Position numbers and translations under genes: made by a program
Source of the DNA: Gammaproteobacteria bacterium
GTDB taxonomy: Bacteria; Pseudomonadota; Gammaproteobacteria; 21-64-14
Reading direction: 5' to 3'
Assembly (NCBI GenBank): GCA_027013145.1
Contig: JALUXX010000011.1
Span: 192,556 to 256,555, forward strand
Length of the DNA: 64,000 nt
The notes under the pieces: generated by a model
Told to the model about the DNA's origin: nothing
The model's database searches: none
The model's input: the letters and a program-made list of their open reading frames with translations, nothing else
Shown here: positions 1-64,000 of the stretch, piece by piece
Numbering within the stretch: the stretch's first letter is position 1
How the letters are laid out: each line of letters starts with the position of its first letter

Positions 1-144
1 GTCGAGCTTCTTCTTGAGCGTCGCGGCGACGTCGATCTCCGTGAGCACGCCGAAGCCCTCGCCCTTGAGCGCCTCGGTCACCCGCTCGACCGCCTGATCG
101 AACGACAGCGCCACCGACTTTCCGAATCCGTAGGGTTTGCCCAT
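1..144 (-). CDS. DUF302 domain protein, N-terminal part; gene continues past the left edge
   Basis: Reverse translation gives [48 protein letters not shown], a typical DUF302 N-terminus. ATG at 142-144 preceded by GGAGG (151-160). Confidence 0.7.
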
Positions 145-185
145 TTCGCAGTCCTCCTTGCGCGGCGCCCGGGTGCGGGCGCCGG

Positions 186-1936
<1,751 letters not shown>

Positions 1937-1943
1937 GACGGCG

Positions 1944-2786
1944 GTGGCGGACGCGGCGCCGGGGCGCTACGCGGTCTTCGGCAACCCGATCGCGCACAGC
2001 CGCTCGCCGTGGATCCATCGCCGCTTCGCGGCGCAGACCGGACGCCGCGTCGACTACGAGGCCATCCTGGCGCCGCGGGATGGTTTCGCCGCGGCGCTCG
2101 AGGCCTTCCACCGCGCCGGCGGGCGCGGCGCCAACGTCACGCTGCCCTTCAAGGAGGAGGCGTGGCGGCTCGCCGACGAGTGCAGCGCGCGGGCGCGCCG
2201 GGCGCGGGCCGTCAACACCCTCGTGCTGCGCGCCGACGGCACGCGCTTCGGCGACAACACCGACGGCGCGGGGCTGTTGCGCGACCTCAGCGTCAATCTC
2301 GGCCTCGAGCTGGCCGGGGGCCGCATCCTGCTCCTCGGTGCGGGCGGTGCGGCGCGGGGCGTGCTGGGTCCGCTGCTGGAGGCCGGACCGGCGCGGGTGC
2401 ACATCGCCAACCGCACCGCGGAGCGGGCGCGCGCCCTGGCCGGGGAGTTCGCCCCCTCCGGGGCGGTCTCGGCGGGAGGGCTCGACGCGCTGCCGCAGGG
2501 CCCCTTCGACCTGGTCCTGAACGCGACCTCGGCCGGCGTCGGCGGCACCCTGCCGCCCCTGCCCCCCGGCCGCTGGGCCGCGGGCGCCTTCTGCTACGAC
2601 CTCGCCTACGGGCCGGCGGCGCGCCCGTTCCTCGACTGGGCCAAAGCGCAGGGCGCGCGCGACGCGAGCGACGGCACCGGGATGCTGGTGGAGCAGGCCG
2701 CCGAGTCGTTCGCCCTCTGGCACGGGGTGCGCCCGCAGACCACGGAGATCATCGCGGCGTTGCGGCGCGGGATGCCGGCGGTCTGA
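1944..2786 (+). CDS. aroE: shikimate dehydrogenase
   Basis: RYAVFGNPIAHSRSPWIH AroE N-terminal motif and NADP-binding GAGGAARG. Confidence 0.9.
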   Translation: MADAAPGRYAVFGNPIAHSRSPWIHRRFAAQTGRRVDYEAILAPRDGFAAALEAFHRAGGRGANVTLPFKEEAWRLADECSARARRARAVNTLVLRADGTRFGDNTDGAGLLRDLSVNLGLELAGGRILLLGAGGAARGVLGPLLEAGPARVHIANRTAERARALAGEFAPSGAVSAGGLDALPQGPFDLVLNATSAGVGGTLPPLPPGRWAAGAFCYDLAYGPAARPFLDWAKAQGARDASDGTGMLVEQAAESFALWHGVRPQTTEIIAALRRGMPAV

Positions 2787-2803
2787 CCGGTACGATACCC
2801 GAA

Positions 2804-3346
2804 TCAGGTCGCGGATCGGGCCTGGCGGTGGCGCTCCTTGAGCGTGACGTAATGGCGCGCGGAGTATTCGAGGAACTCGAGCTCCTCGCGGCGCAGGCGC
2901 CGCACGCGCCGCACCGGGCTGCCCAGCCACAGCCACCCGCCCTCGAGGCGGCGCCCCGGCGGCACCACGCTGCCGGCGCCGACCAGGCAGCGGGCGCCGA
3001 CCACGGCCCCGTCCATGATCACGCTGCCCATGCCGATCAGCGCGCCGTCTTCGATGGTGCAGGCGTGCAGGATCGCGCGGTGGCCGACGGTGACGCCGTC
3101 GCCGACGCGCACGCCCAGTCCCCCCGGACAGTAGCCGCTGTCGTGCGTCACGTGCAGCACGGAGCCGTCCTGGATGTTCGTCTCCGCCCCGATCCGGATG
3201 GCCTGGATGTCGCCGCGCGCGACCGCCGTCGGCCACAGGGAGCTGTCGCGGCCGATCACCACGTCGCCGATCACGACGGCCGCGGGATCCACGTAGGCGG
3301 TCGCGTCGACGGCGGGCAGACGGTCCTCGAAGGCGCGGATCGGCAT
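2804..3346 (-). CDS. gamma-class carbonic anhydrase family protein (hexapeptide-repeat, YrdA/PaaY-like)
   Basis: Left-handed beta-helix hexapeptide repeats. WLGSPVRRVR C-terminal motif typical of the gamma-CA family. Confidence 0.8.
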   Translation of the reverse strand: MPIRAFEDRLPAVDATAYVDPAAVVIGDVVIGRDSSLWPTAVARGDIQAIRIGAETNIQDGSVLHVTHDSGYCPGGLGVRVGDGVTVGHRAILHACTIEDGALIGMGSVIMDGAVVGARCLVGAGSVVPPGRRLEGGWLWLGSPVRRVRRLRREELEFLEYSARHYVTLKERHRQARSAT

Positions 3347-3356
3347 CGCCGCGGAC

Positions 3357-4712
3357 TCAGCGCAGGGTGACGAGCTCTTCGGCGCTGGTGGGATGGATCG
3401 CCACGGTGTCGTCGAAGTCGCGCTTCGTCGCGCCCATGCGGATGGCGACGGCGAAGCCCTGGAGCATCTCGTCGGCGCCGGGCCCGATGATGTGGCAGCC
3501 GACGATCTTCTCGCGCGCGCCGACCGTGATCAGCTTCATGCACGCCTGGTGGCGCGCCTTCATCGGGGCGTAGTACATCGGCGTGAAACAGCTCTGGTAG
3601 ACTTTGACGGCGTCGCCGTGGGTCGCGCGCGCCTGCTCCTCGGTGAGTCCGACGGTACCGATCGGCGGGTGGCTGAAGACCACGGTCGGGATGTTCTCGT
3701 AGGGCAGGTGCCGGTCGGGCATGGCGCCGAACAGGCGGTCGGCCAGGCGCCGGCCGGCGGCGATCGCGACCGGGGTGAGCGCCGCGCGACCGGTGATGTC
3801 GCCGAGCGCGTAGACCCCCTCCACGTTGGTATTCTGAAAGGCGTCGACCGGGATGAAGCCGCGTTCGTCGACCGCCACGCCGGCGGATTCGAGCCCGAGT
3901 CCGGCGCTGTTGGGGCGGCGCCCGATCGCCCAGATGATGCGGTCGAAACCGGTCAGGACCTCGCCGTCCCGGCACAGGAGATCGAGGGTGCCGTCGGCGG
4001 CGCGGCGCACCGAACCGGCCTGGGAACGGGGCACGACGTTGACGCCCGCGTTGATCATCTCCTCCATCAGCGTCTCGCGCAGCATCGCATCGAAACTGCG
4101 CAGGAACTGCTCGCGGCGCAACAGCAGGGTGACCTCGCTGCCGAGCGCATTGAGGATACCGGCGAGTTCCACCGCGATGTAGCCCGCGCCGACCACGGCC
4201 GCGCGTCGCGGCAACGCCTCCATTTCGAAGAAACCGTCGGAGGTGATACCCAGCTCCGCGCCCGGCAGCTCCGGGACCACCGGCGAGCCGCCCGCGGCGA
4301 TCGCCACGTGCGCGGCCCGGTAGCGCTCCCCCCCGACTTCGACGGTATGGGCGTCGACGAACCGGGCGCGGCCGGGGATCAGATCGATGTCCGAGTCCGC
4401 CAGGTAGGTGCGGTACCAGCCGTTGATGCCGCGTATGTACGCCTCGCGCTGCGCGCGCAGCGCGGCGTAATCGCAATCGGCGGCGGCGGCGGGGAAACCG
4501 TAGGCGGGCGCGTCCCCCAGGGTGCGGGCGATCTCGGCCGCGAACCACATCACCTTCTTCGGCACGCAGCCGCGGTTGACGCAGGTTCCGCCGAGCGCCT
4601 CGGCGTCCGCTTCGACGACGGCGCAGCGGGCGCCGTGGGCGGCGGCGCGTTCCGCCACCGACAGGCCCCCGCTGCCGGCACCGATCGCCAGCAGGTCATA
4701 GCTCTTCGCCAT
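3357..4712 (-). CDS. gor: glutathione-disulfide reductase
   Basis: [19 protein letters not shown]-binding site and redox-active [14 protein letters not shown]-terminal [12 protein letters not shown]. Start taken at MAKSYD. Confidence 0.9.
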
Positions 4713-4823
4713 CGTCTCGATTCCCTGATCGTGGAATGGGTGCAAGCCCCGCCCGGCGCGGGGGGCGCGACCGACTATGTTAGATTATCCGCCGTCTGGC
4801 AAGCGCCGCGCACGGGGCCCCGC

Positions 4824-6902
4824 ATGGAACGACCCACCGAGACGAATCCGCTGCTCGAGATCCACGCCCTCCCGGCGTTCTCGCGCATCCGCGCCGAACA
4901 CGTCGTGCCGGCGGTCGAGCGGGTCCTGGCCGAGAACCGCGCGGCCATCGCGGACCTGACCGGCCGGGCCGGCGGGTCCGACTTCGAGGCGATCGTGGTC
5001 CCGCTCGAGGAACTCGACGACCGGCTCAACCGCGTCTGGTCGCCCGCGTCCCACCTCAACGCGGTCCTCGACGGCGAGGCGATGCGCGCGGCCTACCACG
5101 AGTGCCTGCCCAAGCTCAGCGACTACGCCGCGGAGCTGGGACAGAACGAGGCTTTGCACCGAGCCTATCGAACCCTCAGCGAGGCGCCGGATTTCGCCGC
5201 CTGGCCCGCGGAACGGCGCAAGATCGTCACCGACGCGCTGCGCGACTTCCGCCTCTCCGGGATCGAGCTCGACGCCGCGGGCCGCGCGCGCTATCGGGAC
5301 CTGCAGCAGGAACTCTCCCGCCTGACGAGCCGTTTTCAGGACAACGTGCTCGACGCCACGCACGCGTGGAAGAAGCACATCACGGACGAATCCCGCCTCG
5401 CCGGCCTGCCCGAGTCGGCGCGCGAGCTGGCGGCGCAGACGGCACGGCGCGACGGGCTCGAGGGCTGGCTGCTGACGCTGGAGTTCCCATCCTATCTCCC
5501 CGTCGTGACCTACGCGGAGGAGCGCGATTTGCGCCGCGAGGTCTATGAGGCCTATGTCACGCGCGCCTCGGATCTGGGCCCGCACGCCGGGCGCTGGGAC
5601 AACACCGAGGTCATGGACCGCATCCTCGGGCTGCGCCACGAACTCGCGGTCCTGCTGGGATTCGGAAACTACGCCGAATACTCCCTGGCAACCAAGATGG
5701 CGCACGAGCCGCGGCGGGTGCTCGAGTTCCTCGGCGATCTGGCCGCGCGCGCCGTCCCCCGCGCGCGCGAGGAGTTCGCCGAGCTTAGCGAGTTCGCCCG
5801 CGGGCGCCACGGCGCTGCCGCCCTGGAGGCCTGGGATACGGCCTACTACGCCGAGAAGCTGCGGCACGAGCGCTATGAGATCACTCAGGAGGAGTTGCGC
5901 CCCTACTTCCCCGAGCCGCGCGTGCTGGAAGGCATGTTCGATCTGGTCGGGCGCCTCTACGGGATCCGCATCCGCCGTATCGACGGCGCCGACGTCTGGC
6001 ACCCGGACGTGCGCTTCTACGAGATCCGCGGCGAGGACGGCTCGGTGCGCGGCCACTTCTACACCGACCTCTACGCGCGCCCCGGCAAACGCGGCGGGGC
6101 GTGGATGGACGAATGCCGCAACCGCAAGCACCTCGGCGCGGACCTGCAGACCCCGGTGGCACACCTGGTGTGCAATTTCTCCCCGCCGGTGGGCGACGCG
6201 CCGGCGCTGCTCACGCACGAGGAGGTCCTGACGCTGTTCCACGAGTTCGGGCACGGCCTGCACCACCTGCTCACGCGCGTGGACTACCCGAGCGTCGCCG
6301 GCATCAACGGGGTCCCCTGGGACGCGGTCGAACTGCCGAGCCAGTTCATGGAGAACTGGGGCTGGGAGCGGGCGGTGCTCGAGCGCATCGCCGTGCATTA
6401 CCGCACCGGCGCGCCGCTGCCCGAGTCGCTCTACCGGCGCATGCTGGCGGCGCGCAACTTCCATTCGGCGATGCACATGGTGCGCCAGCTCGAGTTTGCG
6501 CTGTTCGACTTCCGCATCCACCTCGAGCACGATCCGGAGGCCGGGCCGCGGATCTACGAGACCCTCGCCGAGGTGCGCCGGCAGGTGGCGGTGGTGCCGA
6601 CCGCGCCGTTCAACCGCTTCGCCCACTCCTTCACGCACATCTTCGCGGGCGGCTACGCCGCCGGCTATTACAGCTATCTGTGGGCGGAGGTGCTGTCCGC
6701 GGACGTGTTCTCCGCCTTCGAGGAGCGCGGCGGCATCGACGCGCAGACCGGTCGGCGCCTGCTCGCGACCGTGCTCGAGCGCGGCGGCTCGCGCGAGCCG
6801 ATGGACCTGTTCCGGGAGTTTCGCGGGCGCGAGCCGACCATCGACGCGCTGTTGCGGCACACCGGCCTCGCCGGGGGCGCCTCGCACGGGGCGGGGGCGT
6901 GA
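4824..6902 (+). CDS. prlC: oligopeptidase A (M3 metallopeptidase)
   Basis: HEFGHGLHH zinc motif and M3-family similarity over the full length. Start at [11 protein letters not shown]. The upstream part of the long ORF is antisense to gor. Confidence 0.9.
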
Positions 6903-6945
6903 GTCGCGCCGCGGATCCGGGCCCGCGGCCGCCGGGGCGCGCGCG

Positions 6946-7755
6946 GTGAAGATCGCCTCCTGGAACGTGAACTCGCTGCGCGTGCGTCTGCCCCACGTGC
7001 TGCGCTGGCTCGAGGACGCGGCGCCCGACGTGGTGGGCCTGCAGGAGACCAAGCTGCCGGACGAGCGTTTCCCCGCCGCCGAGTTCGAGGCCGCGGGCTA
7101 TCGCGTCCTGTATTCGGGGCAGGCGACCTACAACGGCGTCGCCCTGCTCGCACGCGCGCCGCTCGAGGGCGCGGTGACCGGGCTCGAGGGCATGGAGGAC
7201 CCGCAACGGCGCGTGCTCGCCGCGACCTGCGCCGGGGTGCGGGTCTGGAACCTCTATGTCCCCAACGGCCAGGACGTCGACTCGGACAAGTACGCCTACA
7301 AGCTCGCCTGGCTCGAGCGCCTCGCCGACACGCTGGCGGCCGACCTGCGCCGCCACCCCGATCTGGTGGCGCTCGGCGATTTCAACATCGCCCCCGAGGA
7401 CCGCGACGTCCACGACCCCGAGCGCTGGCGCGGGCGGGTGCTGTGCTCGGAGCCCGAGCGCGCCGCCTTCCGCCGCCTGCTCGATCTCGGGCTGTGCGAC
7501 ACCTTCCGGCGCTTCGACCAGCCCGAGGCGCTGTTCAGTTGGTGGGACTACCGCGCCGCGGCCTTCCGGCGCAATCTCGGGCTGCGGATCGACCACATCC
7601 TCGCCAGCCCGTCGATGTGCGCCCGCTGCACCGCGGCGCACATCGACACGGGGCCGCGTGCCTGGGAACGCCCGTCCGACCATGCGCCGGTGGTGGCCGA
7701 GTTCGACCTCGGAGCCGGGACGGGCGGGTCCCCGGCCGGCGGGAAGGGGTCGTGA
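6946..7755 (+). CDS. xthA: exodeoxyribonuclease III
   Basis: [15 protein letters not shown] and QETK motifs, C-terminal SDHAPV. GTG start at 6946. Confidence 0.9.
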
Positions 7756-9251
7756 GCGACGGAGGGCGACCGGCGGTGCGCTATACCGATCTGAGGGACT
7801 TCATCGATGCGCTGGAGCGGCGCGGCGAGCTGCGCCGCATCGGCGTCGAGGTCGACCCGCGCCTGGAGATGACCGAGATCTGCGACCGCACCCTGCGGCG
7901 GGGTGGTCCGGCGCTGCTCTTCGAGCGCCCCAAGGGGCACACGATCCCGGTGCTGGCGAACCTGTTCGGGACACCGGAGCGCGTTGCCCTGGGCATGGGA
8001 CAGGAGTCGGTCGCGGCGCTGCGCGAGGTCGGCCGGCTGCTGGCCACCCTCAAGGAGCCGGAGGCGCCGGAGGGGGTGCGCGCGGCCTGGCGCCAGCTCC
8101 CGGTGTTCAAGCAGGTGCTCAACATGGCCCCGCGCACCGTCCGCGACGCCCCCTGCCGCCGCCACGTCCACGAGGGCGGGGACGTGGACCTGGGGATGCT
8201 GCCGGTGCAGACCTGCTGGCCCGAGGACGCCGGCCCGCTGATCACCTGGGCCCTGGTGATCACCCGCGGCCCGCACCGCACGCGCCACAACCTCGGCATC
8301 TACCGCCAGCAGGTGATCGGTCGCAACCGCCTCATCATGCGCTGGCTCGCCCATCGCGGCGGGGCGCTCGATTACGCCGAGTGGCGCGCCGCGCATCCGG
8401 GCGAACCGTTCCCGGTCGCCGTCGCGCTCGGCGCCGACCCGGCCACCATCCTCGGTGCGGTGACCCCGGTACCGGACACGCTCTCGGAGTACGCCTTCGC
8501 CGGCCTGCTGCGCGGGGCGCGTACCGAGCTGGTGCGCTGCATCACCCACGACCTGATGGTCCCGGCGAGCGCGGAGTTTGTGCTCGAGGGCTGGATCCAC
8601 CCCGACGACACCGCGCCCGAGGGGCCCTTCGGCGACCATACGGGCTATTACAACGAGGTCGAGACCTTTCCCGTGTTCACCGTCGAGCGCATCACGCACC
8701 GCGCCGCGCCGATCTACCACAGCACCTACACCGGCCGCCCGCCGGACGAGCCGGCGGTGCTGGGCGCGGCGCTCAACGAGGTCTTCGTCCCCATCCTGCA
8801 GAAGCAGTTTCCCGAGATCACCGACTTCTATCTGCCGCCGGAGGGCTGTTCCTACCGCTTCGCGGTGGTCACGATCCGTAAGCAGTATCCGGGCCACGCC
8901 AAGCGCATCCTCTTCGGCGTATGGTCCTTCCTGCGCCAGTTCATGTACACCAAGTTCGTCGTGGTGACCGACGACGACGTCGACGCCCGCGACTGGAAGG
9001 ACGTCATTTGGGCCCTGTCCACGCGCATGGACCCGGTGCGCGACACGGTCCTGGTGGACCACACCCCCATCGACTACCTCGATTTCGCCTCGCCGGTCGC
9101 CGGACTCGGCGGCAAGATCGGCTTCGACGCCACCCACAAGTGGCCCGGGGAGACGCAACGCGCCTGGGGTCGGCCGATCCGCATGGACGCCGAGGTGCGC
9201 CGGCGCGTGGACGCGATGTGGTCCTCCCTCGGGATCTTCGAGGAGCCCTGA
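7752..9251 (+). CDS. ubiD: 4-hydroxy-3-polyprenylbenzoate decarboxylase
   Basis: Near-colinear with E. coli UbiD (DLRDF..., [22 protein letters not shown]). Its GTG start forms a 4-nt overlap with the xthA stop. Confidence 0.92.
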
Positions 9252-9371
9252 GCGGCGCATCGCGCCACGGTGCCGGATTTCAGCGCTGCGCGTCGTCTGC
9301 CGACAACCCGATCGGGGCCGCTCCGCAGTCGACCGCCGGGGCGGGACGCGGCGGTTTGGGGAGCGGTAGGG

Positions 9372-10010
9372 ATGCGCAGGATTCTGGTGCTGGACGCCCA
9401 AGGCGGCAGCGGGAAGAGCACGATCGCGACGAACCTGGCCGGGTTCTACGCCGTGGAGGGCGCCAACGTGGCCCTCGCGGACTTCGACCCGCGCGGCGTC
9501 GCGCTCGACTGGGCGGCGCGGCGCCCGCGGGCGCGCCCGCGCGTGCGCGCCATCGCCGCCGCAGCCGGGCCGTTCCGGGCGCCCCGCGGCACCGAGTACC
9601 TGATCATGGACGGCCCGGCGGGGGCGCACGGAGACGCGCTCGCGGCGCTGGTACGCCGCGGCGCCACCCTCCTCGTCCCGGTCCTGCCGGCGGCGGCGGC
9701 GGTACGCGCGGCGGCGCATTTCGTCGAGGAACTGCTGCTGGTCGGACGCGTCTCGCGCCGCGACCCGCACCTGGCGGTGGTCGCCAATCGCGTCCCGTCC
9801 GACGACGAACCCTTGCGCGGGCTCGAACGCTTCCTCGGACGGCTCGGCATCCCCTACGCCGCCACGCTGCGCGAGAGCGGAAACTACCGCCGCGCGGCGG
9901 ACAGCGGCCTCAGCCTGTTCGAACTCGCCCCCTCGCTCTCCGCGGCCGACCGGGAGCGGTGGCAACCGCTGCTGAACTGGCTGGAACGCGGGCGCCGGCG
10001 CGTCTGCTGA
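9372..10010 (+). CDS. ParA/MinD-like P-loop ATPase (orphan, deviant Walker A)
   Basis: MRRILVLDAQGGSGKSTIATNLAG deviant Walker A motif. Start at the internal Met. The upstream part of the ORF (9270..9371) has no support. Confidence 0.75.
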   Translation: MRRILVLDAQGGSGKSTIATNLAGFYAVEGANVALADFDPRGVALDWAARRPRARPRVRAIAAAAGPFRAPRGTEYLIMDGPAGAHGDALAALVRRGATLLVPVLPAAAAVRAAAHFVEELLLVGRVSRRDPHLAVVANRVPSDDEPLRGLERFLGRLGIPYAATLRESGNYRRAADSGLSLFELAPSLSAADRERWQPLLNWLERGRRRVC

Positions 10011-10016
10011 GCCGGC

Positions 10017-10886
10017 TCACGGCACCGCGATACAAGCGGGCAGGCCCGCCTCGAGGTCGGGGTAGCGCAGCTCGACGCCGAGTTCCTCGCGCAGGCGCCG
10101 GTTGTCGAGGCGGCGCGACTCTTCGAGATAGGAACGCATCGCGGCGCCGATGGCCCGGTCGGCCTCGGCGCGGGGAACCACCGGCGGGCGCGGCATCCCG
10201 AGGAGGTCGGCGACGCGGAAGAAGTAATCCGTCAGCGTGCTCGGGTGGCCGTCGGCGGCGTTGTACACCCGGCCGGGACGGCCGCGTTCGATCGCCGCGA
10301 GGCAGGCGGCGGCCAGGTCGACGGCGTGGATGCGATTGCTGAACGGCGAATCCTCCGGGCGCAACAGCGGCAGGCCGCGGCGGATGCGCTCGACCGGCAG
10401 GCGCCCGGGACCGTAGATCCCGGGCACGCGCAGGATCACGGCGGCGACGCCGCGGCGCCCGCACCAGCGGCCCAGTGCACGTTCGGCGGCGTAACGCCGG
10501 CGGGCGCGCGCGGTGCGCGGGGCCGGCGGCCGGTCCTCGTCGACCCAAGCCCCGCCGCAGTCGCCGTACACGCCGCTCGTGCTGATATAGACGAAACGCG
10601 CCGGCGGCGCGGGTTCGAGCAGGTGCAGCAGGGCCTCGACGCGGGGGTCGTGCGTCCCCGCGGCCGGGGGCGGGACGAGGCAGATCACCGTATCCGCACC
10701 GGCGATGCGCAGGTCCGGGTCCGGGGCGTCCAGATCGGCGCGCACTACCTCCACACCGCGCGCGGCGAGCGCCCCGGCGCGCCGGTCGGAACGCACGAGC
10801 GCACGCACCTGGTCGCCGCGCGCGAGCAGTGCGTCGGCGACGCGCCCACCGATGTCGCCGCAGCCGGCGATCAGCACACGGTTCAC
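10017..10886 (-). CDS. NAD-dependent epimerase/dehydratase family protein (SDR)
   Basis: N-terminal Rossmann motif VLIAGCGDIGGRV and SDR-like architecture. Confidence 0.8.
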   Translation of the reverse strand: MNRVLIAGCGDIGGRVADALLARGDQVRALVRSDRRAGALAARGVEVVRADLDAPDPDLRIAGADTVICLVPPPAAGTHDPRVEALLHLLEPAPPARFVYISTSGVYGDCGGAWVDEDRPPAPRTARARRRYAAERALGRWCGRRGVAAVILRVPGIYGPGRLPVERIRRGLPLLRPEDSPFSNRIHAVDLAAACLAAIERGRPGRVYNAADGHPSTLTDYFFRVADLLGMPRPPVVPRAEADRAIGAAMRSYLEESRRLDNRRLREELGVELRYPDLEAGLPACIAVP

Positions 10887-10947
10887 GGGTTTTTCCCGCC
10901 GGAGGAATCGGGGAGAATGTGGCCGGTGTTCACGGGGACTCCAAACG

Positions 10948-11985
10948 ATGGCATACCGGGTCAGCGTACAACCGAGCGGGCATGAATTCGAGGTCGAGGA
11001 CGGCGAGACCGTCCTCGAGGCGGCGCTGCGCGAGGGCTTCGCCTTCCCCTACGGCTGCCGCAACGGCGCCTGCGGGAGCTGCCGCGGGCGCATCGTCGCG
11101 GGTACGGTCGACTACCGCGGACCGCTCCCGCCCGGCATCAGCCCCGAAGAGGCGGCGCAGGGCGACGCCCTGTTCTGCAGTGCGTACCCGGAGTCGGACC
11201 TGGTCATCGAGATGCGCGAGATCGGCGCCGCCAAGGACATCGTCGTCAAGACGCTGCCGTGCCGGGTCGCGCGCATGGAGCGGCTGGCGCCCGATGTGAT
11301 GCGCCTCCTGCTCAAGCTGCCGGCGACCGAGCGGCTGCAGTTCCTCGCCGGGCAATATCTCGACATCCTGCTGCGCGACGGCGGCCGGCGCTCGTTCTCC
11401 CTCGCCAACGCCCCGCACGACGACGAACTCCTCGAGCTGCACGTGCGCCACGTGGAAGGGGGGCGCTTCAGCGGGCAGGTCTTCACGGCCATGAAGGAGA
11501 AGGCGCTGCTGCGCTTCCAGGGACCGCTCGGCAGCTTCTTCCTGCGCGAGGACTCCGGGCGCCCGATCCTCATGATGGGCGGCGGCACCGGTTTCGCACC
11601 GCTCAAGGGGATGCTCGAACACGCCTTCCACGAGGGCATCGACCGCCCCATCCACCTTTTCCGGGGCGCGCGTACGCGGGCCGACCTCTACCTCCACGAT
11701 CTCGTCCTCGACTGGGCCGGACGCTACCCGAACTTCCGCTACACCCCGGTACTCTCGGCGGCCGAACCCGGGGACGAGTGGGAGGGGCGGCGCGGCTTCG
11801 TGCACGAGGCCCTCATCGAGGCCTACCCCGACCTCGGCGACTACGAGGTCTACATGAGCGGTCCGCCGCCGATGATCCAGGCCGCGCGACGCGCCTTCAA
11901 GGAACACGGCCTGCCCGACGAGCATCTCTACTACGATTCGTTCGAACCGGCGCGCGATTCGCGCCCGAGCGCCGCTTCGGGGTGA
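10948..11985 (+). CDS. 2Fe-2S ferredoxin / FAD-NAD(P)-binding oxidoreductase (Fre/AscD-like, CDP-6-deoxy-delta-3,4-glucoseen reductase family)
   Basis: N-terminal plant-type ferredoxin Cys cluster CRNGACGSCRGR followed by flavin reductase RxFS and GGGTGFAP motifs. Confidence 0.85.
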   Translation: MAYRVSVQPSGHEFEVEDGETVLEAALREGFAFPYGCRNGACGSCRGRIVAGTVDYRGPLPPGISPEEAAQGDALFCSAYPESDLVIEMREIGAAKDIVVKTLPCRVARMERLAPDVMRLLLKLPATERLQFLAGQYLDILLRDGGRRSFSLANAPHDDELLELHVRHVEGGRFSGQVFTAMKEKALLRFQGPLGSFFLREDSGRPILMMGGGTGFAPLKGMLEHAFHEGIDRPIHLFRGARTRADLYLHDLVLDWAGRYPNFRYTPVLSAAEPGDEWEGRRGFVHEALIEAYPDLGDYEVYMSGPPPMIQAARRAFKEHGLPDEHLYYDSFEPARDSRPSAASG

Positions 11986-11999
11986 GGCGCGGCCGCCGT

Positions 12000-13259
12000 T
12001 CAGGAGGCGGCGCGCACTCCCGCAGGCGGTGGCGCGGAGACCGCGGGGGCGGGCCCGGGCCCGGGCAGGCGCGGCCCGGTCCCGACCGCGAGTTCGAGCC
12101 CTTTGCGAAAGTGCGTGCGGGCGGCCTCGTGCTCGCCGAGCTGTTCCAGCAGACCACCGAGTTCCTGGTGTGCGGCCGCCGTGGGCGCGGCGCCGAGGCT
12201 CGCCTCGAGATAGCTGCGGGCCTTGCCCCACAGCCGGTTGCGCAGGCACAGCCGTCCCAGCGCGAGCAGCAGCACGGGGTCGCGCTCGTGCCCGGGCAGC
12301 CAGGCCTCGGCGTACTGAAGCTGCCGGCCGGGATCGGACCCCGCCAGGGTGCCGTAACACTCCACCAGCGGTTCGCTCCACCCGTGCCGCAAGGCCTCGC
12401 GCACGAGCGGTTCGGCCTCCGCCTCGGCGCCCAGGCCGCGCAGCCGCCGGACGTAGGCGGCGAGCAGTTCCGCATCGCGCTGCAGCCGCCGCGGCATCCG
12501 CGCCCGCGCCGCACGCAGTCGCGCGAGATCACCGCTGCGCGCGGCCGCCTCGATGAGCGCGCCGTACGCGCGCCGTTCCAGCTCCGCGGCGCGTTCCGCG
12601 TCGATGACTCCGCGCCGGCGCAGTTGCGGCAGCAGGTCGAGGAGGTGGTCCCACTCGCCGAGGTCGACGTACAGCGTCGTCAACAGCTTGAGCACCTGCG
12701 GGTGGCGCGGCGCGAGCGCGCGCAGGTGGGTGAGCGTGGCCAGCGCCTGCTCGTGCTGGCGCGCGGCCATCTGCAGTTCGGCCTGCGTCAATCCGATCGC
12801 GACGTCCGCTTCCGGCATGCTCTCGTGGGCCGCGGCGAGATACCGGTCGCGGCGCTCGCCGGCCCCCTGGAGCTGGGCGGCGCGCGCCGCGCCCAGATAG
12901 TGGAGCACCGGCGCATCGGTGTTGGCGGCGGAGCGCAGCAGCGTGCGCTCGGCCTCCTCCCAGCGCCCCTCCGCGAGCTGCAACAGGCCGCGAGTGAGCG
13001 CCGCACGCGTGCGCGCCGCACGCCGGCGTTCCTGCCAGCCCCGCACCCGTGCGGGAAGATGACGCGCGCCGGCGACCGCCCGCAACAGTCCGTAGAGCAC
13101 CGCGAAGGCGGCGACCAGCCCCACCAGCACCAGCGACAGCGCGACCTCGATGCGCCAGTGCCCGAGGGCGATCACTACGTAGCCCGGATGCTGCAGCACG
13201 AACACCGCGCCGGCGACCGCGGCCACCAGCGCCGCGAGCACGATGAGCAGCAACTTCAT
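12000..13259 (-). CDS. hemY: heme biosynthesis-associated TPR protein HemY
   Basis: N-terminal TM segment MKLLLIVLAALVAAV then TPR-like repeats. Last gene of the hemCDXY cluster. The upstream part of the long ORF is antisense GC artifact. Confidence 0.85.
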   Translation of the reverse strand: MKLLLIVLAALVAAVAGAVFVLQHPGYVVIALGHWRIEVALSLVLVGLVAAFAVLYGLLRAVAGARHLPARVRGWQERRRAARTRAALTRGLLQLAEGRWEEAERTLLRSAANTDAPVLHYLGAARAAQLQGAGERRDRYLAAAHESMPEADVAIGLTQAELQMAARQHEQALATLTHLRALAPRHPQVLKLLTTLYVDLGEWDHLLDLLPQLRRRGVIDAERAAELERRAYGALIEAAARSGDLARLRAARARMPRRLQRDAELLAAYVRRLRGLGAEAEAEPLVREALRHGWSEPLVECYGTLAGSDPGRQLQYAEAWLPGHERDPVLLLALGRLCLRNRLWGKARSYLEASLGAAPTAAAHQELGGLLEQLGEHEAARTHFRKGLELAVGTGPRLPGPGPAPAVSAPPPAGVRAAS

Positions 13260-14317
13260 CGCCCGGCGCCCGCCCCGGCCGTGGTGCGCGCGGCGATGCG
13301 CCGCAGCAGACGCAGCGACCCGGAGATGTCCGGCAACCGGGTGACCACGCGCGCCCCCTCGAGCCCGCGGATCTCCGCGTCCGCGGCGCGAACCGCCGGC
13401 GCGGCGGCGTCGAAATACTCCTCGAGCCAGCGCGCCGCCGTCTCCAGACTCGTGCGATAGAGCGCAGGTTCGCCCCGCAGGACGGCCAGGCGCGCGGTCT
13501 CGAGCTGCAGTGTGAGGTTCTGGCGCAGGAACCAGCGCTCGTCGGGGGCGAGCATCGGTCGCGGCGGATGGTCCACGCGTCGCACCACCACCAGGCTGCG
13601 CAGGCTCTCGCCGACGGCATGCAGCACCTGGCGCCAGCCGTGCGCCGCCGGGCGCTCGCCGCCGCGGGAGACCGCGGGCGCCGCCGCCACGTGCGCGGAG
13701 GCCGTCGGCAGGGTGCCCACCGATGCGATCAAGGCCCCCAGACGCGCCTCGATCCCGGTCACGTCGGCGACGGGCGCCGCCCGCAGCGCGGCGATCTCCT
13801 GCGCGATGCGCTCGCGTACGGGGCGGAAGGCCGGGTCCGCGAGCGCGGCGAGGCGGCGGTCCGCCGCCTGCAGCGCGGCGATCGCGGTGGCCGCGTCCGC
13901 GCTCAACTGCGCGCGCTGGTTCGCGATCGACAACAGGTACTCGGCTTCGGCCACGCGCCAACCGCCGCGTTCGCGTCCCAGGCCGGTACGCAGCGACTCG
14001 AGCGCGCGCCGCAGATCGCGCACTCCGGCCGCGTTGGCCGCCTCGGCGCGCGCGAGCCGCGCGGAACTCTCTTCGAGCCGGGCCCGCAGCGAGGCGACCT
14101 GGGCGGTGAGCGCCGTGCGCGCATGCTCTGCGCGCCGCTGGTTCCATGCCAGCCAGCCGGACCCGGCGAGCGCCGCCACGGCCAGCAGCAGCGCGACGAC
14201 GGCGACGACCGCCGCCGCGCGCCCGCCGCGGCCGCTCGCCGGCGGCGCCGCGTCCTCCGACTGCGCCCCCGGCTTCTCCTCCGCGACCGGGGCCGGCACC
14301 GTCTCCTGCTCACTCAT
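13256..14317 (-). CDS. hemX: HemX family membrane protein (uroporphyrinogen-III methyltransferase-like misnomer)
   Basis: N-terminal low-complexity region plus TM and coiled-coil regions. Position between hemD and hemY. 4-nt overlap with the hemY start. Confidence 0.85.
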   Translation of the reverse strand: MSEQETVPAPVAEEKPGAQSEDAAPPASGRGGRAAAVVAVVALLLAVAALAGSGWLAWNQRRAEHARTALTAQVASLRARLEESSARLARAEAANAAGVRDLRRALESLRTGLGRERGGWRVAEAEYLLSIANQRAQLSADAATAIAALQAADRRLAALADPAFRPVRERIAQEIAALRAAPVADVTGIEARLGALIASVGTLPTASAHVAAAPAVSRGGERPAAHGWRQVLHAVGESLRSLVVVRRVDHPPRPMLAPDERWFLRQNLTLQLETARLAVLRGEPALYRTSLETAARWLEEYFDAAAPAVRAADAEIRGLEGARVVTRLPDISGSLRLLRRIAARTTAGAGAGR

Positions 14318-14446
14318 ACGTGCGTTTACCCCCGGCGCCGCGGCGCCGATCGACCTCCGTGCACGGCCCCCGCCGGCGCGTGTCCGACGCTCCCACCGGC
14401 ATGGTAGCGGATCGCGTGCGCGCTGTAACGCGACCGGCCGGTGCCC

Positions 14447-15250
14447 TCATGCGCGCGACCCGCGGCGCCACTCGGCGACGGCCGCCACGAGCGCCTCGTC
14501 GCTCGCCTCGGCGGCGACGAGCACCGCCTCGCGGCAGCCGAGCTCGCGCGCCAGTGCCGCCGTGCGCTCGCCGACGACCGCGAGCGGCGTACGGCGCAGC
14601 CATTGGCGCCCGAGCTTGCCGACCAGCTCGAAGAGGTTGCGCAGTCCCTCGCCGCTGGTCACGGTGACGATCTGGAGTTCGCCGCGGGCCCAGTGGCGCA
14701 GGAGCCGGCCGACGTCGGCGTCGGGCCGGCCGCGACGGTAGGCCTCGGCGTATTCGACCTGCGCGCCGCGCCGGCGCAGCTCGTCGCCGAGCAGTTCGCG
14801 CCCGCCCTCGCCGCGAAAGATCACCACGCGGCGTCCGGCCACGGCCGCGGCCTGCATCTGCGGGGTCGCAAGCAGCGCCTCGGTGTTGAACGGGCGCGGC
14901 GGCACGATATCCGCACGGACCCCCGCACGCTCCAACTCGCGCGCCGAACCGCGGCCGATGGCGGCGATGCGCAGCCCTGCGGGCAGGGCGCGCCGCCCGA
15001 GCAACAGGTTCAGGGTCTTGGTCACGGCGTTCGGGCTGATGAAGATCGCGAGATCGAAGGTGTCGAGGCGGTCGATCAGCGCCAGCAGGGGGCCGCGGTC
15101 CGCCGGGTCCAGGATCTCGAGCACGGGGAAGCGGATCGCGCGCCCGCCCCCGGCCTCGATCAGCCGACAGAGCGGTTCGGCCTGATGGGCGGGACGGGTG
15201 ACGAGCACGCCGATCCCCGCGAGCGGGGCGCCCTCAACGTCTTCCACCAT
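14447..15250 (-). CDS. hemD: uroporphyrinogen-III synthase
   Basis: HemD family similarity (GIGVLVTRP ...). Position after hemC. Confidence 0.85.
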   Translation of the reverse strand: MVEDVEGAPLAGIGVLVTRPAHQAEPLCRLIEAGGGRAIRFPVLEILDPADRGPLLALIDRLDTFDLAIFISPNAVTKTLNLLLGRRALPAGLRIAAIGRGSARELERAGVRADIVPPRPFNTEALLATPQMQAAAVAGRRVVIFRGEGGRELLGDELRRRGAQVEYAEAYRRGRPDADVGRLLRHWARGELQIVTVTSGEGLRNLFELVGKLGRQWLRRTPLAVVGERTAALARELGCREAVLVAAEASDEALVAAVAEWRRGSRA

Positions 15251-15271
15251 CGTCGCAGCTCCCGGGCCCGA

Positions 15272-16204
15272 TCAGGCGCCGGCGTCGAACAGGTCCTGGA
15301 GGATCCGCGCGGCGCCGCGCGCAAGCAGCTCCTCCGCGAGGCGGCGCCCCAGCGCCGCGCCCTCGGCCGCCGGTCCGCGCACCTCGCCCTCGACCAGCTC
15401 GCTGCCGTCGGTGCGCCCGACCAGACCGCGCAGGTGCAGCGTCGGGCCGGCGAGCGTGGCGTGACCGGCGATCGGGACCTGACAGCCGCCGCCGAGCCGC
15501 GCCCCGAAGGCCCGCTCGGCGGCCACGCAGGCGGCGGTGGGCGCATCGTTCAGCGGCAGGATGCGTTCGAGCACGCGCACGTCGTCCGCCCGGCACTCGA
15601 TGCCGATCACCCCCTGCCCCACGGCCGGCAGGCTCTGGTCGGGGTCGAGCGGCGCCCGGATGCGCTCGCCCAGACCCAGCCGCCGCAGGCCCGCCGCCGC
15701 CAGCACGATGGCCTCGTACTCCCCGCGGTCGAGCTTCGCGAGGCGCGTCTGCACGTTGCCCCGCAGGTCGAGAATTCGCAGCCGCGGGCGGCGCGCGCGC
15801 AACTGACACGCCCGACGCAGGCTCGATGTCCCCACGCGGGCGCCGTCCGGCAGCGCCGCGAGCGATGGATAGCCCGAGACCAGGGCGTCGCGCGGGTCTT
15901 CGCGCGCCAGCACCACCGGCAGCACCAGTCCCTCGGGCAGTTCGGCGGGCACGTCCTTGAGGGAATGGACTGCGAGGTCGGCCTCGCCCTTGCGCAGACT
16001 CTCCTCGAGTTCCTTGAGGAACAGGCCCTTGCCGCCGATCTTCGCGAGCGGGCTGTCGAGGATGCGGTCGCCGCGGGTCTGCATCGGCAACAGCTCCACC
16101 CGCAGCCCGGGGTGGTGCTCCCGCAGCCGGTCGCGCACCCATCCGGCCTGCCACAGCGCCAGCGGGCTGCGGCGCGTGGCAATGCGCAGCAGGGACCCGC
16201 TCAC
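15272..16204 (-). CDS. hemC: hydroxymethylbilane synthase (porphobilinogen deaminase)
   Basis: [15 protein letters not shown] and dipyrromethane cofactor region. Full-length HemC. Confidence 0.92.
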
Positions 16205-16307
16205 GTGCCCGCCATCCGTAACCGAACCATATGATTTCCCGCGAGAACCCTGAAAGCCGCCCAGGCCGCGCCCATGCTATGCCGAGCCCGCCACGCTGGC
16301 AACTCAT

Positions 16308-16328
16308 CAAAGGGGACAGATTTATTTG
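16308..16328. repeat. left 21-bp inverted repeat (caaaggggacagatttatttg) flanking the RAYT gene
   Basis: Exact reverse complement of 17074..17094. Confidence 0.85.
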
Positions 16329-17023
16329 GCGCGCAGCTCGCGAGGTCGGTCGCCCGGCCTGCGGGGCTCGATGCGCCGCCCCGTGACCTGCTCTACGTCG
16401 TCGACGAAACGACCGTTTCCGGTCAACTGGCCGCGCTGTACCGCCTCCCGGATCAAGTCCCACTCGCCGTTCGGAATCGCCGCTCGCACGAACGCACTGT
16501 AGCGTTCGCGGCGCTGCTCGGGCGTTTCCCCCAACGACGTATAGCAGGGATCCTCGTCAATCCAGGATGATTCCTCCAGCCCCGCCTTGGCGCGGTAACT
16601 CGACCACCGGTATTCCTGCGGCGATGCCACCATGCGCGCGCGCACGGGATTCAGATCCACATAGCGGCAACAGGCCAGCAGGTAGGCCTCGGTTTGAACG
16701 GGGCTCGATTTGTACCGGCTTTCCCAAAGGGTCCCCCGTCGCCCCTCCAGCCGATTCACATGGCGCGTCTGCCGCCCGGCCAACCGCTTCATCAAACGAG
16801 CCAGCATCGCGACTTCGTCGGGTGGTTCGACAATCAGATGGACATGATTCGTCATCAGGCAATAGCCGTACACCTTGACGCCAAGTTCGATCTTCCAGCG
16901 CTTCAGGGTATCGAGGTAGTACCTGAAATCTCCTTCCCCAGCGAACACCGCTTGACGGTTGTGACCGCGTTGCACAATGTGATGCGCGCAATTCGGCACC
17001 ACCACCCTGCCTGTCCTTGGCAT
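16322..17023 (-). CDS. REP-associated tyrosine transposase (RAYT; IS200/IS605-type Y1 HUH TnpA-like)
   Basis: HUH motif HVHLIV and catalytic Tyr region YVDLNPVRARMV typical of TnpA_REP/RAYT proteins. Start at MPRTGRVVVPN. Confidence 0.85.
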   Translation of the reverse strand: MPRTGRVVVPNCAHHIVQRGHNRQAVFAGEGDFRYYLDTLKRWKIELGVKVYGYCLMTNHVHLIVEPPDEVAMLARLMKRLAGRQTRHVNRLEGRRGTLWESRYKSSPVQTEAYLLACCRYVDLNPVRARMVASPQEYRWSSYRAKAGLEESSWIDEDPCYTSLGETPEQRRERYSAFVRAAIPNGEWDLIREAVQRGQLTGNGRFVDDVEQVTGRRIEPRRPGDRPRELRAK

Positions 17024-17081
17024 AGGGGCTCCTCCCGCGTGACTCACGCGTCAGAATGCTAAACCGTAAGGCTCAAATAAA

Positions 17082-17121
17082 TCTGTCCCCTTTGGGAAGG
17101 GTCTGTCCCCTTTGGGAAGGG
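17082..17121. repeat. tandem direct repeat, 2 x 20 bp (tctgtcccctttgggaaggg)
   Basis: Two exact consecutive copies, overlapping the right inverted repeat and abutting the Yip1 stop codon. Confidence 0.9.
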
Positions 17122-17706
17122 TCACAACAGCTGGTTGCCGTACCCCCAGATGGCTACGCTGGCCATGAGCAGGGCCTCCAGCACCAGCACGCCGATGGCG
17201 AAGATCGAGCCGGAAACCCGAAGGCCCTCCTCTTTGCTGATGTTGAGGAAACAAGGCACCGCCAGATACAAGAGATACCCCGAATAAAGCAGGGCGGCCG
17301 CGCCCACGACGATGCAGACCCACACGACCGGGTACAGCGCGACCAGGCCGCTGATGAACATCGGTGTCGCGATGTAGGCGGCGAATACCACACAGCGGCG
17401 CAGAGCCGGTCTCTGGGGATAACCCCTCGCCAACCAGTGGATCACCTTCCCCATGAAGACCACCGCCGCGAGGATCGCAACGTAGAACACGGCTCCCAAA
17501 ATGGCGGCGGTAGTCTGGCTGAGGACGATCGTTTTCCCGCCAAGGTCCCAGCCGTGCCCCGTCGTTCCGATAAAGGCGCTGACCACGGGGATGGCGGCCA
17601 GCAATAACACATGGTGGCAGTAACAGTGTGAGACGCTCTCGTTTTCTTCTGCAATGGCATGCATCTCGTGATCAGGATGCGTCAGAAGTCCGCGGACATG
17701 GCTCAT
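17122..17706 (-). CDS. Yip1 family membrane protein
   Basis: MSHVRGLLTHPDHEMHAIAEENESVSHCYCHHVLLLAAIP... and five predicted TM segments match the conserved gammaproteobacterial Yip1/DUF1282 family. Confidence 0.75.
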   Translation of the reverse strand: MSHVRGLLTHPDHEMHAIAEENESVSHCYCHHVLLLAAIPVVSAFIGTTGHGWDLGGKTIVLSQTTAAILGAVFYVAILAAVVFMGKVIHWLARGYPQRPALRRCVVFAAYIATPMFISGLVALYPVVWVCIVVGAAALLYSGYLLYLAVPCFLNISKEEGLRVSGSIFAIGVLVLEALLMASVAIWGYGNQLL

Positions 17707-18082
17707 ACCCCTTCCCCCGTCGAAACGCCGCATCGGCAACAATCGTAGTATAGCCAGCAAAGTCTGTAGGGGTACATCGACTACAGGGCCGTCCCGAGTG
17801 CACCGGATCCCCGGCCGGTAAGCCCGTAGACCCATTGGTACGTGATCGCTGAGCGCGGATTCCCACTGCTTCCGAGCGGTCTTTCGCTCGGCTTCTTCGG
17901 CGACCGTCGGAATGAAGGGCGGTGTCCGTGCGTCCTGAACTGTAATGCCGATCGCCGGCAGGCCGCGAACCGGCGTGTTCCCGGATGAGGGTCCGCCGGG
18001 GTTGCATCCGGGCTGCGGGATCCCGCCCGCCAGTTACACAGGTCTCTACGATGCCTATCGACCGCAAAGGGGTAGCGCCGAA

Positions 18083-18604
18083 GTGAAGCGCGGAGGATGG
18101 TTCGGCGCGGCCGCGGCGATGTTGCTGGCGGCGGTCGCGGGCACGCCGGCGGCGGGCGCCGCGGGGGCGGTACCGCAGGTCCGTGATCTCGCCGCGCTCG
18201 GGCGGGCGGCGGCGGCGCGCCGGGTGCCGATCGTCCTGGAATTCGCCGCCAGCGACTGCCGCTACTGCCGCGAACTGGAACGCGACGTGCTCGTGCCGAT
18301 GCGCGTGAGCGGCGATTATCGCGACAAGGCGCTGATCCGGCGGATCGAGATCGACACCGGCGCGACGGTGCGCGACTTCGGCGGGCGCCCGGTGGCGGCC
18401 GCCGCGCTGGCGCGGCGCTACGGGGTCGAGGTGACTCCGGTGGTGGTCCTGCTCGGTCCCGGCGGCCGCGAACTGGTCCCGCGCCTGGTCGGGATCGCCA
18501 ACCCGGATTTCTATCCCGGCGAGCTCGACGCCGCGATCAGCCGCGCGCGGAACCGGTTGCGCGCTGCAACAGGCGCCGTAGCCGCGGCTGGTGGCGGCGG
18601 CTGA
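18083..18604 (+). CDS. periplasmic thioredoxin-fold protein (CxxC: SDCRYC), SoxW/DUF255-like
   Basis: Signal peptide MKRGGWFGAAAAMLLAAVAG (GTG start) then a thioredoxin-like domain with a C-R-Y-C motif. The 3' end overlaps the algR 3' end by 68 nt. Confidence 0.65.
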   Translation: MKRGGWFGAAAAMLLAAVAGTPAAGAAGAVPQVRDLAALGRAAAARRVPIVLEFAASDCRYCRELERDVLVPMRVSGDYRDKALIRRIEIDTGATVRDFGGRPVAAAALARRYGVEVTPVVVLLGPGGRELVPRLVGIANPDFYPGELDAAISRARNRLRAATGAVAAAGGGG

Positions 18605-19298
18605 CTTCCAGGCACACGTCCACGCCGTCCACCCGTGCGCACACGCGCCCCTCGGGGTCGCGATCGAGCCCGCTGAAGAAGGCGCGCGCGACGAGGGCGT
18701 TGCGGTGGATGCGCACGAAGCGCTCGCCGAATTCGCGCTCCAGCGCCGTGAGGCTCTCCTCGATCAGCAGGGCGTTTCCGTCCACATAGACCGTCACGTA
18801 TTTGTCCGCGGCCCGCAGGCAGCGCACCTCCTCGACGGGGACCAGGGTCAGGCTGCCGCGCACCCGCGCGCAGAGGTGACTGCGCGCCGCGGCCCCCGCT
18901 TCGGCGCGCTCATCGCCGCGCAGCGCCTCGAGTTGGGCGCGTGTGACGTGGCGCGTGCGGGCGAGCGCGGCGGCCAGGCGTTCGCGCCGGATGGGCTTGA
19001 GCAGGTAGTCGACCGCATGCGCCTCGAAAGCCTCCAGGGCGTGATCGCCGTAGGCGGTCGTGAAGATCACGGCGGGGGGCGCGGGCAGGGTCGCGAGGTG
19101 GCGGGCCGCCTCGAGCCCGTCCATGCCGGGCATGCGGATGTCGAGCAACAGCACCTCGGGGGCGAGTTCGTCGGCGCGCAGGATCGCCTCACGCCCGTCG
19201 GCGGCCTCGCCGACCACGGTGTAGCCGCCGAGTTCGGCGAGCAGGGTGCGCAGACGCCGCCGCGCCGGGGCCTCGTCGTCGGCGATCAGGACGTTCAT
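18537..19298 (-). CDS. algR: LytTR-family response regulator AlgR
   Basis: Receiver domain MNVLIADDE...DIRMPGMDGLE and C-terminal LytTR DNA-binding domain. Adjacent to algZ, as in Pseudomonas. Confidence 0.9.
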   Translation of the reverse strand: MNVLIADDEAPARRRLRTLLAELGGYTVVGEAADGREAILRADELAPEVLLLDIRMPGMDGLEAARHLATLPAPPAVIFTTAYGDHALEAFEAHAVDYLLKPIRRERLAAALARTRHVTRAQLEALRGDERAEAGAAARSHLCARVRGSLTLVPVEEVRCLRAADKYVTVYVDGNALLIEESLTALEREFGERFVRIHRNALVARAFFSGLDRDPEGRVCARVDGVDVCLEVSRRHQPRLRRLLQRATGSARG

Positions 19299-20368
19299 CG
19301 CGCCTCCTCCGCCGCCAGCGGCAGGCGCAGGCGGACCTCGAAGTGCCCGTCGGTCGTACGCACGCTGAGCGCGGCTGCCTCGCCGTAGGCGAGTGCGAGC
19401 CGCTCGCGGATGTTCTCGAGGGCGATGCGATGTCCGTCCCGCCGGCGCGTCGCGGACCCCGGCGGGGGTAGCGGGTTGCGCAGGACCAGGACCACCGCGC
19501 CGCCCTCGCGGTGCGCCTCGACCTGGATCGCCCCGCCCTCGGGCCGGGGTTCGATGCCGTGGTAGACGGCGTTCTCGAACAGCGGCTGCAGGAGGAGCGG
19601 CGGGACGGGCAGATTCGCCGGCAGATCGTCGGTGCGCCACTCCACGCGCAGGCGCTCGCCGAGGCGAAGCCCCTCGATCCGCAGGTAGCGGCGCGCCATG
19701 TCGATCTCCTCGCCGAGGCCGACGCGGCGGCGCGCGTCGGAGAGCGCGGCGCGGAACAGGTCGGCGAGGTCCTCGATCGCGGTTTCGGCGATCTCGGGGC
19801 GCTCACGGGTCAGGGCGGCGATGGTGTTCATGCTGTTGAACAGGAAATGCGGGCGGATCCGCGCCTGCAGGGCCTGGAGCCGCGCGTGCGCCTCGGCCTG
19901 CAGGTTGCGCCGCCATTGGTGCTGGACGTAGAGATGGCGCAGCACCACGGCGGCGACGATCGCGGCGATGACGAGGTTGCGCAGCACGAAGGCCGCGTGC
20001 CCCTCGCGCACGCCGCCGTACTGGAGTCCCTGCCACTGCAGGAGGCGGTACGCGGCCTCGCTCACGGCCAGGGTCACCAGCAGCAGCAGGGCGTAGCTCA
20101 CCCAACCCGCGCGGGTATCGCCGAGCCGTGCCAAGCGCCCGCGCAGCGCGCACAGCAGGCCGGCGCCCGACAGGGCGACCCACTGGATGGACAGCGAGAC
20201 CAGGCTCAGGTCGCCCCAAGGGTCGCTCAGGTTCCGGGGCGGGGCGAGGGCCAGCACCAGGGCCAGCAGCTCCGAGAGCACGACCACGACGAAGACCACC
20301 CGGACATTGCAGAAGTCCGGGAGGAAGACCTCCGGCGTCCCATCGTCCGCCGCACTGCGTTCGACCAC
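19295..20368 (-). CDS. algZ: sensor histidine kinase AlgZ/FimS (LytS-type, no recognisable ATP-binding HATPase_c domain)
   Basis: FLPDFC N-terminal motif, four TM segments, His-kinase region [13 protein letters not shown]. 4-nt overlap with algR. Start tentatively at GTG 20368. Confidence 0.8.
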
Positions 20369-20427
20369 GCCCCGCCCCTCGACCCGCGCCCGCCCGCGCC
20401 CCGGCGGCGCGGGTGCAGGCCCCGAAT

Positions 20428-20436
20428 TGCTATACT
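20428..20436 (+). promoter_or_regulatory. candidate extended -10 promoter element (TGcTATACT) for argH
   Basis: TGnTATAcT about 75 nt upstream of the argH ATG in the algZ-argH divergent region. Confidence 0.3.
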
Positions 20437-20511
20437 GCGCACCGGCACCGCGGCGGCGCAATCGGCACGCCGGCGGACCGTCCTCAGGATAGCGACAGGC
20501 GCGGCGCGGGC

Positions 20512-21900
20512 ATGAAGGACGACACGGCGGACAAACCCTGGGGCGGGCGCTTCGGCGAGCCCACCGACGCCTTCGTGGAGGCTTTCACGGCCTCGGTCCC
20601 GTTCGACCGGCGCCTCTACGCCTGCGACATCGAGGGCTCCGTCGCCCACGCGCGCATGCTCGAGCGCGCCGGGATCCTCGATGCGCGCGAGTGCCGCGCG
20701 ATCGTCGAGGGGCTCGAGGCGATCCGCGCGGAGATCGAGCGCGGCGACTTCGCCTGGTCGCTGGCGCTCGAGGACGTACACATGAACATCGAGGCGCGCC
20801 TGACCGCGCGCATCGGCGACGCCGGCAAGAAGCTGCACACGGGGCGCTCACGCAACGATCAGGTCGCCACCGATCTGCGGCTGTATCTGCGCGGCGAGAT
20901 CGACTCCGTGCGCGCCGCGATCGCCGGATTGCAGTCCGCGCTGCTGGATACGGCCGAGCGCGAGGCCGATACGATCATGCCCGGGTTCACCCACCTGCAG
21001 GCGGCGCAGCCGGTCACCTTCGGCCACCACCTCATGGCCTGGTTCGAGATGCTCGATCGCGATCGCGAGCGCCTGCTCGACTGCCGGCGACGCGTCAACG
21101 TCCTGCCGCTCGGGGCGGCGGCGCTCGCGGGCACCTCGTACCCGATCGACCGCGCCTATACCGCGGAACTGCTCGGTTTCGAGGGCGTCTGCACGAACTC
21201 GCTCGATGCCGTGAGCGACCGCGACTTCGTCATCGAGTTCCTGGGGTGCGCGGCGCTGCTGATGACCCATCTCTCGCGCATCGCCGAGGAGCTGATCCTG
21301 TGGTCCTCGGCGCAGTTCGCCTTCGTCGATCTGCCGGACCGCTACTGTACCGGCTCCTCGATCATGCCGCAGAAGAAGAACCCCGACGTACCGGAGCTCG
21401 TGCGCGGCAAGAGCGCGCGCGTCATCGGGCATCTGGTCGCCCTGCTGACCTTGATGAAGGCCCAGCCGCTCGCCTACAACAAGGACAACCAGGAGGACAA
21501 GGAGCCGCTGTTCGACGCCGTCGACACCGTGGCGGGTGCGCTGCGCGCGTTCACCGGTCTACTCCCCACCCTGCGCGTCGACCGCGAGCGGATGCGGCAG
21601 GCGGCGCGCCTGGGCTACACCACGGCCACCGATCTGGCCGACTATCTGGTCCGCCGGGGCGTCGCGTTTCGCGACGCCCACGAGGCGGTGGGGCGGGCGG
21701 TGCGCTTCGCGCTCGAACAGGGCCGCGACCTCTCCGAGCTGAGCCTCGAGGAGCTGCGTGGCTTCTCAGCGGCGATCGAGGAAGACGTCTACGCGGTGCT
21801 CACGCTCGAGGGCTCGGTGGCGGCGCGCAACCACCTCGGCGGCACCGCGCCGGAGCAGGTGCGCGCCGCCGTCCGCCGCGCCCGCGAACGCCTGTCCTGA
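20512..21900 (+). CDS. argH: argininosuccinate lyase
   Basis: [11 protein letters not shown]..., [12 protein letters not shown] signature, full length. Confidence 0.93.
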
Positions 21901-22057
21901 GTCCGAGGGCCCCGCGCCCCCGCGCGACCCCGCCGTCGGCGAGCGCCGTTGATGGCGATATAACTAGCCGAATGTTAAAGGGAATTCTGTGCCCGGCCGC
22001 GAGCCGCGGCGGCCCGGGGCTCCAGATCCCCGGCTCACGGCCGCTAACCGTGGGACC

Positions 22058-24913
22058 ATGGGGGCGAAAATCCTTACCCACGACCGCTTCACCGGCGAAA
22101 TCGACCGCCGGCAGATCAAGCGGCGTTTCTACGCGATCAACCGCGAGCGCCTCCAGCGCCTGCGCGAGAGCCTGCGCCCGCGCCAGCGGCAGTTCCTCGA
22201 CATCCTGCCGCTCCTGTTCCACGTCAACCACCCGCTGCTCCCCGGCTACGTCTCCAAACGCACGCCGTTCGGCATCTCCGACTACTCGCCGGCCAAGCGC
22301 AGCGTCGAGGCGGCCCAGCGCCTGGCGCGCAGCTTCCACTATCTGAAGCGGGCGCTGCCGAGCTACCGCATCCACGCCCTCTACCTCATGGGCAGCAGCG
22401 GTACGATCGCCTACTCGGAGAAGAGCGACTTCGACGTCTGGGTCTGCCATCACCCGGGCCTGACGCGCCAGCAGCGCACCGAGTTGCGACGCAAGACCGA
22501 CCGGATCAGCGCCTGGGCGCGCGACCTCGAACTCGAGGTCCACTTCTTCGTGATGGACGCCGAGCGCTTCCGCGCCGGCGGCTGCGAGGCCCTGTCCACG
22601 GACAGCAGCGGCCGGATCCAACACCAGCTGCTGCTCGACGAGTTCTATCGCACCGGGCTGCTCCTCGCCGGGCGCTACCCGATCTGGTGGCTGGTGCCGC
22701 CGGAGGCCGAAGACCGCTACGACGAATACGTCCACGATCTCAAGCGCCGCCGGTTCGTGCGCGCGGGCGAGGATATCGATCTCGGCGGGCTGGCCGAAGT
22801 GCCCGCAGGCGAGTTTCTCGGCGCCTCGCTGTGGCAGCTCTACAAGGCCATCGACTCGCCCTACAAGTCCCTGCTCAAGATCCTGCTGATGGAGGTCTAC
22901 GCCAGCGAGTACCCGCATGTGGACCTGCTCAGCCTGCGCTTCAAGCGCGCCGTCTACGAGGGCGAGACCGATCTCGACCGGCTGGACCCCTACGTGATGC
23001 TTGAGGCCAAGGTCGAGGAGTACCTCGACGCGCGCGGCGACCGCGAACGCCTCGAGCTGGCGCGGCGCTGTTTCTACTTCAAGGTCAACGAGCGCCTCAG
23101 CGAACCCGATCTGCCGTCGCGATCCAACCGCCGGCGCGAGGTGATGCGCGCCCTGACGCGCGAATGGCATTGGGGGTCGGTCGAGCTGCACACGCTCGAT
23201 ACGCGCGGTTCGTGGAAGATCCATCGCGTCCTCGAGGAGCGGCGCGTGCTCGTCGATCAGCTCACGCGCAGCTACCAGGTGCTCTCCGACTTCGCCCGCG
23301 ATCACCGGCACGGGGCCTCGATCGACCCGCTGGATCTCAACACGCTCGGTCGCAAGCTCTATTCGTCCTTCGAGCGCAAGGCCGGAAAGGTGGATCTCAT
23401 CAATCCCGGCATCTCGCGCAACCTGGCCGAGGAGCGGCTGACCATCGTCCAGGAGGACGGCGGCCCCGACCAGTCGAAGTGGTTGTTGTTCCGCGACGAT
23501 CCGGGGGTCGCGGAGGCGCGCGGCGAGGGACCGCTGAAACGTGCCCACGGCCTGGTCGAGATCCTCGCCTGGTGCTACTTCAACCGCCTCATCAACCGCG
23601 GCACCGTGATCGGTCTGCAGACCCGCGATTGCGACGTGAGTTACGGGGAGCTGCACGGAATCCTCGACTGCTTCGAGCGCAGCTTCCCCGGCGCGCGGCT
23701 CGGCGACGCGCGTCTGGAGGAGCTGGCGCGTGCCCCACGGATCCTGCAGGCGCTGCTGATCATCAATCTCGGGACCGATCCGATGGCGCACCTGACGCGC
23801 CGCGGCATGCATCTGACCAGCAACCGCACCGACGCCCTGTGCTACGGGGGGCGTTGGGAGAACCTCGCCCTGAGCTTCGACCTCGTCGTGCTCACGAGCT
23901 GGCAGGAGGTGCTGACCTTCCGTTACACGGGCCCAAACGCGCTGCTCGACTGTCTGTGCGATTTCCTCGGCTGGGCCCCGCAGGGCGGTGGGAGCGTGCC
24001 GCGCGTCCCGGCGGCCTACAGCTTCTCCTCGACCCGCGGCCCGCTGATCGCGCAGCGCGTCGAGGGGCTGTTCCAGGACGTGATCAACTGCTTCTACGGA
24101 CTGTGCCGTTCGGACACGGCGCGCTTCATCGTACGCGTGGCGCACCGCTACTATCTGCTCGAGCCGGAGAACCACGTCCCGCGCCACCGCAACCTGTCCT
24201 CGCTCGAAGCGCTGATGGAGCGGCTCGCCGCGCCGCGCGAGGAATTCGGCCCCGTCCTGTTCGACCCGCAGACGCTGCGCGAGACGCCCCTCCCGCTGAT
24301 CTTTCAGGCCGCGCGCCCCGGCCTGGTGGCGTTCTACTACCACCTCGCCGGGGAGCACGCGGAGGTCTACGTCGTCGACGAGCGCGGGTCCCTGTTTCAT
24401 CAGTCCCTGGCGTTCTACGACGAGACCGCACTCCTCGCGCAGTTTCAGCGCTTCCTCGAATCGGTGCGGCACCGCCGCGCGCCGGCCGCGGACACCGCGA
24501 CGGCGCCCCGCGAGCGGGTCGAGTACTACCGGCTGGAGCATCGGGGAGCGGACCTCTGGATGGCGGAGCCCGCGCGGTTCGTGCGCGCCGCCCCGGACGC
24601 AGGCTACTTCGACGTCCAGGTCATCGCCCGCTCGGTGGGCCGGCAGGTGGACTACACGCTCTATTGCGATCACCGGGAGTTCTCCTCGCTCCAATACGGC
24701 GAGGATCTGTACACCGAGTTCGCCCGCCACGTCGTGGCGCGCCGTGAACAGGGCGGGCGCTACCCGATCTATGTCACGGACATCGATGTCTCGCGCGACG
24801 TCCTCGGCGCCGAGGTCCGCGGCGCGATCCAGACCGTCCACTACCTGAACTACAAGAAGCGTATCGAGGAGCGCCTGCGCCGCGCCCTCGACGAACTCGG
24901 GCCGGCGTCCTGA
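22058..24913 (+). CDS. cyaA: class I adenylate cyclase
   Basis: LLFHVNHPLLPGY and class I CyaA catalytic-region similarity, 951 aa. Start at MGAKIL. Confidence 0.88.
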   Translation: MGAKILTHDRFTGEIDRRQIKRRFYAINRERLQRLRESLRPRQRQFLDILPLLFHVNHPLLPGYVSKRTPFGISDYSPAKRSVEAAQRLARSFHYLKRALPSYRIHALYLMGSSGTIAYSEKSDFDVWVCHHPGLTRQQRTELRRKTDRISAWARDLELEVHFFVMDAERFRAGGCEALSTDSSGRIQHQLLLDEFYRTGLLLAGRYPIWWLVPPEAEDRYDEYVHDLKRRRFVRAGEDIDLGGLAEVPAGEFLGASLWQLYKAIDSPYKSLLKILLMEVYASEYPHVDLLSLRFKRAVYEGETDLDRLDPYVMLEAKVEEYLDARGDRERLELARRCFYFKVNERLSEPDLPSRSNRRREVMRALTREWHWGSVELHTLDTRGSWKIHRVLEERRVLVDQLTRSYQVLSDFARDHRHGASIDPLDLNTLGRKLYSSFERKAGKVDLINPGISRNLAEERLTIVQEDGGPDQSKWLLFRDDPGVAEARGEGPLKRAHGLVEILAWCYFNRLINRGTVIGLQTRDCDVSYGELHGILDCFERSFPGARLGDARLEELARAPRILQALLIINLGTDPMAHLTRRGMHLTSNRTDALCYGGRWENLALSFDLVVLTSWQEVLTFRYTGPNALLDCLCDFLGWAPQGGGSVPRVPAAYSFSSTRGPLIAQRVEGLFQDVINCFYGLCRSDTARFIVRVAHRYYLLEPENHVPRHRNLSSLEALMERLAAPREEFGPVLFDPQTLRETPLPLIFQAARPGLVAFYYHLAGEHAEVYVVDERGSLFHQSLAFYDETALLAQFQRFLESVRHRRAPAADTATAPRERVEYYRLEHRGADLWMAEPARFVRAAPDAGYFDVQVIARSVGRQVDYTLYCDHREFSSLQYGEDLYTEFARHVVARREQGGRYPIYVTDIDVSRDVLGAEVRGAIQTVHYLNYKKRIEERLRRALDELGPAS

Positions 24914-24923
24914 CCCCGCCCCG

Positions 24924-25610
24924 TCAGGGGCCCGCCAGGGCCTCCCCCAGCAGCCACGCGCGCAGATCCCGGACCTCCTCGGGGCATACCGTATGGCCCA
25001 TGTCGTAGAGATGCCACTGCGGTGCGTAGCCGAGTTCGCGCAGCCGCCGGCACGAGCGCTCGGCGATCTCCGGGGCGATGACCGGATCGGCGCCGCCGTG
25101 GGCCACGAACAGGGGCAGGTCGCGGTTCGCCGCGGCGGCCTCGGCATCCAGGCGCCCGGCGAGAGGCAGGTAGGCGGATAGGACCGCGGCCCCGGCAAGC
25201 CGCTCGGGGTGACGCAACGCGCTGTACAGGGCCAGCGCCCCGCCCTGCGAGAACCCGCCGAGCACGATGCGCCCGGCCGGCACGCCGCGGTCGATCTCAC
25301 GCTCGATCAGCGCGCGTACGATGCGCCCCGCCGCGACGATCCCCGCCTCGTCCTCGCGCCACCCGGGGCCGGGGAGGGCGAGGTCGTACCAGGCGCGCAT
25401 GCGTGCGCCGCCGTTCAGCGTGACGGGGCGGACCGGCGCGTGGGGAAACACGAAGCGGATGACGGGCGCCGGGGGGAGGCGCAACTGCCCGACCAGGGGC
25501 TCGAAGTCGTGCCCGTCGGCGCCGAGCCCGTGCAGCCAGATCACCGCGGCGTCTGCGGCACCCGACGCGCCGCGCTCCACGCACTCGGGCAATGCGGTGC
25601 CGCCGCTCAT
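24924..25610 (-). CDS. alpha/beta hydrolase, phospholipase/carboxylesterase family
   Basis: GFSQGG nucleophile elbow, HG..D catalytic residues, about 220 aa esterase fold. Confidence 0.8.
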   Translation of the reverse strand: MSGGTALPECVERGASGAADAAVIWLHGLGADGHDFEPLVGQLRLPPAPVIRFVFPHAPVRPVTLNGGARMRAWYDLALPGPGWREDEAGIVAAGRIVRALIEREIDRGVPAGRIVLGGFSQGGALALYSALRHPERLAGAAVLSAYLPLAGRLDAEAAAANRDLPLFVAHGGADPVIAPEIAERSCRRLRELGYAPQWHLYDMGHTVCPEEVRDLRAWLLGEALAGP

Positions 25611-25717
25611 CGCGCCGCCGCCTCCGGCGCCGCGGCCGCGGTGACCGGCGACGGCGGGTTCCCTGTTATACTCGCACGCATCGCAAGCCTGCGGACCCCG
25701 TCACGCCTCCCGACCGA

Positions 25718-25897
25718 ATGGGCATTCTGCCACGAACGGCCTTGGTAGTGGTCCTCGCCGGTCCGGCCCTCGGCGGCTGCGGCCAGAAGGGGCCGCTCTA
25801 CCTGCCGCCACCGGCGGCGCCGAAGTCCTCGGCCCCGGCGAAGCCGCGCCCGGACGACGGCGGGCGGAAACCCGCCGCCGCCCCGCAGGCCCCCTGA
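25718..25897 (+). CDS. small lipoprotein (LptM/YifL/LppL-like) upstream of lysA
   Basis: MGILPRTALVVVLAGPALGGCGQKGPLYLPP: lipobox LGGC followed by conserved GPLYLP. Typical position 5' of lysA. Confidence 0.75.
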   Translation: MGILPRTALVVVLAGPALGGCGQKGPLYLPPPAAPKSSAPAKPRPDDGGRKPAAAPQAP

Positions 25898-25923
25898 GAC
25901 CGGCGGCCCGGGATTCGACCTCC

Positions 25924-27174
25924 ATGGATCACTTCCGCTACCGCGACGGCCGGCTGTTCGCCGAGGACGTCGATCTCGAGGCGGTCGCCGCCGCCCACGG
26001 TACACCGTGCTACGTCTACTCGCGCGCCACCCTCGAGCGCCACTGGCGCGCCTTCGACGCCGCCCTCGCCGGGCGCCGGCATCTGGTCTGCTACGCGGTC
26101 AAGGCCAACGGCAACCTGGCGCTGCTGGACGTACTCGCGCGCCTGGGTTCCGGCTTCGACATCGTGTCCGTGGGCGAACTGGAACGGGTGTTGCGCGCGG
26201 GGGGCGCGGCCGGGAAGACGGTGTTCTCCGGCGTCGGCAAGCGCGCCGACGAGATGCGCCGGGCGCTGGAAGCGGGCATCCACTGCTTCAACGTGGAGTC
26301 CGAGGCCGAACTCGAACGCCTCGACGCCGTGGCCGGCGAGGTGGGGGTGCGCGCACCGGTCTCGTTGCGGGTGAACCCCGATGTCGACGCCCGCACCCAC
26401 CCCTACATCGCCACCGGTCTCAAGGAGAACAAGTTCGGCGTCGACCCCGAAACCGCCCTCGCCCTGTACCGGCGCGCGGCCGACATGGCACACGTGGAGG
26501 TGCGCGGGGTGGACTGTCACATCGGCTCGCAGCTCACCGACACCGGGCCGTTCGTCGCCGCCCTCGAGCGCGTGCTCGGCCTCGTCCACACCCTGCGCGA
26601 CGAGGGGATCGACGTCGCGCATCTCGACCTCGGCGGCGGGCTCGGCGTGCGTTACCGCGACGAGTGCCCGCCGTCGCCGGAACAGTACGCGGCGGCGCTG
26701 GCGCCGGTGCTGGCGGGCGAGGATCTGGAGATCCTGATCGAGCCCGGCCGGGCGCTGGTGGCCAACGCCGGCGTGCTGCTCACGCGGGTGGAATACCTCA
26801 AGCACGGCGCGGCGCGCGACTTCGTGGTGGTCGATGCGGCCATGAACGACCTCCTGCGCCCGGCGCTCTACGGCGCCTGGCACGAAATCCAGCCGGTGCG
26901 CCCGCGGCCGGACGAGCGCGCCCGGGTCTACGACGTGGTCGGCGCGATCTGCGAGACGGGGGACTTTCTCGGCAAGGAGCGTGCGCTCGCCGTGCGCGCC
27001 GGCGACCTGCTGGCCGTCCGCGGCGCGGGCGCGTACGGCTTTTCGATGAGTTCCAACTACAATGCACGCCCGCGTGCGGCCGAGGTGTTGGTCGACGGCG
27101 GGCGCGTGCGACTGGCACGGCGGCGCGAGAGCATCGAGGACCTGATGCGGGGGGAGTCCCGACTCGATCCCTGA
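25924..27174 (+). CDS. lysA: diaminopimelate decarboxylase
   Basis: PLP-dependent Orn/DAP decarboxylase motifs (CYAVKAN, GGGLG, CESGD-like EPGR), 416 aa. Confidence 0.93.
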   Translation: MDHFRYRDGRLFAEDVDLEAVAAAHGTPCYVYSRATLERHWRAFDAALAGRRHLVCYAVKANGNLALLDVLARLGSGFDIVSVGELERVLRAGGAAGKTVFSGVGKRADEMRRALEAGIHCFNVESEAELERLDAVAGEVGVRAPVSLRVNPDVDARTHPYIATGLKENKFGVDPETALALYRRAADMAHVEVRGVDCHIGSQLTDTGPFVAALERVLGLVHTLRDEGIDVAHLDLGGGLGVRYRDECPPSPEQYAAALAPVLAGEDLEILIEPGRALVANAGVLLTRVEYLKHGAARDFVVVDAAMNDLLRPALYGAWHEIQPVRPRPDERARVYDVVGAICETGDFLGKERALAVRAGDLLAVRGAGAYGFSMSSNYNARPRAAEVLVDGGRVRLARRRESIEDLMRGESRLDP

Positions 27175-27226
27175 GAGACGGCGTGCGGCACCCGAAAGGA
27201 CCCGCCGTCGTTACCGGAACGAAGGG

Positions 27227-27256
27227 AGGAGGGCGGCCGCGGGCGGCCGCCCTCCG
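27227..27256. terminator. GC-rich perfect hairpin (ggagggcggccgc ggg gcggccgccctcc) between convergent lysA and the repeat-protein gene
   Basis: 13-bp inverted repeat with a 3-nt loop. No T-tract. Possible bidirectional terminator. Confidence 0.5.
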
Positions 27257-27267
27257 GAGGGGGTCGA

Positions 27268-27786
27268 TCAGTCGACCTCGGGGCGATTCACCTCGGGCCG
27301 GTCGATCTCCGGGCGCTGAATCTCCGGGCGCTGGATCTCGGGCTTCTCGATTTCCGGCTTTTCGATTTCCGGCTTCTCGATCTCGGGCCGGTCGACGTGC
27401 GGCCGGTCGACATCCGGTTTGTCCACGTCGGGCTTGTCCACGTCGGGCTTGTCGACGTCGGGCTTGTCGACGTGCGGCCGGTCGATATCGGGCCCCCGGT
27501 GTTCGGGGCGATGCAGTTCGACCTCGCTCTGCGCCCTCGGGTTGCCGGGGACGGCGGCGGTGGCCGGCGCGCCCGGTCCGTTGGACACCGCCGGGGTGGC
27601 CGCCATCGATCCGTCCATCGCGGCGCTCGCCGAGTCGTCACCCACGGTGGCGCCGGTCGTGCCCTGCACCTGGACGTCGACTCCGGCGGATGCGGGGGCG
27701 GCGGTGGCCGTCGCGCCCAGGGACAGCCCGAGCGCGAGCGCCGAGGCCGCGGAAATCAGGAAACCTGCTCTCTTCGTGTGCTTCAT
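27268..27786 (-). CDS. secreted low-complexity protein with 17 C-terminal pentapeptide repeats [DE]-[RK]-P-[EDH]-[IV]
   Basis: Signal peptide MKHTKRAGFLISAASALALGLSLGATATA, Ala/Gly/Thr-rich linker, then HVDKPDVDKPDVDKPDVDKPDVDRPHVDRPEIEKPEIEKPEIEKPEIQRPEIQRPEIDRPEVNRPEVD. GGAGG RBS. Confidence 0.75.
   Translation of the reverse strand: MKHTKRAGFLISAASALALGLSLGATATAAPASAGVDVQVQGTTGATVGDDSASAAMDGSMAATPAVSNGPGAPATAAVPGNPRAQSEVELHRPEHRGPDIDRPHVDKPDVDKPDVDKPDVDKPDVDRPHVDRPEIEKPEIEKPEIEKPEIQRPEIQRPEIDRPEVNRPEVD
27271..27500. repeat. 15-nt periodic coding tandem repeat (about 15 units)
   Basis: Direct sequence periodicity (ctcgggcttctcgat / gtcgacgtcgggctt variants) encoding the pentapeptide array. 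Confidence 0.9.
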
Positions 27787-27815
27787 TGCCGTTACCTCCT
27801 CGTAGAGCGGTACGC

Positions 27816-28598
27816 TCAGAACCGGAGATGAGCGCCGACGCCGACGCCGTAGTCGGGACTGCCGCTGCTCAACCCCAGATCACCGAAGACCTGGAACCCG
27901 GTACCGGGCCGCAGATCGTAGTTCCACGCGGCGATCGCATCGGAGGCCGCCGCGAATCCGGCCTGCTCGGACTGATGGCCGGAGTACATCAGGGTCAGGA
28001 ACTGCCCCGGGACCACTCTCAGGCTGGCGCCGACCTCATAGGTGACGATGTTGCGCAGCGGGAGGTTGGGCGGGGATCCGACGACGCGGTAGCCGATCTG
28101 CCCGAACGGAAACAGGCCGGTACCGATCACGGTATCGGCCTCGAGGCCGAATTCGTAGTCGTTCTCGCCGGTCCCCAGGCCCTTGCTGCGTGAGGCGGTG
28201 GCGAACTTGATCTTCGTGTAGGGCGCCAGATCCGGCATCGCGCCGCGCCCGTGCAGCGTGTACTTGCCTTCCAGCCACAGGTCGCCCAGGCCGCTTTCGG
28301 TGCGCGACGAACCGCTCCCGGTCTTGCCGACGACGGTGCCCCCGGAGACCAGGGCGCCGCTGCTCTTGACTGCGATATAGGGCACGGTGAGCTTGAGTTC
28401 CGCGTTCCCGTCGTGGTAGCGGATATAGGTGGGGACGTACCAGATCTGGATGTTTCCGGGGGTGCCGAAACCGCCTTCGAAATAGGACGGCTGCACGCCC
28501 ACCGTGACCTGCGGTTGGGCCGCCAAGGACTGCGGCCCCCAGCCGGCTCCCGCGCCCGCCAGTACCAATGCCACCGCCACCCGCGCCGCTCGACGCAT
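27816..28598 (-). CDS. outer-membrane beta-barrel protein (putative transporter, MetA/phenol-degradation-like OMP family)
   Basis: Signal peptide MRRAARVAVALVLAGAGAGW, alternating amphipathic beta-strands, C-terminal GAHLRF ending in Phe. Strong RBS. 30 nt upstream of the repeat-protein gene. Confidence 0.7.
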   Translation of the reverse strand: MRRAARVAVALVLAGAGAGWGPQSLAAQPQVTVGVQPSYFEGGFGTPGNIQIWYVPTYIRYHDGNAELKLTVPYIAVKSSGALVSGGTVVGKTGSGSSRTESGLGDLWLEGKYTLHGRGAMPDLAPYTKIKFATASRSKGLGTGENDYEFGLEADTVIGTGLFPFGQIGYRVVGSPPNLPLRNIVTYEVGASLRVVPGQFLTLMYSGHQSEQAGFAAASDAIAAWNYDLRPGTGFQVFGDLGLSSGSPDYGVGVGAHLRF

Positions 28599-28727
28599 TC
28601 GCCTCTCCTTTCTGCCGGTGGATCCGCCCCGGGGGTGATATCCGCCCCGGGCCAGGCCCTGTATTGCGTGGAATTTTATCCCATTCCAAAACTGGAGTGT
28701 CGCCTTTACACTACAGTCTGGTTACGC

Positions 28728-28797
28728 TACGATGGAAATCGTAGTGGGATTTTTTCCCACTGTCAAATGACGGTTCCGTTTCTGTGACCCGGGTCAC
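28728..28797. promoter_or_regulatory. cluster of three palindromes in a divergent promoter (ctacgatggaaatcgtag; gtgggattttttcccac; gtgacccgggtcac)
   Basis: Perfect inverted repeats in the AT-rich 224-bp region between the OMP gene and the DUF6502-like gene. The last lies 26-39 nt upstream of the ATG at 28823. Confidence 0.5.
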
Positions 28798-28822
28798 GAT
28801 CCGGGTCGCGCTGGAGTCGAAG

Positions 28823-29656
28823 ATGGCGGGCAACCCGCTTCAGACCGCGCTGATCGGCCTGCTGCGCCCCCTGGTGCGGTATCTGATCGGGCACGGCTGG
28901 CACTACCCGGCGCTGTGTGCCTTGCTCAAGGGCCTCTATGTCGCGGAAGCCGCCGCCCTCGACGCCGGCGCGGCCCGCGCGACCGACAGCCGCCTGAGTC
29001 TGCTGACGGGTATCCACCGCCGCGAGGTCAAGCGCCTGCGCAAAGTGTGGGAGGGCGCCGCGACCCCGCCCGCGCCCGCACCGGCCGCGAACCTCGCCGC
29101 GCGGGTGGTCGCCACCTGGGCTTCGGCGCCGGAGTACCTCGACGCCGACGGGGCCCCGAGAGAACTCCCGCTGCGCGAGGCGGGCGCGGGTCCCTCCTTC
29201 GAGGGGCTCGTGCGCGGCGTGACCGCGGACGTGCGCGCGCGCTCGGTGCTGGACGAGCTCGTGCGCGTCGGCGCGGCCGAAGAGACTCCCCGGGGCGTGC
29301 GCCTGCGGCGCACGGCCTACGTCTCGCCGCTCCCGGAGGAGAAGCTCGAGTTCCTCGCCGCCAATGTCGGCGACCACCTGCGCAGCGCGCTGCACAATCT
29401 GACCCACCCGGACCGCCCCTATCTGGAGCGTGCCCTGTATCATGATTCGATCCCCGCCGCGGAACTCGACCGGCTGCGCCCCGAACTGGTCCGGCTCGCG
29501 GAGCCGGTGCTGCGCGCGGCCAACCGGCGCCTGATCGACGCGACGACGGTCGGGACCGAGAGTCCGCGGGCGCCGCGCCGGCGCCTGCGACTGGGGATCT
29601 ACTACTACGAGGAGGACAGCGGTGGCCCTGGGACCCCCCCCGACCGTGGAAACTGA
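28823..29656 (+). CDS. DUF6502-like protein with putative HTH (possible regulator); family assignment from memory
   Basis: Conserved N-terminal LRPLVRYLIGHGWHYPALCALLKGLYVAEA and an HTH-like LSLLTGIHRREVKRLR. Start taken at ATG 28823; the ORF itself opens at 28784. Confidence 0.6.
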   Translation: MAGNPLQTALIGLLRPLVRYLIGHGWHYPALCALLKGLYVAEAAALDAGAARATDSRLSLLTGIHRREVKRLRKVWEGAATPPAPAPAANLAARVVATWASAPEYLDADGAPRELPLREAGAGPSFEGLVRGVTADVRARSVLDELVRVGAAEETPRGVRLRRTAYVSPLPEEKLEFLAANVGDHLRSALHNLTHPDRPYLERALYHDSIPAAELDRLRPELVRLAEPVLRAANRRLIDATTVGTESPRAPRRRLRLGIYYYEEDSGGPGTPPDRGN

Positions 29657-29663
29657 GGCGGGC

Positions 29664-30851
29664 ATGCGCCGCGCGCGTCGGCGCCGGCGCACCGGCGTTT
29701 CGCTGCGCCTGCTGCCGGTGCTGCTGCTCGCCGCCCTCGCCGGTCCCCTGTCGCTGGGGGCCCCCGGCGGCGGTATCGGCGGCACCGGTATCACCGGGTT
29801 CGGGCCGATCCAGGGCTTCGGCAGCATCTTCGTGAACGGCCGCGAGTACTTCCTCGGGCCGCGTACCCGCTACACCGTCGACGGGCACCCGGCCGGGCGC
29901 ACTGCACTCCGCGTCGGCGATACGGTGGTCGTGCGCGGGACCGGCGCGCCGGGGCGGCGCACCGGCCGCGCCGCCGCGGTCGCGGTGCGCCACCCGCTGG
30001 TCGGGCCGGTGCAGGCGCTCGCGCCCGACGGCCGCGGCATCGTCGTATTCGGTCAGCGCGTGCGCATCCCCGCCGGGACGCCGGTGGCCAGTGCCGGCGG
30101 TGATCCGGTCACCCTGCGGCGCGGCGACTGGGTGGCGGTGAGCGCCCTCGGCGACGGGCGCGGGCGCTGGGTGGCCACGCGCGTCGCGGTGCGTCATCGC
30201 GCCGGGGCCGCCCCCGCCGGGGTGCGGGCGGTCCTCGAAGGCCGGGTGACGGCGGCGGGCCCCGGCGGCGTCCTGCAGGTGGGGGCCCAACCGGTGCGTC
30301 TGCGCGGGGGGCCGATGCCGGCGCGCGGCGCGGCGGTGCGTATCGTCGGGCGCTACCGCGCCGGCGTGATCGTGGCCGCGCGGGCGCTCCCGGAGCGGCC
30401 CGACCTCGGCGGTCGCGGGCGCTACGTGGAGATGGCGGGGTATCCCACGATGAGCGCGAACGGAACGCTGCACAGCAACGGTGTCGTCCTGCGTCCGGTC
30501 ACGCGCCTCGCCGCGCCCGAACGCGCCGAGCTGCACCGCGACCGGCCGCTGGTGTTCGCCGGGCGGATCGGGGCCGACGGCGCCCTCGACCTGCTGCGCG
30601 TCGAGCCGCCGCGGGCACCGTCGCGCCCGCACGCCGAGCGCGGCGGGGCGGAGCACGGGGCGCAGGTCGAACGCCCCGAGGGCGCCCACACGGAGGGCGG
30701 GAAACCCGAGATCGAGCGGCCCGAAATCCGCAAGCCGGAGATCGAGCCGCCCGAAATCCAGCGGCCCCAGATCGAACGCCCCCAGATCGAGCGGCCCCAG
30801 ATCGAGCGGCCGGAAATCCAGCATCCAGAGATCGAGATGCCGGGCCATTGA
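29664..30851 (+). CDS. secreted DUF5666-domain protein with a C-terminal [EQ]-[RK]-P-[EQ]-I pentapeptide repeat array
   Basis: Signal peptide MRRARRRRRTGVSLRLLPVLLLAALAG, GIGGTGITGFGPIQGFGSIFVNG DUF5666 signature in three copies, C-terminal KPEIERPEIRKPEIEPPEIQRPQIERPQIERPQIERPEIQHPEIE. Confidence 0.75.
   Translation: MRRARRRRRTGVSLRLLPVLLLAALAGPLSLGAPGGGIGGTGITGFGPIQGFGSIFVNGREYFLGPRTRYTVDGHPAGRTALRVGDTVVVRGTGAPGRRTGRAAAVAVRHPLVGPVQALAPDGRGIVVFGQRVRIPAGTPVASAGGDPVTLRRGDWVAVSALGDGRGRWVATRVAVRHRAGAAPAGVRAVLEGRVTAAGPGGVLQVGAQPVRLRGGPMPARGAAVRIVGRYRAGVIVAARALPERPDLGGRGRYVEMAGYPTMSANGTLHSNGVVLRPVTRLAAPERAELHRDRPLVFAGRIGADGALDLLRVEPPRAPSRPHAERGGAEHGAQVERPEGAHTEGGKPEIERPEIRKPEIEPPEIQRPQIERPQIERPQIERPEIQHPEIEMPGH
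30703..30840. repeat. 15-nt periodic coding tandem repeat (about 9 units), paralogous to 27271..27500
   Basis: cccgagatcgagcgg-type periodic units. The DNA resembles the reverse complement of the array in the 27268..27786 gene. Confidence 0.85.
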
Positions 30852-30871
30852 GCCGCCGGGATCGCGCCGCG

Positions 30872-31576
30872 ATGGAACGGATCCCCGAGCCGGAGCTGAT
30901 GGACGAGCCCGGGCAGGTGCGCGCCTACGCCGAGGCGGATTTCGAGGAACCGCACCGGCGGTTCATCGAGGGCTTTCGCGGGGCCTTCCCGCGGCTCGCG
31001 GTGGTCGGGCGGGTACTCGATCTGGGCTGCGGGCCGGGCGATATCACCCGGCGCTTCCTCGAGGCCTACCCGGCCTGCCGCGTCGACGCCCTCGACGGCG
31101 CGGCCAACATGCTGCGCTGGGCCGACCGTGCCCTGACGGCGGCGGGCGTGCGCGAACGGGTGCGCCTGATTCACGCGCGTCTGCCGCAGACCGATCTGCC
31201 CGAACGCGCCTACGACGTGGTGATCTCCAACAGCCTGCTGCATCACCTCCACGACCCCGCTGTACTCTGGCAGGCGCTGCGCCGTCACGGCCGCCCGGGT
31301 GCGGCCGTCTACGTCGTGGACCTGCGGCGCCCGGCGAGCGCCGCGCAGGCGCAGGCGCTCGTCGCCGCCCATGCGGGCGGCGAGCCGCCGGTGTTGCAGC
31401 GGGACTTCCTGCACTCGCTCTGCGCCGCCTTCGAGCCCGGCGAGGTCCGCCGCCAGCTCGCCGCGGCGGGGCTCGGCTCGCTGCGCGTCGCCGCCCGCGG
31501 CGACCGCCATCTCACCGTGAGCGGCCGCCTGCCGGCCGCCCGGCCCGCATGGCCCGGCGGCCCATGCGTGCGGTAA
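30872..31576 (+). CDS. class I SAM-dependent methyltransferase
   Basis: VLDLGCGPGD motif I, acidic motif II, Rossmann-fold MTase architecture. Start at MERIPEPELMDEP. Confidence 0.8.
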   Translation: MERIPEPELMDEPGQVRAYAEADFEEPHRRFIEGFRGAFPRLAVVGRVLDLGCGPGDITRRFLEAYPACRVDALDGAANMLRWADRALTAAGVRERVRLIHARLPQTDLPERAYDVVISNSLLHHLHDPAVLWQALRRHGRPGAAVYVVDLRRPASAAQAQALVAAHAGGEPPVLQRDFLHSLCAAFEPGEVRRQLAAAGLGSLRVAARGDRHLTVSGRLPAARPAWPGGPCVR

Positions 31577-31585
31577 GCTGCGCGC

Positions 31586-32410
31586 ATGCACTTCACCAAG
31601 ATGCACGGGCTGGGCAACGACTTCGTCGTCGTCGACACCCTGACGGCGCCGCTGGACCTCGGCGCCGCGCAGGTGCGCCGCCTCGCCGACCGCCGCCTCG
31701 GCGTGGGCTGCGATCAGGTGCTGATCATCGGCGCCCCCACCGACCCCGCGGCCGATTTCCGCTATGTCATCTACAACGCCGACGGCAGCCGCGCCGAACA
31801 GTGCGGCAACGGCGTGCGCTGCATCGCCCGCTACCTCGCGGATCACGGGCTGGCCGAACGTCCGGAACTGGTCCTGCAGGGCGATGCCGGGCGCGTGCGC
31901 GCGCGGCTGGAGGCCGACGGGGCGGTGACGGTCGACATGGGCATCCCGCGCCTGGAGCCCGCGGCGATCCCGTTCGCGGCCGAACGGCGCGCACCGGGCT
32001 ACACGCTCGAGGTGGACGGGCGCGAGGTGAGCATCGACGCCGTCTCGATGGGCAACCCGCACGCGGTGCTGCTCGTCGACGACGTCGAGCGCGCGCCGGT
32101 GGCGACGCTGGGGCCCGCCATCGAGTCCCACCCGCGCTTCCCGCAGCGCGCCAACGTCGGCTTCCTGCAGGTCGTCGACCGCACCCACGCGCGCCTGCGC
32201 GTCTACGAGCGCGGCGCCGGCGAGACGCCGGCCTGCGGCAGCGGTGCGTGCGCCGCGGCGGTCGCCGGGCGTCTGCGCGGGCTCCTCGACGAGCGCGTTC
32301 ACATCCGCCTGCCGGGCGGGGAACTTGTGCTATCCTGGTCCGGCGAAGGCGCGCCGGTGTGGATGACTGGACCGGCCGTCTCGGTATTCGAGGGACAGAT
32401 CCGGCCATGA
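31586..32410 (+). CDS. dapF: diaminopimelate epimerase
   Basis: MHFTKMHGLGNDFVVVD, both catalytic Cys motifs (NADGS..CGNG and GSGACA), 274 aa. Confidence 0.93.
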   Translation: MHFTKMHGLGNDFVVVDTLTAPLDLGAAQVRRLADRRLGVGCDQVLIIGAPTDPAADFRYVIYNADGSRAEQCGNGVRCIARYLADHGLAERPELVLQGDAGRVRARLEADGAVTVDMGIPRLEPAAIPFAAERRAPGYTLEVDGREVSIDAVSMGNPHAVLLVDDVERAPVATLGPAIESHPRFPQRANVGFLQVVDRTHARLRVYERGAGETPACGSGACAAAVAGRLRGLLDERVHIRLPGGELVLSWSGEGAPVWMTGPAVSVFEGQIRP

Positions 32411-33108
32411 GCACCCAGCGTCCGGCGGGCGTCGACGAGGAGCCGATCAGCGAAGCGGCGGTCATCGAGTACCTGCGCAGCCATCCGGACTTCTTCGAGA
32501 AGCACATCACCCTGTTGACGACCCTGCGCGTGCCGCATCCGAGCGGCGGGGCCGTGTCCCTGATCGAACGTCAGGTCGGCGCGCTGCGCCAGCAGAATCA
32601 GCAGTTGCGCCGCAAGCTGATGGACATGGTGCAGGCCGCGCGCGACAACGAGGAACTCACCGGGCGCATGCAGCAGCTCGGAGTCGCACTCGCCGACGCC
32701 ACCGACCTGCAGGACGTCCTCGAGACACTCGACGAGGTGCTGCGCCGCGACTTCCGCGCCGACGCCGTGGCGCTGTGCCTGATCGACGCGCCCGCGCCGG
32801 CCGCCGCCCCGGCGCACGTGCGGGCACTCGACGGCGCCGATCCGGGCCTCGCCCACTTCGCCAAGGTCCTCGAGACCAACCGGCCCGTGTGCGGCCGGCT
32901 CAAGACGCAGCAGCTCGAATTCCTGTTCGGCGAGGATGCGCCGGCGATCGCCTCCGGCGCCGTGATCCCTCTGGTGGCGGCGCGCCCCCTCGGCATCCTC
33001 GCCATCGGCAGCCGCGACCCGCACCGGTTCCATCCGGCGATGGGGACGGTCTTCCTGCGGCACATGGGCGAACTGGTCAGCCACACCCTGCGCCCCTACG
33101 TGGACTGA
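32407..33108 (+). CDS. DUF484 family protein
   Basis: Conserved dapF-DUF484-xerC arrangement, YLRSHPDFF motif. 4-nt overlap with dapF. Confidence 0.8.
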   Translation: MSTQRPAGVDEEPISEAAVIEYLRSHPDFFEKHITLLTTLRVPHPSGGAVSLIERQVGALRQQNQQLRRKLMDMVQAARDNEELTGRMQQLGVALADATDLQDVLETLDEVLRRDFRADAVALCLIDAPAPAAAPAHVRALDGADPGLAHFAKVLETNRPVCGRLKTQQLEFLFGEDAPAIASGAVIPLVAARPLGILAIGSRDPHRFHPAMGTVFLRHMGELVSHTLRPYVD

Positions 33109-33115
33109 GGCCCAC

Positions 33116-34015
33116 ATGCCGGCCGGCGCCGCCCTGGAGCGCTTTCTCGAGCACCTGGCGAGCGAGCGCCGCTGTTCCGCGCGCACCTGCAGCGCCTACC
33201 GCCGCGACCTCGATGCGCTCGACGCCTTCCGGCGCCGGCGCGGGATCGGGGACTGGGCCCTGCTCACCGCGGCCGAGGTACGGGCCTTCGCGGCCGAGCG
33301 CCACCGCGCGGGACTCTCGGGTCGCAGCGTGCAGCGCATGCTCTCCGCAGTGCGCTCCTTCTACCGCTTTCTGCTGCGCGAGGGCCTGGCGGCGGCGAAT
33401 CCGGCGGCGTCCGTGCCGGCGCCCCGCAGCGGGCGCCGCCTGCCGCGCACGCTCGATGCCGATCAGGTCGCCCGGCTGCTGGAGGTCGCGCCGTCCGATC
33501 CGCTCGCGGTGCGCGACCGCGCGATCATGGAGCTGCTCTATTCCTCGGGCCTGCGCCTGGCCGAGACCGTCGCCCTCGACTGCGCCATGGTCGACCTCGA
33601 CGACGCCACCGTACAGGTCACCGGCAAGGGCGCCAAGACGCGCATCGTCCCGGTCGGGCGCCACGCCTGCGCGGCGCTGCGCGCCTGGCTCACCGTGCGC
33701 GCCGGCCTGGCGCGGCCGGACGCGGGCGATGCGCTGTTCCTGGGGCGCTCGGGTCGGCGCCTCGGCGCCCGCGCCATCCAGCGGCGCCTGGCGCTGCGGG
33801 CGCAGGCCGCCGGCCTCGACGCGCGGGTGCACCCGCACCGGCTGCGCCACTCCTTCGCCAGCCACCTGCTCGAGTCCAGCGGGGACCTGCGCGCCGTACA
33901 GGAGCTCCTCGGCCACGCCGACATCCGCACCACCCAGATCTACACCCACGTGGACTTCCAGCACCTCGCGCGCGTCTATGACGCCGCGCACCCGCGCGCC
34001 CGCAAGCGGCGCTGA
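33116..34015 (+). CDS. xerC: tyrosine recombinase XerC
   Basis: R..HxxR..Y catalytic residues ([28 protein letters not shown]), 299 aa. Confidence 0.92.
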
Positions 34016-34092
34016 GCCGGCCCGACCGCAGGCGCGGATCGTGTAGAATAGCGGGTCCGGCGCCGGGCCCGAACCGGCAGGGACCCCGCTCC

Positions 34093-34626
34093 ATGGATGC
34101 TCTCCACGCAACCACGATCCTCTCGGTGCGGCGCAACGGCCGCGTCGCCATCGGCGGCGACGGCCAGGTGTCGATGGGCAACGTCGTGCTCAAGGGCAAC
34201 GCGCGCAAGGTCCGGCGTCTGTATCACGACCGCGTGCTGGCCGGCTTCGCCGGCGGCACGGCCGACGCGTTCACCCTGTTCGAGCGCTTCGAGGGCAAGC
34301 TCGAGCAGCACTCCGGCCACCTCACACGCGCCGCGGTCGAACTCGCCAAGGACTGGCGCACGGATCGTACCCTGCGCCGGCTCGAGGCGCTGCTCGCGGT
34401 CGCCGACGAGTCGACCTCGCTGATCATCTCCGGCACCGGCGACGTGGTCGAACCCGAGCGGTGCCTGATGGCGATCGGTTCGGGCGGCCCCTACGCGCAG
34501 GCGGCAGCGCGCGCGCTGCTGGAGAACACCGATCTCGAGGCGCGCGCCATCGTGGAAAAGGGGCTGGAGATCGCCGCCGACATCTGCATCTATACGAACC
34601 GCAATCTCACCATCGAGGAGCTGTGA
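34093..34626 (+). CDS. hslV: ATP-dependent protease subunit HslV
   Basis: [11 protein letters not shown]-terminal Thr nucleophile after Met removal, 177 aa. Confidence 0.93.
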
Positions 34627-34651
34627 GGCGCGGGCGGCGCCGGCACGAACC

Positions 34652-35983
34652 ATGAGCGAGATGACCCCGAGAGAGATCGTCCAGGAGCTGGACAAGCACA
34701 TCATCGGCCAGGCCGCCGCCAAGCGCGCCGTGGCGATCGCGCTGCGCAACCGCTGGCGCCGCCAGCAGGTGCCGGAACCGCTGCGCAGCGAGATCACGCC
34801 GAAGAACATCCTGATGATCGGCCCCACGGGCGTGGGCAAGACCGAGATCGCGCGGCGTCTCGCGCGGCTGGCGAACGCGCCGTTCATCAAGGTCGAGGCC
34901 ACCAAGTTCACCGAGGTCGGCTATGTCGGGCGCGACGTCGAGTCGATCATCCGCGACCTGGTGGACGCCGCCGTAAAGATGATCCGCGAGCAGGAGATGC
35001 GCAAAGTGCGCGACCGCGCCCGGGGGGCGGCCGAAGATCGGGTGCTCGATGCGCTGCTGCCGCGCCCGCGCGGGGTCGGCTTCAACGCCGAGCCGCTGGA
35101 GCACGACACGCCGACGCGGGAGAAGTTCCGGCGCATGCTGCGCGCCGGCGAACTCGACGAGCGCGAGGTCGAGGTCGAAGTGGCGGTGGCGCCGATGGGC
35201 GTGGAGATCATGACCCCGCCGGGCATGGAGGAGATGACCAGCCAGCTCCAGGGACTGTTTCAGAACCTGGCCGGCGGGCGCACTCGCCGTCGTACCCTCA
35301 AGGTACGCGACGCGCTGAAACTGATCGAGGACGAAGAGGCCGCGAAGCTCGTCAACGAGGACGAAATCAAGCTGCGCGCGGTGCACGACGTGGAACAGAA
35401 CGGGATCGTGTTCCTCGACGAACTCGACAAGGTCACCAAGCGCGGCGAGTACAGCGGCCCCGACGTGTCGCGGGAGGGGGTCCAGCGCGACCTGCTGCCG
35501 CTGGTCGAGGGCTGCACCGTGAACACCAAGTTCGGTATGGTGCGCACCGACCACATCCTGTTCATCGCCTCGGGCGCGTTCCATCTCGCGCGGCCCTCGG
35601 ACCTGATCCCGGAGCTGCAGGGGCGGCTGCCGATCCGGGTGGAACTCGACGCCCTCGGCGTGGAGGAGTTCACGCGCATCCTCACCGAACCCGACGCCTC
35701 CCTCACCGAGCAATACACGGCGCTGATGGCCACCGAGGGCGTGACGCTGAAGTTTCTGCCGGACGGCGTGGCGCGCATCGCCGAGGTCGCCTGGCAGGTC
35801 AACGAGCGCACCGAGAACATCGGTGCGCGGCGGCTGCACACGGTCCTGGAGCGGCTGCTCGAAGGGCTCTCCGCGGAGGCCGCCGACCGCTCGGGGGAGA
35901 CGGTGGCGGTCGATGCGGCCTATGTGGATCAGGCCCTCGGCGAGCTCGCCAAGGACGAGGACCTGACGCGCTACATCCTGTAG
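34652..35983 (+). CDS. hslU: ATP-dependent protease ATPase subunit HslU
   Basis: [17 protein letters not shown], Walker [16 protein letters not shown], full length. Confidence 0.93.
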
Positions 35984-36030
35984 CGCTTGCGCGCCTGTTC
36001 GCGGAGAGGTCCGCAGTATAGTGTTTCGCA

Positions 36031-36054
36031 GACCGGCCGGCGTGCCGGCCGGTC
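36031..36054. other. perfect GC palindrome gaccggccggc-gt-gccggccggtc downstream of hslU
   Basis: 11-bp arms with no T-tract. Possible terminator stem or REP-like element. Confidence 0.35.
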
Positions 36055-36076
36055 GGTCACAGCCACGAGGCCCGAT

Positions 36077-36466
36077 ATGAACGCTCAGAAGAAGGTGCAC
36101 CCCACCGAGATCAAGCTCCACCAGAAATCGCGCGTGCTCGAGATCGCCTTCGACGACGGCGCGCGCTTCCACCTGCCGTGCGAATACCTGCGGGTGTATT
36201 CGCCGTCGGCGGAGGTGCGCGGGCACGGTCCGGGGACGGGCACCCTGCAGGTCGGCAAGGAGGACGTCAACATCACCCGCATCGAACCGGTCGGCACCTA
36301 CGCCGTCTGTCTCGTTTTCGACGACGGCCACGACACCGGGATCTACGCGTGGGAGACCCTCTACGACCTCGGGGCGCACCAGGAAGAATACTGGCGCGAC
36401 TACCTGCAGCGGCTCAAGGAGGCGGGCCACGCGCGCCGCGGCAACGGCAGCGGGGCGCACGGGTGA
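36077..36466 (+). CDS. DUF971 domain protein (gamma-butyrobetaine hydroxylase-like N-terminal domain)
   Basis: [27 protein letters not shown] and [12 protein letters not shown] motifs. Start at MNAQKK. Confidence 0.75.
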
Positions 36467-36509
36467 GCGCCGGCGATCGCACCGCGTCGGCCCCGGCGGG
36501 GGGCGGACG

Positions 36510-37286
36510 TTGAATCAGGACGGACGCGATCCGGGTCGCGCGGGCGACGGTACCGCCGATTTCGGCTTCGAGCGCGTCGATGTGCGCGAGAAGGCGCGCC
36601 GCGTGCGTGCGGTCTTCGAGTCGGTGGCGGACCGCTACGACCTGATGAACGACGTCATGTCCTTCGGCTTGCACCGCTGGTGGAAACGCTGGGCGGTGGA
36701 GCTGACCGGGGCGCGCCCGGGCCGGCGCGTGCTCGACCTCGCCGGCGGCACCGGCGACCTGACCGCGCTGCTGGCGCGCCGGGTGGCGCCGCGCGGGGCG
36801 GTCGTGCTCGCCGACGTCAATGCGGCGATGCTCGCGCGCGGGCGCGCGCGGCTGCTCGACGGCGGGATCGCCTCCGGCGTGCGCCTCGCGCAGGCCGACG
36901 CCGAGTGTCTGCCCTTCGCCGCGCGCTCCTTCGATTGCGTGACCATCGCCTTCGGCCTGCGCAACGTGACCGACAAGGACGCGGCCCTGCGCGAGATGTA
37001 CCGTGTCCTGCGCCCCGGCGGGCGCGTAATCGTGCTCGAGTTTTCGCGCCCGACGGTGGCGGCGCTGCGCCCGGTCTACGACGCCTACTCCTTCCGGGTG
37101 CTTCCCGTGATGGGGCGGCTGATCGCGGGCGACGCGGCGAGCTACCGCTACCTGGCCGAGTCCATCCGCATGCACCCCGACCAGGAGACCCTGCGTGGGA
37201 TGATGGAGCGCGCGGGCTTCGCGCGCTGCGAGTACTTCAACCTGAGTGCGGGCATCGTCGCGGTGCACCGGGGCTTCCGCCTGTGA
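36510..37286 (+). CDS. ubiE: ubiquinone/menaquinone biosynthesis C-methyltransferase UbiE
   Basis: Near-colinear with E. coli UbiE ([39 protein letters not shown]). TTG start. Confidence 0.9.
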
Positions 37287-37308
37287 GCGGCGCGGGCGCG
37301 CGCGCCGG

Positions 37309-37920
37309 ATGAGCGTGGACGCCCCGCTCGCGGCGCTGGAGGCGGCCTGCAACCGCGCGCTGCGCCTCGATCCCGAGGCGTTCGAGGCGGTGCGCGCACT
37401 CGCCGGACGCATCGTCGCCGTGGAGGTCGCGCCGCCGGCGTGGACGCTGTACGTGATCCCGGGGCCCGAGGGGCTGCAGCTCGCGCGCGCCTGCGCCGGC
37501 GCCCCGGACACGCGCATCCGCGGGACGCCGTGGGCGCTGGCGCGCCTTGCGCTCTCGCACGGCGCCGACCGCGACGGGGTCGAGGTCAGCGGCGACATCG
37601 AGCTTGGCCAACGGCTGCAGGCGATCCTCGCGCGCCTCGACCCGGACTGGGAGGAGGCGCTGGCGGGCGTGCTGGGCGACCCCGCCGCGCACCGGATCGG
37701 GCGCGGTGTTCGCGCCGTGGGCGCGGGCGTGCGGCGCGGCGCCGATACCCTGGTGCGCGATCTCGCCGACTACCTGCACTACGAGGCCCGCCACGCGCCG
37801 CCGCGGCGCGAGGTCGAGGCCCTGCTCGACGCCGTCGACCGCTTGCGCGCCGACACCGACCGCCTCGACGCGCGGGTCGCGCGCCTCGAGGCGGCGCTCG
37901 CCGCGAAGCGTTCCGGGTAG
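37309..37920 (+). CDS. ubiJ: ubiquinone biosynthesis accessory factor UbiJ (SCP2 domain)
   Basis: Position between ubiE and ubiB, SCP2-like N-terminus. Start at [10 protein letters not shown]. Confidence 0.75.
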
Positions 37921-37966
37921 GGCGGGCGATGGACCCGGCGGCGGGGCGCGGTGGAGGAGCCGGGTG

Positions 37967-39625
37967 ATGCGGCCGTCACTGGCGTTGCGCGTCGTGCACA
38001 TCAACCTCGTGCTGCTGCGCCACGGCCTCGAGGAGGTCGTGCTCGCCACGCACCTGTTCCGGCCGGTGCGCTTTCTCATGTACCTCTCGCCGGGCTACTG
38101 GCTGCGCGACCGCAACACCCCGCGCGGGGTACGCATCCGGCGCGCGCTCGAGGACCTCGGTCCGATCTTCGTCAAGTTCGGGCAGGCCTTGTCCACGCGC
38201 CGCGACCTGCTCCCCGCCGACGTCGCCGACGAGCTGGCGCGGCTGCAGGACCGCGTGGCGCCGTTTCCCGGCGGGGAGGCGCGCGCCATCATCCGCCGCG
38301 CCTACGGCGAGCCGCTGGAGCGCGTGTTCAAGCGCTTCGACGAGATCCCGCTGGCCTCGGCCTCGATCGCGCAGGTCCATACGGCGCGGCTCGAGGACGG
38401 CCGTGAGGTCGTCGTCAAGGTCCTGCGCCCGCGCATCGAACGGCGGATCCGGCGCGACGTCGCCCTCCTGCACTACCTCGCCGGGCTCGCCGAGCGCTAC
38501 TGGCGCGAGGGGCGGCGGCTGCACGTGCGCGACGTCGTGGCCGAGTTCGAGAAGACCCTCTACGACGAACTCGACCTGCTGCGCGAGGCCGCCAACGCCT
38601 CGCAGTTGCGGCGCAACTTCCAGGGCTCGGAGATGCTCTACGTGCCCGAGGTCGACTGGCCGCTGAGCCGGCGCACCGTGATGGTCATCGAGCGCATCCA
38701 CGGCATCCCGGTGAGCGACGTGGCCGCGCTGCGCGCCGCCGGCATCGACCTGCGCGGGCTCGCCGAGCGCGGCGTGGAGATCTTCTTCACCCAGGTCTTC
38801 CGCCACAACTTCTTCCACGCCGACATGCATCCGGGCAACATCTTCGTCTCCCCCGAGGGGCGCTACCTGGCCGTGGACTTCGGGATCATGGGCACCCTCA
38901 ACCCCGTCGATCAGCGCTACCTCGCGGAGAACTTCCTCGCCTTCTTCCGCCGCGACTATCGGCGCGTGGCGGAGCTGCACGTGGAATCGGGCTGGGTGCC
39001 GGCGCACACGCGCGTGGACGAATTCGAATCGGCCATCCGCACGGTGTGCGAGCCGATCTTCGAGCGCCCGCTCAAGGACATCTCCTTCGGCTACCTGCTG
39101 GTGCGCCTGTTCCAGACCGCGCGGCGCTTCAACATGGAGGTGCAGCCGCAGCTCGTGCTGCTGCAGAAGACCTTCCTCAACATCGAGGGACTGGGGCGGC
39201 TGCTGTATCCGGACCTCGACCTGTGGCAGACGGCCAAGCCCTTCCTGGAGCGCTGGATGAGCGAGCAGGTGGGGCTGCGCTCGTTCCTGCACACGATCCG
39301 CACCAACCTGCCGGCCTGGGGCGAGAAGCTCCCGCAGCTCCCGGAGCTGGTCCACGACGTCCTCGACCGCGCGCGCGAGGGGCGCCTGGAGGTGCGCTGG
39401 CGCTCGGAGGAACTCGAGCGGCTGCGCGAGGAGGTGCGCCACGCGAGCCGCCGCACCACGCGCGTGGTCGCCGGGGCCGCGCTCCTGGTGAGCGGGGCGC
39501 TGCTCACCGGGGCGCCGGTGGACCTCGCGCAGTGGATGGGCAGCACGCCGCTGATCGGCTGGGTCCTGAGCGGGCTCGGCGTGCTGCTGCTCCTCGCCGC
39601 CTGGCGCGGCGGGCGCCGGCGCTGA
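37967..39625 (+). CDS. ubiB: ubiquinone biosynthesis regulatory protein kinase UbiB
   Basis: Colinear with E. coli UbiB ([28 protein letters not shown]-terminal TM segments). Confidence 0.92.
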
Positions 39626-39639
39626 GGCCGGGTGCGGGC

Positions 39640-40374
39640 CTACGCCCGGCGGCGGCGCGCGGCGAGCCCGGTCAGCCCGAGGAGGCCGGAGGCGAACAGC
39701 ACCAGCGGCGCGGGCAGCGGCACCGGCGTGACCTCGAAGCGGCTGGTGAAGCTGGCGCTATCACCGGCACTGAGATCGAAGTGGAAGCGCATGCCGATGC
39801 TCGTCGACACACCGGTCGGCACGAGTGTGGGCCCGCCGCTGAGCGGACCGCCCGTCCCGCTGCAGCCGATCGAGCTGCCGCCGCAGGTCCCGCCGAAGGT
39901 GGCGAGCGAGAAGGCGTCGGCGCCGTCGATCTGTCCGTACCAAGCAAAGTTGCTGAGTGTCGCGGTCGTGTCGTTGTTGTCCTTCCACGTCCACGACAGT
40001 TTGCCGCTCTCGTAGCCCGGGCTGAAGCCGGGCGAAACCGGCATCGTCAACACCACGTCGAACGTCTGCGTGCCCGACGTCGTGTTCGTGAACATGAGGT
40101 TGCCGTCGATGTACGGGTCGGGCTTGGCGGTGAAATTCCAGCCGAAGTCCCAGGACATGCACGTGGGCGTCGTCGTCGACGAGCAGGAGCCCATGAACGT
40201 CGTGACGCCCTGGAGGTCGGTCAAACTCGACCCCATCTTGGAAAAATCGATCGTCGTCGAGTTGATCGTCGCCGTGACCGACGCCGGCGGAAGCGCGAGA
40301 GCGGACGCACCCGCCCACCCCGGCGCGAGCGCCGCCCCGAACACCAGAACCGACCATAGCTTGCGCAATCGCAT
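39640..40374 (-). CDS. VPLPA-CTERM (PEP-CTERM variant) sorting-domain secreted protein
   Basis: Signal peptide MRLRKLWSVLVFGAALAPGWAGASA. C-terminus VPLPAPLVLFASGLLGLTGLAARRRRA is motif + TM helix + Arg cluster. Thr/Ser/Gly-rich body. Confidence 0.8.
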   Translation of the reverse strand: MRLRKLWSVLVFGAALAPGWAGASALALPPASVTATINSTTIDFSKMGSSLTDLQGVTTFMGSCSSTTTPTCMSWDFGWNFTAKPDPYIDGNLMFTNTTSGTQTFDVVLTMPVSPGFSPGYESGKLSWTWKDNNDTTATLSNFAWYGQIDGADAFSLATFGGTCGGSSIGCSGTGGPLSGGPTLVPTGVSTSIGMRFHFDLSAGDSASFTSRFEVTPVPLPAPLVLFASGLLGLTGLAARRRRA

Positions 40375-40439
40375 CCCCCGCCCCCTCAGATCCCGTTCGC
40401 CCCAACCGGCGCACCCGACGCCGCCGGCTGAGGGTGGAA

Positions 40440-40459
40440 CCAAGCAAGTTCGATACCGG
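40440..40459 (-). promoter_or_regulatory. candidate sigma54 (-24/-12) promoter for the VPLPA-CTERM gene
   Basis: Minus strand reads cGGtatcgaacTTGCt, GG-N10-GC spacing, about 70 nt upstream of the ATG. Its core gaacttgcttggttcc nearly matches the mshI promoter. Confidence 0.45.
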
Positions 40460-40726
40460 CTCCGGATTCATGTTGTCATACAATTAGTTATAAGATCAGG
40501 TGGGTGCAGGCAGGGTATCTGTGTAAACAATTCCGACAGCCCGCGAGTTGCCTCAGGTTGCCCGGATTCACGCAACGATAGGAAATCACAATAGATATTC
40601 GGTCCGTCGCCGGATGGGGCCGGCGCTCTCCCGCGCTGCGCCCCTGGCGTGACTGTAGGTCCTTGAACTTACAGTTTTTAAACGCGGGGCCGCGTCTTCG
40701 GTTGTAAAGAATCCCGACACGGGCCG

Positions 40727-41716
40727 TCAGCGCACCGCCGGCGGGTGGAGCAGGATGACGGCGACGAGGACGGCGAGGATCGCGGCCCAGAGCGCGATCG
40801 ACAGGGCCAGGGATTCACGCGCGCGGCGCTTCTCGAGCCAGGTGCGCGGTTTCACGCCGCGTACCCAGAAGACGAGCGTGGCGGCGAGATTGACGCACAC
40901 GACGTTGACCGCGAGGAGCAGCGCGGCCCCGCCGGCGAGGCGCCAGTGGCCGCCGCCGGCGAACAGCCCGAGCGCGGCGGCCGGCGGGAGCAGGGCGACC
41001 GCGACCATGACCCCGACCAGCACCGTCGACAGGCCGGTGGTGAGGGAGAGCACGGCGGCAGCGCCGGAGGCGAGCGCGAGCACGATGCCGTCGAGGCCGA
41101 CGTCGGCGCGCGCCATTAGTTCCTGGCTGTGCAGATTGGCGGGCCAGATCCAGCCGATAAAGGCCGCGCAGGCGAAGGCGGTCGCCAGCCCCGCGAGGTT
41201 GGTGCGCACCGCGCCGGCGATGAGCGGCCGGTCGCCGAGCGCGGTCCCGAGCCCGAAGGCGAGGTTGGGACCCAGCAGCGGGGCGATCACCATCGCCCCG
41301 AGCACGGCGGCGAGGTTGTCCTCCATGAGTCCGACGGCCGCGACCACGGTGGAGAGCACCACGAGCAGCAGGTAGTTGGCGTCGAGGCGCGCGCCGCGCT
41401 CGACGCCGTTGTAGAGCTCCTCCCGCGTGGCCACCTCGCGCGCCGCGGCCGCGGCCTCGGGCGAGGACTCCGCCGGGCGCGGCAGGATCCCCTCGGCCGG
41501 CAGCAGCAGGATGCGCGCCTGCGGATCGCTCCCGAACACGCCCTGCAGGGCATCCAGCACCGGCTGCGCGTTGTCGGCGTCGACCAGCACACGCAGGGTC
41601 TGGCGCCCGTCCTCCCCCGGCGGCGCGGCGGGGAGGCTCGCGGCGCCGTGTTGTTCGGCGATCGCGGCGACGGTATCGGCGCTGCCCTGGGCGGCAGCGA
41701 TCTCGACGATCTTCAT
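40727..41716 (-). CDS. DUF389 (TIGR00341) family membrane protein
   Basis: N-terminal soluble domain followed by multiple TM helices. MKIVEIAAAQ start. Confidence 0.7.
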   Translation of the reverse strand: MKIVEIAAAQGSADTVAAIAEQHGAASLPAAPPGEDGRQTLRVLVDADNAQPVLDALQGVFGSDPQARILLLPAEGILPRPAESSPEAAAAAREVATREELYNGVERGARLDANYLLLVVLSTVVAAVGLMEDNLAAVLGAMVIAPLLGPNLAFGLGTALGDRPLIAGAVRTNLAGLATAFACAAFIGWIWPANLHSQELMARADVGLDGIVLALASGAAAVLSLTTGLSTVLVGVMVAVALLPPAAALGLFAGGGHWRLAGGAALLLAVNVVCVNLAATLVFWVRGVKPRTWLEKRRARESLALSIALWAAILAVLVAVILLHPPAVR

Positions 41717-41728
41717 GCGCGGGCGGCC

Positions 41729-42280
41729 TCAGGGGCGCTGCAGGGGGCCTTCCACCCGGGCGCGCGCCTCGGGCCCGGCGAGGTGTTCGATCAGCGCGAG
41801 CGCGAAGTCCATCGCGGTCCCGGGCCCGCGCGAGGTGATGAGCCGCCCGTCCACGACCACGGGGTCTTCGCGATAGTCGAGGCCGGGTATCGTCAGCCCG
41901 TCCAGGGCTCCGGGGAAGCTGGTCGCGCGGCGCCCGTCGAGCAGGCCGGCGGCGGCGAGCACGCGCGGGGCCGCGCAGATCGCGCCGATCGCGCGCCCGG
42001 CGCGCGCGGCACGCACGAGCAGCTCGCCGACGCGCGGGTCGGCCGCGAGGCGCTCGGCCCCGGGCCCGCCGCCCGGCAGCACGATCAGGTCGAAATCCTC
42101 CCCGGCCACCGCGTCGAGCGTGGTGTCCGGGACCAGGACCGTGCCGCGCGAGGCGGTCACGGGCCCGGGCGCGAGGCCGGCGCTCACGACCTCGATCCCG
42201 GCGCGGCGCAGGAGGTCGATCACCGTCACCGCTTCGATCTCTTCGCAGCCCTCCGCCAGGGGGACCAGGACGCGCGCCAT
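41729..42280 (-). CDS. DJ-1/PfpI family protein
   Basis: Class I glutamine amidotransferase-like fold with the AICAAP nucleophile-elbow Cys. Confidence 0.85.
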   Translation of the reverse strand: MARVLVPLAEGCEEIEAVTVIDLLRRAGIEVVSAGLAPGPVTASRGTVLVPDTTLDAVAGEDFDLIVLPGGGPGAERLAADPRVGELLVRAARAGRAIGAICAAPRVLAAAGLLDGRRATSFPGALDGLTIPGLDYREDPVVVDGRLITSRGPGTAMDFALALIEHLAGPEARARVEGPLQRP

Positions 42281-42342
42281 CTCGCCGCCTCCGACCGCCG
42301 TTCGCTCCCGGCCGTTACGCCACGCCGGCGCCGCCGCGGGTA

Positions 42343-43704
42343 TCAGCGCGCGGCCTCGCGGGTGACCGGGCGCCGGCCCAGGGTGAGCCCGCGCAGCACG
42401 TTCACCGCCTCGTAGAGCTGGAAGTCCTTCTGCGCGAGCGTGTCGAGTTCGCGCGCGTCGGCGCGCTCACGCTTCACCTGCGCGCGTTCCTTGGCGCCGT
42501 TGCGATCGCCGTTGCGGAAATGGTGCGGCAGATCGACCTCCTTGATCATCCCCAGGCCGGGGGACTGCGCCGCGGCGACCTTGAGCTGCGGGACGACGAT
42601 GTCGGGTTCGATCCCCTCGGCCTGGATCGAGCGCCCCGAGGGCGTGTAATACAGGGCCGTGGTGAGTTTGAGCGCGGCGCCGCCCGGCAGGGGCAGGATG
42701 GTCTGGACCGAGCCCTTGCCGAAGGTGCGCGTGCCCATGAGGATCGCGCGGTGATCGTCCTGCAGGGCGCCGGAGACGATCTCCGAGGCCGACGCCGAGC
42801 CGCCGTTGACCAGCACCACCATCGGTGCGCCGTGAAGCACATCGCCCGGGGTGGCGTCGAAGCTCATGCGCGAATCCGGGATGCGCCCCTTGGTGTAGAC
42901 GATCCGCCCCTTGTTGAGGAAGGCGTCGGCGACGCCGACCGCGGCGTTGAGCACGCCGCCCGGATTGTTGCGCAGATCGAGGACCAGCCCCGCGAGCGGG
43001 CCGCCGTTTTCCTTCTCGAGTGCGCGTACCGCGCGCAGCAAGCCGCGCGCGGTATGCGCCTGGAACTGAGTGATGCGCACGTAGCCGATGCCGTCCTCGA
43101 GCATCCGCGACTTGACGCTGCGCACGTGGATGACCGCGCGCTTCAGGGTGACGCGGATCGGCTTCTGCGCCCCGGCACGAACGATCGTGAGCGTGATCTT
43201 TGAGCCGGGCTTGCCGCGCATCCGGTTCACCGCCTGCGTCAGGGTCAGTCCCTTCACGGGGGTGTCGTCGAGGCGGATGATCAGGTCGCCGGGCTCGATG
43301 CCCGCGCGTTGCGCGGGCGTGTCGTCGATGGGCGCGATGACCTTGACGAAGCCGTCCTCCATGCCGACCTCGATGCCGAGACCGCCGAACTCGCCGCTGG
43401 TGCCGATCTGCAGTTCCCTGAACTGCTGACGGTCGAGGTAGGCCGAGTGGGGATCCAGACCCTGGACCATGCCGCGGATCGCGTCATCGAGCAGGGTGCG
43501 GTCCTTGACCGGTTCGACGTAGTCGGTCTTGATCTTCTGGAACACGCTCGCGAAGGTGCGCAGTTGCCGCAGCGGCAGCCCGCCGGAGTCCGCGGCGGAC
43601 GCCGCGGCGCCGCGTTCGGCGAAGACGTTGCGGTCCATGACCAGCCCCGCACCCAGGGCGACGCCCAGCAGCAGGATCAAAGTGGTTCGAATCGGTGGCT
43701 TCAT
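42343..43704 (-). CDS. ctpA: carboxy-terminal processing protease (S41)
   Basis: PDZ domain plus S41 catalytic GGSASASEI...TFGKG motifs, signal peptide. Confidence 0.9.
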   Translation of the reverse strand: MKPPIRTTLILLLGVALGAGLVMDRNVFAERGAAASAADSGGLPLRQLRTFASVFQKIKTDYVEPVKDRTLLDDAIRGMVQGLDPHSAYLDRQQFRELQIGTSGEFGGLGIEVGMEDGFVKVIAPIDDTPAQRAGIEPGDLIIRLDDTPVKGLTLTQAVNRMRGKPGSKITLTIVRAGAQKPIRVTLKRAVIHVRSVKSRMLEDGIGYVRITQFQAHTARGLLRAVRALEKENGGPLAGLVLDLRNNPGGVLNAAVGVADAFLNKGRIVYTKGRIPDSRMSFDATPGDVLHGAPMVVLVNGGSASASEIVSGALQDDHRAILMGTRTFGKGSVQTILPLPGGAALKLTTALYYTPSGRSIQAEGIEPDIVVPQLKVAAAQSPGLGMIKEVDLPHHFRNGDRNGAKERAQVKRERADARELDTLAQKDFQLYEAVNVLRGLTLGRRPVTREAAR

Positions 43705-43875
43705 AGGTCGTTCGCTCCCGGGGCGGCGGCAGGGTTCCGGGCCGCCGTCCCGCTGCCGTTGGGTGCGGTTCGGTACGCCCGCGGCTGGCTCCGGGGCGCG
43801 CCGCTTTAAGGTACTCCAAACCCATTGATGTTGGCTACAGAAAACGCCCGGGCGCCCCCGGATACCCGGGGCCGC

Positions 43876-45105
43876 TCAGCGTCTCGCACGCCCGCCACCG
43901 CGATGCCACCCGCACCAGCGCGCCGGGTTGACCGGATGCCCGTTGCGCCGGATCTCGAAATACAGGGCCGCGCGCGCCTCCCCGCCGCTGTCGCCGACGC
44001 TCGCCACCACCTCGCCCGGCTTCACCCACGCACCCGTCGCGACATAGAGCGCCTGATTGTGTCCGTAGAGGCTCATGTAGCCGTCGCCGTGGTCGACGAT
44101 CAGCAGCAGGCCGTAGCCGCGCAGCCAGTCGGCGAACACCACCCGGCCGTAGGCGATCGCGCGCACCGGCTGACCGGCCGGTGCGGCGATCTCCACGCCG
44201 CGCCAGCGCAGCGAGGAGTCCAGTCGCGGCGCCCCGAAGCGCGCGACGATGCGCCCCTGCGTCGGCCAGTCCAGACGGCCCTCGAGCCGCGCGAAGGGCC
44301 GGCGCGGTCCGGGGCCGCGGGGGATACCGGCAGCCGCCTCCTGCAGCTGCCGCAGCAGCGCCTTCAGACGCGCCTCGTCCCGGCGCAGCCGCTCGAGTTC
44401 CGCACCCTTGCCGTGGATCTGCGAATCCAGCCGCGCGAGGACCGCGCGCCGCTCGGCGCGCCGCCGTTCGAAATCCCGCGCCCGTGCCACGCGCTCGGTA
44501 CGCAGGGCCGTGAGCCCGGCGGTCTGGCGGTCGATCTCACGGCGCACCGCGGCCAGCGCCTGCATGCGCCGCTCCACCCCGCGGATCGCCGCGGTGCGGG
44601 CGCGGTTGAAATAGTCGAAATAGACCAGCGTGCGCGCCAGCGCCGCCGGATCCTCCTGGCTGAGGAGCAGCTTCAGGCGCGGCTGGCCCCCGAGGACGTA
44701 GGCGGCGCGCACCTGGCGGGCGAGTGCATGGCGTTCGGCGTCCAGTTGCGCCGCGAGCCGGCGGCGACGGGCCTCGAGTCGGGCCAGACGCGCGCGCTGC
44801 GCGGCCAGCCGCACATCAACGTCGCGGACGCGCGCGGCGGTTCGCGCGAGCCCGCGCTCGACGTCCCGCAGTTGCGCCTCGATGCGCGCGTGACGCCCGT
44901 GCAGCACCGTCAACTCGCGCGTGAGCGCCTCGATGCGCGCGCGCAGGCGTTCGAGCCGGACGGCCGGGGCGCTGGGCGCGTCGCCGGCGGGCGACGCGGC
45001 GGGGTAGCCCCCGAGGAGCAGGGAGATCGCGCAGGCCGCAGACGGGGCGAGGAGGCGCCGCGAGATGTACTTTAACACTCCGCGATGTTTTAATAGTCTG
45101 GTCAT
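43876..45105 (-). CDS. envC: murein hydrolase activator EnvC (M23 peptidase family, coiled-coil)
   Basis: Long coiled-coil N-terminal region then M23/LytM domain (DHGDGYMSLYGHN). Upstream of ctpA. AT-rich start codon region. Confidence 0.85.
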   Translation of the reverse strand: MTRLLKHRGVLKYISRRLLAPSAACAISLLLGGYPAASPAGDAPSAPAVRLERLRARIEALTRELTVLHGRHARIEAQLRDVERGLARTAARVRDVDVRLAAQRARLARLEARRRRLAAQLDAERHALARQVRAAYVLGGQPRLKLLLSQEDPAALARTLVYFDYFNRARTAAIRGVERRMQALAAVRREIDRQTAGLTALRTERVARARDFERRRAERRAVLARLDSQIHGKGAELERLRRDEARLKALLRQLQEAAAGIPRGPGPRRPFARLEGRLDWPTQGRIVARFGAPRLDSSLRWRGVEIAAPAGQPVRAIAYGRVVFADWLRGYGLLLIVDHGDGYMSLYGHNQALYVATGAWVKPGEVVASVGDSGGEARAALYFEIRRNGHPVNPARWCGWHRGGGRARR

Positions 45106-45156
45106 CACGCGCCGTTCGGGGCGGCCCGCCGGTGTGCCCCGGGAGGACGAGAACCG

Positions 45157-45510
45157 ATGTGCGCCACCAGCACCGCGCCCCCCGCCGCCGCGACCGCGCC
45201 CGGCGACGACCTGCTGATCACCCGCGACGACGACATCGAGCGCGCCTCGCGCTCCCTCAAGGCGATGTCCCACCCATTGCGCCTGAAGATCCTGTGCACG
45301 CTGGGTGCGCGCGAGATCAGTGTACAGGACATCGTCGACAACGTGGGGACCTCGCAGAGCAACATCTCCCAGCACCTCGCCATTCTGCGCGACAAAGGTA
45401 TCCTCGCCTCGCGCAAGGAATCCAACCGCGTCTACTATCGCGTCGGCGACGCACGGACGCTGCGGCTCATCGGTATGATGCGCGAGGTCTTCTGTTCGCG
45501 CGAGTCCTGA
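45157..45510 (+). CDS. ArsR/SmtB-family repressor, SqrR/BigR-like (candidate persulfide sensor)
   Basis: KAMSHPLRLKILCTLG HTH region resembling BigR. Two Cys (47 and 113) spaced 66 residues apart, as in SqrR C41/C107 and BigR C42/C108. Confidence 0.7.
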   Translation: MCATSTAPPAAATAPGDDLLITRDDDIERASRSLKAMSHPLRLKILCTLGAREISVQDIVDNVGTSQSNISQHLAILRDKGILASRKESNRVYYRVGDARTLRLIGMMREVFCSRES

Positions 45511-45599
45511 CGGCGGGTTCCGCCGCAGCCGGTTCCGGGTATAATGCGCCCCGCACCGTGGCCGCCGGCCACAGCCCGCGGCCGGTACGGTTGAATCCC

Positions 45600-46043
45600 A
45601 TGTCACGAATCCCCGAATTTGCGGCGCGCCACTGGCCCCTGTTCCTCGCCCTCGCCGCGATCCTCGCGCTGCTCGTGGGCAATGAATTGCAGCGGCGCCT
45701 GCGCGGGCTGCGCAAGGTCGGTCCGGCCGAGGCGGTGCGGCTCATGAACCAGCGTGGCGCGCTGGTGCTCGACGTGCGCACCGAGGGCGAGTTCAACGAG
45801 GGGCACATCCCCGCGGCCCGGCACCTTCCGCCGGCCGCGCTCGAGGCGCAGGTGCGCGCGCTCGAGAAGCACAAGGGCCGCCCGGTGGTGGTCTACTGCC
45901 GCAGCGGCGCGCGCTCCGCGCGCGTCGGCGGGATCCTGCGCCGGCATGGCTTCGAGGAGGTCTTCGATCTCGACGGCGGCCTGGGCGCCTGGGAGAACGC
46001 CAATCTTCCCGTCCACCGGGCGTCCTCCAGGAAGAAGAAGTAG
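45600..46043 (+). CDS. rhodanese-domain sulfurtransferase with N-terminal TM (YibN/GlpE-like)
   Basis: Rhodanese active-site loop CRSGARS. Position upstream of trx-secB-gpsA mirrors E. coli yibN-grxC-secB-gpsA. Confidence 0.85.
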   Translation: MSRIPEFAARHWPLFLALAAILALLVGNELQRRLRGLRKVGPAEAVRLMNQRGALVLDVRTEGEFNEGHIPAARHLPPAALEAQVRALEKHKGRPVVVYCRSGARSARVGGILRRHGFEEVFDLDGGLGAWENANLPVHRASSRKKK

Positions 46044-46174
46044 CCCGCGCGGCCGCGCACCCTTGTGCGGCCCGAGATCCGCCCCCAGATCCGTGCAGGG
46101 AGCGCGCCGCGGCGGCGGTCCGCGACGAACGACCGCCGCGGCGCCGCATGCACCGATCGCACGGAGAGAAGCGC

Positions 46175-46609
46175 ATGAGCCGGGATCTGCACCTCGTCTG
46201 CCCGCATTGTGACGCCGTCAACCGCATCGACCGCGAACGGCCGGCGTTGGAGGCCCGTTGTGGTAAGTGCCATCGGCCGCTGTTCGAGGGTCGCCCGGCG
46301 CCCCTCACCGGCGCCGGGCTCGAGCGCCACCTGCGGCGCGGCGACCTGCCGTTGCTGGTGGATTTCTGGGCGCAGTGGTGCGGACCGTGTAAGATGATGG
46401 CCCCGGTCTTCGAGGAGGCGGCCCGGCGGCTGGAGCCGCGGGTGCGCCTCGCGAAAATCGACACCGACCGGAACCAGGACGTCGCGCAACGCTACGGGAT
46501 CCGCGGCATCCCGACCCTGATCCTGTTCCGGGACGGGCGCGAGGCCGCGCGTACCAGCGGCGCGATGGACCTGACACGGCTGCTCCAGTGGGTGGAGCGG
46601 CATCTCTGA
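46175..46609 (+). CDS. trxC: thioredoxin 2 (zinc-finger N-terminal domain)
   Basis: CPHC...CGKC zinc finger followed by WCGPC active site. Start at MSRDLHL. Confidence 0.88.
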   Translation: MSRDLHLVCPHCDAVNRIDRERPALEARCGKCHRPLFEGRPAPLTGAGLERHLRRGDLPLLVDFWAQWCGPCKMMAPVFEEAARRLEPRVRLAKIDTDRNQDVAQRYGIRGIPTLILFRDGREAARTSGAMDLTRLLQWVERHL

Positions 46610-46637
46610 TCATCGCAAGCCTCCCGGACGATCCGAC

Positions 46638-47126
46638 ATGAACGACGAAATCGAAGCCGCGGGCGACGGCGCCGACGAGCCGCAGCTCGCTCTCCACCGC
46701 ATCTACCTGAAGGACGCGTCCTTCGAAACGCCCGCGGGCCCGCAGGCGTTCGACGGCGAGACCGCGCCCGAGATCAACATGCAGCTCGGCACCAACGTGC
46801 AACCGCTCGCCGCAGACGCCTATGAGGTGGTGCTGAGCATCACCGTCACCGCCACCGCCGGGGACAAGACCGTGTTCCTGGTGGAGGTGCAGCAGGCGGG
46901 CCTGTTCGGGATCCGCGGCTTCGGCGAGACGGATCTCGGACCGCTGCTCGGCAGCTACTGCCCGAACATGCTCTATGCCTTCGCCCGCGAGGCGGTCGCC
47001 GATCTGGTCGCCAAAGGGGGCTTCCCGCAACTGCTGCTGGCGCCCGTGAATTTCGACGCCCTCTACGCGCAGCACCTCCAGCAACAGGCGCAGGGCGAGA
47101 GCGCGCCGCCGCCGACCGCGCACTGA
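46638..47126 (+). CDS. secB: protein-export chaperone SecB
   Basis: SecB family, about 160 aa with acidic C-terminus. Position before gpsA. Confidence 0.9.
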   Translation: MNDEIEAAGDGADEPQLALHRIYLKDASFETPAGPQAFDGETAPEINMQLGTNVQPLAADAYEVVLSITVTATAGDKTVFLVEVQQAGLFGIRGFGETDLGPLLGSYCPNMLYAFAREAVADLVAKGGFPQLLLAPVNFDALYAQHLQQQAQGESAPPPTAH

Positions 47127-47159
47127 AGCCGGCTCCCGGCGCGCCCGCGGGCCCCGACC

Positions 47160-48182
47160 ATGCCCGAACCCCGCCGCAACGCCGAGACCGCCGCGATCCT
47201 GGGGGCGGGCGCGTGGGGCAGCGCGCTCGCGGTCTCGCTCGCGCGCGGCGGCGCCCCGGTGCGCCTGTGGGGGCGCGACGCCGCGCGCATGGAGGCCCTG
47301 CGCCGCACGCGACGCGACGAACGCGCCCTGCCCGGCGTGGAACTCCCGCCGCAGGTGGCCGTCACCTCCGACCTCGCCGCCGCCGTGGGCGACGCCGGCC
47401 TGATCGTCGTGGCCGTCCCCAGCCGCGCCTTCCGCGCCGTGCTCGAGGCGCTCGCCGCGGTCGTAGCGCCCGCGGTGCCCGTCGCCTGGGCCACCAAGGG
47501 ACTCGAACCGGACACCGGCCGGCTGCTGCACGAGGTCGCCGCGGAGGCGCTCGGGCCGCCGGGCCGCCCCCTGGGGGTCGTATCCGGGCCGACGTTCGCG
47601 TCCGAGATCGCCGCCGGGCTGCCGGCGGCGATCACCGTCGCGGCAACCGACCCCGACATCGCCGCCCGCATCGCCGGGCGGCTGCATTACGGGCCGCTGC
47701 GCGCCTACACCGCGACCGACGTCGTCGGCGTGGAACTGGGCGGGGCGGTGAAGAACGTGCTCGCCATCGCCGCCGGGATCGCCGACGGCCTCGGTTTCGG
47801 GGCCAACACGCGCACGGCGCTGATCACGCGCGGGCTCGCGGAGATGATCCGGCTGGGAACGGCGCTCGGCGGTCGCCGCGAGACCTTCATCGGACTGGCC
47901 GGTCTGGGCGACCTCGTGCTCACCTGCACCGACGACCAATCGCGCAATCGCCGCGCCGGGCTGGCCCTCGGGCGCGGCACACCGCTCGACGCCGCGCTGC
48001 GCGCCATCGGCCAGGCCGTCGAAGGGGTGCCGACCGCCCGCGAGGTGGTGCGCCGCGCACGCGCGGCGGGCATCGAGATGCCGATCACCGAGCAGGTATA
48101 CGCCGTCCTGTACGAGGGGTGCGCGCCGCGCACGGCGGTCCAGGCCCTGCTGGCGCGCGAACCGCGCCCCGAGGACGGCTGA
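47160..48182 (+). CDS. gpsA: NAD(P)H-dependent glycerol-3-phosphate dehydrogenase
   Basis: ILGAGAWGSALA Rossmann motif and GpsA catalytic-region similarity. Confidence 0.92.
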   Translation: MPEPRRNAETAAILGAGAWGSALAVSLARGGAPVRLWGRDAARMEALRRTRRDERALPGVELPPQVAVTSDLAAAVGDAGLIVVAVPSRAFRAVLEALAAVVAPAVPVAWATKGLEPDTGRLLHEVAAEALGPPGRPLGVVSGPTFASEIAAGLPAAITVAATDPDIAARIAGRLHYGPLRAYTATDVVGVELGGAVKNVLAIAAGIADGLGFGANTRTALITRGLAEMIRLGTALGGRRETFIGLAGLGDLVLTCTDDQSRNRRAGLALGRGTPLDAALRAIGQAVEGVPTAREVVRRARAAGIEMPITEQVYAVLYEGCAPRTAVQALLAREPRPEDG

Positions 48183-48204
48183 CGACGGTGACGGACCGCG
48201 CGGG

Positions 48205-48681
48205 TCAGGCCGGCGGCGGCGCGGCGCCGGCAAAGGCCACCTGGCGCCAGGCCTCGTAGACCACGACCGCCACGGCGTTCGAGAGGTTGAGGCTGCGGCT
48301 GCCCGGCACCATCGGCACCCGTAACACCCGCTCGGGCGGCAGGCGCGCCAGCACCTGCGCCGGCAGCCCGTCGGACTCCGGACCGAAGAGGAAGGCGTCG
48401 CCGGCGGCGAAGGCCGCGTCGGTATAGGCGCGGCGCCCGCGCGTGGACACCGCGAAGACCCGCGGCGGCGCGACCGCCGCGAGGAACGCGTCGAGATCCG
48501 CGTGCTCGCGCACGCGCGCGTACTCGCGGTAGTCGAGACCGGCGCGGCGCAGGCGCCGGTCCGAGAGTTCGAAGCCGAGGGGGCGGATCAGGTGCAGCCG
48601 GGCGCCGGTGTTGGCGCACAGGCGCATCACGTTGCCGGTGTTCGGCGGGATGCACGGCCGGTACAGGGCGACGTCGAACAT
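48205..48681 (-). CDS. trmL: tRNA (cytidine/uridine-2'-O)-methyltransferase TrmL (SpoU family)
   Basis: MFDVALYRPCIPPNTGNVMRLCANTG N-terminus, SPOUT knot motifs. Start at internal Met 48681. Confidence 0.85.
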   Translation of the reverse strand: MFDVALYRPCIPPNTGNVMRLCANTGARLHLIRPLGFELSDRRLRRAGLDYREYARVREHADLDAFLAAVAPPRVFAVSTRGRRAYTDAAFAAGDAFLFGPESDGLPAQVLARLPPERVLRVPMVPGSRSLNLSNAVAVVVYEAWRQVAFAGAAPPPA

Positions 48682-48782
48682 ACGCGCTCCGGCGGCGCCC
48701 CCGTCGATCGTCCCCGGCGATCGCCTGGACGCCGCGCCCGGGGGCGGGGACAATACCGCACACGCCGCCACAGGACACGCCG

Positions 48783-49763
48783 ATGGCGTCCACACCGAAC
48801 GACTCCACACCGTCGGATCCGCTCCGGCTGCGCTTCTGCGGCCTGGATTTCGCCACCCCGCTGGTGCTGCTCTCGGGGTGCGTGGGCTTCGGCGACGAGT
48901 ATACCCGCGTCGAAGGTTTCTCCCATGCGGAGGTCGGGGCGGTGTGCCTCAAGGGCACCACCGGGGAGGCGCGCCTCGGCAATGCGCCCCATCGCGTGTG
49001 CGAGACGCCGATGGGGATGCTCAACGCGATCGGGCTGCAGAATCCGGGCGTAGATCACGTCGTGCGCGAGATCCTGCCGCGGCTGGACCGCGGCGCCACG
49101 CGCTACATCGCCAACGTCTCCGGGTCGACGGTGGAGGAGTACGTGCGCGTGACCGCGCGCTTCGACGACTCGCCGATCGACGCGATCGAGATCAACATCT
49201 CCTGTCCCAACGTCAAGGAGGGCGGGGTGGCCTTCGGCAACGATCCCGACATGTCGGCGCGCGTCGTCGAGGCCTGCCGCGCGGTCACCTCCAAACCATT
49301 GATCACAAAACTTTCTCCGAACCAGACCGACATCGCCGCCAACGCCCGCCGCTGCCTCGAGGCGGGTACCGACGCCTTCAGCGTGATCAACACCCTCACC
49401 GGCATGGCCATCGATGTCGAACGCCGCGTGCCGGTGCTCGGCAACACCCAGGGCGGCCTCTCCGGTCCGGCCATCAAGCCCATCGCCCTGCTGAAGGTCC
49501 ATCAGGTATACCAAGTCTGTCAAAAACATGACGTTCCGATCATCGGCCAGGGCGGCGTCGCCACGGCCGAGGATGCCCTCGAGTTCCTGATCGCCGGGGC
49601 GACGGCCGTCGGCGTGGGCACCGCCCTGTTCTACGACCCCCTCGTATGCCGGCGCATCAACGCCGGGATCCGGGACTATCTGGACCGCCACGGGATTCCG
49701 CACGTCCTCGCGCTGCGCGGGTCGCTCGCCGCCGCGCACGAATCGCCCCCCTGCGGCGGCTGA
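48783..49763 (+). CDS. class 1 dihydroorotate dehydrogenase-like flavoprotein (PyrD-B/PreA-like catalytic subunit)
   Basis: FMN-binding TIM-barrel motifs (IEINISCPN, GQGGV..AEDALEF). Confidence 0.75.
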   Translation: MASTPNDSTPSDPLRLRFCGLDFATPLVLLSGCVGFGDEYTRVEGFSHAEVGAVCLKGTTGEARLGNAPHRVCETPMGMLNAIGLQNPGVDHVVREILPRLDRGATRYIANVSGSTVEEYVRVTARFDDSPIDAIEINISCPNVKEGGVAFGNDPDMSARVVEACRAVTSKPLITKLSPNQTDIAANARRCLEAGTDAFSVINTLTGMAIDVERRVPVLGNTQGGLSGPAIKPIALLKVHQVYQVCQKHDVPIIGQGGVATAEDALEFLIAGATAVGVGTALFYDPLVCRRINAGIRDYLDRHGIPHVLALRGSLAAAHESPPCGG

Positions 49764-49788
49764 CATCCCTCCCTGTTACACCGGGTCC

Positions 49789-49804
49789 GGGCACGGAACT
49801 TGCT
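49789..49804 (+). promoter_or_regulatory. candidate sigma54 (-24/-12) promoter for the MSHA operon
   Basis: gGGCACggaacTTGCt: GG and GC elements with canonical 10-nt spacing, about 130 nt upstream of mshI. Shares gaacttgcttg(g)ttcc with the VPLPA-CTERM promoter. Confidence 0.5.
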
Positions 49805-49932
49805 TGTTCCGGCTGACGGATTTCACTGCAGGGACCCCGGCCGGCGGCCGGCAGGATGCCGCCGCGGGACCGGTTCGGGAGGGACGACCGCTGTTTTCAC
49901 TCCTTAAAAAACAACCACTTGTCTCTGGCCAG

Positions 49933-50817
49933 GTGGGCGTGGACCTGGGGCCCGACGGCGTCGCCGTGGCGTGCGTGGAGCGCCCGCGAACGGGTCGCCC
50001 GCGCCTGAGATTCGCCGACTGGCGGCCGGCGGAGGACGAAGAACAGGCGCTGGCAGCCCTCGCGGCGGTGGAAAAGACCCGATCCCTGCGCGGGGCCGCC
50101 GCCGTCGGCGTCATGGATCCGACGTCCTACAGCCTCCTGCTCGTCGAGGCCCCGGACGTGGAGCCCGCCGAGCTGCGCGCGGCGTTGCGCTGGCGCATCA
50201 AGGACTTGATCGACTTTCACATCGACGACGCCGTCATCGACGTCTTCGACCTGCCCGGGGACGCGCCGCGCCGGCACACACGCATGATGTACGTGGTCGC
50301 GGCGCGGGCCGCGGCCGTGCGCGCGCGCGTGGACGCCCTCGACGCCACGCACCTCGAACTGGGGGCGATCGACATCCCGGAGCTGGCGTTGCGCAACGTC
50401 ACCGCCCTGCTCCCCGAGGACGTCGGCGGGGTCGCCCTGCTGCATGTGTGCGGCGGGCACGGGCTGGTGGTGATCACCCACCAGTCGAGCCTGTATCTGG
50501 CGCGCACCATCGACATCGACGTCGCGCCCGGCGACGCCGGAGAGCGCGCGGCGGAGACCCTGACGCTCGAGATCCAACGCTCCCTCGATTACTACGAGAG
50601 CCACTTCGGGCAGCCGCCGGTGCAGGCCGTCGTGGTCTCCCGGGACACGCCGGGCGCGGCGATCGAGGAGCACCTGCGCGGGACGCTGGCCGTCGCGGTG
50701 CGCACTTTCGATCCCGCAACGGCCCTCGACTGCGACCAGGCCCCGGCGCCGGAGCTGGCGGCCCGCTGCCTGACGGCCATCGGGGCCGCGTTGCGCCAGG
50801 AGCGCACCGCGCTATGA
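49933..50817 (+). CDS. mshI: MSHA biogenesis protein MshI (PilM-like actin-fold)
   Basis: PilM-like sugar-kinase/actin fold, first gene of the msh cluster. GTG start uncertain (49933 or 49939). Confidence 0.7.
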   Translation: MGVDLGPDGVAVACVERPRTGRPRLRFADWRPAEDEEQALAALAAVEKTRSLRGAAAVGVMDPTSYSLLLVEAPDVEPAELRAALRWRIKDLIDFHIDDAVIDVFDLPGDAPRRHTRMMYVVAARAAAVRARVDALDATHLELGAIDIPELALRNVTALLPEDVGGVALLHVCGGHGLVVITHQSSLYLARTIDIDVAPGDAGERAAETLTLEIQRSLDYYESHFGQPPVQAVVVSRDTPGAAIEEHLRGTLAVAVRTFDPATALDCDQAPAPELAARCLTAIGAALRQERTAL

Positions 50818-51428
50818 GCTACCAGCAGATCAATCTCTACCAGCCGATCTTCCGCAAGCAGCGCCGGATCTTCTCGACGGTCACGATGCTGCAGGCCGCC
50901 GCGCTGGTCTTCGCCGGGCTGCTGGCGATCTACGGCTACAGCCGTGCCCAGGTCGCCACTCTCGGGACCGAGGTCGGGCGCCTGCAGGCGCTCGAGCACC
51001 AGAAGACGCAGGAGCTGCTGGCGCTCAGCCGCCAGTTCCCGCCCCCGGTGAAGTCGCAGCGGCTCGCGGCCGAGGTCGCGCGCCTCGCGGCCGAGGTGCG
51101 CACCCGGCGCGCCGTGCTGAAGCTGCTTTCGAGCCGGAAGTTCGGCAATACGGCCGGCTTCTCCGCCCATCTTGCCGGCTTGGCACGTCGTGACCCGCCC
51201 GGCGTCTGGCTCACCGGGATCGACGTCGCCGCGGGCGGGACCGAACTCACCCTGGCCGGGAGCGCCCTGCGCCCGGCGCTCGTCCCGCGGCTCCTGGCGC
51301 GGCTGGCCGCGGAGCCGGCCTATCGCGGGCGCGCCTTCGACGTCTTCCGCCTCGCGCGGCCCAAGGGCGATCCGGGCTGGATCGACTTCACCGTGCGCAC
51401 CGCCGCCAGACGGGAGGCGGCGAAATGA
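50814..51428 (+). CDS. MSHA biogenesis protein, PilN-like bitopic membrane component (MshI C-terminal part / MshI2)
   Basis: MSYQQINLY, single TM helix, coiled coil. 4-nt overlap with the preceding gene. Confidence 0.7.
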   Translation: MSYQQINLYQPIFRKQRRIFSTVTMLQAAALVFAGLLAIYGYSRAQVATLGTEVGRLQALEHQKTQELLALSRQFPPPVKSQRLAAEVARLAAEVRTRRAVLKLLSSRKFGNTAGFSAHLAGLARRDPPGVWLTGIDVAAGGTELTLAGSALRPALVPRLLARLAAEPAYRGRAFDVFRLARPKGDPGWIDFTVRTAARREAAK

Positions 51429-52132
51429 ACGCCGCCGAACTCAAGGTGCGCGTGCAGGCGCTCGCCGCGCGCATCGACGCCCTCACGCTGCGCGAGCGGG
51501 CCCTGCTGCTCGCCGCGCTCCTGGTGGTGCTCTACGTACTCTGGTCGAACCTGATGATGGCTCCGCTCGAGGCCCGCCGGAAGGCCGAACAGGACCAGGT
51601 GGCACAGCTCAATTCGCGCATCGCGCTGCTCGACCGCCAGGCGCGCGCGGTGATCGCGCGCGGCAACGAGGACCCGGATCGCGCCGCACGCGAACGGCGC
51701 GCCGCGCTGCGCGGGGAGATCGCCGACCTGAACCGCCGGCTGCGCCGCTACACCGCCAACCTGATCTCGCCCACGGCGATGGTGCAGGTGCTGGAACGGG
51801 TGCTGCGGCGCGAGCCCGGCCTGCACCTGATCGCCGCGCGCAGCCTCCCGGCCGTGCCGCTGTTGCAGCAGTCCGCCCCCGCCAAGGGGAAAAAAGGCAC
51901 GAAGGCGTCGGCGCACCGGGTTGCGGCCACCGCCGGGATCTACAAGCGCGGCCTGACACTCGAGTTCGACGGCACCTTCCCGGCGACGCTGCGCTATGTC
52001 AAGGCGCTGGAGGCGCTGCCCTGGCAGCTCTTCTGGGACCGGATCGACTACCGCGTGGAGCGCTACCCGCGCGCCCGGGTGACCATCACCGTGCACACGC
52101 TGAGCCTGACCCCGGGGTGGATCGGTGTCTGA
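51425..52132 (+). CDS. mshJ: MSHA biogenesis protein MshJ (PilO-like)
   Basis: TM helix plus coiled coil, PilO-like. 4-nt overlap on both sides. Confidence 0.7.
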   Translation: MNAAELKVRVQALAARIDALTLRERALLLAALLVVLYVLWSNLMMAPLEARRKAEQDQVAQLNSRIALLDRQARAVIARGNEDPDRAARERRAALRGEIADLNRRLRRYTANLISPTAMVQVLERVLRREPGLHLIAARSLPAVPLLQQSAPAKGKKGTKASAHRVAATAGIYKRGLTLEFDGTFPATLRYVKALEALPWQLFWDRIDYRVERYPRARVTITVHTLSLTPGWIGV

Positions 52133-52526
52133 CGCCGCCCCGATCCGCGCGCGCCGCCGCGCCCGCCGCCGGGCGGCCGCCCTGGTGTTGCTGGCGGCGG
52201 GCCTCGGCGTGCGCGCGGACGCGACCCTGCGCGACCCGACGCGCCCGCCCGTGCTCGCCGCCCCCGCGCAGGCGCGCGCCGCGCACGCGGCGGTCTGGCG
52301 CCTGACCTCGACCCTGATCTCCCCGCAGCGGCGCATCGCCGTGATCAACCGGCGCACGGTCGAGGCCGGGCAGCGCGTCGACGGCGCGGTGGTGGTATGG
52401 ATCGGCCCGGGCCGGGCGCGGGTACGCCACAACGGACGCGAGATCACGCTGCACCTGCTGCCCGGTGCGGTGAAGACTCCGGCGGGGCGCGCGGCGCCCC
52501 CCGAACGAGAAGGCGGTGATCCATGA
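52125..52526 (+). CDS. mshK: MSHA biogenesis protein MshK (PilP-like)
   Basis: Signal/TM region and the LRDPTRPP motif characteristic of MshK. GTG start. Confidence 0.7.
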   Translation: MSDAAPIRARRRARRRAAALVLLAAGLGVRADATLRDPTRPPVLAAPAQARAAHAAVWRLTSTLISPQRRIAVINRRTVEAGQRVDGAVVVWIGPGRARVRHNGREITLHLLPGAVKTPAGRAAPPEREGGDP

Positions 52527-54406
52527 AGACGAACCCCTTGCGGGGCGCAAGCCCCACGCGCGGCACGATCCCTTATCGGAGCGCGGGCCCGGCACGGGCG
52601 ATGCGCGCCGCGGCGGCGATCGCCGGCGCGATCGCGCTCGCCGGCTGCGCGGCGCTGGCGCCGCCCGCCCCCAAGGCGCAGACCCCCGCTGCGCACGCGG
52701 CGGCGATGCATCACCCGCCCGCGCCCGCCGCGACGCGCGCCGCGCCGCCCGCCGCGGTGCGCCAGGCGCTGCTGCCGCCCGTGCAGTTGAACCTGGGGCC
52801 TGAAGGACCAGGGGCCTCCGGCGCTGCGTCGGGCGCCGGGGCGCGCTTCGACGTGCGCGTCCACGACGCCCCGGCGCGCCAGTTCTTCATGAGCCTGGTG
52901 CAGGGGACGCCGTACAACATGCTGGTCAACCCCGGGGTCAAGGGGCGCATCTCGCTGCGGCTCAAGAACGTGACCATCGAGCAGGTCCTGGAGGCGGCGC
53001 GCGATGTCTACGGCTACGACTTCCGCCGGACCGCGCTGGGCTTCGAGGTGCTGCCCCCGAGCCTGCGCACGCGCATCTTCCAGGTGAACTACCTCGACAT
53101 CCAGCGCCTCGGCAAGTCGGAGACGCGCGTGAGCTCCGGCCAGATCAGCCAGAACCCCTATGGCTACGGGGGCGCCTATGGCGCCGGGGGCGCGACGGGC
53201 GGGATCGGCGGCGCCTTCGGCCCGACGACGGTGGGCGGCGTGGGCAACGCCGTGAGCCTGCCGAGCAGCAGCATCAAGACCAAGACCGACAACGACGTCT
53301 GGAAGAATCTCACCAAGGCGCTGACCGCCATGGTCGGCGACAAGGACGGGCGCCAGGTCATCGTCAGCCCGGATTCGGGCGTCGTCGTGGTGCGCGCCAT
53401 GCCGCGGGAGCTGCACGAGGTGGCGAAGTTCCTGCGCACCGTGCAGGGCAGCCTGCGCCGCCAGGTGATCCTCGAGGCCAAGATCCTCGAGGTCGACCTC
53501 AATCACGGCTTCCAGTCCGGCATCAACTGGGCCGCGCTCGGCCAGGTCGGGACCAACAAGACCCTGCTCTTCGGCCAGACCGGCGGCGGCACGCTGCTCA
53601 ACGGCAAGCCCTCGAGCATCGCGGGCAACAGCGGCGACCTCAACCCGAACGCCCTCAAGCAGGTGGTCGGCACCGCGACTTCGGCCTTCGGCGGGGCCTT
53701 CAGCGTCGCGGCCAACCTGCACGACTTCAACGCCTTCATCGAGCTGCTCAAGACCCAGGGCACCGTACACGTGCTCTCGAGCCCCCGGGTGGCGACGGTC
53801 AACAATCAGCAGGCGGTCATCAAGGTCGGGACCGACGAGTTCTTCGTCACCAACGTCTCCAGCACCACGGTCACCGGCACCACCACCACGACCACGCCGA
53901 ACATCACGCTCACGCCGTTCTTCTCGGGGATCGCGCTCGACGTCACGCCGCAGATCGACGCGAGCGGCGACGTCACGCTGCACATCCACCCCACGGTCAG
54001 CAACGTCAAGGACCAGACCAAGACCATCACCGTGGCCGGCCAGCAGCAGACCCTGCCGCTCGCCTTGAGCACGGTGCGCGAATCCGACAGCGTGGTCTAT
54101 GCGCACAGCGGCCAGGTCGTCGTCATCGGCGGACTGATGCAGACCACGCGCCAGAAGGACGTGGCCGGCACGCCGATCCTGAGCGACCTCCCGGTGCTGG
54201 GCGCACTGTTCCGCCATACCAAGACGGCGCTGGCGAAGAGCGAGCTGGTCATCCTCCTGCGCCCGATCGTCGTCGAGGGCCCGCAGACCTGGGCGCACGC
54301 GGTCGAGGGCGCGCAACGGCGGATGGAGGCGATGGGCGCGGCCCCGGAGGACGCCGCGACGCGGGTGATCACCAACCTCTTCGGCTCCGGCTCCGACGCA
54401 AACTGA
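52523..54406 (+). CDS. mshL: MSHA secretin MshL (GspD/PilQ family)
   Basis: Secretin C-terminal domain (VVIGGLMQ...TPILSDLPVLGALF...ELVILLRPIVV). Possible lipobox LAGC. Alternative start at 52601. Confidence 0.88.
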   Translation: MKTNPLRGASPTRGTIPYRSAGPARAMRAAAAIAGAIALAGCAALAPPAPKAQTPAAHAAAMHHPPAPAATRAAPPAAVRQALLPPVQLNLGPEGPGASGAASGAGARFDVRVHDAPARQFFMSLVQGTPYNMLVNPGVKGRISLRLKNVTIEQVLEAARDVYGYDFRRTALGFEVLPPSLRTRIFQVNYLDIQRLGKSETRVSSGQISQNPYGYGGAYGAGGATGGIGGAFGPTTVGGVGNAVSLPSSSIKTKTDNDVWKNLTKALTAMVGDKDGRQVIVSPDSGVVVVRAMPRELHEVAKFLRTVQGSLRRQVILEAKILEVDLNHGFQSGINWAALGQVGTNKTLLFGQTGGGTLLNGKPSSIAGNSGDLNPNALKQVVGTATSAFGGAFSVAANLHDFNAFIELLKTQGTVHVLSSPRVATVNNQQAVIKVGTDEFFVTNVSSTTVTGTTTTTTPNITLTPFFSGIALDVTPQIDASGDVTLHIHPTVSNVKDQTKTITVAGQQQTLPLALSTVRESDSVVYAHSGQVVVIGGLMQTTRQKDVAGTPILSDLPVLGALFRHTKTALAKSELVILLRPIVVEGPQTWAHAVEGAQRRMEAMGAAPEDAATRVITNLFGSGSDAN

Positions 54407-54410
54407 ACGG

Positions 54411-55346
54411 ATGGCATGCGCCGTGTACCTGCAACACTTCGGACTGCGTGAGGCGCCCTTCTCGCTGACGCCGGACACGGACTTCTTCTTCGCCGACAGC
54501 GGCCACCGCGAGGCGCTCAACGTGCTGCTGGTGGCGCTGCGCGGCGGCGAGGGCTTCGTCCGCATCACCGGCGAGGTGGGGACCGGCAAGACCCTGCTGT
54601 GCCGGCTGCTGCTGCGGGCGCTGGACGGCGAGTTCGTCACCTGCTACCTGCCCAATCCGTTTCTCACTCCGAGCGCGCTGCGCATGGCCTTCGCCGAGGA
54701 GCTGGGCATCGAGTTCCGCCGCAACCTCGGCCAGCACGGCCTGTTGAAGCTCATCCACAAACGACTGATCGGCCTCGCGGCCGCCGGGCGGCGCGTCGTT
54801 CTGTGCCTGGACGAGGCGCAGTCCCTGCCCGACGAGAGCCTGGAGTCCCTGCGCCTGCTCACCAATCTCGAGACCGAGAAGTCCAAGCTCCTGCAGGTGG
54901 TGCTGTTCGGTCAGCCCGAACTCGAACGGCGCCTGGCGCGCCACGGCCTGCGCCAGCTGCGCCAGCGCATCACCTTCGCCTACCGGCTGCACCCGCTCGG
55001 CCGGCGCGCCGCGGCCGCCTACCTGCGCCACCGCCTCGCGGTGGCCGGGCGCACCGACGGCGGGCCGCTCACCCCGCGCGCGCTGCGCGCGCTCACCCGG
55101 GCGGGCGGCGGGATCCCGCGCCGGCTCAACATCCTCGCGCACAAGGCCCTGCTCGCCGCCTACGGCGGCGGCGCGGCGCGTGTGGGAGCGCGACACGTGC
55201 GCCGCGCCGTGCGCGACGGGCGCGAGCGCCTGTCCGTCCGCGGCTGGCCGGCGCGCCAGCTCGGCCAGGCCGTCCCGGTGGCGGCGGCCGCCCTCGCCCT
55301 GGGCCTGGGGTTTGCGGTGGCGTTGTGGACAGGGCTCGTGCGATGA
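54411..55346 (+). CDS. mshM: MSHA biogenesis protein MshM (ExeA-like AAA ATPase)
   Basis: YLQHFGLREAPFSLTPD..., Walker A GEVGTGKT. Confidence 0.85.
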   Translation: MACAVYLQHFGLREAPFSLTPDTDFFFADSGHREALNVLLVALRGGEGFVRITGEVGTGKTLLCRLLLRALDGEFVTCYLPNPFLTPSALRMAFAEELGIEFRRNLGQHGLLKLIHKRLIGLAAAGRRVVLCLDEAQSLPDESLESLRLLTNLETEKSKLLQVVLFGQPELERRLARHGLRQLRQRITFAYRLHPLGRRAAAAYLRHRLAVAGRTDGGPLTPRALRALTRAGGGIPRRLNILAHKALLAAYGGGAARVGARHVRRAVRDGRERLSVRGWPARQLGQAVPVAAAALALGLGFAVALWTGLVR

Positions 55347-56404
55347 GCCTGATCAACGACATGCTGCGCGACCTCGAGGCGCGCCGCGCCCCGGCGCCGG
55401 CGCCGGGGCTGGACGGGGTCAGCGCCGTACCCGCCGCGCCCGCGACGGGGCGCCGTCGCCTGCTCCTGCCCGCCGCGGCGCTCGCCGCCGCGGGGATCGC
55501 CGGCGGCGCCTTCTGGTACGCCGGTCATCGCGCGCCGGCAGCGCACCCGCCGGCTGCGAAGGCGATACCGGCGCCGCGTGCACCCGCCGCCGCACTCGCG
55601 CCCGCCCGGGCCGCGGCCGCCGCGAGCGTGCCGCCGGCGGCGCCGGCCCTCCCGCCCGTGCGGACCCCCGCGCCGGTGGCGCACCCGCCGCCGGCCCACG
55701 CGCACGCCGAACCGAGCCTGCGCACCCCGACCCCGGCGCCGGAGCGGGCGCATGCCCGGAAGGCCGTGCGCGCGCCTTCCGCGGCGGCGCCGTCCGGCCG
55801 CCCCGCCCGCGGCATCGTACGCTCGATCCCGACGCCCGCGGCGCGGGCGGCGGGGCTGTACCGCGACGCGGTGCGACAACTGCGCGCGGGCGCCGCGGAG
55901 ACGGCGGAACAGACCCTGCAGCGTGCCCTGACACTCGACCCGGACCAACGCCGGGCGCGGGCGCTGCTCGCGGCGCTGTGGCTGCGCGCCGGGCGCACCG
56001 AGGCGGCACGGGCGCTGCTCGGGCCCTACGTCGCCGCCCACCCCGGGGCGCTGACGCTGCTGCGCCTCTACGCCCGCACCCTGATCGCCGCGGGCGATCC
56101 CGCCGGCGCGCGCCGCGCGCTCGAGGCGGCGCTGCCGGGTGCCGCCCGCGACGCCGACTTCGACGCCCTGCTGGCGGCGGTCTACTCGCGCCTGGGCGAA
56201 TACGCCCGCGCCGCCGCGGCCTACCGAGCGGGGCTGGCGGTCCGGCCGCTGGACGCCGCGCTCTGGGCGGGCCTGGCGATCGCCCTCGACCAGGACGGGG
56301 ATGCGCACGGGGCGCGGGCGGCATACCGCCGCGCCGCGCATATCGGGGGCCTGCCCGCGGCGCTCGCCGGCTACGTACGCGCGCGCCTCGCGGCCCTGGA
56401 CTGA
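55343..56404 (+). CDS. mshN: MSHA biogenesis protein MshN (TPR repeats, Ala/Pro-rich linker)
   Basis: MSLINDMLRDLE start, TM segment, Pro/Ala-rich region then TPR repeats. 4-nt overlap with mshM. Confidence 0.75.
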   Translation: MSLINDMLRDLEARRAPAPAPGLDGVSAVPAAPATGRRRLLLPAAALAAAGIAGGAFWYAGHRAPAAHPPAAKAIPAPRAPAAALAPARAAAAASVPPAAPALPPVRTPAPVAHPPPAHAHAEPSLRTPTPAPERAHARKAVRAPSAAAPSGRPARGIVRSIPTPAARAAGLYRDAVRQLRAGAAETAEQTLQRALTLDPDQRRARALLAALWLRAGRTEAARALLGPYVAAHPGALTLLRLYARTLIAAGDPAGARRALEAALPGAARDADFDALLAAVYSRLGEYARAAAAYRAGLAVRPLDAALWAGLAIALDQDGDAHGARAAYRRAAHIGGLPAALAGYVRARLAALD

Positions 56405-56512
56405 GGCCTCCGCGCTCAAGAAAAACGGCCTTGCGGTCGATCTGATCGAACGGACCCCGTGCGCGCCGCGGACGCGGCGGGCGCGAGGGACACAAGGAGC
56501 GGGCGGTCGGGC

Positions 56513-58276
56513 ATGGCGACACGCAAGAAGATCCGGATCGGCGACCTGCTGGTCCAGAACAAGGTGATCTCCGAGGCGCAGCTCGGCGCGGCGCTCGCGG
56601 AGCAGAAGAAGAGCGGGCGCAAGCTCGGGCGCACGCTGGTCGACCTCGGCTACGTGGAGGAGGAGCGCCTGCTGCGCTTCCTCTCCCAGCAGCTCGACAT
56701 CCCCTACGTCGACCTGCGCCACTACAAGGTGCGCCCGGAGACCGTACGCCTGCTCGCCGAGACCTACGCGCGCCGCTATCGGGCCATCGTCCTCGACGAT
56801 TCCGGGCCCGAGATCCTCGTCGGCATGGCCGACCCGACCGACATCTTCGGCTACGACGAACTCTCCCGCATCCTCAAGCGCCCGCTGCGCCAGGCGGTGG
56901 TGCGCGAAGCGGACCTGCTGCGCACCGTCGACGTGGTATACCGGCGCACCGAGGAGATCGTCAGCATCGCCGAGGAACTCAACGAGGACCTCACGCAGCA
57001 CGACTACGACCTCGCGCAGATCATGCAGACCGACGAGGCCGCCGATGCCCCCGTGGCGCGGCTGCTCAAGACGCTGTTCGAAGACGCCGTGCAGGTCAAC
57101 GCCTCCGACATCCACATCGAGCCGGACGAGAACGTGCTGCGCATCCGCCAGCGCGTGGACGGGGTGCTGCAGGAACAGGTGATGAAGGAGAAGCGCATCG
57201 CCGCCGCGCTGGTCCTGCGCCTGAAGCTGCTCGCCGCGCTCGACATCTCCGAGAAGCGCCTGCCGCAGGACGGGCGCTTCAACATCAAGGTAAAGGGCCG
57301 CTCGATCGACGTGCGCCTCTCGACCATGCCGGTGCAGTACGGGGAGTCGGTGGTCATGCGCCTGCTCGACCAGTCCGGCGGCATCCTCGACCTGGGCCAG
57401 CTCGGGATGCCGGCGCCGCTGCTGGCGCGCTTCCGCGGTCACATCCACAGCCCGCACGGGATGGTCCTCGTCACGGGCCCCACCGGCAGCGGCAAGACCA
57501 CGACGCTCTACGCCGCGCTCAGCGAACTCAACGCGCCGGAGAAGAAGATCATCACCGTCGAGGACCCGGTCGAGTACCGCCTCCCGCGCATCAACCAGGT
57601 GCAGGTGAACCCGAAGATCGACCTGACGTTCGCGAGCGTGTTGCGCGCCGGGCTGCGCCAGGATCCGGACATCGTCATGGTGGGCGAGATGCGCGACCGC
57701 GAGACGGCGCAGATCGGGCTGCGCGCGGCCATGACCGGCCACCTGGTGCTCTCGACCCTGCACACCAACGACTCGGTGACGACCGCCAGCCGGCTGGTCG
57801 ACATGGGCGCCGAGGGCTACCTGGTGGCGGCCGCGCTGCACGCGATCGTGGCGCAGCGCCTGGTGCGCCGCGTATGCGAGAGCTGCCGCGAACCCTACAC
57901 GCCCACGCCGCAGGAGCGCGCCTGGCTGGCGGCGACGACCGGCGCCTCCGCGCCCCCGGCGGGCCTGCAACGCGGGGCCGGCTGCCACCACTGCAACGAC
58001 ACCGGCTACCGCGGGCGCATCGGCGTCTACGAGCTGCTCGAGTTGGACCAGCCGATGGCCGACGCCCTGCGCCGCAACGACGCCGCCGCCTTCGCCCGCG
58101 CCGCGGCCGCCTCGAGCGGATTCCGGCCGCTGGCGCGCTGCGCCCTGGACTACGCCGAGCAGGGGCTGACCACGATCGAGGAGGTCATGCGCGTCGCGGG
58201 CGAGCAGGCCGGGGATTCCGGCCGCGGGGCCGATCCCGCGCCGGCCGGGACGCTCGAGGCTCCGGGCGCGTCCTGA
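56513..58276 (+). CDS. mshE: MSHA pilus extension ATPase MshE (GspE family with N-terminal c-di-GMP-binding MshEN domain)
   Basis: N-terminal RIGDLLV...LGYV MshEN motifs. Walker A GPTGSGKTTT, Asp/His boxes, tetracysteine CESC...CHHC. Confidence 0.9.
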   Translation: MATRKKIRIGDLLVQNKVISEAQLGAALAEQKKSGRKLGRTLVDLGYVEEERLLRFLSQQLDIPYVDLRHYKVRPETVRLLAETYARRYRAIVLDDSGPEILVGMADPTDIFGYDELSRILKRPLRQAVVREADLLRTVDVVYRRTEEIVSIAEELNEDLTQHDYDLAQIMQTDEAADAPVARLLKTLFEDAVQVNASDIHIEPDENVLRIRQRVDGVLQEQVMKEKRIAAALVLRLKLLAALDISEKRLPQDGRFNIKVKGRSIDVRLSTMPVQYGESVVMRLLDQSGGILDLGQLGMPAPLLARFRGHIHSPHGMVLVTGPTGSGKTTTLYAALSELNAPEKKIITVEDPVEYRLPRINQVQVNPKIDLTFASVLRAGLRQDPDIVMVGEMRDRETAQIGLRAAMTGHLVLSTLHTNDSVTTASRLVDMGAEGYLVAAALHAIVAQRLVRRVCESCREPYTPTPQERAWLAATTGASAPPAGLQRGAGCHHCNDTGYRGRIGVYELLELDQPMADALRRNDAAAFARAAAASSGFRPLARCALDYAEQGLTTIEEVMRVAGEQAGDSGRGADPAPAGTLEAPGAS

Positions 58277-58301
58277 GCGCGGCCCCGCAGGACGCGAACC
58301 C

Positions 58302-59528
58302 ATGGCCCGATTCGAGTACCGCGGACGCAGCGAGCGGGGCGACGCCGTCACCGGCGTCCTCGAGGCGGCCTCCGCCGACGCGGTCGCGACCCAGCTCCTC
58401 ACCGGCGGGATCACCCCGATCGAGATCCACGCCGCGCGCGAGAGGCGCGACCTGCTCCAGGACCTGCGCCGCCGTCTCGGCGGCGGCGCCCCCGGGCTCG
58501 AGGAGCTGATCCTGTTCGCGCGCCAGATGCACACCCTGATGCGCGCCGGGGTGCCGATCATCCGCGCACTCAACGGGCTCGCGGAGACTTACACCAATCC
58601 CGTGTTCAAGGAGGCGCTCGCCGACGTCGTCGAGCACCTCGAGTCCGGCCGCGACCTCGCCGGTTCCCTGGCGCGCCACCCGCAGGTCTTCTCCTCGCTG
58701 TTCGTCAGCCTGGTGCAGGTCGGGGAGAACACCGGGCGCCTCGACGAGGCCTTCCTCCAGCTCGCCGCCTACCTGGAGATGGAGAAGCAGACCCGGGACC
58801 GCATCAAGGCGGCGCTGCGTTATCCGACGATCGTCATCGTCGCGATCGCCACCGCCCTGGCGATCATCAACCTCAAGGTCATCCCGGCCTTCGCGCGCGT
58901 CTACAGCGGCTTCCACGCCAAGCTGCCGGTGCCCACGCAGATCCTCATCGCCGTCTCCGATTTCACCGTCGCCTGGTGGCCCTACCTGCTCGCCGCCCTG
59001 ATCGCGAGCGTCGCCGGGGTCCGCTTCTACGTGCACACCGAGCAGGGCCGCTACCGCTGGGACAAGCTCAAGCTGCGCCTGCCGGTGGTCGGGGGGATCA
59101 TCCTGCGCGCCACGCTGGCGCGCTTCGCGCGCGCCTTCTCCATGTCCATGCGCTCGGGGGTGCCGCTGATCCAGGCGCTGACGGTGGTGGCGATGGCGGT
59201 CGACAACGAGTACGTCGGCGACCGCGTGCGCGCGATGCGCAACGGCGTCGAGCGCGGCGAGAGCCTCACGCGCACCGCCGCCACCACCGGCCTGTTCACA
59301 CCGCTGGTGCTGCAGATGCTCGCGGTGGGCGAGGAGACCGGCGCGGTGGACGAGCTGCTCGAGCAGGTCGGCGACTTCTACGAGCGCGAGGTCGACTACG
59401 ACCTGAAGAACCTCAGCGACGCGATCGAGCCCATCCTGATCGTCGCCATCGGCGTGATCGTGCTGGTCCTGGCCCTGGGCGTGTTCCTGCCCATGTGGGA
59501 CCTGGCGAGCGCCGTGCAGGGCCGCTGA
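58302..59528 (+). CDS. mshG: MSHA platform protein MshG (GspF family)
   Basis: Two GspF repeats, three TM segments, 408 aa. Confidence 0.9.
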   Translation: MARFEYRGRSERGDAVTGVLEAASADAVATQLLTGGITPIEIHAARERRDLLQDLRRRLGGGAPGLEELILFARQMHTLMRAGVPIIRALNGLAETYTNPVFKEALADVVEHLESGRDLAGSLARHPQVFSSLFVSLVQVGENTGRLDEAFLQLAAYLEMEKQTRDRIKAALRYPTIVIVAIATALAIINLKVIPAFARVYSGFHAKLPVPTQILIAVSDFTVAWWPYLLAALIASVAGVRFYVHTEQGRYRWDKLKLRLPVVGGIILRATLARFARAFSMSMRSGVPLIQALTVVAMAVDNEYVGDRVRAMRNGVERGESLTRTAATTGLFTPLVLQMLAVGEETGAVDELLEQVGDFYEREVDYDLKNLSDAIEPILIVAIGVIVLVLALGVFLPMWDLASAVQGR

Positions 59529-59529
59529 C

Positions 59530-60081
59530 GTGGCCCCGGCGGCGGCGCGCACCCGCGGCGGGGAGCGGGGCTTCACGCTGCTCGAGCTGGTGGTGGTGGT
59601 GATCCTGATCGCGGTGCTGATGTTCATCGCCATCGACCGGCTCATCCGCCTGCAGGCGGTGGCCGAACGCGTCGCCATGGACCAGGTCCTCGGGGGCCTG
59701 CGCAGCGCGCTGACCCTCCAGCTCGCGCAGCGCATCGTGAAAGGACGCACGGGCGATCTCGAGACCCTGGCACGGGCCAACCCGATGCGCTGGCTGGTAC
59801 GCCCGCCGCTCAACTACGCCGGGGCCTTCGAGCATCCGGACCCGGCGCGCATCGCCGGGGGGCAGTGGTACTTCGATCGCGGCTCCGACCGCCTGGTCTA
59901 CCGGGTGGCGCATGCGGCGGACTTCCGCACCCCCCTGCCGGGCCCGCCGCGGATCCGGTTCAAGGTCCGGCTGGTGGTGGCCGATAACCCGTCCGACGGG
60001 GTCCGCGGGGGCGTGGTCGGCGTGCGCCTCGACGCCCAGGAGCCCTACCGCTGGGTGCGCCCCGTGGGCGCCGGTGGCTGA
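59530..60081 (+). CDS. prepilin-type N-terminal domain protein (MshF position; minor pilin-like)
   Basis: [16 protein letters not shown] class III signal after an unusually long 14-aa leader. GTG start. Confidence 0.65.
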
Positions 60082-60142
60082 GCCGCGGACCCGCTTCGGG
60101 ACCGGCGCAACGGACGGTCGATCGAGAGGACGAACGGGAGAT

Positions 60143-60604
60143 ATGGCAATGAGGAAACAGGAAGGCTTTACGCTGATCGAGCTGGTGGTGGTGATCGTGA
60201 TCCTCGGGATCCTGGCCGCGACCGCCCTGCCCCGGTTCATCAACGTCACCAACGACGCCTACAAGGCGGCGGTGGCCGGCACCGCCGGCGGCTTCGGCTC
60301 CGGGATCGCGCTGTCCCACGCGCTCTGGATCGCCAAGAACGAGCCCGCGACGGTCACCATGGACGGCGGCTCGACCGTGAACATGACCGCCACCGGCTGG
60401 CCGAGCGTCGCCAGCGCCGCCGACTGCGTCAGCGTCTGGGACGGGGTCATGCAGAATCCGCCGAAGGCGGCGACCGCTGCGGGTACCGGCATCGACTTCG
60501 TCGCGGCGTATACGGCACCGACGTGCACATTCACCTACCAGAAGAACACCGCCATGAAGGTCACCTACAACGGAACGACCGGTAACGTGGGCTTCGTGAA
60601 CTGA
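60143..60604 (+). CDS. mshA: type IV major pilin, MSHA-type (MshA/MshB-like)
   Basis: Leader MAMRKQEG | [18 protein letters not shown], Glu+5, two C-terminal Cys pairs. GGGAG RBS. Strong terminator follows. Confidence 0.85.
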
Positions 60605-60636
60605 TCCGCGCCCGTCGTCTGACCGGCCGTACCCGC

Positions 60637-60680
60637 CCCGGCCGGCCCGCGCAACGACGCGCGGGCCGGCCGGTTTTTTC
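60637..60680 (+). terminator. rho-independent terminator
   Basis: cccggccggcccgcgc-aacgac-gcgcgggccggccgg followed by TTTTTT, immediately after the pilin stop. Confidence 0.85.
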
Positions 60681-60795
60681 GCGCCCGGGGCGGGGGCCGT
60701 GGGTGCGCCCGGCGCCGGCCGCATCAAGATCCGAGGCCCGATGCCGCTACCCGGTCGATGGTCCGGCTCCCGGCCGCTGCAGCGGAGGCACGGCG

Positions 60796-61260
60796 ATGGC
60801 GCGCGAGGACGCCGCCGGGTTCACCCTGATCGAACTCGTGGTGGTATTGATCGTGGCCGGCGTGCTCGCGGCGGTGGGCGCGTCGCGCTTCTTCGTGCTC
60901 AAGGACTTCCAGGACCGCGGCTTCCATGACGCGACGCTGGCGGCGGTGCGCTACGCGCAGAAGGTCGCGGTGGCCTCCGGCTGCGATGTGGAGGTGCGCA
61001 TCGGCGGCGGCGGGTTCGCGCTCGACGAGCGTTCCGGCTGCACCGGCGGCGGCTTCAGCGTCCCGGTGCGCCGGCCCGGTTCCGGCGGGGCCTTCGCCGC
61101 GAGCGCCCCGTCCGGGGTGACCGTGGGCACGCTGGACTTCTACTACGACGCCCTCGGGCGCCCGCACGCACCGGGCGGGGCACCGCTCTCCGCGCCCGCC
61201 ACGGTCACGGTCGGCGCGGGCACGATCACGGTGGAGCGCGAGACGGGGTTCGTGCACTGA
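60796..61260 (+). CDS. mshC: MSHA minor pilin (MshC-like)
   Basis: Leader MAREDAAG | [27 protein letters not shown]. Confidence 0.75.
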   Translation: MAREDAAGFTLIELVVVLIVAGVLAAVGASRFFVLKDFQDRGFHDATLAAVRYAQKVAVASGCDVEVRIGGGGFALDERSGCTGGGFSVPVRRPGSGGAFAASAPSGVTVGTLDFYYDALGRPHAPGGAPLSAPATVTVGAGTITVERETGFVH

Positions 61261-61291
61261 GATGCGGTGCGCCGGCCGACAGCGCGGGGAC

Positions 61292-61786
61292 ATGCGCGGG
61301 ATGACGCTCATCGAGCTGGTCATCTCGATCGTGGTGATCGCCGTGGCGCTGACCGGCGTGCTCATCGCGTTCACGCAGACGGTGCGCCACAGCGCCGACC
61401 CCATGGTCACCGAGCAGGCGCTGGCGATCGCCCAGTCCTACCTCGAGGAGATCATGCTGCAGCCCTTCTCCGAGCCGCCGAACACGACCGCGCCGTGCAA
61501 CCCGGGGGCGCTGGGGCCGCAGCCGGGCGAGACGCGTGCCACCTTCGACGACGTCGGCGACTACAACGGCCTGGTCGACTCGCCCCCGCGCGACCAGTTC
61601 GGGAACCCGATGAGCCCGGGCTCGTCGCTGATCGATCTGAGCCACTACACGGTGCGGGTGACGGTCGCCTGCGCCGGCCTCAACGGTATCCCCGCCACGC
61701 AGAGCGAGCGGATCACCGTCACGGTCACCAACACCACCGTGCCGGGCGTGCCGATCACGCTCTCCGCCTACCGCACGGCCTACTGA
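61292..61786 (+). CDS. mshD: MSHA minor pilin (MshD-like)
   Basis: Leader MRG | MTLIELVISIVVIAVAL. Start uncertain (61262 or 61292). Confidence 0.7.
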   Translation: MRGMTLIELVISIVVIAVALTGVLIAFTQTVRHSADPMVTEQALAIAQSYLEEIMLQPFSEPPNTTAPCNPGALGPQPGETRATFDDVGDYNGLVDSPPRDQFGNPMSPGSSLIDLSHYTVRVTVACAGLNGIPATQSERITVTVTNTTVPGVPITLSAYRTAY

Positions 61787-61791
61787 CGCCC

Positions 61792-62778
61792 ATGCCCGCA
61801 CGCCCCCGCAGCCCCGCCGGTTTCACGCTGGTCGAGATGGTGATCGTGATCGTGATCGCGGCGGTCGTCGCCGGGCTCGCCACGGGCATCATCACGCACA
61901 CGATGTCCGGCTACCGCGACCAGGGCCGGCGCGCGACGCTCGTCGACATCGCCGACACCGCGCTCACGCGGGTCACCCGGGACGTGCGCCGCGCGCTGCC
62001 CAACAGCGTGCGCGTGGCCGACAACGCCGGCAACACCGGCACCGTCTCCTGCAGCGCGCCGGGTCAGGTGTGCGCGATCGAGTTTCTCGACGTGATCGAC
62101 GGCGGGCGCTACCGCGCCCGGCCGCCGGGGGCGACGCTCTCGTTCACCGCGAGCAGCGGGTCCTTCGACGCGCTCGGCGGGCTCTACAACCTGCCGACCC
62201 CCTATCGCGTCGGCACCGGCTCGGCCGCCTGCCTGCAGGGGACGGCCTGGTGCCTGGTGATCTACAACGTCGGCGAGCCGGCGGCGGCGCCGGTGACCTC
62301 CGGCAAGAGCGCCAACGCCTGGCTCGGCCCGGGCAGCGCGGGCGCGGGCTTCGTCGGCGACATCGCCACGGTGTCGGGGATCTCGGCGCCCTCGGGGACC
62401 CCGCCGAGCCGGACCGTGAGCTTCGACAACAGCGACCTCGACAGCGGCTCCTACCGCTGGCACTTCCCGTTCCGCTCCCCGCAGCAGCGCTTCTATATCG
62501 TCGACGGCCCGGTGAGCTACGTCTGCGACCCGGGCGCGGGCACGCTGCGCCGCTACTGGGGCTATCCGATCGGCGCCACGCAGCCCGTCGACCCGGCGGC
62601 AGCGCCGCTCGCCGGGGCCGCGAGCGCCCTGCTCGCCGACCACGTGCAGAGCTGCTACTTCGACTACCGCCCCGGGACCAGCACCCGCAGCGGCCTGCTC
62701 ACCGTGACGCTGGCGATCTCCCAGGCGGGCGAGACCGTGGCCCTGTTCCAGCAGGCCCACGTGGTGAACGCGCCGTGA
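61792..62778 (+). CDS. mshO: MSHA biogenesis protein MshO (pilin-like N-terminus)
   Basis: AGFTLVEMVIVIVIAAVVAG prepilin signal, 328 aa. Confidence 0.75.
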   Translation: MPARPRSPAGFTLVEMVIVIVIAAVVAGLATGIITHTMSGYRDQGRRATLVDIADTALTRVTRDVRRALPNSVRVADNAGNTGTVSCSAPGQVCAIEFLDVIDGGRYRARPPGATLSFTASSGSFDALGGLYNLPTPYRVGTGSAACLQGTAWCLVIYNVGEPAAAPVTSGKSANAWLGPGSAGAGFVGDIATVSGISAPSGTPPSRTVSFDNSDLDSGSYRWHFPFRSPQQRFYIVDGPVSYVCDPGAGTLRRYWGYPIGATQPVDPAAAPLAGAASALLADHVQSCYFDYRPGTSTRSGLLTVTLAISQAGETVALFQQAHVVNAP

Positions 62779-63287
62779 GCCGCCGCGGCCGCCAAGGGGG
62801 TCGCGCCCCGCGATGGGCTTGCGCCCGGCAGGGGGGATTCTCGCTGGTGACGGCGATCTTCGTCATCGTCGTGCTGGCCGCGCTCGGGGCCTACCTGGTG
62901 ACCGTCGGTTCGACCCAGCAGACGGCCACGGCCCTGCAGATCCAGGGCGTGCGCGCCTACTTCGCCGCGCTCAGCGCGCGCGAGTGGGCCGCCTACGAGG
63001 CGACCGCGAGCCAGGCGAGCCACGACGCGATCTGCGCGCCGGGCGGGTTCACGTCGAGTTTCGCCCTGCCCGGACCGGGCCTGAAGGGCTTCCAGGCGCA
63101 GGTCGACTGCGACGACTTCGCCAACGCCCCCGCCGGCCGCAGCGGCCCCTACCAGGAGGGCGACGACTGGTACGACCTCGAGCGCATCGACGTGCGCGCC
63201 TGGAGCGGCAGCGGTCCGTCGGACCCGGACTACGTCTCCCGCACCCTGCACTCGATGGTGACCACCGGACAGCCGCTGCCGCCCTGA
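62775..63287 (+). CDS. mshP: MSHA biogenesis protein MshP (pilin-like N-terminus)
   Basis: GFSLVTAIFVIVVLAALGAY prepilin-like segment. Real frame is that of ORF 62070..63287. GTG start in a GTGA overlap with the mshO stop (uncertain). Confidence 0.6.
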   Translation: MSRRGRQGGRAPRWACARQGGFSLVTAIFVIVVLAALGAYLVTVGSTQQTATALQIQGVRAYFAALSAREWAAYEATASQASHDAICAPGGFTSSFALPGPGLKGFQAQVDCDDFANAPAGRSGPYQEGDDWYDLERIDVRAWSGSGPSDPDYVSRTLHSMVTTGQPLPP

Positions 63288-63434
63288 GGGTGGGACTCAA
63301 GGGGCACACCCGGGCGGCCGCTAACCTGCCGATCGCCTGCGATGGCGCCTTGGGAGCCCGAAGGACGGCGCACGGAGCCGCCCCGCCCACGGCGTCCGGG
63401 CGCGCAACGAACGAGGACACGCGCGGAACGGCCG

Positions 63435-64000
63435 ATGAAGCGACGACACCCCTGGAAGCCGCGACCGGCGCCCGTCCCGGCGCACCGAGGGATCGGGCCT
63501 TGCGCCCGGGTCCTGGTGTCCCTGTTGCTGATCGCGGCCGCCCTGGCCGGCACCCCACACGTCGCCCGGGCCGCGACGCCCTACGCCTACTACCCGATGG
63601 ACGAGCCGTCCTGGACGGCGGGAACCAACGGTCAGGTCGTGGACGCGAGCGGCAACGGGCAAAATGCCACCCCGGTCGGCACCGCGCAAACCATGCCGGG
63701 GAAGGTCTGTCAGGCCGGTGACTTTATGAACCCGTCTGACGGCGGGTCGGCGCGGTCTGCCGTGATCGCGCCCTTTACGCTCGGGCAGGTCTGGTCCACC
63801 CAAGGTGCCGTGGACTTCTGGTATAAACCGAGCGCCCAGATGCAGAACGGGCGCTTCCCGATCCTCTTCGACGGAGAGGATAACAACGTCGTCGGGACCT
63901 TGTTCCTAGAGCCGCGATACAACTTCATCGTCTTCGAGTTTACGGACACCAATGGAGATCTTTTCGCTGCCTTTACCTCCAAAAAACTTTCTGTAGGGGC
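63435..64000 (+). CDS. mshQ: MSHA biogenesis protein MshQ, N-terminal part; runs off the right edge
   Basis: Open frame to the window end. MKRRHPWKPR...VLVSLLLIAAALAGTPHVARAATPYAYYPMDEP signal peptide then a LamG-like beta region. Absent from the ORF track because no stop falls in the window. Confidence 0.65.
   Translation, partial: MKRRHPWKPRPAPVPAHRGIGPCARVLVSLLLIAAALAGTPHVARAATPYAYYPMDEPSWTAGTNGQVVDASGNGQNATPVGTAQTMPGKVCQAGDFMNPSDGGSARSAVIAPFTLGQVWSTQGAVDFWYKPSAQMQNGRFPILFDGEDNNVVGTLFLEPRYNFIVFEFTDTNGDLFAAFTSKKLSVG

Follow-up and report, generated by a model that had tools for sequence, protein, structure and literature searches.

Gene order and terminal inverted repeats at the locus

Within the 64-kb stretch of DNA that we analyzed (the window), open reading frames and Pfam matches identified hemC (15272-16204, minus strand) on one flank and an algR-like gene for a LytTR response regulator (18537-19298, minus strand) on the other. 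Between them lie a gene for a Y1/HUH protein, referred to here as the TIRYT gene (16322-17023, minus strand; ATG to TAA, 233 amino acids; Pfam Y1_Tnp at 53.8 bits against a cut-off of 23), a Yip1 gene (17122-17706, minus strand; Pfam Yip1 at 119 bits) for a predicted YohC-like inner-membrane protein of 194 amino acids, and a thioredoxin-fold gene (18083-18604, plus strand) with a CRYC motif and matches to Thioredoxin_7/2. This order confirmed the initial annotation, which had placed a Y1-HUH gene between hemC and the algR-like gene with a Yip1 gene and a CxxC thioredoxin-fold gene next in line. Yip1, the TIRYT gene, and hemC all read in the same orientation. The lowest GC content of the window occurs at 16-18 kb (0.61-0.64 versus approximately 0.72 overall), and GC at third codon positions (GC3) is 0.74 in the TIRYT gene and 0.79 in Yip1, compared with 0.87-0.93 in native genes. 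Neither a match to an Rfam family nor a tRNA that could serve as an integration target turned up in the window.

The TIRYT gene is enclosed by terminal inverted repeats (TIRs) that match at 21 of 21 positions. The downstream (3') TIR, CAAAGGGGACAGATTTATTTG on the plus strand, occupies 16308..16328, and the upstream (5') TIR at 17074..17094 is its exact reverse complement. These are the only two matches to the 21-mer in 64 kb with up to three mismatches, compared with zero expected from 100 shuffles, which substantiates the perfect inverted copies described initially; the next-best match in the window (14/21) is a tandem copy that adjoins the upstream TIR. GGGGACAG within the TIR fits the motif GGGGWSAS. 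With its inner 7 nt the 3' TIR reaches into the TIRYT gene, overlapping the TAA stop and the last Lys codon, and its outer end coincides with the hemC-side junction described below. Single TIR regions folded at minimum free energies of -0.2 and -1.0 kcal/mol, worse than shuffled sequences (z of about +1.7), and neither CAAAGGGGACAGATTTATTTG nor its complement contains a GT[AG]G tetranucleotide (GTAG or GTGG). The proposal that the flanking 21-mers are REPs thus fails, as they are not palindromic, lack GTAG, and have no further copy in 64 kb.

A 50-nt leader (17024..17073, minus strand) separates the upstream TIR from the ATG and contains the palindrome CGCGTGA-G-TCACGCG and a ribosome-binding site, GGGAGGAG. 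Among homologues the leader differs in length and sequence, with 30-112 nt from the GGGG run of the TIR to the ATG, which rules out a conserved leader hairpin or promoter between these points. In a search for sigma-70-like sites in the region, the native hemC site alone was matched (16274..16302, minus strand; TTGCCA-17-TAGCAT, 5 bp from the TIR).

The TIRYT protein

The TIRYT protein contains the motifs NHVHLIV (H60-V-H62), W100-E, Y121VDLNPV, and W140-S-S (WSSY). Across an alignment of 47 homologues, H62, Y121, and the NP residues were invariant and H60 was nearly so (at least 90%), and H60-V-H62 and Y121 aligned with the catalytic residues of IS608 and IS200. The catalytic residues, whose lack the initial annotation had named as a possible refutation, are thus present. 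An AF2 model of the protein (pLDDT of 86) found its closest PDB structure in 4ER8_A, the RAYT-REP complex of E. coli TnpA_REP (E of 1e-7; TM of 0.70 on target), followed by the TnpA proteins of IS608 and ISDra2; phmmer with the same protein did not recover 4ER8 at E of 1 or below. The C-terminal extension (residues ~130-221) is alpha-helical, and Pfam recognized no domain in it, including Bac_DnaA_C, HTH_23, and HTH_28. These alignments and the model together indicate a RAYT-related class 2 enzyme (Y...NP motif) of the Y1/HUH type with an intact catalytic site.

The best named family was NCBIfam REP_Tyr_transpos (NF047646), for which the score of 75.9 bits is borderline under the cut-off of 80, and some homologues have been named "REP-associated tyrosine transposase" by JGI. 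Assignment to the RAYT type therefore held in part: the protein is related to class 2 RAYTs and has 4ER8 as its best structure, but it falls under the family cut-off and its proper name is TIRYT. An IS200/IS605 insertion sequence was ruled out by the transpos_IS200 score (27 bits, under the cut-off of 55), the Y...NP motif, the length of 233 amino acids, and the lack of tnpB.

An empty site in a relative and the extent of the inserted DNA

One relative (locus L137) carries hemC, 254 bp, and the thioredoxin-fold gene, without the TIRYT gene and Yip1, and thus represents an empty site. Homology between the window and L137 stops at 16305, within 2 nt of the TIR tip. The hemC promoter-like site is conserved in L137 as TTGCCT-17-TAGGAT and was left intact by the insertion. 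The empty site therefore indicates that the TIRYT gene and Yip1 are foreign, and that the thioredoxin-fold gene is native. Together with base composition, these comparisons support a foreign block of approximately 1.6 kb with low GC3, containing the TIRYT gene and the YohC-like Yip1, that was put into an ancestral 254-bp hemC-trx spacer. They likewise support the thioredoxin-fold gene, with its host-like GC3 and its presence in the empty-site relative, as a native gene, and algR and hemC would therefore already have been apart before the insertion. The break in hemC-algR synteny is thus two-layered: the thioredoxin-fold gene is native, and the foreign insertion came later.

These results revise the initial picture of a three-gene insertion. 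Comparison of the hemC-algR intergenic region with relatives had been suggested as a check, and in L137 two of the three genes are missing from this position. Inclusion of the thioredoxin-fold gene in the insertion is contradicted by its GC3 and its presence in L137. The inclusion of Yip1 stands insofar as the gene is foreign and absent from L137, but it lies outside the repeats and beside no other homologue of the TIRYT gene.

On the trx side, MAFFT and local alignment against L137 yielded nothing above shuffles. The Yip1 upstream region (17707..17930), with a GC content below the host level (0.54-0.67), contains this junction somewhere, and from the 254-bp empty-site spacer we estimate it at ~17930, beyond Yip1. 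Because this junction is beyond Yip1 and not at the upstream TIR, the insertion was either not a simple TIR-to-TIR transposition or involved two events. Yip1 was either co-inserted with the TIRYT gene or inserted separately. It shares 61-69% identity with YohC of Erwinia, Pantoea, and Gallaecimonas, and a homologue at 80% lies among IS66, IS21, and integrase genes.

Other arrangements that would link Yip1 to the TIRs were rejected. Coupling of Yip1 to the TIRtron elsewhere was ruled out, as Yip1 is absent from five homologue neighborhoods and the loci of 80% homologues have no TIR. Yip1 would be internal cargo if another TIR lay on its far side, but such a third TIR was excluded because the best other match is the 14/21 tandem. 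CAAAGGGG at 18065 was dismissed as a TIR; it is the ribosome-binding site of the thioredoxin-fold gene and is not TIR-conserved in the sister locus L138.

TIRs travel with homologues and occur dispersed in other genomes

Homologues of the TIRYT protein with 57-86% identity occupy unrelated neighborhoods. In five different neighborhoods (P0002, 86%; P0003, 81%; P0018, 76%; P0039 and P0068, 64%), the motif is present upstream in all, and a near-intact copy lies across the stop codon in all but the Thiocystis homologue, where the 3' copy has degenerated. In homologues, too, the sequence that covers the stop codon is AAATAAATCTGTCCCC, and recognizable TIRs were found at both ends in 12 of 13 distinct full-length genes. 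The common motif of ~22 bp, rrAAAAGGGGACAGATTTATTTw, is positioned 30-112 nt 5' of the ATG with its complement over the stop, and it is shared by several phyla. These observations indicate that the repeats belong to the gene and not to the locus, and they bear out the earlier view of an insertion bracketed by inverted repeats, which accompany the gene in other neighborhoods.

A 16-mer scan of genomes returned at least 120 stretches with at least 209 copies of the core motif. Among the matches listed, 201 copies had enough sequence for an extension of 25 nt in both directions, with 200 of the 201 in unique contexts, and 100 of the 120 stretches had no TIRYT coding sequence. Scanning metagenomes with the exact 21-mer likewise returned at least 120 stretches and at least 203 copies, with 98 of 120 stretches lacking TIRYT coding among the matches listed. 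In other genomes, the motif is found without the gene far more often than linked to it. The prediction of dispersed repeat copies was therefore upheld in other genomes and metagenomes, and the 21-mer is not confined to this locus.

These dispersed copies occur as singles, doublets, and tandem clusters. Doublets among the matches listed face inward, as in the gene-flanking arrangement, rather than outward at ratios of 34:1 and 40:1 (74:2 together), and they fold into strong hairpins (z of -6.4 and -12.5). Many are long perfect hairpins followed by T-runs just past stop codons, and some gene-less doublets keep the final coding bases (L008). TIRYT genes are often located in variable, defense, or toxin-antitoxin-rich regions. 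Plasmid carriage is rare (37 of 72,556 plasmid records, one of them above 60% identity), and a single phage record was found. A literature search with the motif string gave no prokaryotic match.

The tandem repeat and truncated TIR heads

The upstream TIR is extended by an exact 2 x 20-bp tandem at 17082..17121, as initially described, consisting of two exact copies of TCTGTCCCCTTTGGGAAGGG (17082-17101 and 17102-17121). Read in gene orientation, the tandem is CCCTTCCCAAAGGGGACAGA twice, begins directly after the Yip1 stop codon, and repeats 13 nt from the outer part of the upstream TIR together with 7 nt of flank. Three independent metagenome contigs from this organism carry it in identical form. 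In the sister locus L138 the sequence is present once, as TGA-CCCTCCCCAAAAGGGGACAGATTTATTTG, and there is no tandem. The tandem is therefore lineage-specific, a recent local duplication and not a constant component of the element.

Truncated heads of a similar kind do turn up repeatedly in the family. At distances of up to 100 nt from a TIR, partial GGGGACA reached 1.07 per kb, versus 0.128 per kb elsewhere, and around family TIRs truncated heads in the same orientation were found 17-18 times on the outer side and 4 times on the inner side.

Identity of the element, proposed mechanism, and alternatives

TIRtrons and their TIR-associated tyrosine transposases (TIRYTs) were defined by Di Nocera, De Gregorio & Rocco (2013, BMC Genomics 14:522; PMC3733652), with GGGGWSAS as a feature of the main TIR type, and the GGGGWSAS motif is also given in PMC6006769. 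The latter source describes subclass 2.1 proteins by NHVH, W[EQ], Y[IV][EH]LNP, and SS motifs, a median length of 238 amino acids, a C-terminal HTH, and no REPs, and gives a GT[AG]G tetranucleotide at the hairpin foot as a defining feature of REPs, which are palindromic hairpins of 20-40 nt. Against this background, we consider the feature to be, probably, a TIRtron: a TIRYT gene (a RAYT relative of TnpAY1 subclass 2.1, or Bertels Group 1) within perfect 21-bp TIRs of the GGGGWSAS type. The kind is already known, although little studied, and the locus reveals no new kind of system. Over the 64 kb at least, the TIRtron appears to be solitary in this genome.

The enzyme, through its HUH/Tyr residues (H60, H62, and Y121), may recognize the TIR, as judged from TnpA_REP and IS608. 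Its likely substrate would be a stem formed by two inverted copies pairing on single-stranded DNA, as REPIN hairpins are for RAYTs. The enzyme would cut and rejoin DNA there, and this reaction would mobilize the TIRtron and also, in trans, TIR doublets that lack the gene. Truncated heads, including the 2 x 20 tandem, may be by-products of aberrant cleavage and rejoining a few bases past GGGGACA. A search of the accessible literature found no biochemical study of a TIRYT, and the proposal that the TIR is bound and cleaved therefore rests on analogy with TnpA_REP and IS608. To our knowledge, the Y1 enzymes characterized to date recognize hairpins, which counts against this mechanism for a single TIR without a hairpin. 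A bolder version, that the TIRYT/TIR pair is a currently active cross-phylum single-stranded DNA transposition system that cuts a few bases past GGGGACA, leaves heads as footprints, and occasionally overruns one end with cargo like IS91/ISCR, seems improbable to us; a one-end overrun would explain Yip1 arriving with the TIRtron and the single junction at a TIR.

The reading from which the analysis started was a canonical REPtron, with a RAYT, REP 21-mers, a BIME-like tandem, and high-copy palindromic REPs spread in the genome. The class 2 protein with its Y...NP motif, the structural proximity to E. coli TnpA_REP, REP_Tyr_transpos as the best named family, the RAYT-type JGI names on some homologues, and the inverted orientation of the flanking repeats all agree with it. 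It is nevertheless very hard to sustain and is largely refuted as to the definition of a REP: the single 21-mer neither is a palindrome nor folds and has no GT[AG]G foot, no extra copy exists in 64 kb at three mismatches, the family score is under the curated cut-off, Quentin et al. report no REPs for subclass 2.1, and the tandem is missing in L138. It is also doubtful that the repeats are solely cis-regulatory elements of a domesticated gene, with the upstream copy an operator or UP-like site for autoregulation, the downstream copy and the doublets terminators or mRNA-stabilizing hairpins, and no cleavage. The positions are suggestive: the upstream TIR directly precedes the leader and the likely promoter region, the downstream TIR is at the stop codon, flank and TIR form a weak terminator-like hairpin with a T-run right after Yip1, and many doublets are hairpins with T-runs placed just past stops. 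Left unexplained, however, are the invariant intact HUH/Tyr site, the occurrence of an identical 22-mer in at least 200 unrelated contexts in many phyla, the orientation bias that mirrors the gene-flanking layout, and the gene-less doublets that retain last coding bases.

A more serious contender, to which we assign a lesser yet appreciable likelihood, is that the Yip1-TIRYT block came as a passive passenger from a larger island or foreign chromosome by recombination or the machinery of another element, so that the TIRtron was not the catalyst and may be inactive here. The position of the trx-side junction past Yip1 rather than at the upstream TIR speaks for a passenger, as do the equally foreign GC3 of Yip1, the mobile-element surroundings of its 80% homologue, the lack of another TIR copy in 64 kb, and the frequent placement of TIRYT genes in variable, defense, or toxin-antitoxin-rich regions. 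A hemC-side junction within 2 nt of the TIR tip is, however, unlikely for an unrelated breakpoint, and the element retains an undamaged ORF, its catalytic residues, and two intact TIRs that match perfectly. This alternative touches the insertion event alone and is compatible with identification of the element as a TIRtron.

Among the relatives of Y1/HUH transposases, TIRYTs (subclass 2.1) form the second-largest group. For this group, the locus combines an intact gene and perfect TIRs with a matching empty site, a sister site for comparison, and a head duplication of recent origin, and the family comparison provides one 22-bp motif that is common to phyla and forms REPIN-like hairpin doublets. 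In vitro studies thereby gain a concrete candidate substrate and a proposed region of cleavage. For annotation, the identification corrects a likely mislabel from REP/RAYT to TIRtron.

Comparison with known systems

The locus most closely matches the TIRtrons of PMC3733652, with which it shares, as matched by motif, a RAYT-like Y1/HUH gene, long TIRs unrelated to GTAG REPs, GGGGWSAS, and a 3' TIR that overlaps the gene end. TIRs are described there as singles, dimers, and groups in some genomes; we saw no such copies in the window and found them to be abundant in other genomes. Nothing essential differs, the particulars here being the solitary state in 64 kb, the 20-bp head duplication, and the adjacent foreign Yip1. 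At the protein level, assignment by motifs is to subclass 2.1 (Quentin, Siguier, Chandler & Fichant 2018; PMC6006769), which corresponds to Bertels Group 1 RAYTs (PMC5581495). Shared are NHVH, W-E, Y...LNP, SS in the proximal tail, 233 versus 238 amino acids, a C-terminal extension, the lack of REPs, and a patchy occurrence that fits horizontal transfer. The protein differs in having YVDLNP, with D for E/H, a form listed for subclass 2.3, instead of Y[IV][EH]LNP, and in a tail without a Pfam signal for Bac_DnaA_C, HTH_23, or HTH_28.

Relative to the E. coli REPtron (TnpA_REP/RAYT with REP/BIME; 4ER8), the locus has in common the catalytic fold, inverted cognate repeats around the gene, and dispersed doublets and clusters. 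In E. coli, however, each REP is a palindrome on its own and has a GT[AG]G foot, whereas the TIRs show neither property, and the protein here is ~70 amino acids longer than TnpA_REP and 11% identical to it. IS200/IS605 TnpA proteins (IS608 and ISDra2) share the Y1/HUH fold and aligned catalytic residues but are of ~150 amino acids with Y...Q, act on subterminal hairpins, and often have a tnpB partner, in contrast to 233 amino acids, Y...NP, TIRs, and no tnpB. As in the Pseudomonas REPIN-RAYT systems (Bertels & Rainey), gene-less inverted hairpin doublets greatly outnumber the gene and carry its flanking repeat. REPIN arms, in contrast, are REP palindromes, linked to Group 2 and 3 RAYTs, and lineage-specific, whereas here one near-identical 22-mer is common to several phyla, a pattern that favors horizontal spread over prolonged vertical co-residence.

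Gene content and repeats at the hemC locus

The initial annotation described a RAYT/REPtron-like insertion with a Yip1 gene and a thioredoxin-fold gene between hemC and algR, and all of these genes are present. On one flank lies hemC (15272-16204); on the other are an algR-like LytTR response regulator gene, then a histidine kinase gene and argH, matching the Pseudomonas order argH-algZ-algR-hemC-hemD-hemX-hemY, with algZR and hemCD reported to be cotranscribed in PAO1 (PMC5790918). The transposase ORF (16322-17023, minus strand, 233 aa; Pfam Y1_Tnp, 53.8 bits) lies between the arms of a perfect 21-bp inverted repeat, CAAAGGGGACAGATTTATTTG at 16308-16328 and its exact reverse complement at 17074-17094. 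No further match to the 21-mer was detected in the 64 kb at up to three mismatches, and 100 shuffles yielded 0; the next-best match in the window (14/21) is a copy in the tandem repeat, which was confirmed as two exact copies of TCTGTCCCCTTTGGGAAGGG (17082-17101 and 17102-17121). Upstream of the transposase gene on the same strand is the Yip1-domain gene (17122-17706), followed by the CxxC thioredoxin-fold gene on the plus strand (18083-18604).

Consistent with its annotation as a Y1-HUH protein, the transposase has H60-V-H62 (HUH) and Y121 (YVDLNP) in line with the catalytic residues of IS200 and IS608 TnpA. Across a 47-homologue alignment, H62, W100, Y121, N125, P126, S141, and S142 are invariant and H60 is kept in at least 90%. 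The best structural match of an AlphaFold model (pLDDT 86, pTM 0.86) was 4ER8_A (E 1e-7, TM 0.70 on target), the E. coli REP-associated tyrosine transposase with a bound REP hairpin, ahead of IS608, ISDra2, and IS200 TnpA.

The flanking repeats as ends of a TIRtron

We considered whether the locus is a true REPtron, a RAYT with flanking REPs as first proposed. The defining REPtron features that we tested were not found: a repeat copy on its own is not self-complementary (MFE -0.2 and -1.0 kcal/mol; z about +1.7), the GT[AG]G foot is absent from the flanking repeats, and the NCBIfam RAYT model gave 75.9 bits, just short of the 80-bit cut-off (27 bits versus 55 for the IS200 model). Judged by sequence, the 21-mers are not REPs. 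Homologues at 86, 81, 76, 64, and 64% identity occupy five unrelated neighborhoods, each with AAAGGGGACAGATTTATTT 5' of the ATG and, except in Thiocystis, where the 3' copy is degenerate, a near-intact AAATAAATCTGTCCCC overlapping the Lys-TAA gene end. Recognizable terminal inverted repeats (TIRs) were found at both ends of 12 of 13 distinct full-length genes, with 30 to 112 nt from the GGGG run to the ATG and a leader that is not conserved. On these comparisons, the repeats mark the two ends of a unit that moves together with the transposase gene. The arrangement is a TIRtron, with a subclass 2.1-like transposase (TIRYT), and we use this label in place of RAYT/REPtron.

An empty site and the neighboring genes

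The lowest GC content of the window falls in the 16- to 18-kb interval. The transposase gene (GC3 0.74) and Yip1 (GC3 0.79) contrast with native genes, including the thioredoxin-fold gene, at 0.87 to 0.93. A relative with an empty site (L137) has hemX-hemD-hemC, 254 bp, the thioredoxin-fold gene (protein 80% identical), and algR, without Yip1 and TIRYT. The proposed foreign insert of three genes thus holds for the transposase and Yip1 genes, but the thioredoxin-fold gene is native. This gene is convergent with the algR-like gene, the two sharing 68 bp (18537-18604), and the same overlap is annotated in L137 and in a filled sister locus (L138), indicating that in this lineage an opposite-strand gene separated algR from hemC before the insertion.

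Starting in hemC, homology between L137 and the window extends across the spacer as far as 16305, ending 2 nt before the TIR. A promoter-like element, TTGCCA-17-TAGCAT, which L137 conserves as TTGCCT-17-TAGGAT, is found 5 bp away from the TIR; this candidate hemC promoter was therefore spared by the insertion. Alignment gave no placement for the second junction, beyond Yip1; spacer arithmetic puts it near 17930.

L138, from a closer relative (Yip1 92% identical), is arranged algR-trx-Yip1-TIR-TIRYT (trx, thioredoxin-fold gene). Yip1 is a YohC homologue with 61 to 69% identity to Erwinia, Pantoea, and Gallaecimonas proteins. Its closest nonsyntenic homologue (80%; L134, 3872-12419) lies amid IS66 TnpB and DDE genes, three consecutive phage-integrase genes, and IS21 IstB fragments, where TIRs are absent, a setting consistent with Yip1 as horizontally mobile cargo. 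Among the homologue neighborhoods, no other TIRYT adjoins Yip1, which is a co-resident foreign gene outside the TIRtron and not a component of the element. Other TIRYT homologues adjoin SIR2_2 and DUF87/HerA-like genes (L009, 6683-9588), a Shedu SduA_C protein gene (L012, 8252-9460), or HigB and HipA modules (L004, 7111-9513), suggesting a preference for variable "island" regions.

A dispersed repeat family

Searching 185,579 species genomes with the 16-mer GGGGACAGATTTATTT returned at least 120 stretches with at least 209 core-motif copies, the matches listed including Pseudomonas, Stutzerimonas, Ectothiorhodospira, Thioalkalivibrio, Nitrospirota, Desulfobacterota, Acidobacteriota, Aerophobetes, and others. 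Among these listed matches, the logo is rrAAAA-GGGGACAGATTTATTT-w, 200 of the 201 copies extendable by 25 nt on each side have unique contexts, 100 of 120 stretches lack TIRYT-like coding sequence, and pairs within 150 nt are inward, as around the gene, in 34 cases, outward in 1, and direct in 16. A metagenome scan with the exact 21-mer gave at least 203 copies, with 98 of 120 listed stretches lacking a transposase gene and 40 inward doublets versus 1 outward. Spacers of 6 and 10 nt form two tight classes (28 of the 40 listed doublets), which suggest two types of propagating mini-element, of ~48 and 52 nt. Doublets fold as strong hairpins (z -6.4 and -12.5), and one (L008) retains the last coding-sequence bases beside its right arm, which identifies it as a TIRtron derivative that arose by internal deletion. 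In functional terms the family resembles REPINs or BIMEs, but with arms that are not REPs.

Other arrangements were also observed. L011 (7510-7699, 9940-10711) carries a full TIRYT gene and, 2.4 kb upstream, a truncated duplicate comprising a second copy of the TIR, the leader, and the first 42 codons. In a metagenome contig of 72% GC that has no relation to the window (L180, 2950-3080), one spacer holds a BIME-like cluster, here in a high-GC host. It begins immediately downstream of the TAA of a gene and comprises a truncated head (head, the part of the TIR that includes GGGGACA), a doublet with a 10-nt spacer, and a 28-nt tandem copy of the right arm. In the plasmid collection, a TIRYT homologue above 60% identity occurs in a single record, NZ_CP116719.1 (P. 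aeruginosa strain 2858 "plasmid unnamed1," 1-24299). This record is an orphan toxin-immunity array of the CdiA/TPS type (DUF637, deaminase, EndoU, glutamine deamidase, and nonspecific endonuclease domains), and between its cassettes are three full TIRYT genes and 16 TIR-core copies (AAAGGGGACAGATTTATTTTCCCTAC), including gene-less doublets of ~165 bp; toxin cassettes may be punctuated or reshuffled by TIRtrons.

Tandem heads and a possible mechanism

Three independent contigs from the window's organism all carry the 2 x 20-bp tandem in identical, fixed form. L138 has a single head, and the tandem is therefore younger than the split between L138 and the window and does not belong to the conserved parts of the TIRtron. 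The initial suggestion that it may serve as enzyme substrate draws some circumstantial support from recurrent heads elsewhere. Among the listed matches in the genome-scan loci, 17 to 18 truncated same-orientation heads (xAAAGGGGACA with or without a following G or GA) lie 13 to 60 nt outside full TIRs versus 4 inside, and the density of partial GGGGACA is eight times higher within 100 nt of TIRs than in the remaining sequence. Breakpoints cluster 7 to 9 nt into the motif, directly after GGGGACA, GGGGACAG, or GGGGACAGA, the last being where the window's duplication ends, and may mark the cleavage or rejoining point.

Y1 transposases act on ssDNA hairpins. At hand here are an intact Y1/HUH active site, TIRs traveling with the gene, inward gene-less doublets, and a junction at the TIR tip. 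By analogy with the REP transposase of 4ER8 and with IS608, the enzyme would recognize the stem that paired TIRs form in single-stranded DNA, cut near the head via Y121 and an HUH-bound metal, and rejoin the ends; TIRtrons and, in trans, doublets would be mobilized in this way. Our literature search found no experimental work on any TIRYT. Since only one junction lies at a TIR, passive carriage of the Yip1-TIRYT block by another mechanism is plausible for this event. Purely regulatory repeats would leave both the invariant active site and the spread of the motif unexplained. The locus offers a clean example of the TIRYT kind, with a defined substrate and with the empty, filled, and duplicated states all represented.

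Relation to known elements

The NHVH, W-E, Y..LNP, and W-S-S motifs and the length of the transposase fit TnpAY1 subclass 2.1 (Quentin et al. 2018), equal to Bertels Group 1. That subclass is described as lacking REPs and as the probable equivalent of the TIRYTs that Di Nocera et al. defined. The transposase deviates in having D in the Y motif, where the 2.1 list has E or H, and in the absence of an HTH Pfam signal in its helical C-terminal 100 residues. Di Nocera, De Gregorio & Rocco (2013) defined TIRtrons as RAYT-like genes between long TIRs, many with GGGGWSAS, to which GGGGACAG conforms; they described 3' TIRs that can overlap the gene and TIRs occurring singly, as dimers, or in groups in some genomes. 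The TIRtron in the window thus belongs to an already known but poorly studied kind.

Follow-up and report, generated by a model that had tools for sequence, protein, structure and literature searches.

What occupies the 4.4 kb that separate lysA from dapF in this gammaproteobacterial genome, and do the genes found there belong together? In Pseudomonas, lysA, dapF, the DUF484 gene and xerC are contiguous. In the window (the whole stretch of 64,000 nucleotides analyzed here), five open reading frames, each present and intact, lie between lysA (diaminopimelate decarboxylase, 25924–27174, plus strand; TIGR01048, 528 bits) and dapF (diaminopimelate epimerase, 31586–32410, plus strand; TIGR00652, 295 bits). 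On the minus strand are the genes for a 172-residue exported repeat protein (27268–27786) and a 260-residue outer-membrane beta-barrel (27816–28598), and on the plus strand those for a 277-residue DUF6502 protein (28823–29656), a DUF5666 protein (29622–30851) and a class I SAM-dependent methyltransferase (30872–31576). The convergent lysA and repeat-protein genes are separated by a GC-rich hairpin (27228–27255) whose 13-nt arms pair perfectly around a 2-nt loop; it is terminator-like but lacks a U tract. A preliminary description made from the letters of this DNA had reported the five genes and the hairpin, both of which are borne out, and had named the DUF6502 family correctly.

On the evidence of gene neighborhoods, the conserved unit is smaller than the block itself and consists of three genes, encoding the DUF6502 protein, the DUF5666 protein and a small outer-membrane barrel that its homologues place in the COG4313/FapF superfamily. 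In 77 of 85 loci the DUF6502 gene has the DUF5666 gene as its immediate downstream neighbor in the same orientation, with the DUF6502 stop overlapping or abutting the DUF5666 start in the window, L002, L004, L205 and L207 and a gap of 2 nt between the two in L206, while the barrel is present in approximately 56 of the 85. De novo clustering of all neighboring ORFs revealed no fourth conserved family, as the remaining large clusters are alternative-frame shadows of the same three genes. Relatives of DUF6502 form 5,461 clusters at 50% identity (E ≤ 1e-3), and GTDB species-representative genomes encode them at no fewer than 529 loci. The five-gene unit first proposed thus does not stand, with only three families traveling together across 80-odd loci. 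The proposal of a self-contained, locally regulated envelope module is supported, and in the literature we found no paper on DUF6502 and DUF5666 only in tables. In three loci the module appeared linked to type II secretion genes, but this pattern did not extend to the others, and the PADLOC defence models gave no defence-system match, only a generic methyltransferase-domain match to mad2.

The two remaining genes have a narrower distribution. The methyltransferase is matched by Pfam Methyltransf_25 (64.8 bits versus a cut-off of 27), Methyltransf_11 and Methyltransf_12, with several further SAM-binding models above cut-off and no NCBIfam equivalog reaching its own. It adjoins the module only in the lineage of the window (L001–L003), is absent from L006 and is non-adjacent in other loci, a pattern by which it is a lineage-specific addition outside the conserved cassette. 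The exported repeat protein carries a signal peptide and a conserved AATPA...PGNP motif followed by P-[DE]-[VI]-[DE]-[KR] pentapeptides, with approximately 13 copies of the 15-nt (5-residue) unit; Tandem Repeats Finder (TRF) places the array at 27292–27494 on the minus strand (period 15, about 8–9 copies per row, rows overlapping). Its gene begins 29 nt downstream of the barrel gene, with which it is probably co-transcribed, and homologues downstream of the barrel occur in L002, L006, L015, L024 and L017. Among the 80-odd loci this clade-specific protein is confined to a few related gammaproteobacteria.

The DUF6502 protein has the features expected of a regulator. Its match to PF20112 lies well above the gathering cut-off (87.2 bits versus 27) and is full length, residues 20–278 aligning with profile positions 5–264 of 268. 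The form held in databases starts at ATG 28823 rather than GTG 28784, and an exact look-up of the 290-residue GTG-start ORF gave no match. The protein is cytoplasmic by prediction and has the fold of a winged-helix/HTH regulator, with a Fis-like HTH at residues 55–78 and a winged helix at 126–161, followed by a C-terminal helical part with the invariant cluster N181/D184/H185...H191/N192...E202/R203. A search of its profile against PDB sequences returned nothing significant. We regard it as a putative autoregulator, a reading that draws on its domain content and on the sequence upstream of its gene.

That upstream sequence is the intergenic region at 28599–28822, which contains a 17-bp palindrome, GTGGGATTTTTTCCCAC (28744–28760; consensus GTGGGAA-N3-TTCCCAC), recognized by alignment and genome matches and shared by dozens of genomes, far more than chance would allow. 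It is invariant across eight diverse intergenic regions and lies upstream of DUF6502 in several phyla; in 1.32 Mb of sequence, 77 of 95 matches with at most two mismatches fall within 400 nt upstream of a DUF6502 gene. Counted by locus, such a site is found in 51 of 80 eligible loci, the other 29 or so being without one, although some of these have a divergent variant. When 120 metagenome contigs were chosen solely by the exact palindrome, 25 encoded DUF6502, DUF5666 or the barrel, and in most of those 25 the palindrome sits just upstream of DUF6502. Barrel genes located apart from DUF6502 have their own copy (L027, L046, L049, L079 and L084). The 64-kb window has a single good site, and the intergenic alignment also shows a degenerate second copy, GTGGAATTTTATCCCAT (28669–28685, four mismatches), whose equivalent is well conserved in L002 and L006, at −154 and −160. 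The idea of palindromic operators raised at first reading holds, and co-localization with DUF6502 across genomes makes the case much stronger than was claimed. Literature searches on the palindrome returned unrelated papers only.

A promoter scan of the intergenic region found two promoter-like sites versus 0.2 expected, one for the DUF6502 operon (TTTACA-17-TACGAT, 28705–28733, plus strand) and one for the barrel and repeat-protein genes (TTGACA-17-TACGAT, 28738–28766, minus strand). The palindrome is exactly the 17-nt spacer of the barrel promoter and, on the other side, closely follows the −10 box of the DUF6502 promoter; other loci retain its TTGAC and TAnnAT flanks. The arrangement recalls the tetR-tetA and merR-merT units: a single palindrome between divergent genes overlaps both of their back-to-back promoters, and one of the two transcription units under its control includes the gene for the putative regulator. 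DUF6502 is the putative binding partner of the palindrome, although some other regulator may occupy the site. In 12 of 12 Acetobacteraceae-type loci the HTH has Asn in place of His (GIHR to GINR) and the operator is altered as well, to GTGGGTAAAAGTTACAC; this co-variation is confined to one clade, so it may reflect no more than shared ancestry.

The DUF5666 protein (409 residues from GTG 29622 or 395 from ATG 29664) exceeds the PF18914 gathering cut-off (48.9 bits versus 27), with one repeat detected at residues 128–188; the Pfam family itself spans many unrelated architectures. A Sec signal peptide and a Gly-rich N-terminus with a GGIGGTG motif precede four OB-fold domains, which appear in the AF2 model as four similar beta domains with pLDDT above 90, and the chain ends in a disordered, charged PEIER tail encoded by 8.8 copies of a 15-nt tandem repeat (30705–30836, plus strand; TRF, period 15). 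Nearly every DUF5666 partner ends in such a tail, so that what had been taken for a local paralogous repeat array is a C-terminal feature of the whole family. Dependence of the tail on a nearby barrel was considered and rejected, since tails are equally common in loci where no barrel is close. The invariant residues are mainly Gly, together with M1, F66, S68, E75 and Q145, and the DUF5666 profile matched nothing significant among PDB sequences. Periplasmic OB-folds are familiar from the BOF stress proteins YgiW and YdeI/OmdA, but the DUF5666 protein has four tandem OB domains and disordered termini, has no sequence match to the BOF family, and is accompanied by a barrel of a different type from that of the YgiW/YdeI systems. 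The charged, proline-rich spacers of TonB and TolA resemble the repeats at this locus in combining periodic Pro with Glu/Lys or Glu/Arg (PEIER, PEK, VEK) and in being predicted disordered or extended. Those spacers, however, connect a membrane anchor to a receptor-binding domain, whereas the repeats described here form the C-terminus of soluble exported proteins.

The barrel is best described from its homology as a divergent member of the COG4313 (PF13557)/FapF superfamily. Among its 619 homologues, 32 were aligned, and 19 of these match PF13557 (best E = 8.5e-11), whereas the protein from the window has no Pfam match at E ≤ 0.01. Members of the COG4313 family carry their N-terminal segment inside the barrel lumen. 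COG4313 channels are 12-stranded proteins of 270–320 residues, and at least one of them, SphA, is induced by the local ligand-sensing regulator SphR (PMC4493636). The SphR-SphA pair of Pseudomonas aeruginosa and the COG4313 channels Pput2725 and TcpY resemble this locus, whose barrel is placed in the same superfamily through its homologues and has a putative dedicated regulator next door. The present barrel differs in being shorter (approximately 235 residues when mature) and too divergent for the Pfam model itself, its putative regulator is a DUF6502 protein rather than a member of a characterized regulator family, and we found no counterpart of the periplasmic OB-fold partner in the SphA/COG4313 systems.

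Taken together, the account we favor, and hold to be somewhat better than an even bet, mechanism included, is that the region is a vertically inherited copy of a widespread, locally autorepressed three-gene envelope regulon with two lineage-specific additions, the methyltransferase having been inserted later into the transcription unit of dapF. A DUF6502 dimer would bind GTGGGAA-N3-TTCCCAC and, because the palindrome fills the spacer of the barrel promoter and sits just downstream of the DUF6502 −10 box, one bound dimer could repress both divergent transcription units. A signal binding to the C-terminal helical part, with its invariant cluster, would then relieve repression. The barrel would be delivered to the outer membrane, and the periplasm would receive the OB-fold protein together with the clade-specific repeat protein. 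There the OB-fold protein would cooperate with the channel, its likeliest role being that of periplasmic partner to the substrate passing through. The taxa with the closest homologues suggest acid or metal-rich settings in which iron and sulfur are oxidized, an association drawn from the names of the best matches, which are biased towards relatives of the query. Read as an importer, the system leaves the conserved disordered charged tails unexplained.

These tails are the starting point of a different functional reading, in which the barrel is a minimal FapF-like exporter of unfolded charged repeat proteins, either the small PDVDK/PEIEK protein, the DUF5666 tail or both, that form a surface coat or matrix. 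FapF, the Pseudomonas functional-amyloid exporter, is the only solved structure matched by the barrel family profile (5o65, E = 1.3e-4), and its own closest structural relative is a COG4313 channel (PMC5557850). Like FapF, the barrel adjoins genes for secreted repeat proteins, the disordered repeat protein being encoded 29 nt downstream of it in six related genomes. Nearly all DUF5666 partners contribute a disordered charged tail, and some further exact copies of the palindrome precede genes for secreted proteins that are Gly/His-rich or have charged repeats (L162, L165, L135 and L116). However, the match to FapF covers just 83 profile positions, all within the barrel, and a protein of 260 residues is too short for the N-terminal coiled-coil and plug domain of FapF. 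No fapA-E-like genes occur among the conserved neighbor families, and the repeats, with their high charge and regularly spaced prolines, are unlike those of amyloids. Moreover, most barrel-bearing loci lack the small repeat protein, and the tails are no rarer away from the barrel. We consider export unlikely. The bolder form of the idea, that DUF6502, DUF5666 and the barrel constitute a previously unrecognized minimal outer-membrane pathway exporting disordered charged repeats into a surface layer, is more doubtful again. If it were true, the cargo would be the DUF5666 tail and, in the clade of the window, the small repeat protein; the layer would shield acidophiles and iron/sulfur oxidizers from protons or metal cations; and its switching would fall to a new transcription-factor family that recognizes a defined 17-bp operator.

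A role in metal handling, with the OB-fold protein as a CusF-like periplasmic carrier, the acidic tails as cation sinks and DUF6502 as the metal sensor, appears very unlikely. It draws on the closest homologues, which come from Acidithiobacillus, Acidiferrobacter, Acidiphilium, Acidocella, Thiomonas, Gallionellaceae and Sideroxydans, with barrel homologues also in Mariprofundus. The family, however, occurs in Rhodocyclales, Methylococcaceae, Myxococcota and marine MAGs as well. In Sideroxydans the barrel is followed by genes for a Cys/His/Met-rich secreted protein and a TolC-like protein, and the Asp/His/Asn/Glu cluster of DUF6502 could suit a sensor, but the family alignment shows no conserved His, Cys or metal-site Met in DUF5666. 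A growth-pH predictor counts DUF5666 in its top 20 Pfam features, the direction of effect not being given (PMC13255231), and the breadth of PF18914 further weakens this connection.

Finally, the genomic setting indicates that the 4.4 kb is an inherited copy of the widespread cassette and not a recent foreign island, judging from gene order and composition. In 'Chromatiales bacterium 21-64-14' (L002/L003) all five genes lie between lysA and dapF in the order of the window, and in bacterium BMS3Bbin13 (L006) four of the five do, the methyltransferase being the exception; DUF6502 identities among these three species-level genomes are 79% and 68%. The preliminary description had called the block an accessory island, and would have given this up had the same genes been found at this position, with annotated functions, in most related genomes; much of this is what these two relatives show. 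The comparison with the flanks that it proposed also went against it, as codon usage in the module looks native and GC3 is 0.86–0.91 versus 0.90–0.94. That a five-gene island was recently acquired, split the lysA-dapF junction conserved in Pseudomonas and acts as one functional unit is highly improbable: the somewhat lower GC (0.67) and slightly lower codon-usage score of the barrel gene and the quite different housekeeping contexts of the cassette in other lineages speak for it, but against it stand the shared position and order, the near-flank GC3, module borders at which no integrase, transposase, tRNA, border repeats or scars were seen, a methyltransferase-dapF gap of only 9 nt, and the failure of the methyltransferase and repeat protein to co-occur with the core elsewhere. 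Those differing contexts imply that the cassette has moved over long time scales.

The lesson for genome scanning is that genes interrupting a textbook junction can be an old, vertical inheritance. Two DUF domains, together with a barrel subfamily that lacked annotation, can now be interpreted as a single regulon; its defined operator and its occurrence at 529 or more loci of species-representative genomes make it testable. The operator also permits genome-wide target prediction, the first hints being the secreted Gly/His-rich and charged-repeat proteins. Many of the carriers are acidophiles or iron/sulfur oxidizers used in bioleaching, and should the module help to protect the envelope or serve uptake in these organisms' habitats, it would be of practical interest.

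Five genes separate lysA (25924-27174, plus strand, identified by family scan) from dapF (31586-32410, plus strand, followed by DUF484, xerC and hslVU), as established from the ORF listing and family scans of the window. On the minus strand, the ORF listing gives an exported repeat protein of 172 residues (27268-27786) and an exported barrel protein of 260 residues without a Pfam match of its own (27816-28598), with a perfect 13-bp GC hairpin (27228-27255) sitting between the convergent lysA and repeat-protein genes. The plus strand encodes a DUF6502 protein of 277 residues, starting at ATG 28823 in the database copy, then a DUF5666 protein with two possible starts, GTG 29622, which overlaps the DUF6502 stop, and ATG 29664, 8 nt past it, and finally a class I SAM methyltransferase 9 nt before dapF. 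The gene content given in the preliminary description is confirmed, with small coordinate corrections, because none of the five ORFs is disrupted and each has full-length homologues. On the 5' side of lysA, 21989-25897 carries genes for an LptM-like lipoprotein, an esterase and a class I adenylate cyclase (cyaA), a synteny common to contig L002 of 'Chromatiales bacterium 21-64-14'. Downstream of the cassette, after some 21 kb, type II secretion-like ORFs (GspD-, GspE- and GspF-like) lie at 52520-59525, and such genes also occur near the cassette in L007/L205, L082 and L207 without forming a general rule.

The block had been read as an accessory island, but it is not a recent one. Public data include a contig (L001) identical to that of the window. 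All five genes lie between lysA and dapF, within outer flanks identical in kind, in 'Chromatiales bacterium 21-64-14' (L002/L003), and bacterium BMS3Bbin13 (L006) has the order lysA, repeat protein, barrel, DUF6502, DUF5666, dapF, lacking only the methyltransferase; DUF6502 identity to the window is 68% and 79%, respectively. Annotated functions aside, this is most of what the preliminary description said would refute the island reading. Composition likewise gave no island-like contrast, as GC3 is 0.86-0.91 in the five genes versus 0.90-0.94 in the flanking genes and the codon-usage score differs only slightly, and the window shows neither an integrase nor a tRNA around the five genes, nor repeats at their borders. 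The interval between the methyltransferase and dapF spans about 880 nt in L002/L003 (12679-13558) versus 9 nt in the window, and includes a 66-residue GerE-like ORF on the opposite strand, called in one assembly.

The conserved unit comprises three genes rather than the five first proposed: DUF6502, DUF5666 and the barrel. Searched with a profile of DUF6502 homologues, the GTDB species-representative genomes gave at least 529 loci, the best 79 of which were fetched, and six-frame translations of the fetched loci were searched with profiles built in this analysis. In 77 of 85 loci DUF5666 directly follows DUF6502 and shares its strand, and the barrel lies inside the cassette in approximately 56, placed divergently upstream (24 loci), downstream on the same strand (12), convergently downstream (12) or otherwise (7). 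Only six genomes, all from related gammaproteobacteria, have the small repeat protein downstream of the barrel. The methyltransferase adjoins the module in the window and L002/L003 alone, with just weak, distant matches elsewhere (L021 and L062); a family-model scan matched it to no specific equivalog, and we regard it as an unrelated insertion specific to this lineage. When neighbouring ORFs were clustered all against all, no other conserved family emerged. The lysA and dapF flanks are confined to the window's own lineage, outside which the cassette is surrounded by unrelated housekeeping genes. Exhaustive HMM search recovered 5,461 DUF6502 clusters at 50% identity, 3,974 of them at E<=1e-10. 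The window locus is an ordinary member of a large locus family. Acidithiobacillus ferrianus CP127523 (L004 6324-11978; L008) has three or more DUF6502-DUF5666 pairs, including two arranged in tandem beside glycosyltransferase and ABC-exporter genes with no barrel adjacent. Glycosyltransferases also adjoin the barrel in Acidiphilium and Acidocella loci. In Sideroxydans/Gallionellaceae loci L057, L061 and L069, genes for a small secreted Cys/His/Met-rich protein (…CTSCGVCHLAC…) and for TolC-like efflux come after the barrel, and the DUF6502 distance is about 800 nt versus the usual 240 or so.

The core genes are linked by a 17-bp palindromic operator, GTGGGAA-N3-TTCCCAC, whose core is invariant in the aligned divergent intergenic regions of eight genomes. 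Scanning 1.32 Mb of fetched loci for sites with at most two mismatches returned 95, of which 77 fall within 400 nt upstream of DUF6502, a region that accounts for about 2.6% of the sequence. Of 80 eligible loci, 51 have one or more sites of this kind, and barrel genes located apart from DUF6502 have their own copy in L027, L046, L049, L079 and L084. In the reverse direction, 25 of the 120 metagenome contigs returned by a search for the exact palindrome encode DUF6502, DUF5666 or the barrel, mostly with the site just upstream of DUF6502. On some of the others the palindrome precedes secreted Gly/His-rich or charged-repeat proteins: at L162 5033 and L165 2799 it precedes, by about 170 nt, the gene of a secreted protein composed almost wholly of GGGGHGGSGGGG-type Gly/His repeats, with comparable cases in L135 (Gly/Tyr-rich) and L116 (charged repeats). 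These secreted proteins may be further regulon members. Metagenome contig L090, with a GC content of 0.38, holds five exact palindromes in about 200 nt (2870-3074), and neither a cassette gene nor a flanking ORF accompanies them.

The single good site in the 64-kb window (28744-28760) forms the exact 17-nt spacer of a minus-strand promoter-like TTGACA-17-TACGAT directed at the barrel, and lies 10 nt past the -10 box of a plus-strand promoter-like TTTACA-17-TACGAT directed at DUF6502; other genomes also have the TTGAC and TAnnAT flanks. The two TACGAT hexamers predicted as -10 boxes, one per strand, are themselves the arms of a second inverted repeat, CTACGAT-N4-ATCGTAG (28725-28746), which the terminator scan also flagged, and the two leader regions contain the perfect palindrome GTGACCCGGGTCAC (28786-28799) and CCCGGG-centred repeats (28622-28651).

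The DUF6502 protein has no signal peptide, and its AlphaFold model (pLDDT 80) predicts a helical N-terminus, a Fis-like helix-turn-helix (55-78), a winged helix (126-161) and two long C-terminal helices that hold an invariant polar cluster (N181, D184, H185, N192 and R203) together with near-invariant H191 and E202. In twelve Acetobacteraceae-type loci from alphaproteobacterial acidophiles (L021, L023, L025, L030, L032-L035 and L037-L040), the helix-turn-helix reads GINR, not GIHR, and the upstream operator is altered to GTGGGTAAAAGTTACAC-like or TATGTGGGTAAAAGTTACAC-like sequences. This co-variation, while phylogenetically confounded, is suggestive of a DUF6502-operator pairing. We propose that a putative DUF6502 dimer would bind the operator and repress both divergent units, that a ligand would lift this repression, and that the OB-fold DUF5666 protein may work together with the channel.

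The barrel has 619 homologues. PF13557 matches 19 of 32 aligned homologues, and the family profile matches FapF, the Pseudomonas amyloid exporter, at E=1.3e-4 over 83 positions. The FapF paper names the COG4313 channel Pput2725 as the nearest structural relative of FapF (PMC5557850); COG4313 proteins are 12-stranded channels implicated in the uptake of hydrophobic molecules, and SphA, a member of this group, is under strong positive control of SphR, a sphingosine-responsive regulator encoded at the adjacent PA5324 (PMC4493636). The main rival reading is FapF-like export with the disordered repeat proteins as cargo, which would account for both the disordered tails and the repeat gene beside the barrel; however, the barrel has neither the additional domains nor the partner genes of FapF. 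The paralogous array first described in DUF5666 is not a local duplication. Besides their signal peptide, DUF5666 proteins have between one and four GGIGGTG motifs and a disordered C-terminal tail, and since charged periodic tails (PEIER, PEK, VEK and others) occur in nearly all members, barrel nearby or not, the array is a family trait. In the small repeat protein, a conserved AATPA...PGNP motif precedes the repeats; both repeat arrays of the window have a period of 15 nt. The closest homologues come from Acidithiobacillus, Acidiferrobacter, Acidiphilium, Acidocella, Thiomonas, Gallionellaceae and Sideroxydans, and Mariprofundus appears among barrel homologues only. These taxa suggest a metal or acid role, which is also hinted at by a growth-pH predictor that ranks DUF5666 among its top features, but metal ligands are not conserved in DUF5666 and non-acidophiles carry the family as well.

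We rate the cassette as a locally regulated outer-membrane channel module. Our literature search found no papers mentioning DUF6502 and few that mention DUF5666, in tables only. As a system the module is undescribed: a regulator of a new type shares one operator with a tandem OB-fold protein and a minimal COG4313/FapF-like barrel.

Follow-up and report, generated by a model that had tools for sequence, protein, structure and literature searches.

Matched, fast-evolving C-terminal tails on two predicted secreted proteins of a conserved DUF6502-DUF5666 envelope cassette

Five genes lie between lysA and dapF in the 64-kb stretch of gammaproteobacterial DNA analysed here (the window, 72% G+C), and two of them, encoding the proteins called A and B below, end in strings of short proline-containing units (Table 1). 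This raises the question of what such tails are, and whether their presence on both proteins reflects a common role. An earlier note, made from the DNA letters, had reported that both proteins end in arrays of the x-[R/K]-P-[E/D/Q]-[I/V] type. These arrays are real, as a six-frame scan of the window found at least three in-phase ..P.[IV] pentads at two sites only (runs of 15 and 9), indicating that they are not the result of chance. Array A comprises 16 in-phase pentads at amino acids 92-171 (HRPEH, RGPDI, DRPHV, four DKPDV, DRPHV, DRPEI, three EKPEI, two QRPEI, DRPEV and NRPEV) followed by a single Asp before the stop codon, and the 17 pentads counted earlier are thus to be corrected. Array B (GKPEI, ERPEI, RKPEI, EPPEI, QRPQI, two ERPQI, ERPEI, QHPEI and EMPGH) consists of nine strict units plus a degenerate one; about nine had been estimated earlier. 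Both arrays end within one residue of the stop codon.

The description of the underlying DNA as near-perfect 15-nt tandem repeats did not hold up. Self-identity at a lag of 15 nt is only 73% in array A and 66% in array B, Tandem Repeats Finder matches across the arrays lie at 73-81%, and the longest exact run at this lag is 20 nt in A and 17 nt in B. Synonymous codons vary between like units, with the four DKPDV units written in three DNA versions and the three EKPEI units also in three. Similarly, the likeness between the two arrays exists at the peptide level but not at the DNA level, where the longest string common to both is 12 nt.

Table 1. Positions of the genes, arrays and putative regulatory elements between lysA and dapF, numbered from the first letter of the window
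Feature	Position	Strand	Remarks
lysA	25924..27174	+	convergent with gene A
Perfect GC-rich hairpin GGAGGGCGGCCGC..GCGGCCGCCCTCC	27228..27255		between convergent lysA and A; read directly in the sequence
Tandem Repeats Finder call	27231..27250		inside the lysA/A hairpin
Gene A	27268..27786	-	small secreted-type protein, 172 aa; ORF with GGAGG Shine-Dalgarno sequence
Array A	27274..27513	-	consensus [DEQN]-[RK]-P-[EDH]-[IV]
Outer-membrane beta-barrel-like gene	27816..28598	-	260 aa, signal peptide, C-terminal ...RF; directly upstream of A
Putative divergent promoter/operator region	28668..28760		between the barrel and DUF6502 genes
Palindrome GTGGGA-N5-TCCCAC, first copy	28668..28684		imperfect
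Palindrome GTGGGA-N5-TCCCAC, second copy	28744..28760
Sigma-70-like promoter	28705..28733	+
Sigma-70-like promoter	28766..28738	-
Inverted repeat	28725..28746		within the divergent intergenic region
DUF6502 gene	28784..29656	+	likely start ATG 28823, giving 277 aa, as called in L074
Gene B, DUF5666	29664..30851	+	395 aa from ATG 29664; 409 aa from GTG 29622 (start of the database entry)
Array B	30699..30848	+	consensus E-R-P-[EQ]-I
SAM-dependent methyltransferase gene	30872..31576	+	21 nt 3' of B; Pfam Methyltransf_25/11/12
dapF	31586..32410	+

Protein A is composed of a signal-peptide-like N-terminus, a low-complexity Ala/Thr/Pro region carrying the conserved motif ATPAxPGNPxA, and the pentad array, and contains no globular domain; it matched no Pfam or NCBIfam family except for the sub-threshold Extensin_1 match described below. 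Protein B is a clear member of DUF5666 (PF18914; 48.9 bits against a cut-off of 27, in two stretches), and is laid out as a signal peptide, a conserved GGIGGTGITGFG motif, an all-beta body, a Gly/His/Glu linker and the pentad tail. By sequence reading, the N-termini of A and B resemble cleavable signal peptides with AxA-type sites, and both mature proteins would presumably reside in the cell envelope. Structure prediction, proposed in the earlier note, was performed with AlphaFold2. The model of A (mean pLDDT 56) is devoid of secondary structure, with the tail being its highest-scoring part (62-78), while the model of B (mean pLDDT 83.4) contains a confident all-beta body at residues 41-315, which as modelled resembles a string of small OB-like barrels, followed by a coil tail (pLDDT 60-76). 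Foldseek returned weak matches of this body to bS1, the OB domains of Mpa, RPA, CcmE and CusF. DSSP assigned no element to either tail in these models (pLDDT 60-78). Such tail values exceed those of typical disorder and are compatible with an extended chain.

The gene preceding B encodes a similarly clear member of DUF6502 (PF20112; 87.2 bits against a cut-off of 27, aligned over 5-264 of the 268 profile positions), and overlaps the start of B. Its product carries a helix-turn-helix-like segment, SRLSLLTGIHRREVKRL, and neither a signal peptide nor a transmembrane segment can be read in it, placing it in the cytoplasm; it is probably the regulator of the cassette. The barrel-like protein of the window gave no match to Phenol_MetA_deg (PF13557) at E<=1, and two of five members of its family matched weakly (best 1.4e-5), in line with a precomputed annotation that labels the match of this family 'weak'. 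Searching PDB sequences with profiles of the barrel protein and of B yielded nothing significant.

How unusual is the pentad itself? To follow the suggestion that it be sought in other proteins, the 81-residue tail of A was compared by phmmer with 1.84 billion cluster representatives, and at least 2,245 of them matched at E<=1e-3 and 428 at E<=1e-10, E-values being generous for repeats. At least five in-phase x-x-P-x-[IVLM] pentads were present in 110 of the best 150 matches, with the array lying internally in 91, at the C-terminus in 11 and at the N-terminus in 8, and proteins with such arrays among the best matches ranged from 160 to 4,000 aa. Ten array proteins were scanned against Pfam. 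Six were DUF5666 proteins in which 8-30 in-phase pentads lie at the C-terminus or close to it, one (P0124) was a genuine TonB homologue with a TonB_C domain and a (KKPEV)x19 spacer, and the remainder were a subtilase, an AAA-domain protein whose N-terminus is ExeA/GspA-like, and a TPR protein. Given this wide spread, the mostly internal arrays and the TonB spacer, the pentad is a common, uncurated, extended spacer-type repeat of the linker kind rather than a new fold. It is therefore widespread, but it is not the already characterised domain that the earlier note had considered, as no library characterises it; a literature search on proline-rich pentapeptide periplasmic linkers likewise found nothing specific.

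The proline-rich spacer of TonB, as treated in a passage of PMC7098700 that cites work from 2010, had been put forward as an analogy. It shares with the A and B arrays periodic Pro in charged, low-complexity sequence, a place in the Gram-negative envelope and a predicted non-globular, extended state. The P0124 spacer makes the analogy mechanistically apt, but it does not extend to family membership. The TonB spacer has a period of 2 as opposed to 5 with an obligatory Ile/Val per unit, and the arrays of A and B are C-terminal with no following domain, in proteins whose N-termini look like cleavable signal peptides rather than an uncleaved membrane anchor of the kind that pairs with ExbB/ExbD, and which match TonB_C (TonB_C/TonB_2) nowhere at E<=0.1. 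No exbB or exbD was noticed among the ORFs of 25000..33000, five of which were scanned against Pfam. The proposal that the tails span the periplasm is likewise not supported: no domain follows them, and their length is not that of a fixed ruler (see below).

Of the Pfam models, Extensin_1 (PF02095) alone reaches into the arrays, at 47.9 bits for A and 21.1 bits for B against a cut-off of 105, and neither protein is thus a member. The repetitive proline-rich cell-wall proteins of plants are built of PPVYK/PPVEK pentads, and the likeness lies in a five-residue period with Pro, a beta-branched and a basic residue; by contrast, the A and B arrays are bacterial, and their units contain a single Pro and no cross-linking Tyr. 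A distant DUF5666 protein with 30 units reached 129.5 bits, above the cut-off, indicating that composition is what the model picks up. The likeness reflects convergence in composition and not common descent, and naming the pentad would avert misleading plant 'Extensin' annotations on bacterial proteins. Titin PEVK and the EP/GPEET repeats of trypanosome procyclin are also charged Pro repeats that are extended or entropic rather than folded domains, and serve as analogies only, being eukaryotic and of unrelated ancestry and context. On its own the pentad is ordinary, and the more useful finding is the cassette in which it occurs, with its co-varying disordered tails.

This cassette was traced from each of its parts. 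B has 83 homologues, nearly all annotated PF18914, and most of the roughly 48 closest, which include MAGs, Acidithiobacillus and Sulfuricaulis, carry C-terminal arrays of the x-x-P-E-[IV] kind, with a maximum of about 10 units. In relatives, too, A-barrel / DUF6502-B is found between lysA and dapF. Word-indexed protein search is poorly sensitive to low-complexity proteins: such a search with A returned 2 matches and missed orthologues later found by synteny, and the exact A sequence is missing from the protein collection though its gene is called in L074. Scanning by barrel alignment, with one genome per species, gave 65 loci with barrel homologues at 45-82% identity, and close homologues occur in Acidiferrobacterales, Thiomonas, Halothiobacillus, Zetaproteobacteria, Parvibaculum and many Proteobacteria MAGs. 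About 30 of the 65 loci combine the barrel gene with an A-like gene and a DUF6502-DUF5666 operon at distances of up to about 3 kb, and three gene orders occur among them. A-like proteins were taken to be those that combine a signal peptide with the ATPAxPGNPxA motif, end in an x-x-P-x-[IV] array and are encoded next to the barrel gene. All four traits are found in protein A of the window, the form ATPA[MV]PGNPxA precedes the array in about 25 A-like proteins, and in the loci inspected the A-like gene lies next to the barrel gene. Among 117 flanking ORFs from 18 loci, no family turned up in more than three, indicating that the cassette is self-contained. Taken together, barrel, A, DUF6502 and DUF5666 form a conserved cell-envelope cassette in about 30 genomes of sulfur and iron oxidisers and their relatives.

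At least 557 DUF6502 relatives are present in metagenomes. A DUF5666-family ORF accompanies DUF6502 in 63 of the best 80 DUF6502 loci (complete in 54), on the same strand and just downstream in the loci examined, and a barrel-family ORF is found in 27 of the 54 loci with a complete DUF5666, directly downstream in 12. Many DUF6502-DUF5666 loci contain no detectable A-like gene, and the zetaproteobacterial loci have barrel and A with no B. The four parts are accordingly not strictly interdependent. The distant barrels of Gallionellaceae (about 30% identity) have neither partner nearby. The stalk-formation (sfz/sfb) cluster known from iron oxidisers was considered for the zetaproteobacterial and Gallionellaceae matches and rejected, since its published gene content (BcsB-like, glycosyltransferase and glycosyl-hydrolase genes) is unrelated. 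Literature searches returned incidental list entries only for DUF5666 and nothing for DUF6502, the mentions met in searching for these families being a co-expression hub gene of A. ferrooxidans and a feature in a pH-prediction model; no description of a low-complexity tail with a matched small partner protein was found in the libraries or literature searched.

Comparison of repeat number between strains, another suggestion of the earlier note, showed that the arrays change by whole units. The near-identical populations L004 and L005 have identical B proteins, and their A proteins differ by one clean 15-nt unit plus unit-level shuffling. L076, with barrel DNA 94% identical to that of the window, has 14 A units instead of 16, owing to two exact 5-residue gaps, and L007 has about 11. 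The pN/pS ratio of array A between the window and L076 is 0.18, compared with 0.50 for the N-terminal part of A, and the array peptide is under purifying selection. Whole-unit changes combined with a low pN/pS indicate that slippage alters copy number over evolutionary time, with the peptide itself remaining under constraint. The predicted proneness to slippage is thus borne out by the 15-nt steps between relatives, but the repeats are imperfect and do not form a hypermutable contingency locus. Unit number among orthologues varies from 4 to about 24, arguing against any fixed ruler length. Across lineages, position 5 is Ile/Val in 82% of units in a count where position 3 is Pro by construction, and positions 1 (E/Q/D), 2 (R/T/A/K) and 4 (E/D/Q) drift. 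The Thiomonas tails are made of uncharged NVPSV/QTPAV units, indicating that charged residues are not the conserved feature.

What does appear to be preserved is a correspondence between the two tails of one genome. Unit type is matched between A and B, being RP here, TP/AP in Parvibaculum and the uncharged NVPSV/QTPAV-like type in Thiomonas. The position-specific unit cosine between A and B of the same genome is 0.507, against 0.377+-0.046 after permutation (11 dereplicated lineages, p=0.004). Unit numbers of A and B correlate weakly (rho 0.59, p=0.056), and no claim is drawn from them. Beyond the pentad clade, only the 6 closest among 54 complete DUF5666 ORFs have pentad tails, and 33 of the 54 carry other low-complexity tails, namely ERPERV hexads, (EKV/EKA)n, Asp/Arg/His-rich, Gly-rich ...GGMGGRR or Ser/Gly sequences. 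For several of these lineages, a small signal-peptide protein encoded beside DUF6502 matches the chemistry of the B tail. In L088 the small protein reads RAERVDRPER... and both it and B end in ...DRSGR; in L091 ATPATP... is followed by AERPEK units; the small proteins of L092 and L100 are Arg/Asp/His-rich, as are the B tails; Met/His-rich sequences occur in both proteins of L093 (MPMMKH and AAMHNKM), and Ser/Gly in both proteins of L132. Over 17 lineages, which cover RPE[IV] and uncharged pentads as well as ERPERV, AERPEK, Arg/Asp/His-rich, Met/His-rich and Ser/Gly tails, mature small protein and B tail compare with a centred composition cosine of 0.497, and permuted pairs give 0.006+-0.087 (p ~2e-5), with the reservation that six non-pentad small proteins were picked by eye, so that ascertainment was not fully blind, from a screen for a signal peptide and low entropy in which the B tail was not used. 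The same comparison with the globular body of B gave 0.075 (p=0.17), indicating that genome composition does not explain the match of the tails.

Recent gene conversion between the arrays was considered and rejected for most loci, because the longest DNA string common to both tails of one locus is mostly 7-12 nt, as in cross-genome pairs. L004 (19 nt), L056 (17 nt) and L088 (16 nt) are exceptions, and occasional conversion is possible there. The Pro-free (EKV)n, Gly-rich, Ser/Gly and Asp/Arg/His-rich tails indicate that polyproline-II geometry is not what is conserved. The suggestion of polyproline-II rods is therefore retained in that the tails are non-globular, with pLDDT values that suit an extended chain, but not as a geometry common to the family; the presence of a tail and the match between A and B are conserved, not a particular rod.

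Because the tail chemistry of A and B changes together, the most likely explanation is that the tail is a shared docking or spacer element by which the two proteins engage a common partner or each other, a reading to which we give about even odds (roughly 0.5). The pentad arrays of the window would then be the local form of a fast-evolving, non-folding C-terminal tail on both secreted cassette proteins. Pro at position 3 and beta-branched Ile/Val at position 5 would block helix and sheet, keeping the chain extended and soluble, and A and B would use this chain to engage the same partner, or each other. For such a partner, the barrel encoded in the same cassette comes first to mind, and another envelope component may also play this part. 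Two observations run the other way: a spacer would not usually sit, as these tails do, at the C-terminal end with no domain attached after it, and variable unit number together with the Gly-rich and (EKV)n tails of DUF5666 proteins counts against a universal Pro-based extended geometry. More tentatively, and as a possibility we would not press, the cassette may represent a new envelope system in which tail-only and multi-OB-barrel proteins recognise a common partner or each other through their tails by a lineage-specific, co-evolving code, the tails possibly being threaded through or docked on the co-encoded barrel. If true, bacterial specificity would be carried here by matched disordered repeats instead of folded interfaces. 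The cassette, comprising three DUF-level genes and an unannotated small gene, is widespread and enriched in lithotrophs of metal-rich habitats; its co-varying tails offer a handle toward a first function for DUF5666 and DUF6502, and make it a tractable case for the co-evolution of disordered repeats between partner proteins.

The habitats of the hosts raise the alternative that the tails act as polyelectrolytes that bind metal ions, other cations or mineral surfaces, with the cassette being a metal-handling module of the periplasm or cell surface whose tail chemistry tracks the ion or surface encountered by each lineage. Most hosts are iron or sulfur oxidisers or come from metal-rich habitats (Acidithiobacillus, Thiomonas, Halothiobacillus, Acidiferrobacterales and Zetaproteobacteria), and the barrel-A pair of L001 and L002 adjoins an ArsR-type regulator and two cation-diffusion-facilitator efflux genes. 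The Met/His-rich tails of both L093 proteins resemble Cu(I) motifs, other lineages are Asp/Arg/His-rich, the linker preceding array B is rich in His/Glu/Gly, and weak structural similarity links the B body to CcmE and to CusF, a periplasmic metal chaperone. Binding of the same ion by both proteins would also account for matched tails. However, the invariant Pro and Ile/Val are not ligands, the variable positions hold only 4-6% His and 3-4% Met, the Thiomonas tails are uncharged, and Ser/Gly and (EKV)n sequences are poor ligands. Moreover, no His, Met or Cys is conserved among the invariant columns of the DUF5666 body, and no metal-related family recurs beside the 18 loci. We therefore regard metal binding as an unlikely common function of the tails.

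The rapid turnover of tail chemistry and length could instead mean that the tails are tolerated slippage expansions with no specific role, resembling each other within a genome through mutational bias or occasional gene conversion. Whole-unit indels between close relatives, the recurrence of this type of pentad in thousands of unrelated proteins and the 16-19 nt common to both tails in three loci would all fit. Yet both proteins keep a tail across many lineages, the units preserve Pro at position 3 and Ile/Val at position 5, and the array pN/pS of 0.18 goes together with many synonymous differences between units of the same peptide. Since A is little but tail, this explanation would also turn it into a functionless but conserved gene. 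Mutational bias is opposed by the composition of A, which fits the B tail and not the B body, and conversion by shared DNA strings that are generally no longer than between genomes. We consider a roleless origin improbable as a result.

A beta-solenoid fold of the pentads like that of Rfr proteins, in which Ile/Val would point inward as the centre residue and Pro would precede it by two positions, would be suggested by sequence analogy, given the five-residue tandem period and a hydrophobic and a small residue at i and i-2. The pentapeptide-repeat proteins (PF00805 and relatives), which adopt a right-handed beta-helix, nevertheless follow another consensus, A(D/N)LXX, and neither A nor B matches a Pentapeptide Pfam model at E<=0.1. 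With no strand predicted by AlphaFold2 in either tail, a Pro in each pentad and the high net charge disfavouring such a fold, and units often too few for stability (4-10), a solenoid is very improbable. That the arrays are assembly or frame artefacts, which the earlier note had raised and for which nothing was found beyond the general difficulty of assembling repeats, has a negligible chance of being correct, because the independent Logan assembly L074, made with a second assembler, is identical to the window in the DNA of genes A and B, dozens of independent assemblies carry orthologous arrays that stay in frame, the imperfect arrays extend over only 150-240 nt, and strain differences are clean multiples of 15 nt.

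Returning to the docking or spacer reading, the cassette also has candidate control elements of its own. A promoter scan of the divergent region between the barrel and DUF6502 genes found 2 sites against 0.1 expected, one on each strand, and the -35 box of the barrel-A promoter is overlapped by one of the two GTGGGA-N5-TCCCAC palindromes. Both palindromes are kept in the intergenic regions of L004, L007 and L076. Combined with the helix-turn-helix-like segment of the DUF6502 protein, these conserved palindromes and promoters suggest that DUF6502 autoregulates the cassette. At the other end of the barrel-A pair, the hairpin between lysA and A is probably a terminator common to both convergent genes; it has no T-run, and a terminator scan made no call there. 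Finally, the methyltransferase gene following B is present in L007, L008 and L074 and absent from L004-L006, and is thus an accessory gene of the nearest lineages only.

The exact sequence of the small secreted protein A (window 27268..27786) was absent from a collection of 15 billion proteins, but a 172-aa gene is nonetheless called at its position in L074, an independent Logan assembly in which the DNA of A is identical to that of the window. A word-indexed homology search recovered only 2 relatives, whereas about 30 were later reached via synteny. Low-complexity proteins of this kind are systematically under-detected.

The region between the outer-membrane beta-barrel-like gene (barrel) and the gene for the HTH-like DUF6502 protein carries a pair of palindromes that is also kept in the loci L004, L007 and L076 of other assemblies, with the second copy overlapping TTGACA, the −35 box of the promoter on the minus strand. 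This pair probably serves as an operator for the DUF6502 protein. The methyltransferase gene that follows the DUF5666 gene is found only in the lineages nearest to that of the window and is missing from L004-L006.

Coordinates of features adjoining the DUF6502 and DUF5666 genes
Feature	Coordinates	Location
Palindrome GTGGGA-N5-TCCCAC, two copies	window 28668..28684 and 28744..28760	divergent promoter region, barrel gene / DUF6502
SAM-dependent methyltransferase	window 30872..31576; L007 9188..9868; L074 1023..1727	directly 3' of DUF5666 gene

The composition of the cassette varies among loci. The barrel-A pair is present without DUF6502 or DUF5666 in L001 (6808..9251) and L002 (1825..3168), where the genes after it are an ArsR-type HTH_5 regulator and, beyond that, cation-diffusion-facilitator efflux genes (two in L001, one seen in the short contig of L002). 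A Mariprofundaceae locus (L019), with no DUF6502-DUF5666 operon, has two A-like genes (8732..9178 and 10058..10483) close to a single barrel gene, both bearing ETPEV/EAPEV-type arrays. The cassette of one MAG has a group II intron reverse transcriptase/maturase (L012 195..1256; RVT_1 and GIIM) about 3.4 kb away.

GGIGGTGI is a conserved N-terminal motif of DUF5666, and one paralogue at a locus encoding two DUF5666 genes (L079 6185..7399) has it in five tandem copies (GGIGGTGIHPGGIGGTGIHSGGIGGTGIQP...). In L093, both the small protein (670..1020) and the tail of the DUF5666 protein (1974..3167) are Met/His-rich (AAMHNKMSTM... and ...RPMPAMSQNRPMPMMKH), as is also the case in L090; the L093 stretches resemble Cu(I)-binding motifs.

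Many very large proteins (1,300-4,200 aa; P0169, P0172, P0173, P0187, P0202, P0207 and others) contain internal x-N-P-D-I pentad arrays (YNPDIENPDIE..., NPDISNPDIS...) located about 750-870 residues from the N-terminus, and several have a '...GRNVNMVS' N-terminal motif in common. They appear to be a separate family with the same pentad type as the tails of A and the DUF5666 protein.

Elsewhere in the window, the cleanest entry of the Tandem Repeats Finder table is a perfect 20-nt tandem repeat at 17082..17123 (TCTGTCCCCTTTGGGAAGGG; 2.1 copies, 100% match), the unit of which holds an internal inverted repeat, CCCTT..AAGGG.

What the first reader, a model, noticed from the sequence alone, without database searches (positions are those of the whole stretch)
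40436..40460. VPLPA-CTERM gene has a sigma54-like promoter sharing a 15-16 nt core with the msh promoter
On the minus strand, about 70 nt upstream of the VPLPA-CTERM protein ATG, the sequence reads cGGTATcgaacTTGCttggttcc. It has GG/GC spacing right for sigma54, though the -24 box is degenerate. Its core gaacttgcttggttcc is almost identical to gaacttgcttgttcc in the msh promoter at 49794..49808. PEP-CTERM protein genes are typically sigma54/bEBP (PrsK/PrsR) dependent. A common activator driving both an exosortase substrate and the MSHA pilus would be a new regulatory link.
Basis: partly seen in the sequence, partly recalled or inferred. Interest (0 to 1): 0.58.

Follow-up and report, generated by a model that had tools for sequence, protein, structure and literature searches.

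The report
Known PEP-CTERM sigma-54 promoter; msh link unsupported
The gene for a surface-sorted (VPLPA/PEP-CTERM) protein sits behind the already-described "PEP-CTERM box plus sigma-54 promoter" control region, and its short resemblance to the neighbouring pilus-operon promoter mostly reflects both being sigma-54 promoters rather than a shared activator.

Summary
The sequences are as described, with one correction: the msh core lies at 49796-49810, not 49794-49808. The VPLPA-CTERM gene (39640-40374, minus strand) is preceded by CGGTATCGAACTTGCT (40458-40443), which has the correct GG-N10-GC spacing.

This site is the "motif 2" of the proteobacterial PEP-CTERM regulatory region published by Haft et al. 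2006:
- Two 17-nt TTTACA-ended boxes lie upstream, at 40538-40522 and 40719-40703.
- The proximal box lies 62 nt upstream of the promoter (published 62.8±10.6).
- The promoter ends 68 nt before the ATG (published 71).
- Boxes and promoter are conserved in a 94%-identical ortholog.
- The same architecture recurs upstream of three distant homologs.

The msh site (GGGCACGGAACTTGCT, 49789-49804) is a strong sigma-54 promoter. It is conserved in four relatives within otherwise unalignable intergenic DNA.

The shared-activator idea is not supported:
- msh has no PEP-CTERM box in this window or in 80 related species.
- All four relatives' msh promoters read GAAA/AAAA, not GAAC.
- The ortholog's VPLPA promoter reads GATC...GATTCC.
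- A promoter from an unrelated MAG is almost as similar to the VPLPA promoter as msh is (17 versus 18 of 23).

Verdict: an ordinary new member of a known regulatory class, of low interest.

The parts
40703..40719 (-). Distal PEP-CTERM box (motif 1, predicted PrsR enhancer site): TGTCGGGATTCTTTACA
   Evidence: 2 mismatches to the proximal copy. Chance expectation is 0.01 per window. It is 17/17 identical in ortholog L002. Haft 2006 notes that motif 1 is sometimes repeated.
40522..40538 (-). Proximal PEP-CTERM box (motif 1): TGTCGGAATTGTTTACA, a 17-nt motif ending in TTTACA
   Evidence: It is identical in L002. It lies 62 nt upstream of the sigma-54 element, against a published spacer of 62.8+-10.6. 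Homologous boxes sit at a 63-, 63- and 73-nt spacer in L088, L003 and L086.
40443..40458 (-). Sigma-54 promoter (motif 2) of the VPLPA-CTERM gene: CGGTATCGAACTTGCT, with GG at 40457-40456 and GC at 40445-40444
   Evidence: It is 15/16 conserved in L002, while the flanking spacer is only 62% conserved. L088 also has CGGTAT at -24. The 16-mer ends 68 nt before the ATG, against a published mean of 71.
40436..40451 (-). The 16-nt core GAACTTGCTTGGTTCC shared with the msh promoter
   Evidence: L002 reads GATCTTGCTTGATTCC, so two of the shared non-consensus positions differ there.
40375..40432 (-). Predicted 5' UTR of the VPLPA-CTERM mRNA, with the SD GAGGGGG
   Evidence: It is 93% identical to L002. 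No Rfam match. The fold is no better than shuffled sequence. The transcription start is inferred, not mapped.
39640..40374 (-). VPLPA-CTERM protein gene: 244 aa, with a signal peptide, a beta-sandwich body and a VPLPAP + TM + RRRRA tail
   Evidence: In one search the distant homologs carry a canonical PEP-CTERM (PF07589) at the same position.
49789..49804 (+). Sigma-54 promoter of the msh operon: GGGCACGGAACTTGCT, with GG at 49790-49791 and GC at 49802-49803
   Evidence: the best match in the window, with 1 mismatch. GGCAC..AA.TTGCTTG is invariant in 4 relatives (64-76% MshI identity) within otherwise unalignable intergenic DNA.
49796..49810 (+). The 15-nt core GAACTTGCTTGTTCC shared with the VPLPA promoter
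   Evidence: The relatives read GAAATTGCTTGTTCC (L005, L209), AAAATTGCTTGTTCC (L210) and GAAATTGCTTGAAATCGTTCC (L211).
49891..50817 (+). mshI (PilM-like), first gene of the msh operon, probably with a CTG start after the SD GGGAGGG
   Evidence: MshL passes its equivalog cut-off. MshE carries the c-di-GMP-binding N-terminus.

Best explanation
There are two separate sigma-54 promoters.

(1) The VPLPA-CTERM gene is a single-gene unit controlled by the known proteobacterial PEP-CTERM regulatory region. Two 17-nt PEP-CTERM boxes (TGTCGGRATTSTTTACA) are the predicted binding sites of the PrsR enhancer-binding protein. They sit upstream of a weak-consensus sigma-54 promoter (CGGTAT-N5-TTGCT). Bound, phosphorylated PrsR would loop over the ~62-nt spacer and drive open-complex formation. 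Transcription would start about 12 nt after the GC and give a ~58-nt leader.

(2) The msh pilus operon has its own near-consensus sigma-54 promoter (GGGCACG-N4-TTGCT), served by an unidentified activator.

The 15-16-nt resemblance between the two comes mainly from the shared sigma-54 grammar (GG, A, G, TTGCTT) plus a few coincident lineage-specific letters. It is not evidence of a common activator.

Shown here: the sequence architecture, the conservation, and the absence of boxes at msh. Inferred: PrsR binding, sigma-54 dependence and the transcription start site.
For: The architecture matches Haft et al. 2006:
- A 17-nt motif ending in TTTACA, repeated (chance expectation 0.01).
- A spacer of 62 nt against the published 62.8+-10.6.
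- A GG/GC motif.
- 68 nt to the ATG against the published 71.
- A 350-nt upstream intergenic region and a single-gene unit.

The footprint against the 94%-identical ortholog L002 shows boxes 17/17 and 17/17, promoter 15/16 and leader 93%. The spacer and other segments are only 59-72% identical.

The same box-spacer-promoter composite (spacers 63, 63, 63, 73) precedes 5 of 8 family members, including three distant homologs. The background rate is 9 hits in 4.1 Mb.

RpoN dependence of a PEP-CTERM gene is experimentally shown in Aquincola (PMC9850573).

The msh promoter is conserved in L005, L209, L210 and L211, while the upstream DNA is unalignable.

No box within 3 mismatches occurs elsewhere in the window. 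No composite lies upstream of mshI in 80 species.

The shared core is not conserved: msh reads GAAA/AAAA in all four relatives and V reads GATC..GATTCC in L002. V against unrelated L077 scores 17/23, against 18/23 for V-M.
Against: - The V-M pair is still the most similar non-orthologous pair tested (z about 3). TTGCTTG plus TTCC survives in all V and M copies of this lineage.
- The -24 element of V (CGGTAT) is weak.
- No PrsK/PrsR, exosortase or any sigma-54 activator (GAFTGA) is encoded in the 64-kb window. The source genome could not be searched.
- The published motif-1 logo could not be viewed, so the match rests on the text description.
- No enhancer site was found for the msh promoter.
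Confidence: 0.78

Rival explanations
1. A single enhancer-binding protein (PrsR or another bEBP) activates both the VPLPA-CTERM gene and the msh operon. This would co-regulate an exosortase substrate and a pilus.
For: Both are sigma-54 promoters 9.3 kb apart. They share an 11-nt exact run plus TTCC. Both products plausibly act in surface attachment. No msh-specific activator or enhancer was identified.
Against: - bEBP specificity comes from upstream sites. The two conserved PEP-CTERM boxes of V have no counterpart within 3 mismatches anywhere else in the window.
- No shared upstream k-mer beyond GC-rich noise was found.
- None of 80 related mshI loci carries the composite.
- Relatives L005 and L211 keep the msh promoter although they lack the VPLPA gene.
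- The shared non-consensus letters are not conserved.
Confidence: 0.07
2. The extended element CTTGCTTG(G)TTCC, covering -12 to about -5, is functional in this lineage. It could be an organism-specific extended sigma-54 preference, or the site of a shared modulator or repressor overlapping both promoters.
For: TTGCTTG is invariant in all V and M copies of the lineage. TTCC follows in window, L002, L005, L209 and L210. V-M is the top non-orthologous pair.
Against: - In L211 the TTCC is displaced by 6 nt.
- The GGAAC/GTTCC palindrome is imperfect or absent in relatives and in L002.
- V-family promoters in other organisms share nothing downstream of -12.
- Only two sites are available, and the genome-wide frequency is unknown.
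Confidence: 0.12
3. The VPLPA site is a chance GG-N10-GC match, and the gene is transcribed from another (sigma-70) promoter.
For: The site has three mismatches to TGGCAC-N5-TTGCW, like about 65 other sites in the window. Homologs L004, L085 and L087 have no recognisable sigma-54 site.
Against: - No sigma-70-like promoter lies in the region.
- The site is a conserved island in the ortholog.
- It sits at the published distance from conserved, repeated PEP-CTERM boxes.
- The same composite occurs in three distant homologs.
Confidence: 0.03

Closest known systems
Proteobacterial PEP-CTERM cis-regulatory region (motif 1 / 'PEP-CTERM box' + sigma-54 motif 2; PrsK/PrsR/PrsT system) of Haft et al. 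2006, BMC Biol 4:29
   Same: A 17-nt box ending in TTTACA, repeated. A ~62-nt spacer. A GG/GC sigma-54 element. About 70 nt to the start codon. A large upstream intergenic region. A single-gene unit encoding an exosortase-type sorting-signal protein.
   Different: The sorting tag is the VPLPA variant and is sub-threshold for TIGR03370. The -24 element is CGGTAT rather than TGGCAC. Presence of PrsK/PrsR/exosortase in this genome is unverified.
RpoN1-dependent pepA of Aquincola tertiaricarbonis (PMC9850573)
   Same: A PEP-CTERM protein gene with a -24/-12 promoter and a predicted upstream enhancer. There, RpoN dependence and the transcription start site were shown experimentally.
   Different: It is a different protein family (floc PepA) in a betaproteobacterium, with a consensus TGGCAC/CTGCTT promoter. 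Nothing is experimentally tested here.
Sigma-54/PilR-dependent type IV pilin promoters (e.g. Pseudomonas aeruginosa pilA; from general knowledge)
   Same: The msh operon here has a near-consensus, phylogenetically conserved -24/-12 promoter. This implies bEBP-dependent pilus expression.
   Different: The promoter precedes the assembly operon (mshI...), not the pilin gene. No PilR-like activator or enhancer was found in the window. No report of sigma-54-dependent msh operons turned up in the literature search.
Klebsiella pneumoniae nifH-type weak sigma-54 promoters (CTGGTATG-N..-TGCA; from general knowledge)
   Same: A GGTAT -24 element. Such promoters bind sigma-54 holoenzyme weakly and depend strongly on a properly placed activator.
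   Different: The regulon and activator are unrelated. This is a resemblance recalled from memory, not tested here.

Membership tests
PEP-CTERM cis-regulatory region (Haft 2006) | 17-nt motif 1 with TTTACA at its 3' end, sometimes repeated | tested here: met
   TGTCGGAATTGTTTACA (40538-40522) and TGTCGGGATTCTTTACA (40719-40703). Chance expectation is 0.01.
PEP-CTERM cis-regulatory region (Haft 2006) | Spacer of 62.8+-10.6 nt to a 17-nt motif 2 with -24 GG / -12 GC | tested here: met
   The spacer is 62 nt in the window. It is 63, 63, 63 and 73 nt in L002, L003, L088 and L086.
PEP-CTERM cis-regulatory region (Haft 2006) | Motif 2 about 71 nt (SD 38.5) from the start codon of a PEP-CTERM gene with a >200-nt upstream intergenic region | tested here: met
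   68 nt to ATG 40374. The intergenic region is 350 nt. The gene converges on ubiB, so it is a single-gene unit.
PEP-CTERM cis-regulatory region (Haft 2006) | Match to the published sequence logos of motifs 1 and 2 | not testable with these tools
   The figures and supplements are not held. Only the text description could be compared.
PEP-CTERM cis-regulatory region (Haft 2006) | Genome encodes PrsK, PrsR (and PrsT) and an exosortase | not testable with these tools
   No GAFTGA/bEBP occurs in the 64-kb window. The source genome is absent from genome contigs.
Sigma-54-dependent promoter | GG-N10-GC with similarity to TGGCAC-N5-TTGCW | tested here: met
   msh has 1 mismatch. V has 3 mismatches with correct spacing and a perfect TTGCT. 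For V the consensus alone would be inconclusive.
Sigma-54-dependent promoter | Conservation of the -24/-12 elements in orthologous regions | tested here: met
   V is 15/16 identical against L002. For msh, GGCAC..AA.TTGCTTG is invariant in 5 genomes.
Sigma-54-dependent promoter | rpoN- and bEBP-dependent transcription, with the start about 12 nt after GC | not testable with these tools
   This requires experiments or transcriptome data.
VPLPA-CTERM sorting domain (TIGR03370) | Score at or above the curated cut-off of 25.35 bits | tested here: not met
   The score is 14.3 bits for the whole protein and 18.9 bits for the isolated tail, aligned over model positions 1-25/25. Homologs carry VPLP[AG] or a canonical PEP tag (PF07589) at the same position. 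It therefore works like an exosortase tag but is sub-threshold for the model.
MSHA-type pilus operon | MshL secretin equivalog and MshE ATPase with a c-di-GMP-binding N-terminus | tested here: met
   TIGR02519 scores 256.5 bits against a cut-off of 250.2. NF053729 scores 74.8 bits against a cut-off of 38.
Common-activator regulon (VPLPA gene + msh) | A shared upstream enhancer (UAS) motif at both promoters | tested here: not met
   No PEP-CTERM box within 3 mismatches lies near msh. No shared upstream k-mers beyond GC-rich noise. No composite lies upstream of mshI in 80 species.

The most novel reading that the evidence does not exclude
In this gammaproteobacterial lineage the two promoters carry a functional extended element (CTTGCTTG[G]TTCC, -13 to about -5). 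A common factor acting at the core promoter reads it, rather than a UAS-bound activator. The factor could be a lineage-specific sigma-54 preference or a shared modulator. It would couple expression of an exosortase-sorted, CBM-like surface protein to MSHA pilus assembly during attachment.
Probability: 0.08. Interest if true: 0.5.

Novelty: new member of a known kind. Interest (0 to 1): 0.2.

Why it matters
The finding documents one more example of the PrsR/sigma-54 "PEP-CTERM box" control region described in 2006. Here it sits upstream of a VPLPA-tagged beta-sandwich protein family in an uncultured, 72% GC gammaproteobacterium. The box-spacer-promoter architecture is conserved across distant members of that family. 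It also adds comparative evidence that msh pilus operons in this clade use a sigma-54 promoter, which I did not find reported. It removes a tempting but unsupported inference that an exosortase substrate and the MSHA pilus share an activator. If that link were real it would be of moderate interest for biofilm regulation. On present evidence it is not.

Tried and rejected
1. Genome-wide motif count. The source genome is not among the GTDB representatives; the best relative has 71% MshI identity. All were from unrelated organisms (GC 0.21-0.67), and only 5 of 120 had GG at -24, so they are chance hits and uninformative.

2. A shared enhancer between the two upstream regions. Only GC-rich 8-10-mers turned up, at E >= 0.12.

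3. Inverted repeats as a candidate msh enhancer. Nothing conserved was found.

4. The GGAAC-N6-GTTCC palindrome at msh as a transcription-factor site. It is imperfect in L005, L209 and L210, and absent in L211 and in V of L002.

5. Riboswitches or known RNAs in either leader. There was no Rfam hit even at E <= 1, and the folds are no better than shuffled sequence.

6. A sigma-70 promoter for the VPLPA gene. None was found.

7. A degenerate TTACA 8 nt upstream of the msh -24 element as a PEP-CTERM box. It matches only 7/17, sits at the wrong distance, and is not conserved in relatives.

8. The literature for the motif-1 consensus or for sigma-54-dependent msh. No text-accessible consensus and no such report were found.

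Full report
OBSERVATION. The window is 72% GC. On the minus strand, 40458..40436 reads CGGTATCGAACTTGCTTGGTTCC. GG (40457-40456) and GC (40445-40444) are separated by 10 nt. The downstream ORF (39640-40374) starts at ATG 40374, behind the SD GAGGGGG, 68 nt after the 16-mer. It encodes a 244-aa protein with a signal peptide and the tail VPLPAPLVLFASGLLGLTGLAARRRRA.

It lies within GGGCACGGAACTTGCT (49789-49804). That site is the best TGGCAC-N5-TTGCW match in the window, with 1 mismatch. The VPLPA site has 3 mismatches, as do about 65 other places in the window.

The msh assignment holds. MshL passes its equivalog cut-off, and MshE carries the c-di-GMP-binding N-terminus. mshI (PilM-like) begins about 86 nt after the promoter, probably at CTG 49891 behind GGGAGGG.

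IS THE SIMILARITY MORE THAN CHANCE? Against random sequence, yes. The 15-mer at <=2 mismatches is expected 0.03 times per window and occurs twice. The exact 11-mer gives BLAST E = 0.03 between the two ~400-nt upstream regions.

The proper null, however, is 'two sigma-54 promoters'. I collected 19 candidate sigma-54 promoters from mshI and VPLPA-homolog upstream regions, giving 163 non-orthologous pairs. Identity over 23 nt with one gap allowed averages 12.4+-1.9. V-M scores 18, the top value. V against the promoter of an unrelated MAG (L077, TGGTATAAAGCTTGCTTCTTTC) scores 17. So the resemblance sits in the upper tail of what sigma-54 promoters with a TTGCTT -12 element show anyway.

WHAT THE VPLPA SITE IS. 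Haft et al. 2006 (PMC1569441) described the control region upstream of most proteobacterial PEP-CTERM genes:
- a 17-nt motif 1 whose 3' end is TTTACA, sometimes repeated, predicted to bind the response regulator PrsR;
- a spacer of 62.8+-10.6 nt;
- a 17-nt motif 2 with the sigma-54 -24 GG / -12 GC;
- usually a single-gene operon with more than 200 nt of upstream non-coding DNA.

The window reproduces this. TGTCGGAATTGTTTACA lies at 40538-40522, 62 nt upstream of the 16-mer. A second copy, TGTCGGGATTCTTTACA, lies at 40719-40703 (expected 0.01 per window). No other copy within 3 mismatches occurs in the window. The intergenic region is 350 nt, and the gene converges on ubiB.

A 94%-identical ortholog on a 3-kb contig (L002) gives a clean footprint:

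| Segment | Identity to L002 |
|---|---|
| Distal box | 17/17 |
| Proximal box | 17/17 |
| Sigma-54 16-mer | 15/16 |
| Leader | 93% |
| Box-promoter spacer | 62% |
| Other segments | 59-72% |

Three distant homologs (35-48% identity, low-GC organisms) have the same arrangement:

| Locus | Box | Spacer (nt) | Promoter |
|---|---|---|---|
| L088 | ATTCGGCAAACCTTACA | 63 | CGGTATGATCTCTGCA |
| L003 | CGTCGAGATCTCTAACA | 63 | TGGAAAGAATCTTGCA |
| L086 | TGTCGATTTAAATTACA | 73 | TGGAACGATTTATGCT |

A composite pattern capturing this occurs upstream of 5 of 8 family members, against 9 times in 4.1 Mb of background, or 0.0009 per 400 nt. The pattern was defined after seeing the data, so the exact odds are inflated, but the signal is large. 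Three homologs (L004, L085, L087) lack it.

RpoN dependence of a PEP-CTERM gene has been shown experimentally in Aquincola (PMC9850573). I therefore accept the sigma-54 promoter call and classify the region as a new member of a known regulatory class.

The protein is an exosortase-type substrate by homology. Its closest relatives carry VPLP[AG], and more distant ones carry a canonical PEP-CTERM (PF07589) at the same alignment position. The tail itself is below the TIGR03370 cut-off.

WHAT THE MSH SITE IS. Four relatives were recovered, with 64-76% MshI identity (L005, L209, L210, L211). In all of them the intergenic DNA between pyrD and mshI varies in length. It carries REP-like insertions in L005 and L210 and is unalignable. 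One island is conserved:

| Locus | msh promoter |
|---|---|
| L005, L209 | GGGCACGGAAATTGCTTGTTCC |
| L210 | AGGCACGAAAATTGCTTGTTCC |
| L211 | CGGCACAGAAATTGCTTGAAATCGTTCC |

This is strong comparative evidence for a sigma-54 promoter. More widely, 14 of 80 mshI loci from related Gammaproteobacteria have a <=2-mismatch site within 300 nt upstream. About 3.5 are expected from the background rate. No activator gene (GAFTGA or bEBP Walker A) is present in the window, and I found no conserved enhancer.

DOES THE SHARED CORE IMPLY A SHARED ACTIVATOR? No, for four reasons.
1. By established knowledge of bEBP-dependent transcription, the -24/-12 core is contacted by sigma-54. Activator specificity comes from upstream sites. 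The VPLPA gene's boxes are absent at msh and absent upstream of mshI in all 80 related loci.
2. The letters that extend the identity beyond the sigma-54 grammar are not conserved. All four relatives read GAAA or AAAA where the window's msh promoter has GAAC. L002's VPLPA promoter reads GATC...TTGATTCC where the window has GAAC...TTGGTTCC. Between relatives the common run would shrink to TTGCTTG.
3. The VPLPA gene with its regulatory region is a lineage-specific insertion. L211 has ubiB directly followed by DUF389, and L005 lacks both DUF389 and the VPLPA gene. Both keep the msh promoter.
4. Downstream of -12, V-family promoters in other organisms share nothing.

What remains unexplained is that TTGCTTG followed by TTCC is kept in all lineage copies of both promoters, except for a 6-nt displacement in L211. 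I give about 12% to a functional lineage-specific extended element and about 7% to a truly common activator.

LIMITS. The source genome could not be searched. It is absent from the species-representative collection, and the metagenome scan was truncated by chance hits. Presence of PrsK/PrsR/exosortase and the genome-wide frequency of the core are therefore untested. All transcription claims are inferred.

VERDICT. The sigma-54 interpretation is supported but already known as a class. The proposed new regulatory link is not supported. Interest is low.

Noticed in passing
window 39613-41732; L005:1312-1390; L211:71-152: The VPLPA gene plus its 350-nt regulatory region is a lineage-specific insertion. 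Relative L211 has ubiB followed directly by DUF389 with no VPLPA gene, and L005 lacks both DUF389 and the VPLPA gene, with 78 nt between ubiB and DJ-1. Only the window and L002 carry it.
   Followed up: partly
L014, L023, L025, L027 (~37 nt before mshI); L017, L018, L034, L039, L047, L075, L077, L078 (~170-220 nt before mshI): 14 of 80 mshI loci from related Gammaproteobacteria have a <=2-mismatch sigma-54 site upstream, where about 3.5 are expected. They fall into two positional classes. I found no published report of sigma-54-dependent msh operons.
   Followed up: partly
window 49891-49893; alignment A5: mshI appears to start at a CTG codon behind a conserved GGGAGGG. The position is conserved as CTG in L005, L210 and L211 and as GTG in L209. 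Gene callers start the protein 16 codons later.
   Followed up: no
L005:9660-9830; L210:60-260: REP-like palindromic elements (GGCCCGGG..GCCCGGCCGACGTC, CGGCGGGGCGAGCCCCGCCCTAC) are inserted between pyrD and the msh promoter in two relatives but not in the window. Any enhancer located in pyrD would be displaced by about 200 nt.
   Followed up: no
window 49829-49840 and relatives (alignment A5, columns ~74-85): A conserved GCAGGGA(C/T)CCC block lies about 25-35 nt downstream of the msh -12 element in all five genomes. Its function is unknown. It could be a leader RNA element or a downstream regulator site.
   Followed up: no
window 40575-40610 (minus strand): A conserved block, GACCGAATATCTATTGTGATTTC, lies between the two PEP-CTERM boxes. 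It is 83% identical to L002, against 59-72% for the flanks. It is unexplained and could be a further protein-binding site.
   Followed up: no
window 39640-40374 (protein); alignment A4; model mae2b0f576871: The VPLPA protein family is rare, with 24 clusters among 5.8 billion proteins. Its sorting tag switches between VPLP[AG] and canonical PEP within one family. It is predicted as a beta-sandwich (pLDDT 78). It has weak fold similarity to Bdellovibrio Bd1399 and to carbohydrate-binding modules (TM about 0.4-0.5).
   Followed up: partly
window 54411-55346: The MshM-like ATPase of the msh operon hits TIGR03015 (XrtA/PEP-CTERM system-associated ATPase) at 211 bits, below the 324.5 cut-off. This is family-level homology of ExeA/MshM-type ATPases, not evidence of a PEP-CTERM link.
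   Followed up: no
window 40714-40730 (minus strand): The terminator-like hairpin called after the DUF389 stop codon overlaps the distal PEP-CTERM box. It is probably a false positive of the consensus scan.
   Followed up: no
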